NCBI GenBank assembly: GCA_044892525.1 | Contig: CM097887.1 | Location: forward strand, 144,376,397 to 144,440,396 | Length of the DNA stretch: 64,000 nucleotides | Direction: 5' to 3' | DNA from: Schmidtea polychroa | Lineage: Eukaryota | Shown: positions 1 to 64,000 of the stretch, in pieces | Layout: each line of letters begins with the position of its first letter | Position numbering within the stretch: position 1 is the first letter of the stretch | Notes under the pieces: model-generated | Seen by the model: only the letters and a program-made list of their open reading frames with translations | Told to the model about the DNA's origin: nothing | Databases searched by the model: none | Made by a program: the position numbers and the translations under genes

Positions 1-1191
1 CTACAGTAAATTAAAACGACATTATAACATTACTAAAATATTTTGCCCCCCCCCCCTAGAAAACTTTCTGTGGATGTCAATGTTCATCTAGTTTTAAAAT
101 GTTGCTGGAACCGCTGGTATTCCAAATAGGATTCGGTGAAAACTTTATTGTTTGTTTTTAGTTGAAAATTCCGTTTTCAGTTTCAATTGCTTATGCAATT
201 CAATTTGATAATAAATTTTTTTCTTGTCGAACTCCTAAAGCACCCAACCGTTCTATTCGCAATGTGACAGTACTTGCGTACGCGTGTGTCATAAGTACAT
301 CGACACAGTAACTATTGACCTTGGTTGTGGTAATCGATTGGTCATTACGTGTGGAAGTACGAGGGGTCAGTTAGTAACAAGTGACCACGTGTGTAGTCCA
401 ATGGTTTGGATTGGACAACGCGACAGTAGTTACTATGTGTATACGCGCATATGTGTAGTAATGATATGGGTGTGTGTATGTGTTATGACATAACCATATG
501 GACGCATGTCAAATGATATGTAGAAACTGTCCTAATGGGAGGGTCAAGGGTAAATTATTATCTAATAGTATGCAACCTCTATGGGAGAGGGTTATCGGAC
601 CGGGACACATCCTACAACACTCAGTATTTTTCTATATTATCTCAAAANNNNNNNNNNNNNNNNNNNNNNNNNNNNNNNNNNNNNNNNNNNNNNNNNNNNN
701 NNNNNNNNNNNNNNNNNNNNNNNNNNNNNNNNNNNNNNNNNNNNNNNNNNNNNNNNNNNNNNNNNNNNNNNNNNNNNNNNNNNNNNNNNNNNNNNNNNNN
801 NNNNNNNNNNNNNNNNNNTCTTAAAAGATTTCCGAATTCAATTAGTAAACTTCTATATTTTTCTGTCTCTTAAAATCTTTTCGTTGGGATATATGAGGGA
901 AAATATATTTAAATGATTCCTTGTAACCGATTTCAATTGAATATTTTTTACAACTAATTAAGTATATTTTATTTTATTTCAATGCTGTATTATAATAATC
1001 TTTTAATAAGAACCTCTACTTACTATTATATGACTTCAGCCTTTTATTAGTAAAATTTTGTTAGATATTTCTATTTACTAAGGAAAAGGACCAGTAAAAT
1101 CTTTAAACTTCTTCACAGCTCACTTTTTTTTCTTTTCCTTAATCTTCATTTTCTTATCGACTTTCGATCAATATTTTGTTTTATATTTAAT

Positions 1192-1486
1192 CAGGGCCGG
1201 ATGTGGGTTTTGCGGGGCCACAGGAAAATATTATACGCGGGGCCCCTTACCACAAAAGGAAGAAATCATGAACATAATTTTATCAATTTTTTTAATGAAA
1301 TATATATTTCATCAATATATAATCAATAATATACATACGTAAACATCATATTTTTATTCTTATTTCGTACAAACTTTTTTACGTTGTATTTGGTGTCAAC
1401 AACTTGCCCTAGCTACTAATAATTAAAAATTTGAAAGCGCGGGCCTCGGGAAAATCCCCGAAGTCCCGAGCTCTGAGCCGGCTCTA
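1192..1486. mobile_element. hAT-type MITE, copy 1
   Basis: Starts CAGGGCCGG and ends with degenerate CCGGCTCTA; 8-bp flanks tatttaat/taattaag match 6/8; body closely resembles 27419-27861. Confidence 0.65.
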
Positions 1487-2880
1487 TAATTAAGTATAAA
1501 ATGGAAAAGAAATGAAGAAACATCAGAAACATTACTTTAATTAATATGAAACATGATCTAATGGATGTATTTAGTTTTTTTTATCTGTTTGGTGGAATCA
1601 TTCACAATACTGCATGCATTAATTTAGGTTTTTGTAGGTTAGTTTCACCTTTGATCTCTCAGAATATCAATTAGATAATGGATTAAGGACATTTATTAAT
1701 ATGACAACAGCTCATTAGATCACCACATATAAAAACACCCACAAACCAATCAAGAGAAAGCACACACACACAAACAAGTGAAAGCACACATACATTTAAT
1801 TATTGGTTGATTTTAACTAGTCAGTCAATTAATAGAAATATTAAAAAATATCAATATACAGTAGAAAGAAATTCCCAAAATCATGCCTTATCACATATTT
1901 CACTGATCTAAATATAAAATTACAGAACGTTCTGATTTAGGTATTTTTTATTAGTAATCAAATTTGGTTAACAAAATTTGTTTACTGAAATTTAAAAATA
2001 ATTGTTATTTTTAAATATTTTATTTTTAATTTTAAAATGTTCCATCGTCATTTCGTAGCATAAATAATTTTGTTTACTGTAAAAAATGTGAAATTCAATA
2101 TAGTATGTTTGAAGTTTCGTGTGTATTAACTAACCAATGAAAATTTAGATTATCTTAATAATGGAGGCAGTTACTAATTATAGAAACAAGTTAATTTATT
2201 TTAATTGATTTATTTTATTTCAAATTTTCAACTGTAAGTTTTTTTTAATATTTTTTAAATAACCGAAATTAGTTATCATTTTAATTAGAAAAATATTAAA
2301 TTTTTTTATTGTATTCGTCCTTTGTACATTAGTAAATTTAATTTTCATGAATTTAAATTAATTTTAATGTTTTTATCATAATTAACTTCAATAAAATTGT
2401 TTTCTAATATTTGTTTCACCATTTTAAAATGATAAATAAAATCAATAATGATTTTCTTTATAAATTTAAATTATTCTTATTGCTTCCAAATTACAATATT
2501 CAGGTTAAACTTTCTTTGTCGATTTATATTATCACTTAGAAATTGCAATTCTTGGATTTTGATTTTTGTTAATTTTTATATTTATTATTATTGGCAAATT
2601 ATTTAACAGGATTATTAAATAATAATCCTATATTCCAGTGCTTAATAAAAACATCACTCTGATTTGATTGGCTGATTTGAGGAATAATGTTGTCTGACAA
2701 AAATAGCTTTTAGTGATTTTCAAATAATTTTCCGTTTGTCATCGATTTTTAATTATACTTGTGATATACTACTTAGAAATGACAGTAATTGGTTGTTAAA
2801 ATGTCCTTGAATCTATTTATAGAACCAATTTTCATTGGCCGAAAGAATTTATTGAAAATAAATCTGAAATTTTCATTCAA

Positions 2881-3645
2881 ATTATAAAGCAACCCTTGAA
2901 CAATGCAGTTATTGAATTGCGTTTAAAAACTTCTTTTGCTTCTTAATAATAGTTAAATAAATAGTTAAATAAAAAAAAATTATATGAATTTTAAAGGTAG
3001 TGTATAACACGGTTATGAATAACAAGGAACAAATTAGCCACGTCATTCGAGGGTTATAAGTTAAACATTTTTTTATTTGATAAGGATTTATTGTAATTAA
3101 CTAATTTAGATTTGATAAGCAATTAATACTGCTTTATTAGGTATTTAAGGCAAACACTGAAATAACTCATTTCTTTTTTCTATACATGACCTGAATCACT
3201 TGTTCAATTTGAAAAAACCCGTGTTATAACCAGGGTCTACAGTAATAAATAATAATAATAATAATAATGATGATAATAATAATAATAATAATAATAATAA
3301 TTATAAAGCAACCCTTGAACAATGCAGTTATTGAATTGCGTTTAAAAACTTCTTTTGCTTCTTAATAATAGTTAAATAAATAGTTAAATAAAAAAAAATT
3401 ATATGAATTTTAAAGGTAGTGTATAACACGGTTATGAATAACAAGGAACAAATTAGCCACGTCATTCGAGGGTTATAAGTTAAACATTTTTTTATTTGAT
3501 AAGGATTTATTGTAATTAACTAATTTAGATTTGATAAGCAATTAATACTGCTTTATTAGGTATTTAAGGCAAACACTGAAATAACTCATTTCTTTTTTCT
3601 ATACATGACCTGAATCACTTGTTCAATTTGAAAAAACCCGTGTTA
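2881..3645. repeat. Two apparently identical 346-bp direct copies (2881-3226, 3300-3645) separated by a pogo/Tc1-like TIR end and an (AAT)n tract
   Basis: Copies read the same base for base; the second ends at an N gap, so an assembly artefact is likely. Confidence 0.8.
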
Positions 3646-3901
3646 NNNNNNNNNNNNNNNNNNNNNNNNNNNNNNNNNNNNNNNNNNNNNNNNNNNNNNN
3701 NNNNNNNNNNNNNNNNNNNNNNNNNNNNNNNNNNNNNNNNNNNNNNNNNNNNNNNNNNNNNNNNNNNNNNNNNNNNNNNNNNNNNNNNNNNNNNNNNNNN
3801 NNNNNNNNNNNNNNNNNNNNNNNNNNNNNNNNNNNNNNNATAAGGATATTGATTTTGAAAGTAAATAACTAATATAATATAATATAATATCAATTGGAAG
3901 T

Positions 3902-5075
3902 ATGGATTTTTTTGAACTTTCAGAAATAATAAATGATGATATGAAAATAATTTTATGGTTTATATTATGTGAAATATGTGGGAAAGAAGCTAAACTTTCC
4001 AAAAAACCTGAAACTTTGAATTCCTTTAAATGGATTTATCGTTTTCAAAAAGAAAATTCAAAACACACATTTAGAAGAAGTCTAACAGTAAGAAGATTTT
4101 TTGAATCAGCTAAAATTGCGTGAAAAAAATTTAGTTTTATAAAATGAATGGAGTTTCGAACCAAGTGTAAAAACAACGGTACTTTTTCATTATCGGGACC
4201 CCCAGTTCTTTATTCGAAAATTCGGTGAAGTAATAATAATAGTAATAATAATATTTGTGAGCATTACCCATAANNNNNNNNNNNNNNNNNNNNNNNNNNN
4301 NNNNNNNNNNNNNNNNNNNNNNNNNNNNNNNNNNNNNNNNNNNNNNNNNNNNNNNNNNNNNNNNNNNNNNNNNNNNNNNNNNNNNNNNNNNNNNNNNNNN
4401 NNNNNNNNNNNNNNNNNNNNNNNNNNNNNNNNNNNNNNNGAATTTCTCCCCTATGGATAATGCTCACAAGGGTACTGCTCACATTCAACAACTCAAAATA
4501 TTATTATTATTATTACTTCACCGAATTTTTGAAAAATGAACTTGGGGTCCCGATTATGAACAAGTACCAAAACAACTGTTGTAATAACAAAATTAGACAA
4601 AAAACAGTTATACAATGGTTTTGCTATTTTAGGGATGTAAATGTTTCCGAATTCGGTGGAGAAGGTGTAACTTGTCAGATAGATGAGTCAAAGTTTATGA
4701 AATTGAAATCAAACTGGGTGAATCCGACTGGAAATTAAGTAAGAAAAAAATGGGTTTTCGGTATTTTCGATATGAGGACTAAATTTGTCATTTGGAATTG
4801 GTAAGCAACAGATAGAGAAACACACTTTTTCCTATCATAAGACGAATAATTAAACCTAATACAAGAATTCGGAGTGATGAATACTCCACATATACTGGTG
4901 GTCCTAACTTTGATAGAACTCAACCTTCGCCACTTAATGCTTTGGGACCATATGATCACTAATATGATAATCATTCTTTACATTATAAAGATCCAATAAC
5001 TGGAGTTCATACCAACAATGTTGAAGCTTGTTGAACTTCTGCAAAAAGAAAGTTGATGAATGGATGGCTAGAAAA
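3902..5075 (+). pseudogene. Merlin (IS1595-like) DDE transposase remnant
   Basis: Frameshifted/stopped motifs RRSLTVRRFFESAK, GGEGVTCQIDESKF, KKWVFG, PIIRRIIKPNTRIRSDEY, HYKDPITGVHTNNVEA. Confidence 0.85.
4178..4568. mobile_element. Merlin-type MITE inserted in the Merlin transposase
   Basis: Ends GGTACT...AGTACC, imperfect inverted arms of about 90 bp around a gap, exact 8-bp TSD AAAACAAC (4170-4177, 4569-4576). Confidence 0.8.
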
Positions 5076-6130
5076 GGGTTTGGTTTTCATAAATTCTTTA
5101 ATACAATAATTGATCATTTGGCTATTTGGTACAATCCAAATTAAAGTCTAGTTTTTCTGTCTTAATAAATCACTGAAGTTTTATCTTATTGTTAGTATAC
5201 AGTTCAAATATTTTTTTATATTTTGTTTAATCACAAGATACTTATATTATATTATTTATTTATTCATTTTTTTATTTTCAAAATCAGTACTCTTATTCTC
5301 CACCATAGCCATAATAAATAATAATAATAAATAAATATTTTCTTTCAAATCTACATTGGCAGTGTTCAGGCCGATGCGGGAAACTCAATTAGAAAATTAG
5401 AAAATAAAAATAAGTTTCTAATGATGAATTTGAATTTTATTTAGTTTTCCTTATTTACGAATATCTATGGGTTTCACCATTTGACCTGCGCGTATAATTG
5501 GATGCTCTCTTAATTTATTATAACCTCATTTTTGAATTTTCGGAAGTTGATGTCCTATGGCACGGACACTGTGGATATGATTACACGATGCTATATGGAA
5601 ATATTTGAACAACTAGTTTGAGTTTTGTGTCTAAATTGTATAAAATTCTGGAATCACATTTGCTGATTGACTGTACTAATGATTGAGCCCTAGCTCGTCG
5701 TTGTTAGAATGAAGAAAATAAAAATCTTAGAATTTTAAGGGTGAGAATCTCTCCCCTTTTTTGCCTTAATGGCAATGATGTATATTAAAACAAAATTTGA
5801 TTTTTTTTTGCATTCTAAAACATATGACATGCAATAATGGGATAATAAGGTAATCATGGGACAAATCAATCTTGACAAATATAATTAATCAATGGGTTCA
5901 CACCTTACAAGCCAGATTATTCATTTGCGTTTCTTTGAAATAATAAATTGAACCTTTAAAGTTAATTTTTTTTTCTGATAAAATATCTGAGTGAATTAAA
6001 AATATTTGCCGCCTTACAGATAATGTCAGTGATTAATTAAGACAATGAACTTTATACTTTTCGGATCATTACAATTTATTTAATATCTAATAAAGGAATT
6101 TCCAAGAAAATGTTGATTCTAAATATACCT

Positions 6131-6198
<68 letters not shown>
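6131..6198. repeat. (CA)n(TA)n microsatellite
   Basis: Direct reading. Confidence 0.95.
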
Positions 6199-6199
<1 letters not shown>

Positions 6200-6282
6200 T
6201 GCATGTAATACCCTCTTTTGTTTTCAATTAATGAACTTATTAAAATTGTTGAAATTCTTATTTTTATTCATAAGTATTACTT

Positions 6283-7059
6283 TTAAATATTCAGAAGATT
6301 TTTCCAAACTTCATTATTAAAACAAAACTGCCGACTAAAACTCGGAGAACGATGCTTGAACGATGTCAACACAACAATCATACAATCATAGAATATTATA
6401 AATTTAGTATAAATATTTAAATTAACCATAAATATATTGTTAGATCTATTTAACATTCTCCTCAATTAAAACATTTTAAAACGTTTTAAATTCTCTCAAC
6501 CATTCAACATTTATTTTGATATGCTTTCCATTATTCATTTTGATGACATAGCTTCTATCGTATCTCTTATTTATGATCACTCAGACCACTTGCACCTGTC
6601 ATCCTCTTTTGTATGTATGTCTATTCTTACCAAAACATTATATTCTTTTGAAAATTCTCCTTCATTTTTGTAAATTATTATATTTCCATTATTTTCTATT
6701 TCATGTTTTTCGGTTTGTCTTTCCTCTTTCTATTTCCATATATTCATTCGGATTCATATTATCGTTCCCGACTAATGTCCATTCTCAGCACCGGCGCTAG
6801 AGTTTCAGATGATGTGTGAAAATTCTTTTTACCGCCTTCGCATTCCATAATAAGAGTAAAAAAAACTTAACTATTTTTCAAAACAAAAATATTTTTCACA
6901 GATGGAACAATATTGTTCAAATTGGGCTAGTTATTAAACAATAGAATGGAAATTGTTATGAAAATAACAAATTTCTGTACAATTTTGCCGCCTTTTGTAT
7001 TTTTCCGCCGTGGCGCCTGCGTGAAAATCACGCATCGTACCCGCCTCACGCCGGGCCTG
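6283..7059 (-). mobile_element. Degraded 5' part of a hAT (ZMYM/TTF zinc-finger-like) element
   Basis: CAGGCCCGGCG TIR-like end at 7059 on minus; remnants DDRCKW...IRDTI and FNNEVWKNL resemble the hAT N-terminal region. Confidence 0.35.
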
Positions 7060-7381
7060 TCCATTCTCTAAATAATCTTTTAACATACACAAGTTTAGCT
7101 AGACTAAATCTTACCGTACTCTACTTAGTAGATTTTAATGAAAACTCTACTTCTAATTTTTATATACTTTGTCTTTCACATACATCTGAATTGCATCTCT
7201 GATTTATCTCACAGAACTTATTCATATTTTTAAAAGAAGTTATCAGTAAATTATTTTAATTTGTTGAATTAAGAACTTTAGTTTTTTATTAATTAAAATG
7301 TCTATGTATATAGTTATGGTCAAATAAATTTTTGATAATAAAAAAAAACTGACAATAATGATGAATTTTAGAAGTTTCACG

Positions 7382-10300
7382 ATGTCCGACAGGAAACCTA
7401 CAAATAACACTTCAAATACGAAAGATATTGACGACGATCAATCTCATTCTGGTAATTTTTAATAATTATTTTCAATGGGAAATATTGGGAATTTAATATT
7501 CGGTAAAATTTTTCAATAAATATTTGTTGAGTAATTAAATAACTTCGTCAGGAAACAAATGTAATATGACTTCTTAAGTCTTTATATTAAAACATTAAAA
7601 TCCAACACAATTAAGTTTTATTTTCATAGGTTCAATCATTCAATTACCAATAATTACATTTGGGAAATAATAGTTTGAATTAGGAGCAGATGATCCTAGG
7701 AAAACCGCTTCAAACTATTTTGCAAATCTGATCTGGTACAATCAATTAAAATTATTTACACTCTAATAACTAAATAATTTGTAACAATTGCTGATACTAA
7801 ACACTCTTTCTCAATCTTTCTCATGTACCAGGAACGTCAAACTTCACTAAATTTGCTTTTTCTTATATATAACCAACCTAGCATTAATCAAATCTGTCTA
7901 CAAGCCGCATCATAATCATATCAATTAGTCAATATGCCGTTATTAATGCATGCCATGATTGGGGATTTTGTTTTCCTAATGAAATGATTAATATTATCAA
8001 CCAAATTTTTAATAATACATTAAGTTTATATTTTTGTAATTACTTTGCCTCGTGACCCTTCATTGATTGGTGATTTATATATTGGTATTTAAATTATCAT
8101 TTGCTACCCACTTCTACTTTTTTTTAAGATTTTTCAAAATTTTTAATTAATTTTTCACTTAAATTTGGTTTACGAATTTTTGTACATTTGAATTTTATTT
8201 GTACTAATTTATATAACCCCATCATATTTGACACATCTTAAAATTTTGATTTTAAAATCGCAAAAAATAAACATATTTATTTTGTGATTTTTATTCTCAT
8301 CAAGTTGCGCTATTAAATATTATTTCAAATGAAAAAAGTGTCAAAAATAAATAGGTTGAATATATAATTTTAAATAAATAAAAAATTAATTTATTAAAAA
8401 AGGTCACGGATAAAATTTAAATAATTTAAATAATATAAATTAGTTAACTATAAGTCACACATCATGGTTAATCTTCAAGGTATTAAGGAAATAATATTTT
8501 TTTAATACTTTAAAATACTTTCAATTTAAAATAAATATTTTTAAACATTACAGTTAATGAATTTTCTGTAATTTTTTTTTGAAATATAAAAAATGTAAAA
8601 TTTCTTAATTTTTTTATATAGGCCTTAGAAATCCCGCAAAATATTCAAACGCGTAAATATATCCTATTTATCTGCAATTTAATAGGCTAATAAGTTTTTA
8701 ATACTGATTTAATAAAAACCTTATCTAACATTGTTATTAAATAATTATTACGTGGTTTGTTCGATTTCGTGTTCAGAGACCCGAGATTTTTGGTTTTTAT
8801 ATACATTCTAAATCATTTTTTCTTCCCTAAAAATTGGCTTTCTATAATAATTTTCACAGAAAGAGTAATTTAGACTTGTAGGTGGCCTTGGGTGCATGTC
8901 ATATTTCACAATGATGAAAACGCAAATTTTCATTGAACAAAATATAATCTTCATTTTTAACTTTCGATGTAGACAATGTTCAAAATTAAGAATAATGGCA
9001 AAGAAATGATTTATTAAACAACGTGTCCAACTGATTTTCAATCGTAAGCAATGAGTTTAACAGAGATATCCAAAACTTAGACGGGATTTATTTTCCCATT
9101 GTAAATCTATGAACTTATTATTGTAATATTTGTCTAGCTTTATAAATATTTGTTTTTATATATATTTTTCCTTTCAAGTTTAAATGTCATATGGTTAAAT
9201 GGAAACTTTCTATTGAAAGATATGAATTCCTTATTATTTAAATGTAAACTCTAGAAAAACTCTAGAAAATATCCGAGTGATTTGTTATTAATATTTAGGA
9301 AAATTTCATTTAAGATTAGGTTTCATTGTGATAATACATCAGTAACCATATTTGATGTTGCAGGCATTTACTTGATACTACTTGCCAGTGTTTTTAGCAG
9401 CCTTTTGAAACTCAAAATCCCCTTATCTCGATCAGGAACTATCATTAAAATTTTGTAAAGTTGTCAAAGACAAAATTGTTTTAGTAAATAATTTTACCCG
9501 TCAATCAGCGTAATATTAGTAACATGATAATTAGTATAGATTCATTTGGTTAAAAGTTAAAAACATTACAAAATTTTAACTTTTCTATTCAATTAAATTA
9601 AAAAAAGGTTTTGTTCGTGGATAGTCAGCCAGATGGCTTCAGACCATTCCTATTGCATGTAACACTTCTACAATTAGGCACATGTTTTTATATTTTATAT
9701 AAGTCTGTGCTTGCAGCGAGGTATCCGATCCAACTTATAGAGGGAAAGATAGCGTGCTTCTTGCTGAGAATTTACTCGATCAGCCGACTTCCGTGACTGG
9801 AACACTCAGGAGCAACAGGAAGGGCAATCCATTAGAAGTGACAACATAAAAATTAAAGAGTCAAAGTTATGAGCCAATACTCTAACAAATGAATTTGAGT
9901 AATGAAATGGAGGGATCGTCGAGATGTTTTATCCATTTCGTCACAATTCAGCGGTGATTTGACATAAACGATAAACAGGCAAGGATCAGTTTTCATGAAC
10001 CCAAAAATGATTAAAGAGTATGATAAGAATATGAGCGGCATTGACTTCCATGATCAAATACCAGCCTATTACCGATTTCAAAGAAAAACAATTCGCTGGT
10101 ATTTGAAGTTAGGAATCCATATTTTCCAAACAATGCTTACCGATTCATTCTATTTATACAATAAGAAAAACGAAAAAAATGAGTTTACTTGATTTTCGAA
10201 TATCCGTAATTGAAAATTTAGTTGGCCCTCCATTACCATTACCTGCTCATCGGCAAATAAAAGTAAATCTCCCATTGTTTTGGGTGGAAAATGAAAGCGG

Positions 10301-13300
10301 TAGAGTAATGAAGCGATAGTGCAGATACTGGCGGATAGTAAAATTCTTGAGAAAAGACGCTAAGCTCTATTGTAAGGATTGGCCTGTTCTGCCTGGATTA
10401 AGTTTGGAGCCAATTATAATTAGAAAAAATATATAATGAACGAACTCTCCAAAACAATTACTGTGTAAATTAGTGTAAATAATAGATAGAGAATGCTATA
10501 TTCAACTTTATGAAAAAATGGATTATTGTTTTGTGCCCTTGACATGTCTTCAAACACACCTATAAAAAAATTACAAATAAGGTTAAATAAGGTTAAGTTC
10601 AACTTTAGACTAGAGCGTGCGTTTTTACAAGTTTTTCATGCTTGTTGATTCCTCTCTCTCTCTGAAGTGCAAATAAAGACTAAGCCCTCATTTATGGTAA
10701 TATTATTACAATTACAGGCCCAATTGCTATTGAAAATAATAATCTTGGTTTTATTTCATTTTTTTGTAGTTTTTTTCGAAAATCGCTTCATTTTTACACT
10801 GGTGCAAGTTTCCGCGGAATTCTTTGCACAGGGAATATGGCAATGGAATAATGAAAAAATATTATAAGTTTTGCTCTAAGACATGAATAGCACATAAACC
10901 TTATGATATTTATGCCATAGATCTGGCCTGTACTCATCTTATGGTTTGTCCGTAGTTATTATACAATGAAGTTTTTCTAACATACTCTCGAATTTATATT
11001 TCATATGTATAATTACTGATAATATATTAATGTTCATCATCAAGTTCAATGATCAACTTTCTTGATCTTATTAATTCATTATGTAAATATTCTGTGATAA
11101 TTAAATTAAATCGCATTCAATTTAATTAAGGAATATAATTTCTTTGTATATATTGTTGGGTTTTAGCTAATTTAAGTCGGTAACCTCTGACTCCTCGTGT
11201 TCTTTTAATCATAACAATAAACTACCCAACGTATATTTGAATCACAAAAATATATTTCTATCGGCAATCAATCACCAAAGTTTTACAAGTTTGACCGATT
11301 CTCCGCTCGGTGTTGATGCTTTGACAAAAGACAATATTCACCTTTTTATTTCTTCAACTCCTCGACCAACGTTTCCTTTTTCCCTTTTTCGTATCTCCTA
11401 TTCTATATGTTCTTTTTCCCTAATCTCCGTTTGCCTATTCTTGTTTCTTCTTACTCTAACTGCGACAAAATGCCGATTATTTTGAATTTCGACTTTGCCT
11501 TTATACACTTTGATTAATCGGTTTTTGACCTGATTGCTCCTATCTAACAATGGTTTGACAACCGGCTCCTTGAACGTTGTTTGCACCATATCATAATTAA
11601 TTGGCTCATTTTTCTATTCCTTTGTAATAGTCCTAACTTTGTTTGTCTCCATTAATCATACTGTCATGATAATGGCCTTCCGAGATTCTCATTTTGTTTA
11701 CTTTTCATGTTAATCGATCTCGGGTTTACTTCATCTCTCGGGTTCTCAATTGGCTCGGGTTTCCTATTAGCTCGGGTTTCCTATTAGCTCGGGTTTCCTA
11801 TTAGCTCGGGTTTCCTATTAGCCAATTAATTAATTAATTAACGATTTTTTATTTTAGCACATCCGAATGCTTTTCGACCCTTTCTAACCATTTTCTGATA
11901 AATCCCTAATCATCATCTTGTTGACCATTAGCTAATCTATACCTGTCCCGTTTTTCTAATTTAATTTCGATAACTTTACAATTTATTGATTTTTCTTGGA
12001 TTTCCGGATTCTTGCCTTTCGCAACTGCTTTTGCCATTTCCTAATACTGCTTCCATCATACTTTCCTTTACTATCAATTCTGTGCATGATCACGCTTTTA
12101 TTTGTCTTTTTCCTTCACTTACTTTTTATTTCAATTTTCAACCTAAATTTCATTTAAATTTATTTTAATTTACTGACCTCAACAATTTTAATTATCGAAA
12201 AAAAGCAGAATTCAAAAAAACTATTCAGACATCTTGTTAAAAGAATAAAAGTTGTAACTTCGTTTTGAAATTTGGGACAACTTATCGCAGCATAATGGAT
12301 ATCCAAAAATTTATAAAGCCCTATGATGGAGTAAGTGAGTTTTCTACTTGGCTTAAGAAACTAAAGTTAATGGCAAAGCATCAAAAGATCAAAAATTTGT
12401 CCTTTGTTCTTCCATTGTTGCTTGATGGACAGCATTTCTCATTTACGATCACCTGATGGAGAAGGATAAAGAAAACTGTGACGCAGTAGAAAAAAGTTTA
12501 ACAGATGTCTTCGAGGGATTGCTTCCATACTTACGACACGCTCCGCAACGAGCTATGTAATGGAGAGCCAGTTGATGTTTTACTTGTGGATCTGTAGCGA
12601 TTGGCTACGTTGCCCGAAAAAATGATGACCGGTTCCTCAAGAGAGTGTTTGTAGTCGGACTCCAATTAATAGTATCCCACCAGCTTAGAGCTTCAATGAG
12701 GATCCTAGAAATGAACTTTTCAGAAGTGTTTCGACAAGCTTGAGCACTAATATCCGAACAGAACGACTTTGCTGGTCTGTTTGCAATGAAGGGAAGTGGT
12801 TTTGGGCTGGGCAAATGAATCAAATTGAGCTATGGATGTGGAAAATCTGGACATTTCAAAAATAAATACCCCTCTCAAGAATGTTGGACAATGCTCTTCA
12901 AATTCATAGAGAAACGCTGGAAGACAAACTGGAGCGTCAGCGATTTCACCAGTGATAGATCACTACATTGATGACATAGCTGTTAACACGAGTTCTGTGT
13001 CTTAAAATTTCTTTCATATTTTCACACCACATTGCCAAAGCTGATGATGATATTGTCCATCTTTTGGAAAAGATTAATTCCAGAATTCCCGAAAAAATGA
13101 CTTATTCTCGAAATCTCTAGTCTTTAATCGGATTTTAAATGATTTATAAAGTCGTCTTTTGTACCGAGATTTGAAAGTAATCTAAACAGAGATATTTATT
13201 GCATCATAGCTTGGTGCGCTGTGAAAAGCTACTGGACTATACTGGAATTATAAATAAGGGATATCATTTCAATTACCCTAACAAGTTTTTCATACTCTCT

Positions 13301-16300
13301 AAAAATTCAATTCTCACTTATTACTTACGTAATTCTGTGACCACCAACAAATTTGTTATTCGCTACATTCAAAGTGATATATAAATTATATCTATAAATA
13401 GTTTATTATTTTTATGCATTTTCTATGATTTAATATCTGTAGGATTTGTTTATTTTGTTGGTTATTGCAAGTGAAATGAATTTATTATTAAACATAACAA
13501 TACCGGGCTGGGTTTATTTTTAGAACTATTCTAGTCTAACAAAATAACTATTATAATATCTTAGCTGGTTTTGTTCCTATTTTTCTACTAAATACTTTTT
13601 TATTATAATATCTTACTCAAATTTTATCATCTCATGTTTCTTATATATACACATTTTCTAGTTATTATTTCTTGAACTTTTAGATTCTGATGAAACGATA
13701 GAGGAAAAGCCCACAGGATTGATAATAAAATCAGAAAAGAAAAAACAAATACAGACAAATTTTGGGCGTCCAAGGAAGCATCCATACAAACCGGGTAAAT
13801 ATAAATGCATGTATTGTGAAACAATGTGTTCCAAACCAAGTGTATTAACCAAGCACTTAAGAGCACATACCAATGAACGTCCGTTTCCATGTAGTCTATG
13901 CAAAAGAAGCTTTAAAACTAAATCAAATCTCAGTAAACATGAAAAGTCAAAAAGTCATTCTTCAAAACTGGAAGAAAAAAACGAAATTAGTCCGTATGTT
14001 ATACAAATATTTAATTTATTATTTATTTCCCATTTTCTTATACATAATGGAGTATAATAACTGGCCACGTCATAATAATATAGCGTATTTCTCGAATTAC
14101 TTATCCCTTAATCAAAGTTGTGGTAGTAGAAAAATGTAGCCAGTGAAAGCAGTTTTTGATAAATTCTGTGGCAAAAATTTGTGTAAAATTATAATTTATT
14201 CATTTAGCCTCTTAAAAATGTGAAGAAAAAATAACGGGTCATATAAGTACCATATATGCAATGTTAGATAAGCATATCACTCATTACTATTACTAATAGT
14301 CACCAATAGTTAACAATAAGTTAAAATCATTCTTTTATCAAAATCTAAAGACTGCCTAAAACAATATTAAATGTTACTGAGTACAGTAAAACCTCCATAT
14401 AAAGTACACCTTATTTGCAATCAATTCTTCTTCGGGTGTACTTCTTAGAAGGTAGGTGTAATTATAAGTGAAATATTGAAAAATAAATAGTTTGATACGC
14501 CATATTCAATAAAAATTGAGGCTCTTTATATATGGTAAATGTCGTGAAGTTTAAAATTCTAACAAATAAATTGTTTCAGTAATGAAAAGAGATAAAAATT
14601 AAATATAAAGGATACAACAATAATTTTTTAATTAAGAATTCATCAAGTTTTGTTTGCTTTTTCTTATGTTCTCATTAAACTGTAATAAGTGAAGCTCTTC
14701 CTCAATGAATCCCTTGGTTAATTCATGGTTTTAGCATGTTGTCAAAGCTTTCTAAGGCGTGATATTATTTCAATTGCCCAGTTCCTTATAATTAGGCCTA
14801 ACGCCTTGTTGTTACTCCGTCATACTAAACGCCCCAAGTAGTAGGTATTGTCCACTCAGCAGCATTGTATTGGAAGATAAATTCATTGATTTGTACAATT
14901 AGGCAAAGAAAACATTAAAGATCTAAATCAAATCAATCAAATGACAATCGAATCTATTAAAATCTATGAAGCGCAACTTGGTACCTAATTGAAAGTAAAA
15001 ATTGTTCAAATTTCTTATTTATAATTGTATGAGTGATAATAATAGAATGCTGAAAATCTCTATTTCATCTTGATTACAATTATTTTCATTCTATATTTAA
15101 TGCGAATTTGATGTCATTGTTAGGTGAACTAATTATCATGTCATATAATGACTTGGTTCAATTACTGTCACGTACATTTATTAGCTTTATTTTTTATATT
15201 TACTACATTAATTTTATCCATCCAAATAAATTCATGTACAGAAGCCAAATACTTTCCCTTCAGCAAATTTGTAATTCCAAATGTATTATGGAGAATTCTG
15301 TTACGAGTGATCCTTCATAAATAGCATATGTCAAAACAATTTTAATCTCTATAAACTTTGTACTTTTTCATAAGTCCTTTTAGTCCTGAAATGGATTAAC
15401 GGATAAAATGTATAAAACTGGTACTATTAATTATATTATTTGTCCTCTGCTACTAATTAAAAATGCGTGCACATTTTGTGCACATTGTATGCACATTGTA
15501 TGCACATTGTATGCACATTGTATGCACACTTTGTGAAATTATTTTAATGTTATTTAAAATAAATAAGTAAATTCTCATATTATTTTATTAGCCTCATTTA
15601 ATTATTTTATGCATCAAAATTGATATATTTTTGAGCACAACCAATAATTGCTGTGCATGTAATTGTTATAAGTAATGTTCAGTGTTTATTATTTATAAAT
15701 TCATAAAATTTATTATACAAATAATAAGCTACTAATAAGCCTCTGTTTAAAGAAAACCATATAAAAATTTGTGAAGATTTAAAATTGTTAATGATTTTTT
15801 ACTGTTTTATTCAGATCGAAACGAGATATAATGCTGCAAGCTTTATCTAACATCGAGTCCTCATTCACGTTGGTTTAGTTTTTATTTTTATCTCTGTTTT
15901 TGTAAATACTAATAATAAGTAAGTAAAACATTCTAATTTAAAAACGCGTGCTTTTTAAAATTAACCTCCAACATTGAAAACATGTATTTATCAAGTCTAA
16001 CTGGGTATCCACATCTAGACCATTGATTCTCAACCAAGGACACCCAGAGCAGGTTCGGTAGAGTTTGCCAAATCATGTGAAAAACTCATATAACCAATTC
16101 AAAGATGAATATAAAGATAAATCACGTTATAAATTGCTACCAGATAGATACCCATATGTAGATAAAATTAATTCAATCAATCGAACCAAAAATAAATAAA
16201 TTAACCGAAGATATTGAGCTAAGGGGGCTGCAAAATGTTTATGGTTATTAAGATGACCGTCACAATAAAAAGGTTAAGGACAATTTCTCTAGAGTACTCA

Positions 16301-19300
16301 TTGCAAACATGTCATTACAGATCATATTATTGAGAATGCTGTTGAAATGAGTTTCTAACAGTCATCTTCCATTTTCTTAAGAAGGGTATATCTGGAAGTG
16401 GGACCTTGACTAAAAGCTTTAGATTATAGTTTCAGCCTATTCATGTCAAATAATTCTAGGAGACACACAATTTCCCACAAAACGGATTATATTAATTTAG
16501 AATATTTTCAGACAATAAACTGATTAACATTTCAATTAGAGAGAACATTGTACTTGCAAGGTCCCTTCTGACATTATTATTTGACTTCCCGAATGATAAG
16601 TTATTCAATCAATCTGATATTCAAATAATCATATATATTAATACAATATCTCAATAAAAATTACTACCAACTTGTGTTGATGTTGCTTTTAGTTCATTTT
16701 TCAACCTTCTCAGAAATAATTTACTCAATTTCCTTCGACTAAACATAAGGTAAACAAAGATATTTATATAANNNNNNNNNNNNNNNNNNNNNNNNNNNNN
16801 NNNNNNNNNNNNNNNNNNNNNNNNNNNNNNNNNNNNNNNNNNNNNNNNNNNNNNNNNNNNNNNNNNNNNNNNNNNNNNNNNNNNNNNNNNNNNNNNNNNN
16901 NNNNNNNNNNNNNNNNNNNNNNNNNNNNNNNNNNNNNNNNNNNNNNNNNNNNNNNNNNNNNNNNNNNNNNNNNNNNNNNNNNNNNNNNNNNNNNNNNNNN
17001 NNNNNNNNNNNNNNNNNNNNNNNNNNNNNNNNNNNNNGTGGTTAAATTGGAAAAAAAATTCCTTATAATACAATCATAATAATAATATATAATTTAGTTG
17101 CTTCAATTTTCAAATGCTCTTTGATCTTTTCTTTTATTTCGTTTTTCTTCTCATTGGTTAAAAATAAACTGAATAAAAATATATCTCTTTTGAAGAATTT
17201 AAAAAATCTTTTTAAATTAAATCCCTCTAAAATTCAAAACAGAACATGCAGTAGACAACGTTTTTTCGAAAGCATATTTTCTTCGGTATCTGGCAGTTTT
17301 CCATTGGGTAAATGTTTTTTTAGTGTTGTTTGCCAATGTCCAAGATGTATGTGCTATATGAATTGGAAGGCCAGTGCGTTTAAGTTCTTTCAGGATCTTG
17401 AAGTCGAGTATGTCACTGATGAATGTGATATTCAGATAAAAATATTTCTTTTTTTTGTGTTATTTCCCTAGATCTTTTTGGGGTGGAATTCATTCTTTCA
17501 ATGTGCTTATTATGATATCCGTTTCTGTATAGGACTTGATTGAAGTTTAATTGCTGTTTATAGTTCTCGTTTTCTTCAGTACATTGATTGGTTATCCTTC
17601 GTTTCTCGTTTTTTATGACATTTACTTTTTGTAAGTATGGAAGTGCTGATCTTTGGTGCATAAATATTTCTTTGCGAGCTGGTTTTTTGTAGAATCATCA
17701 GTATGTTAGAGTATCTACTTCTTATTTTATTTTTAAATCCAGTAGATTGAGGGATCCACCTACTTCCAAATATTCTATTTCAAACCTAATAAATCGAGAC
17801 CTATTAAATGTATGAAATATTTCCTCCGCTTCTTTTCTGCTTTTGGTCGTGATAAAGATATCATCAACATATTTTGCATTGAAACTGAATGTATCTGAAT
17901 TCTCTGAGTAGTTCTGTTTTTATTTAACCTTGCCATTAAGCAGTCGCTGCTCTGAAAATGGTCTGGTAAATTGTAAAATAATTGTTTTAAAATCTTTGAA
18001 AGGAACCAACTTGTTTTAGTTGTTGGTACATTTGTGTTGGATACAATAGGTCTAATTTTGATAGCAGGACCCTCTATGAGTTTTTATTAGGTGGTAGAAG
18101 TTGTGAAGATCGGAACTTTTGAGTCGATTGTTACTTGATAAGTAAACATATGGTTTCTTTTTTAATAATAATAATCATAATCTATTTCCTATACAATGAT
18201 TTAACGTCACGTTGTTATTCAATCTATTTTTAGCTGAATTATTATTTTTAAACTCTGGTTTGTGAATAATCAACCTGTGATTGGTTATAATGTCTAATCG
18301 AATTTGATTGGATGGTTTCTCTTTGAACATTTTCCACATAATTCATCATCGGATATTTTATTATTTATATTATACAAATTACTACAATGATTACATTTAG
18401 TGGGAAAAGGTTTGAACCAATGAATAATCTGGAATTCGACAGTATTGATAGGAAGACATCTATTGTTCAATCCAATTGCTCATCACCTGTGTCAAGTGAT
18501 CATAACTCAAATACTTCTTCGGAACATTGTATTTCGGACATCGTAAAGAAAGTTTGTGATTTTATTTTAAGAGTAATGGGCATGGAATTCAATAATTTAG
18601 GAGAAAAGGGTTGAAAGCTCAGACATGAATGACGATGTTCCTGAAAAAGTTGAAAATTCATCCAGCTGTTCAGGTGTTTTAACAATTAATTCTCAAGGGG
18701 GTCCTATTACAGTTGAAGTCCAAATTAATTTAGAAACAATGCGACATCTTCAACAAGGTCTATCTAACATGACAAATAAGATTAACAGTCCACTATTACC
18801 AAATACAAATCCAAGTAAATATTATACATTTTTCATTTATGTAGGCATTGGAAATTAATTGGGTAGAATTATGAAATAATTATTAATAATAAGCTGTTAC
18901 TAGTTCATAATAGTTCAAAGGTCAATGATAATAATTGGACACACTTTCACAAAGTTACCAAGTTTTTCACATACATTGTTCTACATATTTTGTTCTTTGT
19001 ATTTTAACATTTCATTTACAATTTACTATTTTTCATGATAAACATTATCCCTTGTTACAAGGGCCCTGTAACGTTCTATTTTTCATAATTTGTGTTCATT
19101 AAATAATTGACAGGATTTTTATCAAGATAAAAGGTTTTCACTCCAGTACTGTCAGTATTTCACACACGGTTCATTGGGCTGAGAAATCATTGGCCAATCA
19201 CATTCTGAAGTCATTATATTGTATAAATTATATATAAAAATATTATAATTTATTATTAAAAAATGTTTAAACAAGAGTCATATATGAGCTGGGGTTTTAA

Positions 19301-22300
19301 TCGGTTTTCAAATTTAATCATTAAAACGAAATCGAGCTCGTAAAACCGGTTTTAACGATTTTTAGTTTTAGTTGCCCCTGAAAATTAGATTTTTGAAAAC
19401 CCTTTGTCATTCTGAAACGTTATTGTTTACTTTCGAGCAAAAATGTTTTATATTTGAGATTTTGATTGTGTACGTTATTACTATTGTATGACTATAATTT
19501 TATGAATCACATCAATTGAATATATACCATGAATATATACCAATTTTATAATGCTTTTTAGCTTAGTCCGTCTGAAATTTTTTTGTTTTCTCTCGTAATA
19601 TTTTTCCAAAACGTATTCAATCACTCCCGAGCAAAAATAGAACTATTGCGTCATAATTCAAAACCAGGTTACCAACTCTGGAACGAGTCAGACCCGAAGA
19701 AATTATTTTTACATCCGAAGATTTAATAATATATAATAAATACATATGAATATAAAACAACAAAATTTATTCAATAAGAAAACTTAAACAAAAATTAGGA
19801 ACTTAATTAATTCTTAAAATTATATTTTGTTGTTTTTAATGAACATTCAAGTAAATTATTTTGTTTTGGTGCTTTTAAATATGTAAGAAAAACTTCACAA
19901 TTCACGTCGAATTTTATTCTATCAGAAAGTTCAGCTTTAATAAGCATGTCAAATAAATTTATATTGTTCTTAATTAAGTTCTTAATACCACCTTATAAAA
20001 AGGACGTGTGAATAAATGTTTCTGCCCGCTTACAGACGACTATATAAGAAACAATTTAAACGATTTGATAAGGCTATATACCATATGATTTACCTTGGAC
20101 GTTAGGTTGTACTCAAATATGACTTGAGTTCTAGATTCTGTTAAAAAATTTGAGAACCTGGGGGTTAGCACAGAGTAATAAAAATATAGTTTCATTTATT
20201 TTCGTAAATATTTTATCGAAACTTACAGATTGTTTATTCAGCATAGAAAAATACTAATGATGTTCCAGTGTGAATAGACTTTAAATCTGCGAATAAAAAC
20301 ACTATTAAAGTCCAAATATTGATAAAATGTGGATCATAGACTATGTGGGTCATTATATTTTATATTTATAGACTTAGAAAATGATTTTTATCGAGTTGAA
20401 CTTGAAGTGGGCTGTTATAAAGCACCCGCAGACTTTTAAACACAATATAACAACATTGCTTCAAAGGAATGGTAATTATCATAACAGCAGCTATGTCTAT
20501 AATAACTCAAGTTTTTATGACAGGTGATCCCTTGAGTATAAATTGGTATCATCTCCACGGAGAAAATTACTTGCGACTAATAAGGGTAGGATTTGTGAAC
20601 ATATAAATAAACATATATTCTTTTGACTTTCTTCCGTCATTGTTTACTGGCAATAGCTTGTATTCATTATGATTCATTACTTATTTTTTAAATGGTTAGC
20701 ACGCGAAAGTTTGCACATCAGGATAAGTTGGAAAATTGGGAATTGGGAAATCTTGGTCATTATGTGAGATTGAGTGATGTTTATTTAAAATTTCAACTTT
20801 ATAAATATTAGAAGGTTCATCCTGTAAAACATTAAAATCAGTTTTTGTTTCCATAAATTTTATTTCAGTAAATATCAGTATCAAATTAAATCTTCTTTAA
20901 ACTTTCTTATTTAAACAAATTTTCTACGAAGATATTTCTTCGTCTTGTTTTGTTATCGCTGTCAAGACTTGATACTTACTATACTGATCTATTATGCCCA
21001 ATATATACTTCTTACGTCCTTTTGTTTCTGCCAACGGTCCACATATATCCACGAATATAATTTCGAACATTTCCTTCGAATCTTGTTTTTTTACTGGTTC
21101 TTTCGTTGTTATTGTTAAAGCCTTGGTTTTCTGACAAATCTCACAACTTCGAACAATTTCCTGAATCTGACTCCACAGGTGTTTTCCAACATATCTATCT
21201 TTCATATAATCGGCTATCTTCTCGACTATAGCATGACACAATAGTCTATGTATTTCCTTTATTGTTTCTTGTAACTCATTTTCAGTTATCATCGTTTTCT
21301 TTCTTACTTCTTCTACAATTCCAATTGGATGTCGCTTCTTCCTTCTTCTCTGATCGAGTCTAGTAATCTGGTTTTTATCTTTCCTTTCTTAGCTTCTTCG
21401 TGGGCCATTTGACATTGAACACACGTGTCACATTTAGTTCTCGACACCATGTGTGCATTTTGGTGATTAATACCCTTTCTGTATTCTACTCTTATATCTA
21501 AACTGCTCAAATAATTGATCCATGTTTGGAATTGTGAAGTAATCGGCTTCTTGGTTGTCATCATAAACGTGATTGCCTTGTGGTCTGTCCTGAGCGTGAA
21601 TCTTCTTCCGTAGAGATAGTGCTTAAAATGAATGCAAAAATAATATACCGCCAATAGTTCCTTTCTTGTAATACAATATCCTTTCTCGTGGCTCGTCATC
21701 GAGTGTGATCCATACGCAATTACTCTTTCCTTTCCGCCTTTATCTCTTTGTGAAAGTACTGCTCCAATGGTATCGAAACTAGCGTCGGTATCTAAAATTA
21801 ACTCCTTTTTCAGATCCGGAAAACATAAGATTGGCGTTGTCGTGAGTGCTAATTTCAATCCCTCAAACACGCTATTCGTTCCTTCACTCCATTCTAATTT
21901 TTTGTTACTTGGTCCGCTACATAATTGTTCTAACATCCTTGCCTTCTTTGCATAATCACTGATGAATCTTCTATAATAATTGCAAATACCTAAAAAGCTT
22001 CGGAGTTTCTTTACGCAATTAGGCTTCCCAAAGTTCTGTATGGCCTGAATTTTAGATGGATCTGTCTGTACTCCTTCCTTGCTGATTATGTGTCCTAAGA
22101 ATCTGATTTCTTCCTTTATTATTTGGCATTTTTCTGGATTAATCCTTAGGCCTGCTTCCTCAATCGCCTTTAACACTTCTCCGAGTATTGTATAGTGTTT
22201 CTCTTTACTGCTTGAATAAATCAAGATGTCGTCCAAATACACCATTGCTCCCTTTATTTTGCCATCATTTGTCATCATTTCTTGGAACGTACCTGGTGCT

Positions 22301-25300
22301 GCTGCAATTCCAAACGGCATTCTGTTGAAACAATATTGTCCGTTCTTTGTTGAGAAAGCTGTTTTCTCCTGTGATTCTTCTTCTAGTTCCACTTGGTAAT
22401 ATGCATTACCTAGATCGATTGAGCTGAAAAAGAAGGATCCTCCTAACAAATCCAACATCTCGTCTATGTTTGGCATTGGAAGTGCCTGCCTCTCTGTTAC
22501 CGCGTTCAGCTGTCTAAAGTCCAAGCATAGTCTAATATCCTTTTTCTCTTTTTTCCATACACATATTAGCGGTGTATTCCATGGAGAGTTACATTTCCGT
22601 ATAATTCCATTTTCGTACAAATTTCGTATTGCTTCTTCAATCTTTGATTCCAAATTTAGTGGTTGGCGATATGGTTTTATGTTTATCGGCTCACCTCTTG
22701 TAACTATCTTGTGTTTTACCAAATGTGTGCGACCCACATCCCATTTATCTGCCATAAAGACGTTTCCAATGTTTGTTATAATTTCCTTTAATTTGCTATC
22801 TTCATTGATCTTTAACTGTTCCAACGCTCGTATCAATCGTTCTTCATCCTTTATTTTTCTGCCAAATTTTGCTTCAATGTTACAAATATAGTTCTTGTCT
22901 TTTTCACTAGCCTTTTTTAACAGTCTAAATCCAAATGTTTCTTGTAATTCGATTCCTCCAATCATATCTGGTGTCACTTTCTCCGCCACAATGATTATAA
23001 CTTCCTTCGAAACATTTACAATGGTTACTTGCACCTTCGTTTTTCCTATTGTCTCGATCGTACTCTCGTTTGCGCATCGTAACTTATCGTCAATTGTTGT
23101 CCTCGTAGCTTGTTAAAACAGTTCACACTCATTACATTGATTCTTGCACCAGTGTCTAATAAACAGTCGAAATTTTCCCCATTCATCCTTACTGTTATAC
23201 TAGGCCTTCCTTGCATTTTGTTATACAAAATTTCAACAACCTGCTCCGTTTCAATGGTTCCAATTCTTTCCACTTCCTCTTCAAACATTTCTCTCTTTAG
23301 GAACCTGTATACTTTCTCGCTTACCCTTCCAACATTCTCCCACTTTTCTGCCCCTTGAGGATATCCCATCAAATTTTCTGTTAGAATATGGCTCCAACCA
23401 ACTCCTCTACTGGTGGAGCCCTGTTGTTTGGGTACGTCTTCCTAAAATTATCTTCATTTGTCTCTACACACGATTCCCTTTCTTCTTCTTCCTCGATACC
23501 ATTTATCCGACTGTATCTGTCTCCCGTGAATCTTTGTCTCTCCGTCGCTCTCCCGTTCCTCATCTTTGTATAACACTCCTCGGATCTATGACCATCTCTG
23601 CTACATCTTTCACAACGTATTTCCTGACACAATCTTCTTATATGACCTTCTTTCCCACACCCAATACATCTTGGAGCTTTTTTATCTGGACAGTTTCTAC
23701 TTATATGTCCGCTTCTATGACATGTCCAGCATTCTATTTTACCTTTTATTGGACAATCAATTTTCGTGTGTCCTATTTTGTGGCATAACCAGCATTCTTG
23801 CATTTCTCTTCGGATACTTTCTTCTCTCTGTTCTTTCTTCTTGTATTGTACTCTTCTCTGTGGTTCCTGATAGACCACTCTGGCGTAACTTTTCATGCAG
23901 TTTATCTGATCTCTTTGCTTGTCTACTTTGTCCATCAGAATTAGTGTTTCCTTTATTTCTTCTGTGCTTTTTATCTTCCGTAGTATCACTTCTTACTCAA
24001 CTTCTTTATTCTCCGCACATACTATTAACATCCTTGCTGTTAATTTCTCTTTGGTAAATTCTTTATTTTCAAACAACCTATCAACAAGGTCCTCCACCTT
24101 TTGAAAATACGTTTCTATTTCTTCACCCTTCCGCTTGTAATTCAACAAGTTTTGTAGATCCTTTAAAACATCTCTTTCGCGATCGAATGCCAATCGCAAA
24201 GTAACCTGGAATCCTTCGGCCTTTTTCAGTGTTTTGGCATACACTTCCAGGAGGTCCTCATCAATCATGCAAGATGTTAATCTTTCCTGATCTTTCTTCT
24301 GCGTGATTCCCTTGGCGTCGAAATAAATTTCGCATCTTTTAATGAACTTTTCCAAGTCGTCACCTTGGCAGAATACCTTTGGTAGCAATCTTTCGGTGAT
24401 TGCGTCAGTGTTTACCGCTGTCACCATATTAGGAGGTTCGTCCTGTAAAACATTAAAATCAGTTTTTGTTTCCATAAATTTTATTTCAGTAAATATCAGT
24501 ATCAAATTAAATCTTCTTTAAACTTTCTTATTTAAACAAATTTTCTACGAAGATATTTTTAATTAAAATATCTTCTTATTTTTTTTTAAAAATTAATCTA
24601 AAATTTAATTTTTAAAATTTTCAATTTAAAAATTTCTTCATCATAAAACTTCCTCATAATAAAGAAACAACTTAATTTGAATAAAAATACAAATACACAA
24701 ACTTTTTTGAAGTAGAAATTACTTATCAAATGTCCATGTATTAATAATGTTAAAAATTTATGTTTAGTAACATTCTTCGAATTACACTAAATTGAATTTT
24801 AAAAAATTATTTAGTGATCAAAATTAAAAAAAATATATCATCAATTAAACCATTTTGAAATCTTTATGAAGAAGGATTATTTTTTTGGCAGATTAATATT
24901 GAAATAAGGACGCTGTAAAATTTGCCGGTCGAGTTAAAAAAAACTATTAGTGGTCTTATGTTGGTTACTCCCAATTTAGATTAACTGAATAAATTATATT
25001 TAAATTTCTTGTTTTAAATTATGTAAAATACTATAGGCTGCAATGAATAAGGTTTGATTAATTCTTTTTCGCTGTATTCATAATACACTTATTTCAATCA
25101 GTTTTTGGTATTTCCATGAACCATCTTCACAGCACGTGCCTACGATCGGATGTCTATGATCAGATGGGGATTAGTAAAGGTGTTGAATAGAGAGTGTTAA
25201 ATGTTAAATTAAAATTATTTCATAATTAAATTTTGTAAAATTAAAAGTGAAACTTAAATTATTTGAAATATATTTGAAATAAAATGGTTTAAAATTAAAA

Positions 25301-28300
25301 TGAATATTTTGATTTTAATTTTGAAATAAAATAATTTTTAATAAAAGTGCAATTCAAGTATTAATGTGGTATGTTGATGTATGGTTGAAATTAAACTTTA
25401 TAAAAAGAAAAAATCCCAAGAATATTTGTTGACATAAGCAGATTTAATGAAATATAATTTTGGATTTATTTAGTCTTAGTAATTTATTTGATGACAGAAG
25501 AATTGAATGTTATAGCATCTAACAGAGAGAAAATATTCATAATAATCATTTTATCAGAAAAGTTAACACTAAATCCAATTCAAATTATTACTGCTAATTA
25601 ATTTATGAAAAATATATGTATTAAGTGAATTCATTACCTAACTTCTTTTTAACGTCATTTTACTGATAAATATTATTTTTTCTCCGCAAATTATTCAGGA
25701 GCCATTTTTTCTAATATTTTTCTGTTAACGTAATTAATTATGTGTATCTCAATAAATATGATNNNNNNNNNNNNNNNNNNNNNNNNNNNNNNNNNNNNNN
25801 NNNNNNNNNNNNNNNNNNNNNNNNNNNNNNNNNNNNNNNNNNNNNNNNNNNNNNNNNNNNNNNNNNNNNNNNNNNNNNNNNNNNNNNNNNNNNNNNNNNN
25901 NNNNNNNNNNNNNNNNNNNNNNNNNNNNNNNNNNNNNNNNNNNNNNNNNNNNNNNNNNNNNNNNNNNNNNNNNNNNNNNNNNNNNNNNNNNNNNNNNNNN
26001 NNNNNNNNNNNNNNGAACGATGCTGAATTGCGAGCGGCTGAGTCTATTCTTCACATGGCTAATCAGCGCCCTCAGATTCAAGAGTCGTGTTCTTCAACAG
26101 ATGAATACCGAAAAAACGGAACTACTGTCAAGAAAGTTGCAGGTATTTAATAACATTAATAAAAACGTTAACAAACACATCTAGGTACCTTATCACCATT
26201 AAATAATAAGAGTCCAGACACTGCAAATACTATTAAACCATTTAATGGAACAAAACTTTCTTCATCAAAAGATAATAATTCTTATAGGGCAACTCCGTTA
26301 GATGGTTTGTTACTTTATTTTTTTTACATTAAATGATATTTAATTTATAAAGAGTCTGATCCTTTGAATTCAAAAATTCACACCAAATGTTTAGTTAAGG
26401 AAAATCTTTTGAAAAAGATGAAGAGGAAACAAGTTCAAGAAATAAACAGTTTATCCGATTCCACGGAATTTTTACCTTTCAATAACAGTAACATTTCTAA
26501 TACGAAACTGATTTTAGAAGTAAATTATTTGCTATTTTTCATATTAGTATTATTATTATTATTTTATTATTGCAAAGAAACTGTAAAAATATTTTTTCCC
26601 AATCAGAAATTTTGTCAACATTCCTAATGATATTATTCTCAACTTTGCCTTAGTTTTATTTGTGATTCCTAATTTATTTCTATCATAAATTATTTTCATC
26701 TGAATTCAACCAATATTAAAATTTCTATTTATTAAATAATTAATTATTTTCATTATGTATTTTATTTATTCTCATTAATTCTCAGTTTAATAATTCATTC
26801 AGAAAACAACAGAGTCACTCATGTTACCATCAATAACAAGGCCAACTTACTTTCAGCAATCGTTGAAAAATGAGACCGTTTTAAAAAATTTAATAACCGA
26901 TTCAAAATCCACTTCTTCATTTCTTCTAAAATCGAATAGACCAAGACTTGAGATTTATAATAAAGCTGGAATATCAAATACGAATTCGCAAATTTTAAAT
27001 AGTCTTTCAACATTATCAAGTCCGCAAACTATTGTTGTTATAACCTCTCCAAACAGCTTTGCAAAAAATCTTACTTCAAGTCCAAAGTCAGTTCCCGATG
27101 CCGCTTTGATTTCAATTTCTGAATCCAACAAATCTAGCTTGGAGATTGATACTGCTACCTTATCAAAGGTTATCACAAACACTCAAAGTCTTCATCAACA
27201 CCAAGGAAATAAAACATCGAATATGGATAATCTTTCAGTGACAAATAGTATTACTACCTCAAGGGTGGCAATATCACCATCATGTATAAATTCAAGAAAT
27301 ATTACATTGGATAATGCTCAGGACCAAGATGGTAAGTATATATTCTTGCTAACTTTTATTATTATGATTTTATAATGAATTTGTTGCATCCTGTGAATTG
27401 GAAATTGTAACAGCTATCCAGGGCCGGCTTTGGGATTTGCAGGGCCTCAGGAAAATATTATATGCGGGGCCCTTTCCCGAAAAGGAAGAAATGATACATG
27501 AACATAATTTTATCAATTTATTTAATGAAATATATATTTCATCAATATAATCAATAATATACATACAATCATAATATTTTTTATTCTTTTTTCGTACAAA
27601 CATTATTTACTGCTAATTCCTCGATAATATCATCAAAATTTATCTGTTTTGTTTATCTATTTTTTTATCTATATTTTTTGAACAACGTAACCTAACTTTT
27701 TGCATGGTTGATCTTGGATAATTTTTAATTAACTTTAATTTCGAAACACTGCTTTCGGCGGAAGCTACTGAAACAGGCGTTAGCATAAATCTCAATGTTA
27801 TACATAAAAGCCCGGGGCCTCGGAAAAAATCCTCTAAGTCCCGACCTCTGAACCGGCCCTGTAGCTATGCAATTGCTGGATGTAGATCGCTATTAAAAAT
27901 TAAATAAATTAAAAAAAATTAAAACCTATTCTATTCAAAAATCAGAGTTTCTAGAAACTCTTATAAAAGGTATAAGTAAAATGCACAATATTGATCGCAA
28001 AAGCAAAAAAAAATATTTTCTTTTCACCATTGATCGAAGGTAAAAGGTTTTGTTATTATTCTGTCGAGGGTATGGAACAAATTTACAAAGAATATGTCAT
28101 ATTTGAATGGAAAACGGATTGAATATGCCAAAAGATTCCATAAATACATAATAAATAAAATAATGAAAATGTATTTGCATGAACATGTGGAACTGGAAAG
28201 AGTTGATGAAACAATCAAGAAATCTATAATTTATCATGTTATATCACTCATTATTCAAAATCAAAAAAGCACATGAATGGATAATTAATTAATTGATTAA

Positions 28301-31300
28301 TTAGAGGAAAATAAAATTATTACATTTGTTGGTATTCGGTTTATGATGAGTGTCAATGGCCGACATTTTGATTATAATATCATAAGAAATGCCGAAATTT
28401 AAAGTATATTATTAATTCAATGTTTTTATAAAATTTTGTCGTGGATCAAATATTAATTTTGCTTCTTTCTTTTGATATTTTATATCAATTTCTTTCCATA
28501 ATAAGTACTGTTAAAGTCGTTACTGATCCTGGTGCTTTTTGTCTCAGTTATTAAGATAAAACTCAACACAACATTTTATTAAAATATCAACAAATTTTGA
28601 TACAAAGTTCTCTCGAATACACTCTTTTTCTTCTGCACTCTTCAATATCAATGGAAAGCAGGTGACCCTAAAGGAGACCGCGTTTATCTGATTTCGCAAT
28701 GATTTTTCCCTTCTTACAAATTTGAATTTTCTACGCTCCTTATTCTTTAATTTGGGTATCGTAGATTCCTCTCTTTTACCAACTAGAATTTGCCTAACTT
28801 TTTTTACTTTTATAATGTTATTCATCCCAATTTATTTTTCAAATTTTTAATTAATTTTGAATATTTATAGGTTTTACCATTTTATCGATTTGCACATTTA
28901 ATATTTTCACATTCCAATTTATTTTGAGCTACCTAATACGAACCTCAATAGTTTTTAAGATGTATTTATAAATATTAATATTTTCAGATATTTGTGGTAT
29001 GTTGAAATTTGAAATTTTTGTCTCAGTTATTAAAAAATTGTTTTTGTTTTAATAATATATTTTTGAAACAACTTATGAATAAAGTTAAATATTCTACTAA
29101 CAATGAATGAGGTTCTTTGTGTATTAGTTTCTTATAAAGTATTTCCCAGCTATTTTGAGAGAATCAGTTCCACTTCTTCATCTTTCGATGTTCATTTTAC
29201 TGATTTTTATGTTAATTGATTGACCATTTTGTGAAATCTATATAGAACTTTAGCATTACATCTTTAGAATTAATATTTTCATTTTGATTAAATTAATTAT
29301 TTCAATTTTAAATTAGTTAAGGAAGAAAGTCCAGATGATACAAAGCAACCCAGTAAGCCAACATGGTAAGTTTAATATTTATTTACTTTTATTTCAAAAC
29401 AGATTTTTTATTCCAAAATATTAATTTTTCAATTTATTTACTTTCAATAGCCTTAAAGCATTAATTCTATGATGAAATTTTAGTTTCCTTAGCAAATAGA
29501 GTACTAAGTTCTCTAGGGTGAAAGATTAAAATATTTTTTTTATTACTATGTATGGTCAATCCTAACGTTAATTCGCGCCTGTGTGCGCGTTGGATTCGGA
29601 GATGGTGTTTGTTTTTTGTATGCGCACACAGACGCGATCAGTGTAATTTGGAGATTGTTTTTTATCGAATTTTGGAGATTTGAGTTTTCAATTTTTATTT
29701 TGGATTTTATATCAAGTTGTTTTAATAGTGTTAGTTTCGGTAAAGTTTGAAAATAAAGATTTTTTGTTGATTGGTTTAATTAATTTCGAAATGGAATTAT
29801 AATTGTATGGAGTTTAGAAGATGGCCAACAGAGTGATATATTATATGGACATTCAGAATCAATAGTGAAATTAATCAACGAAACTAACTCATTCCTTGTA
29901 AGTGTGGATTTATGTGATTATATAATCGAATGGAAATTAAATCTTGATCAAATGAAGTTGAATAAATTCAAATCAGTTGAAGGTTCAGAAATTATTGACT
30001 TTAAGCGGATAGTTGATCCATTATCCAAATATGATTTTCTATATATTCGAACAATAAAACTGGAACAGACGCAAGGAAATTTGGACACGAATCTCTATAA
30101 ATTGGTCTTTATGCTTGCCGTTATCCCCGAACATGAGTTATTACTATATGAGGAATCAAGTCAAAGGCTTGTAGCCGATGCTTCGAAAGAAGATGATGCT
30201 CAATACAAGAGCGAGTTTATCAGAGCCAACATGTTCCTTTCGACATTTAAACAATGTATTTTCATTGATTTCATGAAATAATGGCATTACACCATTCCTA
30301 TATTAGGTAGTATAGCAATATATGTCTTGGTGGTCTTAGTGATTATATATAGAATTCTCCAATTTTCATATATATTTTATTTATTAAAAAGATTGACTAT
30401 GAATCAGTATTGATATCGATGTTTTTTTTGATATTCACGAATTTTCGGCACTGCCTTTTTCAAGGGATTTGAATCATTATCTATTTATTTTGAAAATAAA
30501 GGAAAAAAATTAAATTATTTTTGACAAATAATCTATATTATAAAAATGAAAGTTTGTCTGTTTGTTTATCTGCCGGCCAGCAATTTACCATATAACGTAT
30601 ATACTAAATAGAAATAATATTTAAAATTGTAAAAAATTATACCATATAATGATCAGTAAGGAGAATTGATATATAAATTTAGTAAAATAATATATAAACA
30701 CATATATTAAATTACCATATTAAACATAGTAAGGATTTGGACATAGCCGTTTGTTATTTTCCCGCCGATTCCGGATACCATCTGGATAGTTCCGTATAGA
30801 ACCAGTTAAGCATAGTCACATAAATTTGTATTTTAATATTAATTGTAGATGTATTTTTTGTTTAAAGGTCGCTAGATAGTAGCCTAGAATCTAGAATGAT
30901 GACCAAATCAAATTGACAAGAAAACCTTTTTTTTATAAAAATGTGACAACATTAATTGACGATCGTTAAACTAGAATTACTAACTTGTTTCGAGTTTTCA
31001 GCTGTTTAACATTTTTTTTTGATGAATGTTGAGCATCCACGAATGTGTTGTTTTATGTTTATGTCCGCTGATTTTTATACTGTGTTACCTACAGATATTT
31101 TTGTATCATTTTAATTGTTAAAAACACGTTCTTTTTGTTATTTGGATCGGTCTTTCGCGTTGGTGCTGATGCTGATTAATCGGTTTGGTCAAAATCCGAC
31201 AGAAACCAACTTCCGGATAAAAAGTCGGTTATGCCCTAGTAAGGATAAATGACAGACGCGATGTTTGATATGAAATAATTTATAAAAAATAGCAAATCAA

Positions 31301-33883
31301 ATAATTTAAATTAAATAAAAATTTAGTAATAATTTTGTATGACCATTAAAATATAATGCCTGAGAACGAAAAAGGAAAGTTACTAAAATTAGAGATGTCA
31401 GAAGAAGGAAAACAACAATTACGAGAAGCTGATAGAATTCTTAAATCAAATAAAAAAGAAATGAAACAGTCGAAGAAAGAGAATCAAGATCAAATTAAAC
31501 ATGAAATATCAAGGAAAAGTGAAACAGAAGAAGAGAAAATCGAAATTAAATTATCAAAAATTGAGACAAGATTAATGTGTATGAAAGAGAACTGAGATTA
31601 AGTATAAATCAACTTAAGCATGAAATTTAAAGACATCAGAACGGTGGAATAGAGAGAATTGAGAATTAGTGGTCAAAGATTAAGACAAGGAAGTCTTAGG
31701 GCCAAGAATTGGTTGTATTTGAATGAAAAAGGGTTCTTTTATGATCCTTCTGAAAAATACTCAACATATCCACAAATTGATCTCGGTAAAATGGCTACTG
31801 TTTGTAAATATTGTAGTGCTCTAAAATTTGAAGGTGAAACATTAGGTTTATGTTGTACGGGAAGGAAGATAAGTTTGTTAGATTTATTGAAATAACCTGA
31901 GCCTTTAAAAAGTCTAATCAGTGGTAAGTACTCGAAGTCGAAAGATTTTTTTTAAAATGTGAGAAGATACAATAATAGTTTTCAAACGACTTCATTCGGA
32001 TCTAATGCTCCCATTTTAGATAAAATCGACCTATATGAAATGGATAACAAGTCCGAAATTTCCTTTTCTTCTTCCTCTTCCTCTTTCTATATGTCCTTGC
32101 AATTATACTTTTTACGAACTTCTTGTAAGACTTGAGATTTAAATTTTTTTAGAATTAGTAACCATTTAATGTTTCATTTTTTATGTATTATTTATGTATT
32201 TATACCATTATGGTTTCAGTATCAGACAACTCTCTGTGCAGGCCATGCAAGAATCTGAAACTGAATCCAGTCCTCGATTATGCATAGTTGAAGAAACTAC
32301 AAATTTGGTAGTCTTGTGCATTTTGTATTTTGTATTAAATATGTTTATAGGAACCTGTAAACTTTGATAAAAAATCTTCAGAATCAGATGAAGAAATAGA
32401 CGTTGTTAACACGGATAGTGATGATGACAGACTTCCTTTGCAAAGGTTTGAGACATAAGTTTTATTTCACTTTTAATATGATTACAAAATTTTTTCAGAA
32501 TTCCAGAAGTTAATTATTCAAACGNNNNNNNNNNNNNNNNNNNNNNNNNNNNNNNNNNNNNNNNNNNNNNNNNNNNNNNNNNNNNNNNNNNNNNNNNNNN
32601 NNNNNNNNNNNNNNNNNNNNNNNNNNNNNNNNNNNNNNNNNNNNNNNNNNNNNNNNNNNNNNNNNNNNNNNNNNNNNNNNNNNNNNNNNNNNNNNNNNNN
32701 NNNNNNNNNNNNNNNNNNNNNNNNNNNNNNNNNNNNNNNNNNNNNNNNNNNNNNNNNNNNNNNNNNNNNNNNNNNNNNNNNNNNNNNNNNNNNNNNNNNN
32801 NNNNNNNNNNNNNNNNNNNNNNNNNNNNNNNNNNNNNNNNNNNNNNNNNNNNNNNNNNNNNNNNNNNNNNNNNNNNNNNNNNNNNNNNNNNNNNNNNNNN
32901 NNNNNNTATTGAAGTCAATATACCAATTATTTAGAGGCGCAAGCTTGATGAAAGTGATAGTAACCAAATGGATGGCAAACGAATGAAAGAAGTCGAAAAA
33001 TGTGTCCATTTACATGCGCCAAATATAAATGCAAAAGACCTTATGCAGGTATGTTGCATCTCCCCTTATTATGAATGATATAAACTTATAGGACTGCCCG
33101 CTCAATCTTTCTGCCAATCGTCAGCCTACAATTCCTCCAGTTTCTCAAATTTCCGATATATCAGTTCTGCAGAATATATATCAGAGTATATCTCCATCGA
33201 CTGTAAATATATCATTGAATAATGCCGCCAATATTGGCGAAGTCAATTCACCTATTAATGCTCTAACCAATCATAATCCAGCTCATCCGCAGTCTTTTCA
33301 AAATATCATATCCAGCTCGTCATTGCCCACCAATGGTCATCATCACCATGATTATCCAATATTCGAGGACAAAATCGCTTGCGACGTCTGTGGCCAGTCA
33401 CTCGACCCGAGCATGCTCAATCTCCACAAAAACATGCACATATACACAAATAGCAAAGATTCCCATTCTCATGTCAATAATAACAATAATAGCAACAGCA
33501 GCAACAACAGCAACAACAGCAACAGCAACAACAATAACAATAATATTACTAAATCAGGATATTCAGCTACTATTTCCAGCGGTTCATCAAGCCTATCTTC
33601 AAAGATTCCATTTAACAAACCCAGAACATATAAATGCGTTGTATGTAACACTGGATTCCGCGTTATTGGGCATTTACGCAAGCACCACAAATCCAAAAGT
33701 CATCTTCAAGGACTCGTCAATTCCGGTCTCCTTAGTAAAGCACTTTTCACCAAAATTGAACAATCAAAAGTTCCTATCCAAGAAGTGATTGACCAAAAAA
33801 CGGGCAATATCATTCCCGATGTGTTGAGTCGGTATATATCTAATTGGAGCCAATCTAACACTGACAATGAACCTCACCATTAA
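7382..33883 (+). CDS. shn: Schnurri/HIVEP-like C2H2 zinc-finger transcription factor (multi-exon)
   Basis: Phase-consistent GT-AG exon chain: 7382-7451, 13684-13993, 15815-15868, 18401-18542, 18601-18814, (gap)-26142, 26185-26304, 26353-26519, 26803-27331, 29317-29365, 32220-32307, 32351-32445, 32499-(gap), 32935-33048, 33092-33883. Has the Shn/HIVEP N-terminal finger pair and a Shn-type C-terminal finger. Some splice sites have nearby alternatives. Confidence 0.8.
9700..10400 (+). pseudogene. piggyBac (PGBD4-like) transposase remnant
   Basis: [48 protein letters not shown] and a decayed Cys-rich tail; stops and frameshifts. Confidence 0.8.
11753..11820. repeat. Four perfect copies of the 17-bp unit gctcgggtttcctatta
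   Basis: Direct reading; two partial ctcgggtt units lie just upstream. Confidence 0.9.
12289..13000 (+). pseudogene. Degenerate Ty3/Gypsy gag with decayed zinc knuckle
   Basis: [32 protein letters not shown], then RVFVVGL and YGCGKSGHF; broken frames. Confidence 0.55.
13684..13993 (+). CDS. shn: shn exon with AT-hook-like GRPRK and N-terminal zinc-finger pair
   Basis: [55 protein letters not shown] matches the HIVEP/Shn ZF1-2 signature (KPSVL.KH, FKTKSNL.KH). Confidence 0.9.
15480..15523. repeat. Four copies of the 11-bp unit gcacattgtat
   Basis: Direct reading. Confidence 0.9.
17130..18140 (-). mobile_element. Penelope-like element remnant (RT region to GIY-YIG region)
   Basis: [24 protein letters not shown] and [12 protein letters not shown] motifs; clearly related to 45620-46260. 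Confidence 0.7.
20806..20937 (-). repeat. 3' LTR remnant of the intronic Gypsy element
   Basis: Matches 24427-24558 (130/132) and abuts the truncated integrase, implying deletion of the IN C-terminus, PPT and LTR start. Confidence 0.75.
20924..21292 (-). pseudogene. Truncated integrase (HHCC finger and first catalytic D)
   Basis: IHRLLCH...CEIC; IFVDICGPL; ends at the LTR junction. Confidence 0.85.
21313..23034 (-). pseudogene. RT-RNase H of the intronic Gypsy element
   Basis: [44 protein letters not shown]. Confidence 0.9.
23046..24427 (-). pseudogene. gag (frameshifted, four CCHC knuckles) and aspartic protease
   Basis: [56 protein letters not shown]; [10 protein letters not shown]. Confidence 0.85.
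24414..24426 (-). promoter_or_regulatory. Primer-binding site, tRNA-Leu-like
   Basis: TGGTGACAGCGGT directly follows the 5' LTR end and resembles the TGGTGGCAGCGGT Leu PBS; tRNA assignment is inference. Confidence 0.65.
24427..24658 (-). repeat. 5' LTR (232 bp) with TA...TA termini
   Basis: Begins TATGAGGAAG and ends CCTCCTAATA (8/10 inverted match); ataaa flanks both element ends. The outer boundary is less certain. Confidence 0.55.
27419..27861. mobile_element. hAT-type MITE, copy 2
   Basis: Perfect TIR CAGGGCCGG/CCGGCCCTG; 8-bp flanks cagctatc/tagctatg match 6/8. Confidence 0.75.
29818..30281 (+). other. Orphan open frame with a WD40-like repeat inside a shn intron
   Basis: [33 protein letters not shown]; upstream tttag acceptor; splice phase does not fit shn. 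Confidence 0.3.
30532..32000 (+). mobile_element. Helitron 5' fragment
   Basis: A|TCTATATTATAAAAATG...TGTCTGTTTG 5' end; [18 protein letters not shown] and [14 protein letters not shown] match the Helitron Rep N-terminal region; no 3' CTRR end seen. Confidence 0.7.
33092..33883 (+). CDS. shn: shn terminal exon: PLNLS motif, two C-terminal zinc fingers separated by an Asn/Ser-rich linker
   Basis: CDVC...[11 protein letters not shown] (33380-33439) and [23 protein letters not shown] (33635-33703); in frame with the acceptor at 33091. Confidence 0.85.
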   Translation, partial: DCPLNLSANRQPTIPPVSQISDISVLQNIYQSISPSTVNISLNNAANIGEVNSPINALTNHNPAHPQSFQNIISSSSLPTNGHHHHDYPIFEDKIACDVCGQSLDPSMLNLHKNMHIYTNSKDSHSHVNNNNNSNSSNNSNNSNSNNNNNNITKSGYSATISSGSSSLSSKIPFNKPRTYKCVVCNTGFRVIGHLRKHHKSKSHLQGLVNSGLLSKALFTKIEQSKVPIQEVIDQKTGNIIPDVLSRYISNWSQSNTDNEPHH

Positions 33884-34197
33884 CAAGTTTTTGTACATAT
33901 TTATACAATACATTTCTATTTTCAATCCTACCTATTAATAACTATTACATCATCATCCTCATCCGGTAGGAATTCAAATAAATTTCCAATATAAAGTAAA
34001 AGCAAAAGATGATTTAAGAATTGTTGTGTCGCTGTACAATGGAAGAGGTAACTACTATAACTTTATTAGAGGAATGTTCAGCTAACTAATCTGCATCTGA
34101 CCTTATACAACATAAAAAACAAAGATTAGGTAAATCATAAATCTGTTTGAAATCAGTTTTCCCATTAAAAAAGAACTCCGATTACATTGTCTTACAT

Positions 34198-37100
34198 CAT
34201 TGGTGGTCAAGCTTATTTTTACTTGGGCGCAAAAATGAAATTTACATGATTCAGAGGGCCACAAAAAATTTTTTTTTCAATCATATTAAAAAGTTTAAAA
34301 TCCAAATATGTAATACAATTGATGGAAATTAATAATTAAATTTTAATTCATTTTTAATTCAGTCTTGNNNNNNNNNNNNNNNNNNNNNNNNNNNNNNNNN
34401 NNNNNNNNNNNNNNNNNNNNNNNNNNNNNNNNNNNNNNNNNNNNNNNNNNNNNNNNNNNNNNNNNNNNNNNNNNNNNNNNNNNNNNNNNNNNNNNNNNNN
34501 NNNNNNNNNNNNNNNNNNNNNNNNNNNNNNNNNNNNNNNNNNNNNNNNNNNNNNNNNNNNNNNNNNNNNNNNNNNNGCGTGGAAGATGCCAGTTTTGTAA
34601 TATTTGGTTCTATTTTTGACGTTGCAATTATTAAAATATCCCGCAAATGACTATCTGATAGTTTATTTCTGTTATTCGTTTTTACATTTTTCAATTTTGA
34701 ATAAGTTTGTTCACATATGCATGAGCTGCCAAAAATTGACAACATTTCTGATACAAATATTCTCAGTTTAGGAAAATCTTTTTTCGATAGTCCTTTATAA
34801 AACTCTACCAATGTTTTTTCAGTGAAACTTACTTTCAAACTATTGGTACTCTGTAACTGGCAAAGCTCAAGCTGTACATCTGAAAATGCTTCATCGACGT
34901 CAAATGTAAAAGGATTTTCAAATAGTGTTATTTCATTTGATATATTGATATATTTGATATACAGTAAACCAACTCCAACTGCGCGGTAGATACGTTCCAC
35001 AAAAACAACGCGCAAACCGAAACCGCGCACTGTGAACCCGATTTTATATGTAATTATGGGGTTAGGTTCCAGATATTACAAAAATAACAAAAAATATAAT
35101 AAAAAGTCTTTATTCAACGACTAATATACATATTTACATTTATATAAACATAAAAACTAATAAAAACAGTCTCAATTCATTGCTTTTACATAATTAATAT
35201 TACTATTATAAAAATTAATAAAAATTTAACATAAATAAAAATTATAAAAAACAATACAAGAATTAAAAAACAGTCTCAATTCAACGACTAAACATAAATA
35301 AAAATTAACATAAGTAACGTTATATTAATCACTGCTACATGCTGATGAGCTTGATTCTATTGGCTGTGATTGTATAATTTTTTGAAAAAAGCTTGTTAAC
35401 ACTGATTGCTTACCAGCTTTTTGTTTTTCTTTATAAATTTCAGCATATGGTGCTAAAGCTGCTGTCAGATTTCTCCGAAATTTTAAGGCACGCTCCATAT
35501 CAGGGTCTATATTAAGAGCGGGATTCACCATAAAAAATTAAATTGACATGATCTTTCTTGTTAAAATAGACAAAAACAAAAAAAACCGCGCAGCTACGAA
35601 ATTTTTAGCGCGCAGATCGAAATTTTGGTATTAAAGGTTTGGCCGCGCAATTGCGAAACCGCGCAGTTGGAAGGTTTACTGTATATCATATTGATATATT
35701 TGAAAAGCTGTCTTCCATATTTCTTATCAATAATTTTATTGTATCACTGAATATATTAATTGGTATATTGGTTTTTAGTTCACCGGATTTTTTTAAAGTA
35801 TCGCAAATTTTGAAATGCTGGAAATTATTCTCAGATATTTGTCTTTGAAATAGTGTTAATGTTGTTGAAAAGCTTTGCACGTTTGAATATAGCTCGCTAA
35901 CTGATTTAATATTGCCTTGCCTTTTATTAATATATTTGTTCATATGATCAACCAAATCCGTTAAAAATGCTAATTTCCACAACCAAACATCATCTTCAAG
36001 CTCAGGAATTAAATCATTTTTTTCATTACAAAATGTGATTATTTCTTTTCGTAGGTTGAAAAAACGTAATAATACTTTACCTTTACTTAGCTATCTAACT
36101 TCAGCGAAATAAATAACGTCGTCCCATTCTGCATCAGTTTCATCCAAAAAATTTCTAAATTCTCGATGGTTAAGTTTGTTGTGTCGTATGAAATTGACAG
36201 TAGAAATAACGATTTTCATAACATCTTCAAACTTCAAAGTTTTTTCCAATAAATTATATTGATGTATATGTAGTGCAAATATAAAGGTTTTGTCAATCCT
36301 AATGAAGTTAATTTTTCATTAATTTTTGCCTTGAGTCCAATATTGTCACCGGTCATACTTCGCGCTCCATCCGTTGTAACATTAAATAGGTTCTCTCAAT
36401 TTAATTGCAATTTTTCGAAACACATTTTTATACTATCAAATATATGTTGTCCTGTTGTTGATCCATATAATGAAGACACTTCTGCTAGCTCTTCTGTTAT
36501 ATTCAAATCGCAATCCACACCTCTTATGAAAATAAGTAATTGCGCTGTATCTACCACATCAGTGCTTTCATCAAAAGCAATAGAAAAATTCTGAAATGTT
36601 TTAATTCGATCTTTAAGTTGTATATTGATATTTTCAGAAATTTGTTCAGTTCTTTTAGTCACGGTATTTCTGGAAAGCGAAATATTTTCAAAAAGTTTAA
36701 CTTTTTCTGGAAGGATAGTCGATACTGCATCAATTATGCATTTTTTTATAAATTCGCCGTCATTAAATGGTCTGCCTGAGGCAGCAATAAGGTGAGAAAG
36801 TTTAAATTCAACTGTAACACAAGCTAAGTTTTATTCATTTTTTGTGATGAACAATTTTTGTTGCATCGACAGTGAATTTGTAAAATATTTCAGTTTTTCA
36901 ATACGCTCATCTTTAGTACGTACATCTAGACTTTTATGATTAGTTTCATAGTGACACCTAATATTATATTCTTTCATAACTGAAATTGTAGTTTGGCATA
37001 TCAAACAAGTAATGGCATTTTTTTGCTTTTCCGGAATACAAAAGTATTTTGTTTTCCATATTTCCTGGAAATTTCTGGTTTCATCATCAATTTTTCTTTT

Positions 37101-37620
37101 CTCATTAAATGCCATTAGGAAATTTGAGTTTCCATTTGACTACTAAATAATATGTTTTTTTATCTCTAATTAGAAAATAAAAAAATTACCTTACCTAAGT
37201 ATAAATTTAAAAACTAACAGATTTTTTTCACTTTTTAAAAAGTTAAGAAGAAAGTAATTTAAATGCTGCGGCCTTTTCCGCAGATTATTAAAACAACTAT
37301 AAAACTTAAAACTTTTGAGAATTTTCTCCTAACTACGGCGCAAAAAATATATATAAGTACATGGAATACAATAACTGTACAAATTCAAAAATTCTTTTAC
37401 CAGCATGCTTTGCCACAAGTTTTCGAAATAAATTTTAGAACATATTTTTTCTTATTTTTATTTTGATATTAAAAAATAAAAATGGTAAATTTTTTTTTCG
37501 TTTTGAAAAAAAAATTAAATTTATGTATAAAATTACATGATTTATTAAACGCTTCGAGGGCCAAAGAATTGAAGCTGACGGGCCAGATTTGGCCTTTGGG
37601 CCGTAGTTTGGGCATCACTG
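34198..37620 (-). mobile_element. hAT transposon (SPIN/Charlie/GTF2IRD2-like), disrupted
   Basis: TIRs CAGTGATGCCCAAAC / CATTGGTGGTCAAGC; perfect 8-bp TSD TCTTACAT (34190-34197, 37621-37628); motifs CLICQ..KEYNIRCHYETNH, FSIAFDESTD, LAFLTDL, FGSSCICEQTYS. Confidence 0.92.
34962..35681. mobile_element. Tigger/pogo non-autonomous element nested in the hAT transposase
   Basis: TIR CAGTAAACC..CCAACTGCGCGGT at both ends, TA flanks; internal DPDMERALKFRRNL...YKEKQK..QSVLTSFFQK resembles a Tigger C-terminus. Confidence 0.85.
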
Positions 37621-38149
37621 TCTTACATCGTTCCTGCAATGGTCCGCACTAAATACGAGGCAGGAAATATATTTTTGCATATGATTATGAAGATCGGCAA
37701 AATATTACACAATTTATAAACGATATCTCCAGATAATTGAAGTATGAAATAAACCAACTGCATTCTATAGAATCACTACCAAAGAATCACCGTACAATAA
37801 ACTAATAATAATAAATCTAGCAAAAGATAAAATCATACTCAAAACATAATTCGCTAGTAGATGCAATTTAATTAAAGATAGATTATCTTTCCTGGAAGTA
37901 TCTTTCGTCAGCAAAGATACGAGAATAAGGATGCCTATTTAGAGAATATAAATAGTATGATAAATCATTAATCATATTTTGAAACATTTTTGAAAGCAGT
38001 CACTTATGAAAGATAAATGAAAAAATTCTTTATTTGCTTTCAAAAAAATATAATATAACAAACAAATAATATTAAAACAAACGTTAAATAAAGTTTTTGT
38101 TTAAGTCTATTTAATTCTTTTCAAAATTAATCCAAAATTCTATTTGTTC

Positions 38150-38400
38150 CAAAACCACTGATGGAAGATCACCACAAGAATACTTTAGAGTTTAGATCTG
38201 TAGATAATGTGGCAGAAAATTCGATTTCTTAAGGTCATGTTTTGAAAGGATCAAAATATTCTTTCCGTGGTTGACCTTGGGAATGCATGTTATCGAATCG
38301 AATTATAGGAATGAAGAATAAGAAATATTGTTTTAATAGAACGTCTTTGGAATGGAGTCGGCACAGGGAACCTTTTGGTACCTTGGAAGGCGCTTACAGG
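38150..38400 (+). pseudogene. Highly decayed Gypsy RT fragment
   Basis: SVVDLGNACYRIEL resembles [14 protein letters not shown] of the 21313-23034 RT. Confidence 0.4.
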
Positions 38401-38793
38401 ATTTCATTAGTAATTACACTAAATAAGTAGTATATTAATGGTATTTTAATTTTTCCAAAAATTTAGAAGGTCTATCGATTATTAGAAAAATTTCTCAAAA
38501 AATAGAGAAAGTGAGATTAAAATTAAAATCATTAAATTATTGCGTTTCCATGGTCAGTTGCCTTTGTCATTGACCCTTAACCAGTAGATGGATTGGCCAC
38601 CACTGGGTAACCCCATGCTAAGGATTTCCCCCTTAAAATTCCTAGTATTTTTATGTAGGTCAAGTCGACTTTAAAAACAGGTCACCGCTGGATTATTGTA
38701 GGTCAAATCAAAAATAAGTAGGTCAAACAAAATTAATTATTTTTAACAATTTCAAATGTTTTTCACGAACTTTTTCAGTTTTATGTAAATTAA

Positions 38794-39025
38794 CCCTTAA
38801 TTGCATTGTGTAGCAAATTTGCAACATACCAGAATTTCACGTTTAGATCGCCTAAAATAAATAAGAACTAATCATTTCATAGTGTTGCTTGTGAGCTTCA
38901 AAGCTGTTTAAAGGATATTAAATTTTACAACAGATTTTTTAAATTATTTTTATAATAATATATTCAGTCAAAGGAACGTTATTTTATTTTATTCAAACTA
39001 AATAAAAGAATCATGCAATTAAGGG
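38794..39025. mobile_element. piggyBac-type MITE (232 bp)
   Basis: Perfect 13-bp TIR CCCTTAATTGCAT/ATGCAATTAAGGG with TTAA on both sides. Confidence 0.85.
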
Positions 39026-40619
39026 TTAAGTAAATTACACACATATTCTATTTAGCTTTGAAAGGGTAGAATGCACGTTTAAGTTTAATAGGAAAATTGC
39101 TAATAAACATTTAAATTGTATTTATTAAATTACATAAATTTTTATATAAACATTTAAATTATTAAATTAAAGTAAGCTTAAAATATAAATTATTACTTAA
39201 TTAATAAATTAAACCAGCATTGAAATCAACATCAAAATTAAAAGAAAAGCCTCGAAGTTATTTGTTTTAATATGACGAAAAAAGTGCAGTTTTTAATAGA
39301 ATAAATTTTACTTAAGTAATTTTATTTTAGTAATATTATTAATTGATTTTATGGATACCGAAAATGAATTTGATGTCATTGCGGCTAACAAGCTTTATTA
39401 ATAAATAAGTAGGTGAAATAGACACACAATGTGTTGTTTAATTGAATCGACTTTAAAAGAAGGCCATAACTGGATCAAATACACATACAAATACCATACA
39501 GTTAAATTAAATCGATTTTATAAATAGGTCACCGCTGGACCAATTTAAGTCAAATCAAAATTGAGTAAGTAAAATACACATACTATATTTTTTTTATATA
39601 AAATACTATACAATTCATACATACTTTTGAGGTAGAAAAGTGACTGTGTGCATGTATATGTGTACTGGGAAATAAATAATGAATATTTCAACAAGTTTTA
39701 AGAAAATACATGTAATTTTGTTAAAATTTATGAAAATTATGTATTTTAGGGTTCAAAATTGTCTGGGTATATAAAGACGTAAATATGGAGCAAATTTTAA
39801 TTGGAAAATCACAAATTAAGCATTTAACATTTAAACACACACAGGTCATATGATAACCAGTTGTCATTGGAAAGATAAAGAAAATCGAAACACGTCCGTC
39901 ATGCACTTATAGTGCACTTATCCTTGTTTACCGTGAAAGTGTATTGCACCTAATTGTTATTATAAGTAAGAAATTAACAAATCAGATTTATATTGAAACT
40001 CAAATTTATTAATACAAATAGAAGATAACTTCAAATATTATTTATAAAGTGTATCAAACTACGTTCATAATAAATTTATTAAACGGATTTATTTCAAATG
40101 ACCAAAATGAGGTGACTTTCAGCTGCTCGTGGAATATACAAAGAAGATTGTTGATGACCAGCTAATTCAGTATTACCTCAACATGGAAACAACAGAACAG
40201 AAAATGCGATAGTTCAAGGTTTTCGAAATGCTATTCGATAATCAAAATAAATGGAGCAGAATTGTAATAGGTGTCCTCTATATGAAGAATGTAATAATCC
40301 AAGCTGGCTTTGACTTTGAAAGTTATTTTAAGTGGTCCGCATTTTATTTTTATTTTGTAATTTTTATTAATATTATTATTCAAATAATAGAATCAAAAAT
40401 CCTATGGGTAAAAAAATGTTGGTTAGGAATCTTTAATCCAAAATGCCACCAAATCGAGGAAATCAGTGGAAAATATTCGAAAATATAAAAAATTCATGAA
40501 AATAGCCGCTGGTCTTGTATATTTATGTATAAAACATTTTAGTCTTATTTAATTACTTTTATTACTTTTATAATTACTTTTAATTATGACAATTGTAAAT
40601 TGGTTATATATCATATACA

Positions 40620-40643
40620 TTATTATTATTATTATTATTATTA

Positions 40644-40692
<49 letters not shown>
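40620..40692. repeat. (ATT)n microsatellite
   Basis: Direct reading. Confidence 0.9.
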
Positions 40693-40694
<2 letters not shown>

Positions 40695-40716
40695 TTATTA
40701 ATTTATTATTATGTGT

Positions 40717-41460
40717 CTAGAAGACTGTGTCGCCTGCATTAATATTAATTTCACAATTAAATGCATCCATATATTTTGCCAATTCATTATATTGGAGATG
40801 ATAGATATGCAGTTTAGACAGATCTATCACTAAATGACCGATGTAATCAGGTCTGTCTAAATATATCGAATCCTTATTCAGATGAGCAGAAATCAAATCA
40901 TCATCAATTCTGATGAATTTTCTGAAAATCATTTTGAGGCATATGCCATGATCTTTTCAGCAGAATCACATAGCCTCAAAGTCATTCGTTTTTTAAGATT
41001 CTCAACGGATTTACGATTTAAGCTGTTATTGTATAATTGTTATTGTATATAAATCACTGGTCGATCCTGATCTTAATTTTGTGTTTTTATCTATATATGT
41101 TGTAAATATATGTGCTTGCTTAAATTTAATTGTTTGATGAATGTTAACAACCTTCGCACTGAGTAAAAAATAAAATTTAAGAAGACCCCAGTGAAGAACA
41201 TAGTTCTTCTGGAGCCAATGCGTGAGCATTAACTTTTCAATTTTGGAATTCGGTGGGCACATATTTTACGGAGAAATAAGGAAATCATTTAAAAAATTAT
41301 GAAGATAATCAGCAATTTCAATAGCAACCTCTATATTATACCCATGTGGAAGGATTTCAATATTCTCATTCACACATTAAATAAGAAAATCATTCAGATT
41401 TGCATACAGTGTCACCATATAGAAGATTTTGGCTAAAAGTCCAACTATACAAATTATTTA
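40717..41460 (-). pseudogene. Polinton/Maverick (adintovirus-like) protein-primed DNA polymerase B remnant
   Basis: LYSWTFSQ, GYNIEVAIE, KLMLTHWLQKNYVLHW, KFKQAHIFTTYIDKNTKLR, LDRPDYIGHLVIDLSKLHIY, GDT follow the pPolB motif order. Confidence 0.75.
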
Positions 41461-42068
41461 TGTCTATATATATATATATATATACCAGAGGTGCACAAAG
41501 TGTCTATTTTCATTGTGTATAATAATTGCATGTTTTGTTTATAATTTATTAAAATTAAAGTCGGTTTTTCAGTCACGTATATTTTTTCAATTATAATTTT
41601 TAAATAATCAATATTTCATTTTAAATAATAATTTTAAATAATTTGAAGATTGTATTAAGGCGTTTAAACACAAGAAAAGAATAACATTTTTCTTAAACTA
41701 TTAAGTAAAGTATATTCCAGATTTTTCTACTAAGTAATATGAAGTATTAGAAAATATTTGAAAGGGACAACGATCGAAAGTTTGGGAAAAATTAGGCAAT
41801 TTTGGTATTGAAATTTTGATAACTATTTTGAAATCTTCATAATTTCTAGCATAATTAAAAGCAATCAAAAAAATTATTTAAATTAAAAATTTATTAATAA
41901 ACAAAAATAGCAGAGATAAAAATAAAATGCAATTTCACATCGTTCTGTAAATCCGGCATTTCCGAACAACCAATCAGAATTGAGTTAAATATTCCCGGTA
42001 AATTGACAAATTGCGTTGTTTCACATCTATTTATAAAAAATAAATTCCAATCGGATTTTACAGCAGAA

Positions 42069-43370
42069 ATGAGCTTTAATTCTGATCGAGTGGAAGCAGG
42101 CGATGGGACTTTTATGTGTTCGAATAATAACGGAATAAATGCATATCCTATTTACAGGTGGATGATCGACACAAGAACAGTATCTTGTAGAACGGGAAAA
42201 GCTAAGAAACAAGATAAAAAGAATAATAATGANNNNNNNNNNNNNNNNNNNNNNNNNNNNNNNNNNNNNNNNNNNNNNNNNNNNNNNNNNNNNNNNNNNN
42301 NNNNNNNNNNNNNNNNNNNNNNNNNNNNNNNNNNNNNNNNNNNNNNNNNNNNNNNNNNNNNNAGTATGTAAGCTGTGTAAAATGAAATATTTCGACCTAA
42401 AATTACTCAAATTACTTCAATATAAAATTTAACAAGTCTTTCTTTCTCTGCTTCCTTTCGAATTAAATCTTTCTTCTCATATAAAATTTTTAAACATACA
42501 TATTTAAACAAATTAAAACATGTTAAAAATAAATTTAATTCCAAAAATTAAAATATGAACAAATTTATACAATTTTCAAAAATTTTATATGTCAAAATAT
42601 TGTTTTATTAAAGCATCTTTGATAAGCATCCTTATAATAAGGATAAGGCTTTTAATTGGCAATATCGACACAATTCTCTTTCACTATAATTTATAATTTC
42701 AATTGGAAAATATGTGGAACAAGTGAGTGGATTTGAAAATGTTAAAAATATTTTTTTCAATCCTATTAAATATCATATTTAATGAAAATTTCATTATTAA
42801 TCTAAAAATCTTCTAGACCTTCTACAGACTTTAACAAGCAAAAGTTTACTGATGCATTAAATACATAAAATTCGACAATGATATATATATATATGTATTA
42901 TGCTGGAAATCTTCCAGACTTTCCACTGTTTAGTTTTCATAATGCATCAGATAAAAGTATTTTTGAATTTTCTTTAATCTTACATTATTGAAACATAATA
43001 TTAATATAAATTTAATAAAGTTCAATAAAAGTTTGATAAAAGTATAAAATGAACAAATGAAAAAGAAAATTTGCAATCCTATGTAACAATCCTCTGCGAG
43101 ACATTGAAATTAAATATTTCAATGAAAATTATTAAAGTAAATAATTAACTAAAATNNNNNNNNNNNNNNNNNNNNNNNNNNNNNNNNNNNNNNNNNNNNN
43201 NNNNNNNNNNNNNNNNNNNNNNNNNNNNNNNNNNNNNNNNNNNNNNNNNNNNNNNNNNNNNNNNNNNNNNNNNNNNNNNNNNNNNNNNNNNNNNNTAAGC
43301 CTTTTTCTGCAAATAATGTATTTAATGAAAGAATTTTCGACTATAAGATAGTCCTTGTCAATCTTATTAA

Positions 43371-43439
<69 letters not shown>

Positions 43440-44484
43440 TATTATTATTATTATAATTATTTTGATAATTTAATTTAATTTTGTTTAAATCAGATATTAT
43501 TTATTATTATGCAATAAATATAATATTAATTTATAAAAATTCTATAAAACGTGGAACCGTTGATACTTTTCGATTTTCATCAAGAAATAATATTCATTAA
43601 ATTCTATGTCATAATCAGAAATCTAAGGGGATTTGTGAAAACATCATTAATAATAAGAAATAGGAAGTCTTGTGTCAATGAAATAAATGCAGTGGTTGGT
43701 TTAGTTGATAAATGCTAGCGGAACCGAGTAGTCATTTTCCACATGCCTTGGTCGTCAAGTTGTTGCAAAATGCTCGTCCAAATCTAATCCGATGTGACAT
43801 GTTCCACATCGGTGAATGTGACAGAATCGTATTTGCAATATCACATATTCATTCTATACATTCGATTCTCGCTCGTACTTTCTGACAGTCAAGGAAACGA
43901 GAATTATTAAAATTATGCCTTTAAAAAAGACATTTTACCATTCACCATTCTGAGGAATTTCATTAAATTAAATTTCCTCTAAAATCTATAAAAATTTGTA
44001 ATTAATGTAAATTAATAAAAGGGGAATCTTCTAAAGACAATCATGAAAACGTTTTATAATAAAATATTTTATCCATTAATCTGAAATTTAAATGAACAAA
44101 ATATTCTTTGGTGACAATGATCTGCACTTTTGAACTTGGAAATATTTTATCAGGTCAAATGAGATCAGACAAATTAAAAATTATAATAAAAATATTTTTT
44201 GAATTTAAATTTTTAAATAATTTTTTAGAAAATGCTTACAATTATAAAGATGATGCTTGTTGTACAGTTTCATCCACGAGCAAACGATGCCGTTCGGCGT
44301 ACACGAATAATCAACTTGTGGAATTGGAAAAGGAATTTCATTACAATAATTATCTTGCAAGAGGAAGACGGACTGAATTATCGAAACAGTTACTCCTGAC
44401 AGAACGACAAGTCAAAATTTGGTTTCAAAATCGTCGTATGAAGCAAAAGAAAGAGAAAAAAGAAATTGAAAAATCACGAATTCA
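42069..44484 (+). CDS. Hox3-like homeobox gene (exon 1 from 42069 into a gap; exon 2 44229-44484; 3' end not seen)
   Basis: Exon 1 carries hexapeptide-like IYRWM; exon 2 follows a tttag acceptor and ends at a GTTAGT donor. Confidence 0.7.
43370..43455. repeat. (ATT)n microsatellite in the Hox intron
   Basis: Direct reading. Confidence 0.9.
44279..44458 (+). CDS. ANTP-class homeodomain, closest by eye to Hox3
   Basis: [60 protein letters not shown]; [13 protein letters not shown] is Hox3-like. Confidence 0.92.
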
Positions 44485-45619
44485 GTTAGTTGCCTTTATC
44501 TTTATTTTTATTTTGACATTGATATTGATTTTTAACAAAAATAAAACTATCAGTAAAATTTTTATTTTGAAAATGAAAATATAATTCTTACAAATTTGTT
44601 TATGCTTTCAAATACCAATATACTATTGCTATTTTGCTGTGAGATATAGGTCAAAGCCCCCCTAGAAATAGTAAGTCAATTTTATTTTTATACAATGGAA
44701 AAGAAATCATTGGTGANNNNNNNNNNNNNNNNNNNNNNNNNNNNNNNNNNNNNNNNNNNNNNNNNNNNNNNNNNNNNNNNNNNNNNNNNNNNNNNNNNNN
44801 NNNNNNNNNNNNNNNNNNNNNNNNNNNNNNNNNNNNNNNNNNNNNNNNNNNNNNNNNNNNNNNNNNNNNNNNNNNNNNNNNNNNNNNNNNNNNNNNNNNN
44901 NNNNNNNNNNNNNNNNNNNNNNNNNNNNNNNNNNNNNNNNNNNNNNNNNNNNNNNNNNNNNNNNNNNNNNNNNNNNNNNNNNNNNNNNNNNNNNNNNNTA
45001 TTTTAGTATAAACAGGCATATAACGAACCATTCAAATTCAGCAAAGAAGAAAAACTATTTCCTACCCATTCATATCCAAAGAAATACAATTTGTCATAGG
45101 CACGCGGAATTGAAATAAATTGCATCAAATTCATAAAATATTTCATTAATTGTATCTTATAATTTAAATATTTTAGATAACAGCAATGTTATCAAAATAA
45201 ATAGCAAAATGTTATCATTTATATTATAAAACACATTCAGAGGTAAAATTTTTAATTAAAAGTTCATTCAATTATAAATAAATAATAATTTAATAAAGAT
45301 ATATATTAAATAAGGTTTTATTAAAAAATATTCCGTGACAAACAAATTACAAATAAATTTAATAATCATAAACTTTATTTAAAATAATTAAAACTTTAAA
45401 TAGAAATGTATTTAGCACTCAAAGATTTAATAAAAATACAACCAATGATTAACAGTATAATCAGAGAAATAAAATATTTATATATTATTTATTAAATTAT
45501 ATTCTGACTCGTGTCTGTGTGCGCACACATTGTTCTTTTTGTTTGTTTGTGTGCTTCTTTTATGATATGTTCTGAAATTCGATCGATTTTCTTTTAATTA
45601 ATGCTTTGTGATCCCATTT

Positions 45620-46260
45620 TTCGAATATCCAAAAGAAAATGGCTTTATCAATCTACTGGATTTATAAGTGGATACTCAAACATGCGAATTCTACAGAAAA
45701 CCAGCCCACGAGGAAATATTTATGCACCAAAGATCTGCACTTCCTTACACTGCACATACTTATTATGCACATACTTACAGAAAGTTAAAGTCATAAAGAA
45801 CGAGAAAAAAATGATAGCCAATCGATGTACTAATGAGAAGGAAAACTATAAACATCAATTAAACTTCAATAAAGTTCTACATAAAAACGGATATTACAAT
45901 ACGAACATTGAAAGAATGATTTCAAATCCAAAAAGACCTAGGTATACAAAAATAAAAATAAGAAAATTTTTTATCTGAATATACCATTCGATTGTGACAT
46001 ACTCGACTTCAAGATCTTGAAAATACTTAAAATAAAGCCTTCCAATTCCTATAGGATGCGAATCTTGGACATTCATGGAACCTATGGCAAATACAGAAAT
46101 AAAGAAAACATTGCACAATGGAAAACTGCCAGGCACCAAAGAAAATATGCTTTCAAAATTGTTTACTGCATTATGTGCAATGTATGCAAAGAATTGCATT
46201 GAGGAATTGCAAAGAGGAATTGCATTGAAATTATTCCCCAGAAATTTTCATCAAAGAGTT
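45620..46260 (+). mobile_element. Penelope-like element remnant
   Basis: VLHKNGYYNTNIE and IVYCIMCNVC (GIY-YIG-like); homologous to 17130-17660. Confidence 0.65.
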
Positions 46261-47027
46261 AAAAAAATCTGGATCCTGGTGGAAAATCCTCGTACACAGA
46301 AATCTCCAACAATGTCAACCAAGGAAGAAAAGAAAAAATATTTTAATTAAAATTTTAGCCAGTTACAACATGCGAAAAAATACTAAATTTAAAGAGGTAA
46401 TTTTCGTCATAGACAATCAACACTAAGGTAGAAATAGAGGAATTGCCAGTACAAATAATATCTGCCAAACTGCTTTTTCAATCGAATTTCCTCGATATAC
46501 TTGTATTAATCAACAGGTTCCTTATTTTTATGTTATCTTTCTGTTTTTTTTTTCTTGAGAACGTTTAACTATTTTCTTCTTCTCGTTTTCTCGTAGGTTT
46601 TCTTCTGTTTCTCATCTGATTTCTTCAGTTGCCCTTCTGCTTTTTATAGGTTGTTATTTTCTGACACTTAGAGATAATTCCAATTTGTTTTTCTTTTCTT
46701 TTCTACAACCGCCAATTCCACTCATTGCTGTTATCTCTGACAGCTGTCAAGATATGTCACTTTGTTTGCTTTTTCTCTTTTTTATTTCCCAACCTTCTTC
46801 GGTTATTCACTTTATTTTATATAATTTCCACCAATACTTTTGTTCACTTTAACAATAATTATTTAATTTTTATTATTTAAGTATCCTCTCAACATATGTA
46901 TTAAATGAAAATGTTCATGATTGTATAATCATTTGAAAGGATTATCTAATAATCGAAAATTATTTCATTTCCTAGCAAAAGGTTTATCTTATCATTTGCC
47001 TGTTTAACATTTAATGTCTGCTGCTAC

Positions 47028-50000
47028 TGTTGGGGTCACACCTCGGCTGACCATTCTACCATGTTGGCGGGTCTAAGGGTTGATTGTCCATCTCGAATAG
47101 AAGGTGCCACCGATTTGTCAACCTGGAGTGAAACCCCACATAACTTTCTTCCAACATAGTGCCCGTGAATCACTTCACGTTGGTACTGCACTATGCAGGC
47201 GAGACGCCAGCAAGCAGGTGAGCTTCTGCCTTAAAACTACTCCTTGCTGAGGCCTCGACTTCCCATTCACGACTGCCGATAGAAGGGCTTACGTCCATTT
47301 CCTTACACAACCACCTATCAGGATTCGCTGAATGCAAATTGGGAAATTCTCGCTAGATCTTGCGGGTCCTCTTCTCAACCCACTTAATTAAAGTCTAATT
47401 ATTCAGGAACGAAAACGTGTAAGACAACAAGATTTATTAATTTCAACGTTATGACACAAGGATTCAGCTGTACACTTTACTAATGTTTGTCGAAAGAAGA
47501 GAAGACATCATAATCAACATAGATCGGATCCTTGTTCCTCATCCTGACCGCCACTGGGGTTTTATTGTTTCTCCCATTCAGTGTCGGCGAATAATTCGTC
47601 GAGGTTGAAAAACTCGGAAGCGTTCTCTTCCCACCTTACGCCAGCGGCTGATATGATTCGCGCTGAGGGTCCCGTTGTTAGGTCGATGGACACGTGAGAG
47701 TTGCCACCGTTGGTTGAGTCCTCTATTGATGGGATGTTTGGCTTTGCAGTAGCGCGCTCGCGCTGTCTCTTCTTGCGCTCTGCACGAGAGAGTTGTTTGC
47801 GCTTGGGTTTGCTTGAAGATGCCCCTTGCAGAAGGGTGACTGATACAGATGGACTAGCAGTGGGGGGCTTACTGGTACCCGTGAGGACAACATCTGGACG
47901 CTTGGGGGACCATTCGGTTTCGACGCAGTCTCGGCACGGTCTCTTGAACGGTGGAGATGGATTCGAGGAAAGGTTGTGATGAGGCGGAAAGATGTCATCG
48001 GCCTCTCGGATGGGAATCTGCACGATTTTTCGGGTTGTAGCCGCCTGCACGTAAACCTTATGCAGTGCCTCGGATTGTTCTCTGATTAGACTTCTTTGGG
48101 CACGGCTCTCAGATATTAGCGCGTCCCGGCAATGCTCGCTACGATCGAGCTTCTTTTGGATCTCTTTCATCCGAGCGGGACTAAACCATGTCCCTTCCAG
48201 CTCGTCTATCTTCCTCTTGTAACGTCCAATCTGAGTTTGTAGGTCCTTTATCACCGTATTTTTATCCGCGCACGAGAAGCACGGCCGTAATGCTGATTTA
48301 GTGGTTGGTAGCATGCTTGCTATAAATAATACTAATGAAATGGAGAACATACGATTTTAGAATAAATTAGATACGACCCGCGTCCATTCGTGGATACTTG
48401 ACCGTCGAAAAGAAGGAAAACTTATTCTACAATCCGGTTTTACTACGGATCTTAGTTGTTAAAACAGTTTATTTAACCAAATGCCATCGGTTTGACGCAT
48501 GTTATTAACTTTGACTATCTATTGATCTAACTGTATGCATGAGGGACGTAATAATTGATAGGGTGTAAATATAATATTGGTGAAACAATATAATAATGCT
48601 TTAGTAGAGGGACATTATAGTATGCGACCAAACCTTGCTATATGTTATCTATTTTGATTTATTAAAAACAAATTACTATCGCTCTCAACATATTTTTGAT
48701 TCGAAATTTGTTATTGGAAGTGCACTTTTAATTCGGTAGTGAATGTGATTATCTATGTTGTCTACCATTGGTCTGAAAATATGTGATGAGTTTACCTCAG
48801 CCATTACTTTACCACCCTCATGGAAAATCCCATCGGTCATAACATATCCAAATTTACGGATACTGCTGTCGACTGGTTGATTACATTATCGACCTATTGT
48901 GAATGTCACGTGTCGCGACTACTATGTATGCTAGTCTGATATTCTGTGCTCTCACCACATGGATTCGTGTATGGCTACTATCTTATCTCACTCACTTGGT
49001 GTATGCCATTTTCACGGTGATTTTATCGATCCTGCTGTCGTATGATTTTCTCTGCACAGTGATTTATTTGAGTTATGATTTATGCTACCGCCAGTTCTCA
49101 TCGCGGAATTTTACCCTTATCAACTTGTGTGAATGATCACCATCGTTTGGAAATTTATTGGGTCTTTTCAGTGATCGTCGAGGGAATAATTCTACCAAAT
49201 ATTGGAGCATATTACTACTCTCGTCATTCTACTCGGATTTTCCTATTCAGATGTAATGCCGTCTCGATGAAACCTGTCCTTTTCTCTCAGGTTCAATAAT
49301 TTGGATATATACAGAGATGACCTGGCTCTTATTGTAGAAATAAATGTTATTAATTAAATTTGGTGATATTTTACCTGTTTATAATTTTTGAAATAACTAA
49401 GTCTATAAAAACTTTCTGATTATAATACTAGAGAGGTTTTCGTAGAATCTCGCATTTTATAGTTTCGAGTTAGTTAAAGTTTTTAGAATACTTTCGTAAC
49501 TTGACATACAATCTGGACAGGTTAGATGACATTGGGTCTATGATAACGGAATTTCATACGAATTTAGTTCTACTGAGTCCGGCAAATAGACGTTGTCGCA
49601 ATTAATTTGATAAAACCATGTTTCCAGATGAAGTGTACTATGAGATGTTGTTATTTTTGACGAAGTTCACTAAATCGTGGTCTGGATCTCTTTTTTCAAT
49701 AGGGGTAAGACTTACGAAAACGACTTGACGAAAGAAGAATGCGACGCCCTCAATCACTGTGCAAATCCTTGAAAATCCCTTCATTCGTATGACTATCTTT
49801 GTGAAATCATTGTCTACCGGTTATTTTTTATCCATACCCCATTGTGATAATTTAGTCGCATCTTCAGCGATAGGACCCGTGAAGAAGCCTTCACATTTCG
49901 GCCCAATCTAGCTGCGCGATTGAAATACCCCATGTCCACCGGCTGAGCTCCCGAAGGCACCTCATACCATGACATGGAGTATCTCAACTCCACGTTACTC

Positions 50001-50235
50001 GTTAAATGAAAATTCATAAAATCTTTAATTCAAATAAAATACGGACATCTGGATAAAAACATTTTATTGATTCTGAAATACTTAAATAATACAAATTCCA
50101 TCAATACGTTAAAGTTATTAAAATGGAGAATCAAATGAAGAGAGTTAAAAATGTTTAATCGTTAATATTTAACATTATTATTAGCTTTGCAAATACTTAA
50201 ATAAATCTATAAACAAATGAAATACCCCTTACTAT
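47028..50235 (-). mobile_element. LTR-like/GC-richer block: either the distal part of a 3.8-kb LTR or a separate older element
   Basis: Sharp compositional edge at 47028 (minus-strand end CCCCAACA); AATAAA on minus near 47435; contains ORF 47562-48350 and decayed coding-like sequence. Confidence 0.4.
47562..48350 (-). CDS. Unknown protein (about 250-262 aa): CxxC, coiled coil, Pro/Ser-rich region, basic NLS-like stretch
   Basis: Intact ORF followed by a poly(A) signal about 125 nt downstream; PCFSC, PCRDC, KPKRKQLSRAERKKRQRER. Confidence 0.5.
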   Translation of the reverse strand: MFSISLVLFIASMLPTTKSALRPCFSCADKNTVIKDLQTQIGRYKRKIDELEGTWFSPARMKEIQKKLDRSEHCRDALISESRAQRSLIREQSEALHKVYVQAATTRKIVQIPIREADDIFPPHHNLSSNPSPPFKRPCRDCVETEWSPKRPDVVLTGTSKPPTASPSVSVTLLQGASSSKPKRKQLSRAERKKRQRERATAKPNIPSIEDSTNGGNSHVSIDLTTGPSARIISAAGVRWEENASEFFNLDELFADTEWEKQ

Positions 50236-50864
50236 TGTTAGGCTGAGTCAAAATTCAATGTTGTTCGTTCCAAATAGTTCTAATGGTGGTCCGTTGGATG
50301 TCGATTATTGTGATGAATGGTATTTCGGTCTCTGAACTGGTTTTGAATAGTTGTGGAGTTTTCTGAATGACGGTTGCTTGGCTAGTAGTGTCGATCCTAT
50401 GAAATGCTCGGGGTTAACAGTAAAAACAGTAAACATTTTTCTTACCTATGAAATGCTCGGGGTTAACAGTAAATTTAATGTTTTTGGTAGTTGTATATAT
50501 ATCAAATTCTTATTTGTGCGGACCAATCAGAGTTGAGTACCGCTTATTTCTATTAATTTAATATAATTTTCTTGTTTTTAGGTTGTTTTTTCCTTATTTT
50601 CTTTATTTTTAATATGTTTTTCTATTTATTTCCTTAATTTCCTTATTATTTCTTGAATTCCTCTTTATTTATTTGTCCACTTGTTCTATTTTAATCTTTT
50701 CTTAATTTTATTTTTTGTTTTAATTCTTATGTCTTAATTATTATTTTCCTTATATCTTATTCTATTTTATTTCTGATTTTATTTATTTTATTATTATTTT
50801 TCTTAATGTTCTACTTCCCTACTTTCCTATTTTTCAACGATTAAATTTTCGACTCAGCCCAACA
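50236..50864 (-). repeat. Candidate 3' LTR (629 bp) of the giant element
   Basis: Minus strand TGTTGGGCTGAGTC...GACTCAGCCTAACA; about 30-bp imperfect inverted ends; CCAAT then TATATATA near 50500-50530; 29-bp direct repeat at 50396-50424 and 50445-50473. Confidence 0.55.
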
Positions 50865-50887
50865 AATCACTCGGGGACCCATCAAAA

Positions 50888-50900
50888 TTGCGTCCCGCAA
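50888..50900 (-). promoter_or_regulatory. TTGCG-GGA-CGCAA hairpin just upstream of the PPT position
   Basis: Perfect 5-bp stem 24 nt from the LTR start; resembles the TTCG-GGAC-GAA-type motif often found before Gypsy PPTs (recalled pattern). Confidence 0.5.
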
Positions 50901-51090
50901 TTGCATAATTAACTTAATTCATTCATTCAAAAAAAAATATAACACGAACACTGAAAATTATACAACAATGATAAAAATTTTATTGTAAGATCAAGGTCAA
51001 AGCAAGACCAAGCAAGTATCACTTAAGGTGATAGTTGGTACATACAATAAAAGTTTCCACATATAATAACACAAATGTTTGAATTAGAGT

Positions 51091-51759
51091 TTATGAATTG
51101 TTAACCATTGATGCTTCTGCTGGCGGCTGTTGGTTGGTTTGGGTATTGATGTTGAGATAGGTCTGACTATTAGATTTCGGCTGGATTGGTTGATTACTCG
51201 GGGTTCGAGGTCGGAATGGGGTTGGGTTAAGATTTGTCAGGGGCACTTCTTGAGGATTTTGGTTCGAGGTTACTCTTATTGATGTCGAGATTCTACATCT
51301 ATTTCGAACTTCGTAAATTTTCATGAATATTGGTAGACATAGGAGGAGGGTTTCTGCGATCACCACATATATGAGATAATGGGCGTTATTGATTTCGGGA
51401 GGTATTTTTGGCTTTTCTACCAGATTTCCAAAATTCTCTTGTTGCATTTGTTGTTCCAACTGGTCGAATTGTTGAATTTGTTCGAGGATTTGTTTGTTTA
51501 TCATTTTACAAATGGGATTCTTTTTACACATTGTTTGGATGTTGTTGATGTGTGATCGGGTTGATTGAATGGTTTGGATGATATGGGTTTTTACGGTCAT
51601 CGGGTATGTGCATTGACTGGATTCTTGTTTAGGTTCTTGATTTTGATTTCGGTAATCTCGTACGATTTTCGGTTGGGCGTCTATTTGTTTGCTCTCCATC
51701 AGAATCATCAATACCATCATTGTTATCATCATCTCGCCTCGCATGATACTATTATACAT
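51091..51759 (-). CDS. Predicted type I membrane protein (signal peptide, 3-Cys ectodomain, TM, Pro/Gln/Asn-rich tail)
   Basis: MMITMMVLMILMESKQIDAQ; TM YLIYVVIAETLLLCLPIFM. Confidence 0.7.
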   Translation of the reverse strand: MYNSIMRGEMMITMMVLMILMESKQIDAQPKIVRDYRNQNQEPKQESSQCTYPMTVKTHIIQTIQSTRSHINNIQTMCKKNPICKMINKQILEQIQQFDQLEQQMQQENFGNLVEKPKIPPEINNAHYLIYVVIAETLLLCLPIFMKIYEVRNRCRISTSIRVTSNQNPQEVPLTNLNPTPFRPRTPSNQPIQPKSNSQTYLNINTQTNQQPPAEASMVNNS

Positions 51760-51799
51760 TCATTATGTTTATTTACAATTGGTTTTAATGACCCTTAAT

Positions 51800-52552
51800 T
51801 TAATGGTTCTGATTTGGATTATTTTCGCCGATTCTCATCAAGGTGGACTCTGCTTTAATTACCCTGTGTCTTAACTCGGGCAGCATTTCCAATTGTCGGT
51901 CTTTTTCACGGGCTTCTCTCTTTAGATGTCTAATTTCTTTTTCTAAGCGTCTAATTTCTTCCCTTTTCTTTTCAAGGTTTCTTTTTAGCTCGATTTGTAG
52001 GAGATCTTGTTCGTTTTCTTGCAGGTAATTTTGTTGTTGATGTTTTCTTTCTATTTCTCTATATTTGCGGACCCACTTCCTCATTTCTTTACTTTCCCGT
52101 TGGTTTTCTTCTAGTTGTCGTTTTAATTTATTTATAGCTGTTTGGCGCTCCTCCGCCTCAGTTTTCCAGTAGTCTTGGATTACCTCCTTTGCTTTGAAGC
52201 TTGCCCTCTCTTTCCATAGTTCTTCCGCTATCTTTTCCCAGTTTTTCCCTCGCTTCCTTTGTTCGTGTAGCCATTCATTTTCCTCTTCCGTTTCTCTTTT
52301 TATTTCCCCCAACGCTTCGCACTCTTTCTTTAACACCTTTATCATTTTCCGGTCCTCTAGGTATTTGTTTATTAATCTCCCGTTTTCGTATTTCTCTTCC
52401 CGTAACTCGGCCTTTAGCGTTTGTGTTTCTGTTGTTTCTGCCTCAATCTCTCCCTCTTCTACGTCGCTCATAATTTCTATCATTTCCTCGATTTTCATAT
52501 CTATAATATGTACAGTTAATGGTGCGCTATAGTGCGACTTATACGTATACAT
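51800..52552 (-). CDS. Coiled-coil protein (250 aa)
   Basis: E/K/R/Q-rich heptad pattern over most of its length; intact. Confidence 0.7.
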   Translation of the reverse strand: MYTYKSHYSAPLTVHIIDMKIEEMIEIMSDVEEGEIEAETTETQTLKAELREEKYENGRLINKYLEDRKMIKVLKKECEALGEIKRETEEENEWLHEQRKRGKNWEKIAEELWKERASFKAKEVIQDYWKTEAEERQTAINKLKRQLEENQRESKEMRKWVRKYREIERKHQQQNYLQENEQDLLQIELKRNLEKKREEIRRLEKEIRHLKREAREKDRQLEMLPELRHRVIKAESTLMRIGENNPNQNH

Positions 52553-52676
52553 TGATATAAAATTTAATAGTTTGGGTTACAGTCCCTTGAATACTTTTAC
52601 AATACTTTAAATTTTTTTTTTTTTTTTGTTTGGGATATACGTCCCGGTTTTTAGTTTTTCATCTTTTCATCCACCC

Positions 52677-53786
52677 TTATACGAAGGTTTCCTCCTGGCC
52701 TACATAACCTTCATCACTATCGACCGCGGAATGTAACTGTATCGCAATAGGGTCGTATGGTAGGTAATATTGGGGAATTTGAGCTCTCAATTCACTAACT
52801 TCGTCTCTTAGAGCTCGAGTGATGTTCAATTCCTCGTCGAGCAGATAGGTGAGATACCTTGTCTCTTCATCTTTCGCCTCTATCTGTTTGTCTAGGGCCT
52901 TGATTTTCTCGTCGCCCTTCCATTTTTCAATTTCTATTTCTAAGTTTTTAATATTTTCGATGTACATTTTCCTTTCGTTTTCTAATTTTCTGTTTTTTCC
53001 CGCTAGGACCATGTTTCTTTGTTCCAGCGATCCTTGTAATCCATTAAGGTCTCTTTTCATCTCTTCTACCTGATTTACTAATTCCACAACCCGTCCCGCT
53101 TGTTGGGTTATCATCTCTTCCATTGCGGCATTCTCGTGCTCTCTTATGTCGCACTTCATTGCCAAATGTCGCTCAAACTCCATAGCCTTTGTTTGCCAGG
53201 TTTGGCTTCGGGCGGCGACCTTTCTCAACCTTTTCAATTCTTCCTTTATTATTAAATTCTCCTCCCATTTACCTTGTTCGCTTTCATATCCGAGTCTCAT
53301 GGGCAATTCTTTCATCTCTTTTTTCATTTCTCTGTTTTGTCTTTTCCATTTTCTCGCTTCTGCCACTAAGTGCATCATTTTCCTGTCTTCTATTTGTTTT
53401 TCCGCTTCGCGCTTGGTGTTCTCATCGGTAAGTCTTTTTCTCGCTTCCTGCACTAGCTGCTTTAAGTAGTGGCTGTGTGCTTCTTGGCGGGTATTTTCTA
53501 GTGACGCCCATTTTGATGCTCTTTTGCATGCTTCTGCTTCCGCTCTTAAGTTGTGTATTAACCATTGGTATTGACTATTCTCATCTTCTCTAGTTTCTTC
53601 GATGTGATTTCGGGTGAGATTAGTTAGTTGGAACATTACTTTGTTCCATTTTTTATTATGTTCTCGGGGAATTTGTGTCTTGTTGACATTGGTTGGGGCT
53701 ATCGCAGTTTCGGTTATTTTCTCTTGTGTCATCTCTAAATCATAGACATCGATTAATCTTTTTATTATGAAAAGGAATTTATTCAT
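52677..53786 (-). CDS. Long coiled-coil protein (369 aa)
   Basis: Extended heptads with a non-coiled C-terminal tail; intact. Confidence 0.75.
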   Translation of the reverse strand: MNKFLFIIKRLIDVYDLEMTQEKITETAIAPTNVNKTQIPREHNKKWNKVMFQLTNLTRNHIEETREDENSQYQWLIHNLRAEAEACKRASKWASLENTRQEAHSHYLKQLVQEARKRLTDENTKREAEKQIEDRKMMHLVAEARKWKRQNREMKKEMKELPMRLGYESEQGKWEENLIIKEELKRLRKVAARSQTWQTKAMEFERHLAMKCDIREHENAAMEEMITQQAGRVVELVNQVEEMKRDLNGLQGSLEQRNMVLAGKNRKLENERKMYIENIKNLEIEIEKWKGDEKIKALDKQIEAKDEETRYLTYLLDEELNITRALRDEVSELRAQIPQYYLPYDPIAIQLHSAVDSDEGYVGQEETFV

Positions 53787-53924
53787 TATTTACTGTTTCT
53801 TGGGAAATTTTCGCATCATTTTTGGGTTTTCGTATTTAGGGTTTTCATACTATTATTATATAATATTTTATTGGTTATATACACCGATATATACAGATTA
53901 TTATATACAACATTATTCGATTGG

Positions 53925-55313
53925 TTACTCCGTTCTACCCTTCTCCTCTTTCCTCACGGTCATCTTGATATATATGGTATCATTTCTCGCCATATCTTCT
54001 ACTCTTTGTTGTGAGATGAACGTAGGTGCTCCTGTTGCTGATCCTTCTTCGTTGAGGGGCCTCTGGTAAGCTATTTGATTCCCCGTTGTTTTGAAGCTTT
54101 GCTCATGTATACTTTGGTTGTTCATCAGAGTAATATCGATTTTTGCCTGGAACGGCCATTCTAATATTTCGTCGTATTCTCCTTTACATAACAGAAAGAA
54201 AATCGAAAAGTGCGTATCCAATCCGGTTCCGTCCCCGTTGGGATATACCTTCATTTTCATTTTGTACCCATTTTTCCAAGAATGGAATGTAGGACTTGTT
54301 ATTCTTGTCTCTTCTCCGGTTTTTGCTTTTCGTATTCTTTCTTTTACTCCCGTTATTTTCCATATGTAGGGTGCTGTTGGGGTTATCTCATTTAGATTTA
54401 TTTCCCGTATTTTCTGATGTAGCTCCTTGGCCTGATTATTACTGATTTCTGTTCGGTTTATTTGCATCTTTATGTTTGCTCGGGCTTCTTCGAACGCTTC
54501 CCTTTCTTCTAGTAGTTCTTTGACTAACACTTTCAACGATGTTATCTCTATCTCCATTTGTTTTACTTTCTCTTCGCTTTCTTGTAGCGCAGTCGACCAC
54601 ATTTCTGCGTGAGTTGAAGCATTTTCTACTAAATGATGTGGTAACTCACCTCGGTGTAGTAGTTTCTGACAACCCCATCTACCTAGTACACATGTCATTC
54701 TTTTCTTTTCGCATTCCCTTAGATGCTGTGCCACCTTCATTATTTCCCCTTGGTTACATCCGTTTGGGCATTCCCCACTGAACTCCGCACATACTCTCTC
54801 CTCTTGGACATTGTGATGTTTGAGGGTGAGATTTATCCACGTATCTATTTCTCCACAGTGTTCACATCTTTCTAATCTCTCTTCACACTGCTTTTGATGT
54901 TCTTTTTCTTCGCTTGCTCGAATGGTTTTATGGCACCTTTCACACTGGCCAATTCTGTACATACATTCTCCCATATGTTGTACTACCTTCCATATTACTC
55001 CTTTCCATTCGCATGGGGCATTTTTGCATCCCAGGTTGGTGTTTAACATGTCTTTCACTGCGGCTTTATCCTCGTTAGTGTCTTCTAAACTCGATATTAG
55101 TGTCTCTTTACACACCGGGCACCTCTGTGGTCTATTCTTTATTGCTTCACTGATACATTCTTTACATACTCTGCATCCACATTGCGTTTGGTGAGGTTCC
55201 TTTAACAACTTTTCACATATTCCGCACATAACATGTTTGTGTATTCTGATCGTTGTAGATTTTCGGACTTGCTCGACAATCTCTCTGAACTCTTCTCTTT
55301 GTCGTTTATCCAT
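53925..55313 (-). CDS. Intronless TRAF-family protein (RING, zf-TRAF repeats, coiled coil, MATH)
   Basis: CGIC...CGCRVCKEC...CPVC; CKNAPCEWKG..HMGEC; YIWKI, SPTF...GYKMKMKVYPNGDGTGLDTHFSIFF, GEYDEILEWPF. Confidence 0.93.
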   Translation of the reverse strand: MDKRQREEFREIVEQVRKSTTIRIHKHVMCGICEKLLKEPHQTQCGCRVCKECISEAIKNRPQRCPVCKETLISSLEDTNEDKAAVKDMLNTNLGCKNAPCEWKGVIWKVVQHMGECMYRIGQCERCHKTIRASEEKEHQKQCEERLERCEHCGEIDTWINLTLKHHNVQEERVCAEFSGECPNGCNQGEIMKVAQHLRECEKKRMTCVLGRWGCQKLLHRGELPHHLVENASTHAEMWSTALQESEEKVKQMEIEITSLKVLVKELLEEREAFEEARANIKMQINRTEISNNQAKELHQKIREINLNEITPTAPYIWKITGVKERIRKAKTGEETRITSPTFHSWKNGYKMKMKVYPNGDGTGLDTHFSIFFLLCKGEYDEILEWPFQAKIDITLMNNQSIHEQSFKTTGNQIAYQRPLNEEGSATGAPTFISQQRVEDMARNDTIYIKMTVRKEEKGRTE

Positions 55314-55398
55314 TCTATAATTATATGTACAAATAGTTCTTATCGATACAGGTTCGATATTTTATTTACAATTATTTACATTTTAAGCTAGGTTTGGT

Positions 55399-55782
55399 TT
55401 AGGGTTCGGAAGAGTCGGCTTCGTGCCCGCTCTCCTCTCTATTCATTAGCCATTCCGACCAGTCTTCCATTTCTGTCTGTTCTGCTTCCTCCCTCATTCG
55501 GTCTATTTCAATTTCCTGTCGACGGCTATATTGGGTTATCCTCTCTATCTCTCTTTGCATTTGTTCGATTTTTAACCTCTGGTCTTCAATTATCTTCAAA
55601 TAACTAAATCCTCTGTTCATACTCTCGATCAGGTTTCTGTGCATCGTCAGTCCTTGTTCTTGCAGATTGGACACTAATTGTGCTAATACGGCACATTGTT
55701 GCTTCCATAATTCTTCAGTTACTGTATTGTGGTTCATTTCGTTATTTCCTTGATCCATTCCTAATTTATATACACTTTTCAA
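55399..55782 (-). CDS. Small coiled-coil protein (about 120 aa)
   Basis: Intact ORF between the polyprotein and TRAF; heptad pattern and acidic tail. Confidence 0.6.
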   Translation of the reverse strand: MKSVYKLGMDQGNNEMNHNTVTEELWKQQCAVLAQLVSNLQEQGLTMHRNLIESMNRGFSYLKIIEDQRLKIEQMQREIERITQYSRRQEIEIDRMREEAEQTEMEDWSEWLMNREESGHEADSSEP

Positions 55783-55918
55783 CTCTTATGTAAATTTAAT
55801 TTTATTTTATGATTCCCGTTATTGTATAATATTGATACCGCGCTTATATAGAGATATAGTACTGTTATATACATAAGATATACTTACTTTTTACAATTAT
55901 ATACAGTCATATTCCTTT

Positions 55919-58900
55919 CTATATACGTGAGTTTGGAGGGCGCTGAACGTTCCAGGCCTCCACCCACTGTCCTTGTTTGATATCACTTGGTCGTTTCACT
56001 CGATGTTGGAAGTTTCTGATTCGGGTCATTTCTAGTTCTCCGCGATGTCGTTTATCTTTAATTATTTTTATTGTTCCCCCCGTTATGATTAGGAATGCCC
56101 CTGTTATTATTATCCCACTGATCCACATCATCTGCTTCACGCTTATACTCTCTGGTTTTTCCTTGTTTGTTAATGTTGATATCGCTTCTGTACTTTTCTC
56201 GTTTCCTCTTTTGCCATTTCCTTTCATCATTTCCCGTATTCTTGCTATTTCCTCGTTCATACCCTCCTTTGCCATCTTTTGTATTTTTTCCATCTCTTCC
56301 TCCGAAACATAGTTGTCCTGAGCTTCCTCACCAGTTTTCTTGTGCTTTCCTCCTTCGTTCTTTTCGTCGTGGTTTTTTCTTTTCTTTCCTCTTTTCCCCG
56401 GGTATCGTCGGCATTCTCTTTTTGATTCAATCCTCCAGATACAAACCGTGTATTCTTTCGGCGGCTGCTGCTGCGTCACATATTGATGGCATCTCTCACC
56501 TGGTCCTAATCTTGAAATACAGACTTTGTGCTCTTTTCTAGGTTGGATCTGCGTTATTACTACTTCACCACCTTTTCCTAGGTGTACCTCTTTTCCTTTG
56601 ACGTTCGTTATTCTCTTCCCGTCTCGATTTCGGTATGCTTCTTGTATTCTTACTTCTGTTATTGGTTCTGTGTCCTCATTTATCAGTACTAGTTTCTGAT
56701 ACGCTCTAGACATGCATCTTCCTAGTATGCACCTTTCCTTTAAGTCCCATTCTTCCTTTAAATCCCACTGCTGCTCTTGTGCTTGCTTTCTCTTTTCTTG
56801 TTTTAGTTCATCCTCTTTGCTATCTTGATTCTCCGCTTCTTTGGTTTCTTTTATCGTTCTCGTCCCTCCCTGAGCTGTTACTAACTCTATCATGGTAAGC
56901 ATAATTATCATTAATATCATATTTGTCTCTATTTCTTTGTTAGTGAAAGGTAGGCATACCCTCTGTTTTCCATTATTCGATTTTTCCTCCTCTTTGGTCT
57001 TGGTTCTCGGGCTGTTTCCCTCTCTTTTCGTATCCGAATCCTTGTTTTCTGGTTTACCCTCCTCCGGTTCTCTTTTCTCTTTATCCTCCTTTCGGTCTTT
57101 TCCGTTATTGTCATCGTGTTTATCTCCCTCGCTGTCATTTAAAATGTCGTCCTCGACATTTATATCGTTCAATAATCTGCGATATGCTGTTAGCACTCTG
57201 TTTCTTGCTAATTTTGCTTCGAATTCAAACTCTTTTCTACCCGTTGCAGCATGTCTCTTTCTATTCCATTCTTTAACTAACTCTCTCAATTGCATACGAC
57301 GATGTTTGCCAATTCGTTGTTGCTCGTTCTGATTTTGCGTGAATTTTAGGTCTTCTCTATTTAATACTATTAAAATAATTTTAGGCGTCCCCCCCTTAGT
57401 TAGGGTATTCTTTACCATCGCATTTTCTCCGTTTTCGTAGAATTCGTTTACATTTATCGCATATTTATTATTTGGTGGTACTCTCCAGGTTAATAATAAT
57501 TTCATTGCTTCTAGATTTTTCCGTACCGTATTCCATTGAAACTGAGATGTGTTTTTGCACATATTTTCAACTTCTTCTTCTGTCGCATTTTTGCAAATAA
57601 ATCTGATCATTTCTAAGTTTGGCTGTATGGTTGCCCAGTCCAAGGTGGAATTTCCTTCATTGGACCTTTCGTCTAGTTTCGATCCTGATTGATGTAGGAT
57701 GTGGAGTGTTTTTGGGTGTATTTTCGTTATAGCTGCATACATCATGGCGGTTTCACCTTGTTCATTTTTCGTGTTGGTTTCCTCGCCCATCTCCCCAAGG
57801 ATTCTCATGATCGTTATTGCTCTATTCTCTTTTGCAGCTAGTATTGCTTGTTGTAGGGGTGTTCGGGAATCCTTCGTTACCATCGTAAATGCTCGAGGCA
57901 AGAAGGTTTTGATTTTCCCGATATCTAAACCCGTGGTTTGATCTCTTGCGTATGTGTGTACGGCTTTTATTATTTTGGACAATATTATTTCGTCTGGCAG
58001 CTCTAGCATTTCCTCAAAGAACACTTCTTTTGCTTTGCGTATTATTGCCTCTTGATCTATACTCATTGATTTGGTTTCGATGACGTTGTTTGTGACCGTT
58101 CGGTTCGTTGTTGACTTTGATTCCCTGGATTTCTCATACCTTATTTTCGTTTTCTTTCCGTTTGGATTATTGATTCGTTCCTCTGCTGTAAGTATTTGGA
58201 TAATATCCATGTAATTCTCGCGGATGTTATTCATCGTGTCCATCATATATAACACACTTACTGTTTCCCAATATTTATGTCGTACTTGGTTAGTAAATTG
58301 GAATAGTGATTTTTCGAATGTGTCGATTCGCTTTTTTGTTAACTGTTCGTCTTTGTGATTTGTGAATTTTATCCCTCGTTCTAGTAATTGATTCGGGATT
58401 TCGAATAAATGATGTCCTTTCATAGCTTCTCTCATCAGCGTGTTCTCCCCTCTCGTGAACGCTTCGTTTACGTTGATCATATAATCGTTTCGAATTGGAT
58501 TTCTCCATGTAATTAATATTCCGGTAATTGTCGTCAGTTTTTCTTTGATCGCTGTTAGCAATCCATCATACATGTTTCCGACTTCCCGATTGTCCTCATA
58601 TGATAGTAGTTCCATCAATGACGTGAACGCCTCGGTACTTCTCCCTCTGATAGCATGATGTAGAGCGTTTTTCCGCTCGTGGTCTTGTGTAGTTATTTTC
58701 GATCCGGTATCGAGTAATGCGGTTATAATGTCTTTTGTTTTGCCTCTGTTTGCGGCTATCATTAATGGTGTGTAACCTTGGTTGTTTGTTTGTTCTGTTG
58801 ATCGCTTGCAGTCGTGAAATGCTTCTATTGTTTCTAGTATTTGCTCGTTGTTACCTACTTTCATGAGTTTGTGTAATGGTGTGTCTCCGTAATGATCTGT

Positions 58901-61900
58901 TATTGTAAATAATATTGGCCATTGGCTTTTGACTACTCGCAATAATGGGTGTGTCCTTTCTCTATTTGCATAGTTCTCGATCATCGTCAATAATCCTCCT
59001 AATATTTCGAAATCTAATCGATCTTTCGCCCATCCAGGTATTTTAATTTTTACCTCTTTTACAATCTTTTCCGCTTCTGATGGTTGGATACCTAATCGTC
59101 CAGTGATCGGTTCTGCGAGTTGTTGCATCATGTTCATTCGGTAGGTTTGCGAACGTGTGGTTAATGTACGGCCTTCTGGTTGACTAGTGGCTGTTTTTGG
59201 AATTGATTTGCATCGTGCCACGTTTACGTATATTGGTCTGGTAAAGGGGTTATTTACCAATTTCACTCTTACATTAGTTTCGCCTACGAATAAGATCTCA
59301 TATGGTCCTTTTCCGTTGCGTTGTAACTTTTTTGTGGTTCCTGGAATTAATTCCGGGGTTTCTATCATTACCCAATCCCCTGTTTGGAACGTATGTTGCT
59401 TCACGTTTTTCTTTCGATCGTGTAAATCTTTATAACTTTCCTGGTAGAACTTGATATTTAATCCCGCAGTTTCCCAAATTTCTTGCATTCTTTCCTTGAA
59501 TTTCGTAACATAATCATCGATCTCCATATACTGCGATATCGGTGGTTGGTATTCCAGGTCCATTGGCATATTACATTCTCTTCCGTACATTAATTTGAAT
59601 GGGCTCATTTTCGTTGATGCGTGAATCGACATTCTGTACGCCATAAGACATAGGTTTATATATTCGTCCCAATCTCGTTGGTGACGGTCAACGTAGTTTG
59701 ATAACATTTGTATAAGTGTTCCATTAAATCTTTCCGTCATCCCATTGGTTTGAGGGTGGTATGGAGATGTTCTTAGTTTTGCTATTTTGAAGTAATTTGT
59801 TACTTCGCTCATTATCTCACTCATAAAATTTGTTCCCTGATCGGTTAAGATTTGTTTTGGTGTTCCATATCGGCAACATATCTCTTCTACCAAAATTTTT
59901 GCGATTGTTTTAGCTTTTTGGTCTGGCATCGCGAATGCTTCTGGGAATTTCGTAAGAAAGTCTGTGATCACTAGAATGTAAACGTTTCCTTTATCTGACT
60001 CTGGTAGTGGACCAACTACGTCCATGGATATCATTGTCATTGGTTCTATTGGTACTGGCATTGGCGTTAAAGGTGCTTTCCATTTCGATCCCGTATTCTT
60101 CCTGGTTGCACAAGTTAGACAATTTTTTACCCATTCGGTTACATCTTCCGTTAACGTAGGCCAAAAATATTTCTGTTTCATTCTTGCTAACGTCTTTTTC
60201 GATGACATATGTCCTCCCAATCTCCCATCGTGATATTGCGTTAGTAACTCTTTTCGTCGGTTTTCCGGTATACACATTAATCGTTTTTCCCCATCCATTA
60301 TCAGCAACCAATCTTTCTCTATAATATATCGGTGTCGGTGTTTATCCATATGTTCTTTTAATTTTTGGTCTTTCGCATATACATCTGTCTGTCCGGTTTT
60401 TATATAATCGATAATTTGTTTTAATTCCGCGTCCTCTTGTTGGTCCTTTCGCAATTGACAGAAATCCAAATCTTCCGCTACTATTAAGCATATGCGTTGC
60501 ATTTCTGAATCCACCAAATCTGGGAAAATAAATCTTGACATACAATCGGCGTTGGCATTTGCTCTTCCCGCTTTAAATTTTATAAATGGGGAGTATTCTT
60601 GCAATTGCATGGCCCATCTCATCAGTCTACTGGACGCTTCTTTATGTTGCCCTAACCACACTAATGGTTGATGGTCTGTGGTTATGCATATCTCATGTCC
60701 CCATAGTAAATATCGGAAGTGTTTGATAGCTTGTATTATAGCCAATGCTTCTCGTTCTGTTACCGAATAGTTCTTTTCGTGCTTTTTGAATGTTCGACTG
60801 TAATACCCGATTACTCTCTCTTTTCCCTCATCGTCCAATTGTCCCAGAATCGCGCCTGCCGCGTACCCGCTTGCATCCGTTGCCAATAGAAATGGCTTCT
60901 TAAAATCTGGGTGTACGAGGATAGGTGCTTCGATTAGTTTGTCTCTCAGCGTTTCAAACGCCTCTTGTTGTTCCTTCCCCCATAAGAACGAAATGTCCTT
61001 CTTTACTAGTTCCTGGATTGGTTTTGCAATTCCTGCATAATTTTTGATAAATTTGCGATAGTATCCGCATAATCCTAGAAATTCCTGAACTTGGGTGACA
61101 GTTTTCGGTGCTGGACATAGTTTTATTTTCTCAATGTTTCTTGGATCTGGCTCCTTTCCTTTAGCTGACACTATGTGTCCTAAAAACGTGACTTTTTCCT
61201 TTGCCCAATCGCATTTTGATGGTTTGAGTTTGAGTTTCCACTGTCTTAATCTAATAAATACGTTTCGGATATCTTCTAGATGTTGTTCAAATGTCGCTGA
61301 ATAGATTAGTAAATCATCAATATATACCATACATTGTTTGATTCCATGGGTGACAAAGTTCATACACCGTTGAAATGATGCTGGTGCGTTAGTCAGTCCA
61401 AATGGCATTTTCCTGAATTGATATAGATCTCGTCCCAACGTGAAAGCTGTTTTCTCTTTGTCCTCATCTTTGACTTTAATCTGCCAGTATCCACTTTTTA
61501 GATCTAAAGAAGTAAAATATGCTGCCCCTTGCAACATCAATAACATCTCATTGATGTCTGGCAATGGATAGGTATCTCTCTTGGTCACTGCGTTTAACTT
61601 CCGATAATCGATACAGAATCGTTGGGTGCCATCTTTCTTTTTCACCATGACCACTGGGAATTGCCAGGGTGAGCAACTTGGTTCGATTACTTTTGCGTCT
61701 AGCATCTTTTGTACTTCTGTTTCGGCTATTTCTTTCTGCATTTCTGCTAGCTTGTATGGTCTCAATGCAATTGGAGTTTCATCTATGAGGGGTATTGCAT
61801 GTAGGGTAACATCGCATGTACCCAAGTCTAAGTCTGAGATGGCGAATATATCTTTATATTCTACCAACAATCGGTGTAATTTTTTCTTTTCATCATTCGT

Positions 61901-64000
61901 CAACAACATACTATCTATTGTCCATAATTCATCATCTTTGATCATCTCGTTGGTCACTTTCGGTAATTCTATGTCCATCATTGGGGTCAATCTTCCCAAT
62001 TTTTCGTTCTCATAAATGATTTTGTCTTCCTCTTCGAAATTCGTGATGTTGAGCGGTATCACTCCTTCTTGGTTTATTGTGATTATTTCTCTTGCGAGTG
62101 GTAATTCTCGTCGCTTTTCGAATGACTTGCTTGGTTCAAAGATAACTTCTCCTTCCATACCCGTATCCACTTTTATCTGACAAATCATCTGCGATTTTGC
62201 TGGTACTATTATTTTTTCTGGACATCTGATGACTGCATTCATTTTGCATATTCTACCGGTTTTGTCTTTTAAACACATAGTTGTTAAGTCTATTACGACT
62301 TCTTTTAATAATTCTGGCATCAGGTCCGTTCCGATTATGCATGGTACGCTAAGTTTTGGTATTACTGCCAAATACGTTTCAATTTCGTTGTCCTGGTATC
62401 TCAATGTAGTCCACCATCTTCCGACCACGTCCACTGTTTCTTTACTACATGCTATGATGTGAATTGTTGTTGATTCGATATCCTTCCAGTGTTTACTGGG
62501 GATTTGATTAATCGCTATCGCTGATACATTAGCTCCGGTGTCTATCATAGCATTGGTTTCTTTACCATTGATTTGAATCATAACTGTTACTGCTGGACCT
62601 CCAGGTAAACTCATCGCTGCTATTGTTCTTACGTCATCTGCTTGATCTACACTTTTGGTACGTCGTGTTGGCATATAATGCATACCGGGTTGACTCGGTA
62701 ATTGCGGATACATATTTTGTGTCATGGTCAAAGCTGTTTGTGGTCCCACGATATCCGGTGGTATATAGCTTCCATTGGCGATCCAGGTGTTTGTCTTTTC
62801 CTTTTCCCAATATGGTGCCGTTTCCATTGGTTTTTCGTTTGGGTTTCTGTTTGGATAAAGACATTTATCGTTCCCGTTATCATCGTCGTCACTATCGCTG
62901 TTAGATGATTGGCTTCTAAATCGGTCCAAGAATTTTGGCTTATTCTTTTTCAATTGTCGTCTTGTTGCTTCATCGTACATTACTTTCCGGAATCGTCTGC
63001 CTACTTCCTCGTCGGTTCCTTTAATCTTTGTTAATATTTTAATCAATCGCTTTATCCGATGAATGTCTTTTGAGTGGCCATGTAATACCATGGTCTTAGC
63101 TAAAAATGGTAAGAAGCCTACTATCATTTTCCAATTAACTTTCTTTTCCCGCTTGTATATATCGAAACAAGCTAACATTTGTGTTAGTATTACTCTGACT
63201 ATCTGAATTATGAGTATGATCCCTAATATCCCGGCCATCATTTGTCCAAAAACTAAGAATCTTCCCCACATTGCTTTCATCATGTTTGACGTAGCTTGTT
63301 GAAAATGGTCTGGCGATAATAGCAGCTCGTAATTCGGGCCTGATTGATAGTTTGTGCCCCCAGTTATTGTTACCATATTAGACAAAATGGATTCTCGTCT
63401 GGCTGGGAAGAGTACGTTAAGTCGTGCTGTTTCTAGATCTTCTGGGGAATACATACCACCGTTTGACACGTCTATAGGTTTGAAATCCAGCTCTGTGGCG
63501 AGTTCTATTAATCCAAATTTCTTGGGCTCCTCGGATATGGTTTTTCCCGGTAACATCATCCATTTCCCATCGGGCCTTTCATATAAAGGTCCGTATGCAT
63601 TAGAACAGTTAAAGAGATTTGGGTAGAAACCCACTGGATTCATAATTCTAGTGACTGGTTGGACGAATCGATTTTGTCCTTTATAACGGATTTCTAATTC
63701 ATTTGCACATCTCTTTTCGGGTAGTATGGATTTTTCTGGCATTCGTGCATACGTCTTGGTACACTGGTATGTGTACATCACTTCTCCTACCATTCTACCA
63801 AAGTGTCCATCTGGTAATGGGAGTGATGGCATCGTGTTATCTGGGTGCGTTATCGCAATAGCTAGCTTTGTTTTCAATATTTCTTTATTCAATGAACAAT
63901 CGTTTTGTATTAGATCGTAATATACTTTTTGCAAGGTCGTTTGTCCGCGATGAAATAGAAAATCCATTTTATTATTTGCATATAAGTATAGTTTTACGTC
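55919..64000 (-). CDS. Polyprotein: gB/chuvirus-like glycoprotein C-half, TM, PR, RT, RNase H, IN, two ankyrin modules, membrane-anchored tail (5' end beyond window)
   Basis: Frame is open from 64000 (DVKLYLYANNK-MDFL...). TM about 63185-63260; DTG 62534-62542; YIDD about 61314-61325; TDAS/TDHQPL; HHCC, MDVVGP (60020), TDQG, TERFN; GPY about 59300; TPL ankyrin motifs 58888-57630. Confidence 0.95.
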   Translation of the reverse strand, partial: DVKLYLYANNKMDFLFHRGQTTLQKVYYDLIQNDCSLNKEILKTKLAIAITHPDNTMPSLPLPDGHFGRMVGEVMYTYQCTKTYARMPEKSILPEKRCANELEIRYKGQNRFVQPVTRIMNPVGFYPNLFNCSNAYGPLYERPDGKWMMLPGKTISEEPKKFGLIELATELDFKPIDVSNGGMYSPEDLETARLNVLFPARRESILSNMVTITGGTNYQSGPNYELLLSPDHFQQATSNMMKAMWGRFLVFGQMMAGILGIILIIQIVRVILTQMLACFDIYKREKKVNWKMIVGFLPFLAKTMVLHGHSKDIHRIKRLIKILTKIKGTDEEVGRRFRKVMYDEATRRQLKKNKPKFLDRFRSQSSNSDSDDDDNGNDKCLYPNRNPNEKPMETAPYWEKEKTNTWIANGSYIPPDIVGPQTALTMTQNMYPQLPSQPGMHYMPTRRTKSVDQADDVRTIAAMSLPGGPAVTVMIQINGKETNAMIDTGANVSAIAINQIPSKHWKDIESTTIHIIACSKETVDVVGRWWTTLRYQDNEIETYLAVIPKLSVPCIIGTDLMPELLKEVVIDLTTMCLKDKTGRICKMNAVIRCPEKIIVPAKSQMICQIKVDTGMEGEVIFEPSKSFEKRRELPLAREIITINQEGVIPLNITNFEEEDKIIYENEKLGRLTPMMDIELPKVTNEMIKDDELWTIDSMLLTNDEKKKLHRLLVEYKDIFAISDLDLGTCDVTLHAIPLIDETPIALRPYKLAEMQKEIAETEVQKMLDAKVIEPSCSPWQFPVVMVKKKDGTQRFCIDYRKLNAVTKRDTYPLPDINEMLLMLQGAAYFTSLDLKSGYWQIKVKDEDKEKTAFTLGRDLYQFRKMPFGLTNAPASFQRCMNFVTHGIKQCMVYIDDLLIYSATFEQHLEDIRNVFIRLRQWKLKLKPSKCDWAKEKVTFLGHIVSAKGKEPDPRNIEKIKLCPAPKTVTQVQEFLGLCGYYRKFIKNYAGIAKPIQELVKKDISFLWGKEQQEAFETLRDKLIEAPILVHPDFKKPFLLATDASGYAAGAILGQLDDEGKERVIGYYSRTFKKHEKNYSVTEREALAIIQAIKHFRYLLWGHEICITTDHQPLVWLGQHKEASSRLMRWAMQLQEYSPFIKFKAGRANANADCMSRFIFPDLVDSEMQRICLIVAEDLDFCQLRKDQQEDAELKQIIDYIKTGQTDVYAKDQKLKEHMDKHRHRYIIEKDWLLIMDGEKRLMCIPENRRKELLTQYHDGRLGGHMSSKKTLARMKQKYFWPTLTEDVTEWVKNCLTCATRKNTGSKWKAPLTPMPVPIEPMTMISMDVVGPLPESDKGNVYILVITDFLTKFPEAFAMPDQKAKTIAKILVEEICCRYGTPKQILTDQGTNFMSEIMSEVTNYFKIAKLRTSPYHPQTNGMTERFNGTLIQMLSNYVDRHQRDWDEYINLCLMAYRMSIHASTKMSPFKLMYGRECNMPMDLEYQPPISQYMEIDDYVTKFKERMQEIWETAGLNIKFYQESYKDLHDRKKNVKQHTFQTGDWVMIETPELIPGTTKKLQRNGKGPYEILFVGETNVRVKLVNNPFTRPIYVNVARCKSIPKTATSQPEGRTLTTRSQTYRMNMMQQLAEPITGRLGIQPSEAEKIVKEVKIKIPGWAKDRLDFEILGGLLTMIENYANRERTHPLLRVVKSQWPILFTITDHYGDTPLHKLMKVGNNEQILETIEAFHDCKRSTEQTNNQGYTPLMIAANRGKTKDIITALLDTGSKITTQDHERKNALHHAIRGRSTEAFTSLMELLSYEDNREVGNMYDGLLTAIKEKLTTITGILITWRNPIRNDYMINVNEAFTRGENTLMREAMKGHHLFEIPNQLLERGIKFTNHKDEQLTKKRIDTFEKSLFQFTNQVRHKYWETVSVLYMMDTMNNIRENYMDIIQILTAEERINNPNGKKTKIRYEKSRESKSTTNRTVTNNVIETKSMSIDQEAIIRKAKEVFFEEMLELPDEIILSKIIKAVHTYARDQTTGLDIGKIKTFLPRAFTMVTKDSRTPLQQAILAAKENRAITIMRILGEMGEETNTKNEQGETAMMYAAITKIHPKTLHILHQSGSKLDERSNEGNSTLDWATIQPNLEMIRFICKNATEEEVENMCKNTSQFQWNTVRKNLEAMKLLLTWRVPPNNKYAINVNEFYENGENAMVKNTLTKGGTPKIILIVLNREDLKFTQNQNEQQRIGKHRRMQLRELVKEWNRKRHAATGRKEFEFEAKLARNRVLTAYRRLLNDINVEDDILNDSEGDKHDDNNGKDRKEDKEKREPEEGKPENKDSDTKREGNSPRTKTKEEEKSNNGKQRVCLPFTNKEIETNMILMIIMLTMIELVTAQGGTRTIKETKEAENQDSKEDELKQEKRKQAQEQQWDLKEEWDLKERCILGRCMSRAYQKLVLINEDTEPITEVRIQEAYRNRDGKRITNVKGKEVHLGKGGEVVITQIQPRKEHKVCISRLGPGERCHQYVTQQQPPKEYTVCIWRIESKRECRRYPGKRGKKRKNHDEKNEGGKHKKTGEEAQDNYVSEEEMEKIQKMAKEGMNEEIARIREMMKGNGKRGNEKSTEAISTLTNKEKPESISVKQMMWISGIIITGAFLIITGGTIKIIKDKRHRGELEMTRIRNFQHRVKRPSDIKQGQWVEAWNVQRPPNSRI

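Follow-up and report, generated by a model that had tools for sequence, protein, structure and literature searches.

What is the long run of open reading frames (ORFs) beside a Hox gene in this stretch of Schmidtea polychroa DNA (64,000 nucleotides, hereafter the window), does it replicate as an enveloped virus, and does its position matter for the Hox gene? A preliminary description had placed a young giant retroelement over at least 13.7 kb from position 50236 onward. We examined its structure, its age, its envelope gene (env) and its known relatives.

Structure and extent of the element

The window carries the 3' half of a complete Gypsy LTR element of 30,007 bp with an internal region of 22,333 bp, the remaining 13,034 bases being located past the window end (Table 1). 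The long minus-strand ORFs are all uninterrupted as described, but the proposed edge had to be moved, since position 50236 is a TG inside the 3' LTR and the element runs from 47028 onward. The segment 50236-50864 was also considered as a short LTR and rejected; it forms the beginning (629 bp) of the 3.8-kb LTR, with an inner inverted repeat in 11 of 24 copies. The features of Ty3/Gypsy elements are present, including TG...CA LTRs with a target-site duplication, a CCHC Gag (three knuckles), the order protease, reverse transcriptase (RT), RNase H and integrase, and a tRNA primer site, which in all 24 copies lies 7 nt from the LTR end. Duplications of 4 bp were also detected for five other copies.

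A polypurine tract, a usual Ty3/Gypsy feature, is absent before the 3' LTR. The hairpin-like motif located at the expected site is shared without change by 23 of 24 copies and by a relative of about 75% identity, and its core has 163 exact matches in the genome. Compact gag-env-pol relatives from this genome, by contrast, carry a normal polypurine tract. An active LTR family with an invariant non-purine motif at the site of the polypurine tract would extend the usual picture of reverse transcription.

Pfam detected in one frame a Monjiviricetes fusion protein, protease, RT, RNase H, integrase and ankyrins, and in a separate ORF a RING-MATH TRAF, for which the best PDB matches were TRAF3/TRAF2 (E ~1e-27). 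Three hydrophobic membrane-type segments were found in the polyprotein (residues 2178-2196, 4285-4303 and 4545-4563) and a further one in the 222-aa ORF; the C-terminal module is a predicted second surface protein of presumed topology. The reported combination of fusogen, ankyrins, TRAF and membrane proteins was thus recovered by the Pfam and hydrophobic-segment scans; the 262-aa ORF, present twice per element because it lies inside the LTR, had been left out.

Table 1. Features of the element and its surroundings (positions above 64000 are extended coordinates, beyond the window)
Feature	Position	Strand	Remarks
Hox3-like homeobox exon, outside element	44230..44485 (about)	+	75-78% identical to flatworm Hox3-like proteins
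Target-site duplication CTAC	47024..47027	.	same 4 bp directly after far end of element
3' LTR, 3,837 bp, TG...CA	47028..50864	-	
262-aa ORF inside LTR, without family match	47562..48350	-	shared-variant pN/pS 0.21
Inverted inner copy of LTR start	50236..50249	.	one LTR type only, 11/24 copies
Hairpin-like motif at expected polypurine-tract site	50865..50909	-	
222-aa ORF, N-terminus hydrophobic, one membrane segment (128-146)	51091..51759	-	no family above cut-off
250-aa ORF, coiled-coil-like	51800..52552	-	no family above cut-off
369-aa ORF, coiled-coil-like	52677..53786	-	no family above cut-off
TRAF, full-length, intronless: RING, zinc fingers, coiled coil, MATH	53925..55313	-	shared-variant pN/pS 0.23
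119-aa orphan ORF	55399..55758	-	
3' part of single 4,617-aa gag-env-pol polyprotein	55919..64000	-	start codon 5,772 bases past window end
C-terminal module	56084..56920	-	internal signal-like segment 4285-4303, membrane segment 4545-4563
Two ankyrin-repeat blocks, downstream of integrase	57599..58849	-	pN/pS 0.15
Integrase (H2C2 and core)	59753..60271	-	Pfam
Reverse transcriptase (YIDD) and RNase H	60593..61645	-	
Aspartic protease (DTGA)	62309..62584	-	
env, C-terminal half	63038..64000	-	membrane anchor 63185-63241; pN/pS 0.03
Rest of polyprotein	64001-69772	-	Gag, weak ubiquitin-like/Bcl-2-like segments, N-terminal half of env
74-bp tandem repeat	71080-71782		
161-aa ORF with IAP-type RING (E 2e-10)	72370-72855		
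Primer site, 18 nt, for host tRNA-Pro(TGG)	73173-73190		
5' LTR	73198-77034		
Second CTAC	77035-77038		

The segment before env is possibly Bcl-2-like, with Pfam Bcl-2 E-values of 0.036 for this element and, for two relatives, of 0.0048 and 2.3e-5; none of the three reaches the Pfam cut-offs. A profile of the three segments matched Bcl-xL/Bcl-2 chains among the 60 matches listed (best E 0.007), while the segment as a single sequence gave no match in PDB or Atlas searches. One of three candidate ubiquitin-like segments matched ubiquitin (E 0.005, below the Pfam cut-off), and the spacer between protease and RT has a size fitting the dUTPase-like relic of Burro-type elements, for which Pfam and PDB gave no match. 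The host-signalling toolkit attributed to the element is present as TRAF, ankyrin, RING and putative Bcl-2-like cargo, mostly under purifying selection; its role in signalling is putative. As to splice acceptors ahead of the accessory ORFs, an AG is located at most 10 nt from the ATG in the 161-, 119-, 462- and 369-aa ORFs and is absent for the 250-aa, 222-aa and LTR ORFs; a pyrimidine filter for splice acceptors was passed by 2 of 10 tested starts, against 97 of 663 ATGs in the background.

Age of the insertion and the Hox3-like neighbour

The 5' and 3' LTRs differ at a single one of 3,837 bases, in agreement with the recent insertion proposed earlier, for which LTR identity and insertion polymorphism had been suggested as checks. 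As to the latter, contigs from one read run break exactly at either side of the target duplication, with a depth of 160 for the junction contig and 325 for the flank, and in two read runs of another study the LTR side of the junction is uncovered. The insertion therefore appears polymorphic, with filled and empty alleles; the empty allele is left unbridged by 31 letters on both sides, and the site falls within a short repeat. Dozens of near-identical copies are located on four large contigs. One contig carries 18 position-ordered copies, of which 13 encode a polyprotein of at least 4,600 aa and 16 show at most one LTR mismatch. Since copies differ by a median of 1.3% and all polyprotein genes compared are distinct (22 of 22), several lineages are active. 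Other transposable elements in the window are decayed, as had been stated, including hAT-like pieces (34359-37139) and a small Gypsy with split ORFs (20805-24558), whose 133-bp terminal repeats nevertheless share 98% identity.

The G+C content of the element (38-40%, against 20-30% in the flanks) and the near identity of its LTRs might point to an assembly chimera or a contaminant, one of the conditions named earlier as refuting the proposal. This explanation has virtually no chance of being correct: it is ruled out by the 4-bp target duplication, by host DNA on both sides within a 144.6-Mb contig, by the multiplicity of copies over four large contigs and by a read contig that spans the right junction without differences.

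An adjoining Hox gene had also been claimed, and a Hox3-like homeobox exon was indeed identified 2,543 bp from the edge of the element. The further claim that the element is positioned to affect this locus is not supported beyond this proximity; the family is scattered over the genome and no target was shared in the flanks of the 23 other copies. The insertion might matter as an enhancer, a terminator or a heterochromatin seed, or by lying in the intron before the last exon. Besides the short distance, such an effect would fit the observation that flatworm orthologues extend 100-180 aa beyond the homeodomain, while the frame here turns AT-rich after a possible donor site, so that a further Hox3 exon may exist. 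However, neither a tblastn search with 15 mostly flatworm orthologues nor an ORF scan located a last exon on either side, and we regard an influence on the gene as improbable. Since the insertion seems absent from other samples, the Hox3-like gene works without it. The gene is most likely a bystander of an untargeted insertion.

Envelope protein and mode of replication

The env region corresponds to residues 1599-2245 of the polyprotein, extends to 978 bases past the window end and includes a furin-type site at residue 1862 in the same numbering. A single-sequence model was unusable (pLDDT 29), and an alignment-based model with a mean pLDDT of 89.5 was used instead. All PDB matches listed for this model were to herpes gB (best E 1.7e-13), and the best matches among viral structures were glycoproteins of chu-like viruses (TM up to 0.74); env is thus predicted to fold as a class III fusogen of the chuvirus/herpes-gB type. 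The whole class III ectodomain is retained, a property common to distant gag-env-pol relatives of 27-41% identity. Word-indexed homologue searches with env and TRAF gave no match at E<=0.001, a null result that is uninformative because HMMER, applied to cluster representatives, detected 1,056 env relatives. A scan of viral contigs gave 22 pattern matches, none of which was confirmed.

Using equal-rate site counting over copies that are not independent of each other, 13 amino-acid-changing and 115 silent env variants were detected among the 23 other copies (pN/pS 0.031), as compared with pN/pS of 0.058 for RT-RNase H, 0.020 for integrase and 0.149 for the ankyrin region. The difference between env and the ankyrin region was significant (p=1.5e-8), and shifted-frame controls gave 2.0 and 2.8. 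Purifying selection on env is equal to that on RT and integrase. For the 161- and 250-aa ORFs selection was non-significant among young copies, and the 250-aa ORF carries two shared stops. The selection on env indicates that env is needed; it does not place where fusion happens.

Because the fusion protein is as conserved as the core enzymes, the element likely still makes enveloped particles. The reading that we prefer, at a probability of roughly 0.55, is that of an intact, very recent Burro-type Gypsy insertion with a conserved class III env, replicating via enveloped particles able to enter other worm cells. The proposal that it behaves like an endogenous enveloped virus is borne out in anatomy and selection, given the modelled fold of env and its low pN/pS; the movement between cells that had also been suggested is plausible. 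RNA would start in the 5' LTR, and the polyprotein would pass through the ER membrane so that env faces the lumen, Gag and the Bcl-2-like part stay cytosolic, and protease, RT, integrase and ankyrins hang from the cytoplasmic tail of env. We only infer this topology, because the signal-like stretch at the N-terminus of env (about 1600-1617) fell under the hydrophobicity threshold used. With Pol hanging from the env tail, Pol would enter the particle via membrane assembly, the particle would be enveloped and env would have to fuse into a cytosol. Reverse transcription would be primed by tRNA-Pro, and the plus strand probably started by the conserved hairpin present instead of a polypurine tract, while the TRAF, IAP-type RING, ankyrin and Bcl-2-like cargo would probably reduce signalling for cell death and immunity in the producing cell.

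That cytosol could also be the one of the producing cell itself, if particles bud inwards, into the ER or endosomes, and are returned to it by env-driven fusion, making env essential without infection of other cells. Such a cycle within one cell, which we consider possible but somewhat doubtful, is consistent with all the selection data and with the location of Pol behind the membrane anchor of env, because of which membrane assembly would be needed in any cycle. It also agrees with the conclusion of Chary and Hayashi that errantivirus POL clades follow host lineages, making frequent broad horizontal transfer unlikely (PMC13524379). The furin-type site and the predicted second surface protein, on the other hand, suggest a secretory route to the cell surface. 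After loss of PIWI control, BURRO1 RNA is reported in intestinal and epidermal cells (PMC8532177); such somatic expression would be a dead end without transfer, and fits a route from soma to stem cells. No particle, protein or cell-to-cell transfer is reported among the studies listed by literature searches, and in the account of PMC13524379 the transmission of gB-type env is unknown and it is open whether such invertebrate retroelement envelope genes still work.

Alternatively, env might be kept for a role other than entry, such as letting the env-Pol precursor fold and adopt its topology correctly, blocking related elements or fusing cells with each other, with ordinary retrotransposon movement. 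Since env is in frame with Pol, stops and frameshifts in env are removed whatever env does, and one young copy lacks the first part of env though its LTRs are 99.6% identical. Missense changes, beyond stops, are nevertheless purged as strictly as in integrase, and the ectodomain is whole even in the distant relatives, which makes this explanation quite unlikely.

An extended form of the particle-based reading remains tentative and, taken as a whole, rather doubtful: an enveloped endogenous virus that is spreading in planarians at present, passing from differentiated to stem or germ cells by its gB-like fusogen, with polymerase packaged via the env tail, the producing cell shielded by TRAF, IAP-RING, ankyrin and Bcl-2, and plus-strand priming by the hairpin. 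If true, it would make this the first of the gB-type errantiviruses for which infection is shown, as well as an LTR element that uses a new mode of priming.

Comparison with known elements

The design, implied earlier to be novel, is a published one: the element is of the Burro type (PMC6431247) and of the GAG-ENV-POL gB type of errantiviruses (PMC13524379), as far as these accounts describe them. The discovery value is therefore modest. Since env missense changes are purged like those of integrase in an actively spreading family, and polymorphic insertions provide natural markers, the question of a working gB-type env can be put to a direct test in a model animal whose stem cells are transplantable.

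By its description in PMC6431247, Burro/GYPSM1 shares with this element a size of about 30 kb, long LTRs, an internal region of more than 20 kb, a single polyprotein of 4,600-5,100 aa, a three-CCHC Gag, an env placed in frame between gag and pol, the PR-RT-RH-IN order, ankyrins, TRAF/MATH and IAP-related cargo, and an internal tandem repeat; the ubiquitin-like and Bcl-2-like parts of Burro have putative counterparts here. The polyprotein is 4,617 aa here, against 4,873 for Burro1 and 5,140 for D. tigrina. MATH is located here in a complete, free-standing TRAF ORF downstream, whereas in Burro it is in the polyprotein or upstream. A BIR is noted for GYPSM1/Burro1, whereas Pfam scans of this element gave an IAP-type RING and no BIR, which speaks against its being Burro1 itself but leaves membership of the wider Burro kind unaffected. 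The LTR ORF and the absence of a polypurine tract are not mentioned in the Burro account of PMC6431247. That account linked Burro env to gypsy Env/F proteins and proposed it as a mark of proviruses; the fold predicted here is class III.

Smed_errantivirus_1-6 of PMC13524379 likewise have a Ty3/gypsy Pol, the gag-env-pol order, a gB-type env, multiple intact copies and a flatworm host. The nearest env is that of Smed_errantivirus_5, and since it is only about 55% identical over about 190 aa (hand count), the present element belongs to a separate family. No LTR or primer site is given for the six (tRNA 'none'; LTR pairs more than 14 kb apart excluded), and the words TRAF, ankyrin, purifying, synonymous and polypurine do not occur in the main text of that source. 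The compact relatives in the same genome share the order gag, putative Bcl-2-like segment, env and pol, with env-pol 33-38% identical and TG...CA LTRs 99.8-100% identical, but differ in total length (14-18 kb), LTR length (0.8-1.1 kb), a 3,319-aa ORF and another primer site. Drosophila gypsy/ZAM are alike in principle as LTR elements with a captured fusogen, gypsy passing from soma to germ line; unlike env here, the gypsy env is separate, F-type and located after pol (PMC13524379). Mosquito Anakin is a captured-fusogen LTR element too, but belongs to BEL/Pao and carries a chuvirus glycoprotein.

Extent and anatomy of the element

The unbroken state of the ORFs claimed in the preliminary description was confirmed on the minus strand, where ORFs run in series without interruption from 51091 to the window end. 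After addition of the next 50 kb of genome, the total length was found to be 30,007 bp, with LTRs of 3,837 bp each that differ by 1 base, and CTAC as the target duplication at both ends. At 50236, the start assigned previously, the beginning of the LTR is repeated in inverted form inside the LTR itself; this inner repeat is present in 11 of 24 copies (the window copy and 23 others), and the true edge is 47028. The primer-site offset of 7 nt is identical in 24/24 copies. We regard this anatomy, together with the priming site and the integration mark, as established.

Features of the element and its surroundings (extended coordinates continue the window into the following genome DNA; order is in the sense direction)
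Feature	Position	Strand	Details
Burro-type element	47028 to extended 77034	-	
5' LTR	first		262-aa ORF
Primer site, 18 nt	7 nt from LTR end		match to host tRNA-Pro
161-aa ORF	after primer site		IAP-type RING
74-bp tandem repeat	after 161-aa ORF		
Polyprotein	after tandem repeat		4,617 aa
ORFs of 119, 462 (TRAF), 369, 250, 222 aa	in that order between polyprotein and 3' LTR		
3' LTR	last		
Small Gypsy	20805-24558	-	terminal repeats of 133 bp, 98% identical; gag-pol disrupted; integrase truncated
C2H2 zinc-finger exons	13662-14057, 33092-33883	+	upstream of Hox3-like gene
Probable upstream Hox exon	42070-42230	+	hexapeptide-like YPIYRWM motif
Leucine-rich-repeat exons of host gene (L003-L005)	extended 92,700-110,300	+	far side of element
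tRNA-Pro(TGG) genes (L007, L008)	G000:C1:130.90-130.95 Mb		tandem array, 475-bp period

Pfam identified in one polyprotein frame a Monjiviricetes fusion glycoprotein (E 2e-36), protease, RT, RNase H, integrase and ankyrins. The N-terminal part is Gag with three CCHC knuckles, followed by ubiquitin-like and Bcl-2-like segments, for which matches were weak and sub-threshold yet consistent, some searches being blank. Next is env, in which a furin-type site and a membrane anchor were recognized; PR-RT-RH-IN and then two blocks of ankyrins come after it, and the tail of the polyprotein contains two hydrophobic segments. The 462-aa ORF carries RING and MATH domains (Pfam) and matches TRAF2/3 over its whole length. 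By eye, the LTR start (50850-50864) can form a 9-nt pairing with the primer-binding site (L001, following DNA), a complementarity that could allow 5'-3' pairing of the genomic RNA. The 3' pattern of tRNA-Pro, the primer tRNA, has 2,212 matches in the genome.

The homeobox nearby is Hox3-like (flatworm proteins nearest, 75-78%) and does not form a cluster with the other homeoboxes listed; its last exon may lie out of view. This Hox match and the type of the element point to a planarian host. The LTR starts 2,543 bp downstream, and this distance is the sole link between insertion and gene, leaving the proposed influence on the Hox3-like locus without further footing. The zinc-finger exons may belong to a Schnurri/HIVEP-type gene. 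The statement that all other transposable elements are decayed holds in that the other window elements are broken, but not for the terminal repeats of the small Gypsy, for which no clear target duplication was found.

Copies, age and activity

The 20-mer of the LTR start occurs 175 times, with 30 pairs 24-27 kb apart counted among the first 100 places; first-look candidates amounted to 597 (internal kilobase) and 1,206 (LTR piece), which are not copy numbers. For comparison, 5 copies were picked by likeness and 18 as consecutive pairs on contig C1 (one already included was skipped). A polyprotein of at least 4,600 aa is kept in 13 of the 18 C1 copies, and 3/5 of those picked by likeness are unbroken. 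LTRs are identical in 6/18 and carry at most 1 mismatch in 16/18. Since copies differ over the polyprotein (median 1.3%) and the same internal region is joined to two types of LTR whose middles are unrelated, several lineages are active. On C1 one LTR type measures 3.84 kb and the other 4.1-4.16 kb, their ORFs have about 262 or 250 aa, and the unrelated part lies at about 1.0-2.55 kb, on an internal region that is 98% identical, which suggests promoter swapping by recombination.

The element is real, young and active, and of a kind already known; its youth, claimed earlier, agrees with the near-identity of its LTRs. As for polymorphism between samples, contigs of sequencing run X3 break exactly at both duplication sides (junction depth 160 against 325 in the flank), in run X4 the junction is covered as deeply as the flank, and X5 and X6, from another study, leave it uncovered. 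This points to an insertion polymorphic at this site, at the level of contigs, in which loose letters are not shown, and at a site within a short repeat. The element landed within a short host repeat of high copy number, about 40-60 nt long, and divided it (~47010-47027; L002:3035-3070, beyond the window).

Selection on the ORFs and the missing polypurine tract

The chief points of note are selection on env and the missing polypurine tract. Polyprotein variants were called in 23 copies against the window copy as reference. The pN/pS was 0.031 for env (13 missense, 115 silent), 0.058 for RT-RNase H (26/120), 0.020 for integrase (12/150) and 0.149 for the ankyrin region (103/183), and shifted-frame controls gave 2.0 and 2.8. 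We count selection among the established points. The difference between env and the ankyrin region has p=1.5e-8, whereas env and RT are not distinguished (p=0.08); these p-values are guides only, because the counting assumes equal rates and the copies are related. Shared variants in 21 young copies gave 0.23 (TRAF), 0.29 (369-aa ORF), 0.35 (222-aa ORF) and 0.21 (LTR ORF), selection being not significant for the 161-aa and 250-aa ORFs.

No purine run exists in the 45 nt preceding the 3' LTR. This 45-nt motif is identical in 23/24 copies and, first base apart, in a relative that is only about 75% identical in the surrounding sequence; its core occurs 163 times in the genome. Three compact gag-env-pol relatives have a normal polypurine tract at the corresponding place. 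The motif, as modelled without a shuffle control, forms a stem that stops a few bases short of the LTR, the main arm ending 6-7 nt before it and mirroring the primer-site offset. We tentatively guess, at well under even odds, that it serves as an RNase-H-resistant hairpin primer; a thin literature search found no precedent for such a replacement. The rival is a short imperfect tract, such as that of Ty1. The compact relatives (L084-L099) measure 14-18 kb; their LTRs are young, and they carry an ORF of 3,319 aa.

The env fusogen and known systems

At E<=0.001, HMMER detected 1,056 env relatives. Among 15 scanned, nine have a retroviral protease or RT behind env, three are long proteins without further Pfam match and three are stand-alone glycoproteins. 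The env profile (95 sequences) matched exclusively herpes gB in PDB (34/34 rows, best E 0.004); each of the Atlas matches listed fell into one of the families Monjiviricetes, rhabdovirus G, gp64 and gB. For the alignment-based model (mean pLDDT 89.5), gB appeared in every PDB match listed, and the best viral matches were chu-like glycoproteins. Because profile and model both point to gB or chu-like glycoproteins, the predicted fold of env is class III. A first look across the genome gave 2,580 candidates for the fusogen family. Two env-pol polyproteins came from public assemblies: P0006, filed under a bacterial genome bin, is probably animal DNA, and P0151 (4,844 aa) has several protease domains and an ankyrin ahead of RT.

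By its predicted membrane topology, the polyprotein would carry Pol on the tail of env, and particles would be enveloped. Fusion into a new cell is our main reading (probability about 0.55); fusion into the same cell instead is appreciably less probable. In the producing cell, the cargo would damp death and immune signalling.

A 2019 review (PMC6431247) describes Burro as longer than 30 kb, with a polyprotein of nearly 5,000 aa in which env stands between gag and pol, and with MATH, BIR, ankyrin and Bcl-2 cargo, and puts forward a provirus hypothesis. The exact architecture may already be published as Burro-2, -3 or -4 in Grohme 2018 or its supplements. BURRO1 is under PIWI control, according to PMC8532177; PMC11410931, PMC12440569, PMC13238120 and bioRxiv 2022.12.06.519325 give further context. 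Among the papers listed in literature searches, judged by title and opening of the abstract, none reported Burro particles or env selection. Six GAG-ENV-POL gB-type elements of S. mediterranea are listed in PMC13524379, the nearest env among them being about 55% identical by hand count. The class III assignment agrees with that work, and corrects the F-type link drawn in the 2019 review (PMC6431247).

Follow-up and report, generated by a model that had tools for sequence, protein, structure and literature searches.

The TRAF gene found in the window, i.e. the whole stretch of 64,000 nucleotides of Schmidtea polychroa DNA analysed here, is real and selected cargo of a known group of elements, the planarian Burro elements, and represents a more complete form of their published cargo at a different position. 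Beyond this, we propose as a moderately probable reading that the gene, which is complete, enclosed by the LTRs of a gypsy element of the Burro type and under purifying selection, was likely captured once long ago, is likely expressed from a processed mRNA of its own and likely rewires host death and immune signalling for survival. This cargo reading is based on the position of the gene, its spread among copies, selection on its four domains, its codon composition, the occurrence of a TRAF at this slot in another family, and the motifs of the surrounding spacers.

A complete TRAF gene within a Burro-type element

The TRAF open reading frame (ORF) is located at positions 53925..55313 on the minus strand and encodes 462 aa in one frame, from ATG to TAA. 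It comprises a RING domain with a CGC signature (aa 30-68), five zinc fingers (approximately aa 96-231), a coiled coil (aa 232-306) and a MATH domain (aa 316-453), which confirms the complete TRAF gene suggested by a preliminary description of the window. In Pfam searches the MATH domain (PF21355, E 2e-27) and the RING (E 1e-4) were detected and zf-TRAF did not reach the cut-off of E 0.01; the several zf-TRAF units that had been described are nevertheless borne out by an alignment of 20 host and other TRAFs, in which five C-x-C-x-H-x-C/H fingers can be counted. The AF2 model of the protein (mean pLDDT 87, pTM 0.44) contains a single long helix at aa 232-306, i.e. a coiled coil (TRAF-N) preceding the MATH domain, and retrieved TRAF1/2/3 domains with Foldseek (E 3e-18). 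In a sequence search of the PDB, TRAF3, 2 and 1 were the best matches, and the RING and fingers matched TRAF5/6. The protein thus shares domain order and five fingers with TRAF2/3/5-type adaptors. Its RING has eight zinc ligands and reads CGC where most TRAFs read CGH. Some residues of the receptor groove are unlike those of human TRAF2, whose roles we presume here. A search for protein homologues gave 0 matches at E 1e-10 among 3813 candidates, which marks a limit of sensitivity, and 6223 matches when relaxed to E 0.001; among ten of these that were looked up, the three with names were TRAFs of the triclad Dendrocoelum lacteum, as would be expected for a planarian host.

The element that carries the gene is young, measures 30,007 bp and has two 3837-bp LTRs with one difference, TG..CA ends and a 4-bp target-site duplication. 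The 3837-bp 3' LTR (47028..50864, minus strand) has a CA end followed by the 4-bp duplication, and the 5' LTR is located 9.2-13.0 kb past the window end. The same layout was found in 4/4 other copies examined, each with its own target duplication. The polyprotein of about 4617 aa is divided by the window edge, at which both halves are open: its C-terminal 2693 aa (55919..64000, minus strand) cover the second half of Env, PR, RT, RNase H, IN and ankyrins, and the 1924 aa past the window end cover Gag and the first half of Env. Pfam searches of both halves identified gag, zinc knuckles, a viral fusion glycoprotein, PR, RT, RNase H, IN and ankyrins; in the family of the window, Env lies in frame between gag and pol and the ankyrins follow the integrase.

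Five accessory ORFs, all on the minus strand, are located downstream of pol, with the TRAF gene being the second. A 119-aa ORF (55399..55758), which has a homologue in the same slot of a second family, lies between pol and TRAF; beyond TRAF follow a 369-aa ORF (52677..53786; probably a coiled coil, dN/dS approximately 0.10), a 250-aa ORF (51800..52552; probably a coiled coil) and a 222-aa ORF (51091..51759) with two hydrophobic stretches and no Pfam match. The LTR itself contains a 262-aa ORF (47562..48350, minus strand), for which no Pfam family and, in an Atlas search, no match at 0.9 was obtained; relatives occur in the LTRs of other elements with 45-81% identity over parts. Past the window end, between the 5' LTR and gag, a 161-aa ORF with an IAP-type RING is encoded on the minus strand (L011:8370-8855). 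Its ATG is preceded by an acceptor with a clear pyrimidine tract, and the ORF has an AATAAA and a T-rich tract of its own; a homologue is present in the second family. The leader before gag harbors a tandem array with a 74-bp period, the length of which varies among copies (L011:7080-7782).

With its size of about 30 kb, its long LTRs and one gag-env-PR-RT-RH-IN-ankyrin polyprotein, the element resembles Burro/GYPSM1, a type of giant gypsy-like LTR element known from planarians (Jurka 2007; Grohme 2018; as cited in the Burro passages of PMC6431247). According to the same passages, Burro carries MATH_TRAF_C and BIR cargo, with MATH_TRAF_C being part of ORF1 in S. mediterranea and of an accessory ORF located upstream in D. 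tigrina, and a manipulation of host apoptosis and ubiquitination has been proposed. Unlike the Burro elements of these passages, for which a MATH_TRAF_C domain only is described, the element of the window has a full RING-zinc finger-coil-MATH gene downstream of pol, for which selection has been measured here, and spacers with Pumilio-type motifs. A MATH domain inside ORF1 and a BIR, as in Burro1, were not detected in the window's family; Pfam found neither a BIR in this family nor a MATH within its polyprotein. BCL2-like, SUMO-like and dUTPase-like motifs, some of which were found by HHpred according to the Burro passages of PMC6431247, gave no Pfam match at E 0.01-0.05. Among the papers covered here in search of a complete TRAF gene or of Pumilio sites in these elements, PMC6431247 alone links TRAF to Burro, and the maps of Burro-2, -3 and -4 in Grohme 2018 may already show the ORF.

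A search of the genome with the MATH domain (1551 candidates, 150 scored) uncovered a second Burro family, which is the Burro1-like one. It has a MATH domain inside its 4791-aa frame, between Gag and Env, and a full TRAF gene in the same post-pol slot, which is 29% identical to that of the window and is followed by a BIR-RING IAP gene of 392 aa (L063:2227-3405, contig C4). The latter is absent from this slot in the window's family.

Spread of the TRAF gene and selection on its coding sequence

A DNA search with the TRAF gene gave 363 candidates, and 40/40 of those scored were full length with 99-100% identity; in the protein search, all 92 scored matches were full length at ≥95%, and 91/92 were free of stops. 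We also analysed 40 copies chosen by RT alone, i.e. independently of TRAF. By their coordinates, 25/40 could be paired with a TRAF DNA match (matched by hand, three at a shifted distance), and the remaining 15, which were fetched, contained TRAF in full length in 13 cases, with a 43-bp deletion in one and cut at 503 nt in one. TRAF DNA is therefore present in 40/40 of the RT-picked copies. It had been suggested that the gene is carried as retroelement cargo, and this status is supported by the spread in 40/40 copies together with a position inside the LTRs in 5/5 delimited copies. Three equal-scoring pairs of TRAF matches are located about 26.2 kb apart (C2:177699304/177725516; C4:46256274/46282455; C4:69865757/69892041), which is the period expected for two elements with one LTR in common.

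Selection was estimated from 35 sequences, i.e. the window and 34/35 fetched copies, after dropping the cut copy. Variants shared among these TRAFs were synonymous in 83 and non-synonymous in 56 cases, corresponding to a ratio of 0.16, and mean dN/dS was 0.15 for TRAF, 0.05 for RT-RH and 0.03 for IN, noting that 20 of the 35 sequences stem from a protein ranking that favours low dN. An old TRAF copy, found via a host query, showed a dN of 0.084 at a dS of 0.79 (ratio 0.11), with each domain at 0.09-0.13; these per-domain values at such a dS indicate purifying selection on all four TRAF domains. Furthermore, the eight RING ligands are invariant across the 35 element TRAFs. One pair of copies of the second family gave a dN/dS of 0.08 for TRAF and 0.18 for the BIR-RING IAP gene. 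From these results we conclude that the element TRAF is under purifying selection for function.

The codon composition of the gene is that of its element. At third codon positions, A and T amount to 0.45 and 0.16 in the TRAF ORF and to 0.45 and 0.17 in the polyprotein, unlike in six host TRAFs (A 0.31-0.38, T 0.30-0.44), so that the element-like, A-rich codon bias noted earlier could be verified.

Relationship between element and host TRAFs

Two features that had been put forward as signs of the element origin turned out to be shared with the host. A Cys at the His position of the RING is present in 9/9 single-frame host TRAFs with a matched RING and in all 17 RING exons matched across 22 array loci, compared to only 17/90 matched library proteins. 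Likewise, several host TRAFs extend from RING to MATH in one frame (454-487 aa) without a surrounding element; in three of them no ATG occurs early in the frame, and a short first exon is probable. Neither the Cys RING nor one-frame coding therefore marks an element copy, and both a His-to-Cys exchange as an adaptation of the element and intron loss as proof of a capture via RNA are ruled out. While the CGC RING is common to both, the element TRAF is unlike host TRAFs in being mobile, high-copy, about 30% identical to any of them and written in the codon usage of the element.

In full-length trees, the two element TRAFs are sisters (96 SH-aLRT; 85/94 under the mixture model), a grouping that is unstarred and unites two long branches of odd composition, and nest among CGC-RING TRAFs that include those of the host and of Dendrocoelum (94/97). 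The MATH-only tree does not join them, and a single clade of the three element MATH domains was not rejected (p 0.65). Taken together, these phylogenies suggest that the TRAF was likely acquired in one old capture from the planarian lineage's own TRAFs.

The preliminary description further suggested that part of any apparent expansion of host TRAFs may consist of element copies, an expansion of planarian TRAF-like genes being reported in PMC6109357 and PMC7586133, as far as covered here. For S. mediterranea, 99-282 MATH transcripts have been published, and TRAF mRNAs are reported as targets of piRNAs in PMC6824462. This is correct for locus counts and incorrect for diversity. First-look candidate numbers for the element-borne MATH types, which are not copy numbers, were 363, 393 and 296 (sum 1052), and element MATH loci appear to exceed host loci about tenfold, though in only three sequence types. 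With a host MATH query, 90 matches ranked above the first polyprotein-borne match; five of these are old copies of the window's family, which leaves about 85 diverged host-type matches, inspected in part, 72 of them on contig C2. On this contig, at approximately 1-5 Mb and 105-124 Mb (L038-L059), host RING-plus-MATH genes occur in clusters, in two frames and with shortened zinc-finger regions. Twenty-one MATH domains of the array are 36-98% identical and form a branch of their own with one further host gene (100/99). The array TRAFs resemble the host in composition, are not accompanied by element genes and, in the one case examined, contain a GT-AG intron. We conclude that elements dominate the locus count and that the host, with its about 85 diverse matches, holds the TRAF/MATH diversity, i.e. 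a real host expansion. For planarians this is a caution, as hundreds of element copies are pooled with a genuine host family both in counts of TRAFs and in multi-mapping reads.

Two other explanations have to be considered in the light of these data. The TRAF ORF might be a neutral passenger that is intact only through the youth of its copies, many of which are indeed 99% identical, but the ratio of 0.11 at a dS of 0.79 and the fact that the second family carries its TRAF at the equivalent position, despite an identity of only 29%, argue against this; we count it as refuted by the dN/dS results and regard it as extremely improbable. It is also conceivable, though quite improbable, that the element TRAF seeded the host expansion or that the reported planarian expansion mostly reflects mis-counted element copies. 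In line with this, the element-borne candidates make up 1052 as compared to 1551 for the whole MATH family, and an AU test does not reject the array as sister to element MATH domains (p 0.38, 0.54). However, the number of host-type matches, their concentration on contig C2, the diversity and separate branch of the array domains and the host character of the array genes contradict both versions, and a tree in which the window TRAF branches from inside the array was rejected (AU, p 0.037). In addition, the portions of PMC6109357 and PMC7586133 covered here do not link the expansion to transposons, the string 'transpos' occurring 0 times in PMC7586133.

Pumilio-type motifs in the spacers between accessory genes

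The presence of Pumilio-type motifs in the accessory-gene spacers is, judging from sequence, the new observation of this study. In 11 such spacers of the two families (1214 nt), the motif TGTAHATA occurs 16 times on the sense strand, compared to 1.1 expected from dinucleotide shuffles, and 0 times on the antisense strand; the sense-strand count in the polyprotein of the window's family is 0. The motif is present in 8/11 spacers, often in pairs or triplets, with the first site 13-22 nt behind the stop, and an open scan returned its form, with position five free, as the top gapped 8-mer (17 vs 0.4). Three motifs are located directly before an acceptor instead of behind a stop.

Behind the TRAF stop (53867..53909, minus strand), three copies of TGTATATA (53902-53909, 53888-53895 and 53876-53883) are followed by an AATAAA (53867-53872). 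The 85-nt spacer before TRAF (55314..55398, minus strand) contains two copies of TGTAAATA (55373-55380, 55363-55370), which overlap an AATAAA, and one TGTACATA (55324-55331), and a splice-acceptor-like TAG is located one base before the TRAF ATG. Three TGTATATA motifs are found in the spacer after the pol stop (55759..55918, minus strand). The motifs appear to be preserved: variation in at least two copies affects 3/80 motif positions compared to 83/481 other spacer positions (p 0.001), and all three sites that follow the TRAF stop persist in 6/6 copies, including the copy with a dS of 0.8, while the far half of the spacer has drifted. At one site, C and T are exchanged among copies at the free fifth position. 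At the ends of host TRAFs, TGTAHATA was found in 0/9 and 0/11 cases (0/20).

A PUF gene of the host is encoded in the genome, and the three pieces read contain the motifs SRQ, NYQ, CRQ, NYQ, SNE and NYQ, which we take to be the canonical PUF code. The spacer motifs match the PUF/Pumilio binding element UGUANAUA in exact consensus, in sense orientation only and mostly 13-22 nt behind stops, and thus likely represent candidate Pumilio binding sites; unlike known PUF elements, these putative sites reside in the intergenic spacers of a retroelement cassette. The binding element is described in the portion of PMC5855632 covered here, which also reports that planarian Pumilio is essential for neoblasts. 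A generic CFIm-type UGUA was rejected as the source of the motif, since UGUA upstream of poly(A) signals is reported as lacking in planarian 3' ends in the pertinent part of PMC5068929.

Regarding mRNA starts, a YAG within 4 nt of the first ATG precedes 9/13 accessory ORFs of the two families, compared to 162/1215 sense ATGs (p 6e-6) and, in AT-rich context, 17/92 (p 9e-5), whereby homologous ORFs of the two families are non-independent in this count. In 4/4 older copies, AAG takes the place of the YAG before the 119-aa ORF, and the TRAF ORF of one old copy begins with GTG. For AATAAA, the spacers showed no enrichment (p 0.16). Contigs of two sequencing runs, which are possibly RNA and may be DNA, align across the TRAF region, in most cases with 90-95% identity, and none of the seven joints listed in them is located on an acceptor.

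Proposed role of the TRAF cargo

Based on these features, the accessory genes would give rise to separate mRNAs, which would end at the AATAAA of a spacer and start at the acceptor-like AG before the ATG. Binding of Pumilio to TGTAHATA behind the stops may hold down the accessory proteins in stem cells, a block that would be lifted in differentiated cells. The element TRAF would trimerise via its coiled coil and MATH domain and either occupy the tails of receptors and adaptors or join host TRAF trimers; its trimerisation, receptor-tail binding and E3 ligase activity are predicted from the domains. Together with the IAP-type RING of the element, it could shift ubiquitin signalling towards survival, so that the protein would enter host TRAF-IAP signalling and favour the survival of element-expressing cells. 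A manipulation of host death and immune signalling, as had been suggested for the element, may hence be the function of this gene. The lack of a Pfam BIR in the window's family and the receptor-groove residues partly unlike human TRAF2 count against this proposal, as do the AAG and GTG of older copies, the missing enrichment of AATAAA and the three motifs located before an acceptor. According to the relevant part of PMC8532177, BURRO1 RNA is enriched in the intestine and BURRO1 RNAi did not relieve the smedwi-2 phenotype, a test that did not address TRAF-based cell survival.

Both the target of the TRAF and the reader of the motifs could be different. The protein might serve the particle cycle instead of host signalling, by scaffolding or ubiquitinating Gag, Env or membrane proteins of the element during assembly, trafficking or budding; the element does encode a viral-type fusion glycoprotein, and the MATH domain fused into the polyprotein of the second family between Gag and Env places such a domain in a particle precursor. 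We nevertheless consider this unlikely, because the company of the gene, namely the adjoining IAP gene in the second family, the IAP-type RING ORFs in both families and the BCL2-like and BIR motifs reported for Burro (Burro passages of PMC6431247), points to apoptosis control. Somewhat less unlikely, but still doubtful, is that the spacer motifs act in DNA, as TATA-like or forkhead internal promoters, or as an element-specific 3'-end signal, with each accessory gene being a transcription unit of its own and without Pumilio. Several motifs overlap AATAAA, TGTATATAA includes a TATA-like string, and TGTAAATA fits what we presume to be the forkhead consensus (14 vs 7.1 expected, p 0.014). However, an enrichment of TATA was rejected (TATAWAW 11 vs 8.9 expected), GTAAACA is absent, all three variants are covered by the PUF consensus only, and the C/T exchange concerns the position left free by that consensus.

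Returning to the survival reading and the Pumilio-type sites, we tentatively suggest, as a possibility short of an even chance, that Burro carries captured survival genes (TRAF, IAP) in a virus-like cassette, with separately processed mRNAs and Pumilio-tagged ends. Pumilio would then gate the cargo according to cell type, or would itself be soaked up by the RNA of the element. If true, a retrotransposon would be tied into two systems of a regenerating animal, its TRAF-IAP death pathway and the post-transcriptional programme of its stem cells. The review remark that Burro tinkers with apoptosis and ubiquitination is thereby turned into testable objects, i.e. a selected full-length TRAF and 8-nt motifs with a candidate reader, and a specific knockdown is possible given the identity of only about 30% to host TRAFs.

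Elsewhere in the window, a separate gypsy element of small size, about 3.75 kb (20805-24558, minus strand), shows disrupted gag-pol frames and direct repeats of 133 bp (98%). At 33413-33883 (plus strand), a C2H2-like finger was recognised by eye in one frame. A Hox-like homeodomain exon of the host (44117-44584, plus strand; Pfam E 1e-21) is located about 2.4 kb from the 3' end of the Burro-type element.

Follow-up and report, generated by a model that had tools for sequence, protein, structure and literature searches.

Results

Structure of the element

The window analysed here, a stretch of 64,000 nucleotides from Schmidtea polychroa, contains the 3′ part of an LTR retrotransposon on the minus strand. 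The element spans positions 47028-77034 (30,007 bp; coordinates are continued past 64000, the window edge). The 3′ LTR (47028..50864, minus strand) is 3,837 bp long, has TG...CA ends and harbors a 264-codon ORF (47562-48356), while the 5′ LTR is located at 73198-77034. The two LTRs differ by 1 mismatch over 3,837 bp and the element is flanked by a CTAC target-site duplication. The PBS (73173-73190, minus strand) is an 18/18 complement of host tRNA-Pro(TGG) plus CCA and lies 7 nt from the LTR; a classical polypurine tract was not evident in the element. A RING ORF of 168 aa (72370-72876) and a 74-bp tandem array (71080-71782) are also present. TG...CA LTRs, target duplication, tRNA PBS, the order PR-RT-RH-IN and a Ty3-like RT are the characters of Ty3/gypsy LTR retrotransposons (Metaviridae), and the element is a young copy of a Burro-type family of this group.

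Several observations concern the surroundings. Genes for tRNA-Pro(TGG) matching the PBS form a long tandem array with 475-bp spacing from G000:C1:130901009 onward, and the tRNA-Pro(TGG) pattern has 2,212 matches genome-wide. An exon at 44096-44584 (plus strand), some 2.4 kb away from the end of the 3′ LTR, encodes a homeobox that its motif suggests to be of the Hox type. Beyond the 5′ LTR, at about 80600-86400, a decayed Polinton/Maverick-like cluster of short ORFs resembles polymerase, capsid, ATPase and integrase genes by eye.

A single ORF encodes Gag, Env and Pol

As noted in a preliminary description of the window, a frame enters at the window edge without a stop; on the minus strand it runs from 64000 down to a stop at 55919 (2,693 codons), and this stretch (55919..64000) is part of a 4,617-aa ORF. 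The full frame measures 4,732 codons from stop to stop, the 4,617 aa being counted from the first ATG at 69772, 5.8 kb beyond the window edge, where the ORF starts with Gag. Its order is Gag–accessory–internal signal peptide–Env–TM–tail–PR–RT–RH–IN–ankyrin–second signal peptide–TM. The preliminary description had proposed an Env-Pol fusion. Env is indeed in frame with Pol, but Gag starts the same ORF, so the fusion is Gag-Env-Pol and not merely Env-Pol. The signal-peptide-like segment, Gag, PBS and 5′ LTR, which had been expected past 64000, were all found there.

Gag (68858-69772, minus strand) contains three CCHC knuckles and matched Retrotrans_gag (E 1.2e-9) and zf-CCHC. The accessory region between Gag and the signal (64988-68857, minus strand) carries PPKY at aa 1018. 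A Bcl-2-like part sits directly before the internal signal; Pfam matches to it were weak and confined to sister families B and D (E 0.023 and 0.0036), the window's own copy being without a Bcl-2 match in Pfam. The internal signal-peptide-like segment (64922-64987) ends with ATG/FTIYDC. Within the window, Pfam returned the order PF24664 Monjiviricetes_fusion, RVP, RVT_1, RT_RNaseH, Integrase_H2C2, rve and ankyrin, with no gag between Env and PR, as the preliminary description had it. Ahead of the aspartyl protease (62243..62617, minus strand; DTG 62534-62542) lies RTIAAM (62612-62629), a putative cleavage site. RT and RNase H are of the Ty3/gypsy type (Pfam; 60593..61645, minus strand; YIDD 61313-61324), and their best PDB match was Ty3 RT with E 3e-90, followed by the next family with 3e-60. 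Pfam also delineated the integrase (H2C2 plus rve; 59753..60271, minus strand) and two blocks of ankyrin repeats (57599..58849, minus strand; Ank_2 E 2e-17). A MATH domain had no Pfam match inside the 4,617-aa ORF, and a BIR domain was not found among the proteins scanned.

The end of the ORF (56060..56920, minus strand) encodes a second membrane protein, predicted from hydropathy and composed of a signal-peptide-like segment (56864-56920), a Cys-rich ectodomain and a TM (56060-56128). It gave no Pfam or Atlas match. A signal-like segment and a final TM after integrase are common to the window's family A, to families B, D and E and to the library proteins P0004, P0010 and P0017. Five accessory ORFs lie 3′ of the polyprotein (51091..55785, minus strand), namely a TRAF-like ORF with RING and MATH domains (Pfam; 478 aa, 53925-55361), a 128-aa ORF, two coiled-coil-like ORFs (370 and 258 aa) and a 222-aa ORF with hydrophobic segments, as judged by eye. 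Sister family E has counterparts of four of these ORFs.

Env is a predicted class III fusion glycoprotein

The preliminary description had placed a chuvirus/gB-like class III glycoprotein upstream of and in frame with PR-RT-RH-IN, and this reading was supported. Every motif quoted there was present: YANNK at 63982, CSLNKEIL at 63898, GEVMYTYQC at 63787, CANELEIRY at 63709, FVQPVTRI at 63667, GGMYSPEDL at 63460, LFPARRE at 63412, WGRFLVFGQMMAGILG at 63268, YPQL at 62710 and DTG at 62542. The C-terminal part of the ectodomain occupies 63269..64000 (minus strand); the whole ectodomain (aa 1618-2168) extends 921 bases beyond the window edge to 64921 and carries, beyond that edge, a furin-like REKR site in a low-confidence loop. 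PF24664 (Monjiviricetes_fusion) matched the full copy with E 9.6e-69 and the window part with E 1.5e-39. An AlphaFold model of Env reached a pLDDT of 90, and its top Foldseek matches were chu-related glycoproteins (E 1e-38, TM 0.72) and, among solved structures, herpes gB (E 1e-13, TM 0.45). When a profile of 100 Env sequences was compared with the PDB, all 35 matches were to herpes gB, weak at E 0.002-0.4; the single-sequence PDB search with Env returned 0 matches. In the Atlas, Env lay next to clusters of Monjiviricetes, gp64, rhabdovirus G and gB; its recognition score fell short of the guide value of that tool. Env is thus predicted to be a class III fusion glycoprotein of the chuvirus G/herpes gB type.

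The Env tail runs into the protease

Signal peptides and topology were judged by hydropathy. A signal-peptide-like segment was located upstream of Env in 16 of 16 proteins. The Env transmembrane helix (63185..63241, minus strand) is followed by a predicted cytosolic tail or linker (62618..63184, minus strand), which contains a conserved amphipathic helix (63083-63127), an acidic stretch and YPQL (62699-62710). We take YPxL to be an ALIX-binding late motif, and such a role for the tail YPQL is putative. In 15 proteins, only one segment after the ectodomain scored as a TM, with dG values of -0.9 to 3.2 versus 3.7 to 9.6 for a second helix. The second hydrophobic helix, which is basic on both flanks in the window's copy, would place Pol in the lumen if it were a second TM, and was rejected on these dG values.

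YP was present in 12 of 13 fused Env-PR linkers (shuffle mean 3.4), and 0 of 5,000 shuffles reached 12; the test covered 13 of the 15 proteins, P0005 and P0017 being left out for want of a protease motif match. Among stand-alone glycoproteins, 61 of 90 had YP in their last 70 aa, where 18.4 were expected. The fused linkers are otherwise mostly unalignable. Because YP was kept in fused linkers and in stand-alone tails far above shuffles, we read the Env-to-protease linker as the native tail of the viral glycoprotein. TM and tail showed 91% identity between families A and E, 86% of 28 four-fold sites being different, compared with 90% identity of RT; the constraint on TM and tail hence equals that on RT.

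The gag-env-pol order is conserved in copies and relatives

The 75 Env copies that were scored were the best of 2,816 candidates and thus biased to young ones. Env was free of stops in all 75, 47 had the same 4,732-codon frame, and in 74 the frame stayed open past Env into Pol, its length of at least 2,900 codons implying that it passes the protease. A stop or frameshift between TM and PR, or an order peculiar to one copy, had been named in the preliminary description as grounds against the fusion, and neither describes these copies. Family E is 35 kb long and has a 4,791-codon ORF with MATH inside, resembling Burro1; it is 57% identical to the window's element over Env-Pol. Family B encodes 3,319 aa with 38% identity in Env, and copy C is a frameshifted relative of the gag-env-pol order. 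This order was common to sister families and library relatives.

A HMMER library search with Env retrieved 984 relatives, while word-indexed homolog searches gave no matches at near or longer lengths. From the 150 relatives listed among the 984, 21 were scanned for domains, picked mainly by length. Protease and/or RT followed Env in 10 of 14 top-group proteins; the other four were partial or without a Pfam match at that place. The open Env-to-PR frame was retained across proteins with 28-47% Env identity. Fused Envs formed one clade apart from stand-alone glycoproteins (FastTree support 0.999; 72 of 125 extractable sequences), a result partly expected, since each sequence in the tree had been picked as a match to the window's Env. 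P0010 (HBK71150.1), an Env-Pol polyprotein of the fused-Env clade labelled as a Flavobacteriaceae MAG protein, likely derives from a mis-binned animal contig. Two or three protease domains follow Env in P0004, P0006, P0007, P0011 and P0018.

Shorter elements were also encountered. Compact relatives of 17.5 kb (L029-L031) and 14.5 kb (L020-L022) keep the gag-env-pol order and have a different PBS; as they share the order, the layout does not depend on a giant element. A 13-kb relative (G000:C52, about 143670-156710; L023-L025) retains Gag, Env, PR and the second membrane protein, while RT, RNase H and integrase were removed by an in-frame deletion. The deletion junction was full-length in 10 of 40 scored matches, a recurrence that makes a non-autonomous family likely. 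The relative further carries a 486-aa ORF whose motifs resemble, by eye, those of a DEDDh exonuclease, with no such match in Pfam.

Processing signals and transcripts

A motif of the [IM]N[MVIL][ML] type, defined after the sequences concerned had been seen, was repeated in the Gag half and after IN (5 occurrences compared with 0.7 in shuffles), and a looser form occurs at the PR start. Such candidate cleavage motifs are found repeatedly in families A and E and are absent from family B, which had 1 and 0 matches. Slippery heptamers numbered 18, 8 and 14 in families A, E and B, and by eye none shared its position across the three. Contigs of five RNA runs, examined over 51000-64000 and the gag-env part, contained no splice-like joint, although contigs cannot show absence. 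Run X5 had four listed poly(A) ends in sense orientation, which were considered as evidence of a Gag-only mRNA and rejected, as they sit at A-rich tracts like products of internal priming. The same run contained one contig (about 91% identity) with an antisense poly(A) end at 62610, the protease start, a site that is not A-rich. Neither the slippery-site comparison nor the RNA contigs, with the limit just given, yielded a Gag-only route, and the one ORF is predicted to yield Gag, Env and Pol in a 1:1:1 ratio.

Discussion

A proposed membrane-threaded precursor

We consider it reasonably probable that the precursor threads its way across the ER membrane as flavivirus polyproteins do, which would leave Pol on the cytosolic tail of Env. 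After about 1,600 cytosolic residues the internal signal peptide would insert, and signal peptidase would cut between ATG and FTIYDC, with the Gag-accessory half staying anchored by the stub. The Env ectodomain would fold in the lumen, the single TM would stop transfer, and Env's own cytosolic tail would continue directly into PR-RT-RH-IN. No Gag-Pol link would survive, because signal peptidase would split Gag from Env and the tail runs straight into PR-RT-RH-IN. After integrase and ankyrin, the second signal peptide would export the second membrane protein. Gag and Pol would meet at one membrane face, where the element's protease would free the mature proteins and detach PR from the tail. In this scheme, Env and the membrane, not a Gag-Pol fusion, would bring about the packaging of Pol.

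To judge from the sequence, signal peptidase likely separates Gag from Env, and Pol would then ride on Env's cytosolic tail until the protease cuts; we infer that Pol may be made as this tail, which fits the sequence. Because Gag lies in the same ORF, the Env signal peptide is predicted to anchor it in the membrane as well.

Separate products from the one locus, with the single ORF as a genomic layout only, are an unlikely substitute for this threaded precursor. Splicing, early polyadenylation or recoding would give separate products, with Gag in excess, Env, and Gag-Pol or Pol, and the tether would matter little. Excess Gag is usually needed by LTR retroelements, and many AATAAA hexamers occur in the element. 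Moreover, foamy viruses make Pol from a spliced mRNA, according to the cited part of PMC7828637. However, the contigs examined, which cannot show absence, had no splice-like joint, the four sense poly(A) ends of X5 lie at A-rich tracts, and the Env-to-PR frame was kept open at 28-47% Env identity.

A threaded precursor from which the protease frees Pol early would preserve the topology and change the packaging. The protease could act in this way, and packaging might therefore depend on RNA or Gag contacts: Pol would bind genomic RNA or Gag in the manner of foamy viruses, and particles may be mostly intracellular. Families A and E have a putative cleavage site where PR starts, and P0004, P0006, P0007 and P0018 have two or three protease domains; both features agree with such a course, for which RNA-mediated packaging of Pol offers a precedent (PMC7828637, in the part cited). 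We nevertheless hold it to be distinctly unlikely, as the RT-level constraint on TM and tail and the stop-free fusogen in 75 of 75 copies fit a budding role. A copy-specific rearrangement, an assembly artefact or a segment that is not a fusogen is improbable in the extreme: no support for any of them was found in the copies, relatives and fold searches described above, the same 4,732-codon frame occurs in 47 of 75 copies and at least 2,900 codons are open in 74 of 75, sister families and library proteins have the order in common, and the fold searches returned chuvirus G and gB, so that the region upstream of the protease is fusogen-like, as PF24664 (E 9.6e-69) also indicates.

Extending the membrane-threaded precursor to the whole group is more tentative. 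Gag-env-pol elements could, though we would not yet favour it, be enveloped retroviruses on a flavivirus-like plan, with signal peptidase splitting Gag and Env, Pol packaged as the Env cytosolic tail between two anchors and a variable second glycoprotein as attachment partner of a gB-like fusogen. If true, Pol packaging would have a third mode, beside Gag-Pol fusion and the RNA binding of foamy viruses. The element sharpens the question of how particles are made and Pol is packaged when env sits inside the only ORF. Its sequence predicts a cut at FTIYDC, an Env-TM-PR precursor and, following integrase, a second glycoprotein; should these predictions hold, planarians would have a retrovirus-like family, young and present in many copies, whose assembly is unlike that of orthoretroviruses and foamy viruses.

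Comparison with known systems

The preliminary description had suspected a known family with a perhaps undescribed architecture. The family is indeed of the Burro type, but the in-frame gag-env-pol architecture is already published for planarian Burro elements, and because of this the finding itself adds little. In the cited part of Arkhipova & Yushenova 2019 (PMC6431247), the Burro env lies between BCL2 and PR, matches mononegavirus fusion glycoproteins and is presented as the first example of an env sitting in frame between gag and pol. BURRO1 is derepressed in planarians under smedwi-2(RNAi) (PMC8532177, in the part cited). As far as the cited part of PMC6431247 describes Burro/GYPSM1, the window's element agrees with it in its length of about 30 kb, its long LTRs and its single huge ORF, in which Gag with three CCHC knuckles and a Bcl-2-like part come before an in-frame env, followed by PR-RT-RH-IN and ankyrin; TRAF/MATH cargo and a tandem repeat are likewise shared. 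It has the Burro characters of at least about 30 kb, an ORF above 4,500 aa, Gag with three CCHC knuckles and env between gag and pol, together with ankyrin, MATH and RING cargo by Pfam, Bcl-2 being only weak and in sister families. In contrast to Burro1, whose ORF1 of 4,873 aa has MATH inside (PMC6431247, same part), its 4,617-aa ORF is without MATH and TRAF is a separate downstream ORF. The element represents a Burro-type sister family distinct from Burro1, since it is family E, 57% identical over Env-Pol, that has the Burro1 layout; this sister family is possibly Burro-2/3/4.

Chary & Hayashi 2026 (PMC13524379), in the part cited, describe GAG-ENV-POL elements of the HSV/gB type, which occur in Nematoda, Bryozoa and Platyhelminthes and include six from S. 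mediterranea; they cite Sacco 2022 for the nematode elements and call the entry of gB-type elements unknown. Smed_errantivirus_1-6 share Ty3/gypsy Pol, gB-type Env, gag-env-pol order and a flatworm host with the window's element; by eye, the Env of family B closely matches the printed Smed_2 row, and Smed_5/6 resemble the window's Env. The IRTQAREC motif of the window's Env, however, had 0 matches in the supplements of that paper, and 'polyprotein', 'splic', 'single ORF' and 'frameshift' are absent from its main text. Neither Pol on the Env tail nor the second glycoprotein was found in the literature searched; Grohme 2018 and Sacco 2022, outside that scope, may describe processing or name the family.

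In Anakin, env follows pol. DUF5641 precedes Env in P0058, which fits this order. Anakin resembles the present elements in that an LTR element captured the same glycoprotein family, but differs by its BEL/Pao backbone (PMC10084718, PMC12440569 and PMC7642597, in the parts cited).

The proposed precursor also has counterparts among viruses, and the chain order is one of them: enzymes follow the envelope in the flavivirus polyprotein. The capsid of hepatitis C virus ends in the envelope signal peptide, and signal peptidase separates core and E1 (PMC5402940, in the part cited). In contrast to the present elements, hepatitis C virus and flaviviruses are unrelated RNA viruses with other fusogens, and their enzymes are not packaged. 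Foamy viruses share Pol packaging without a Gag-Pol fusion, whereas they make it from a spliced mRNA and package it through RNA instead of on Env, according to the cited part of PMC7828637.
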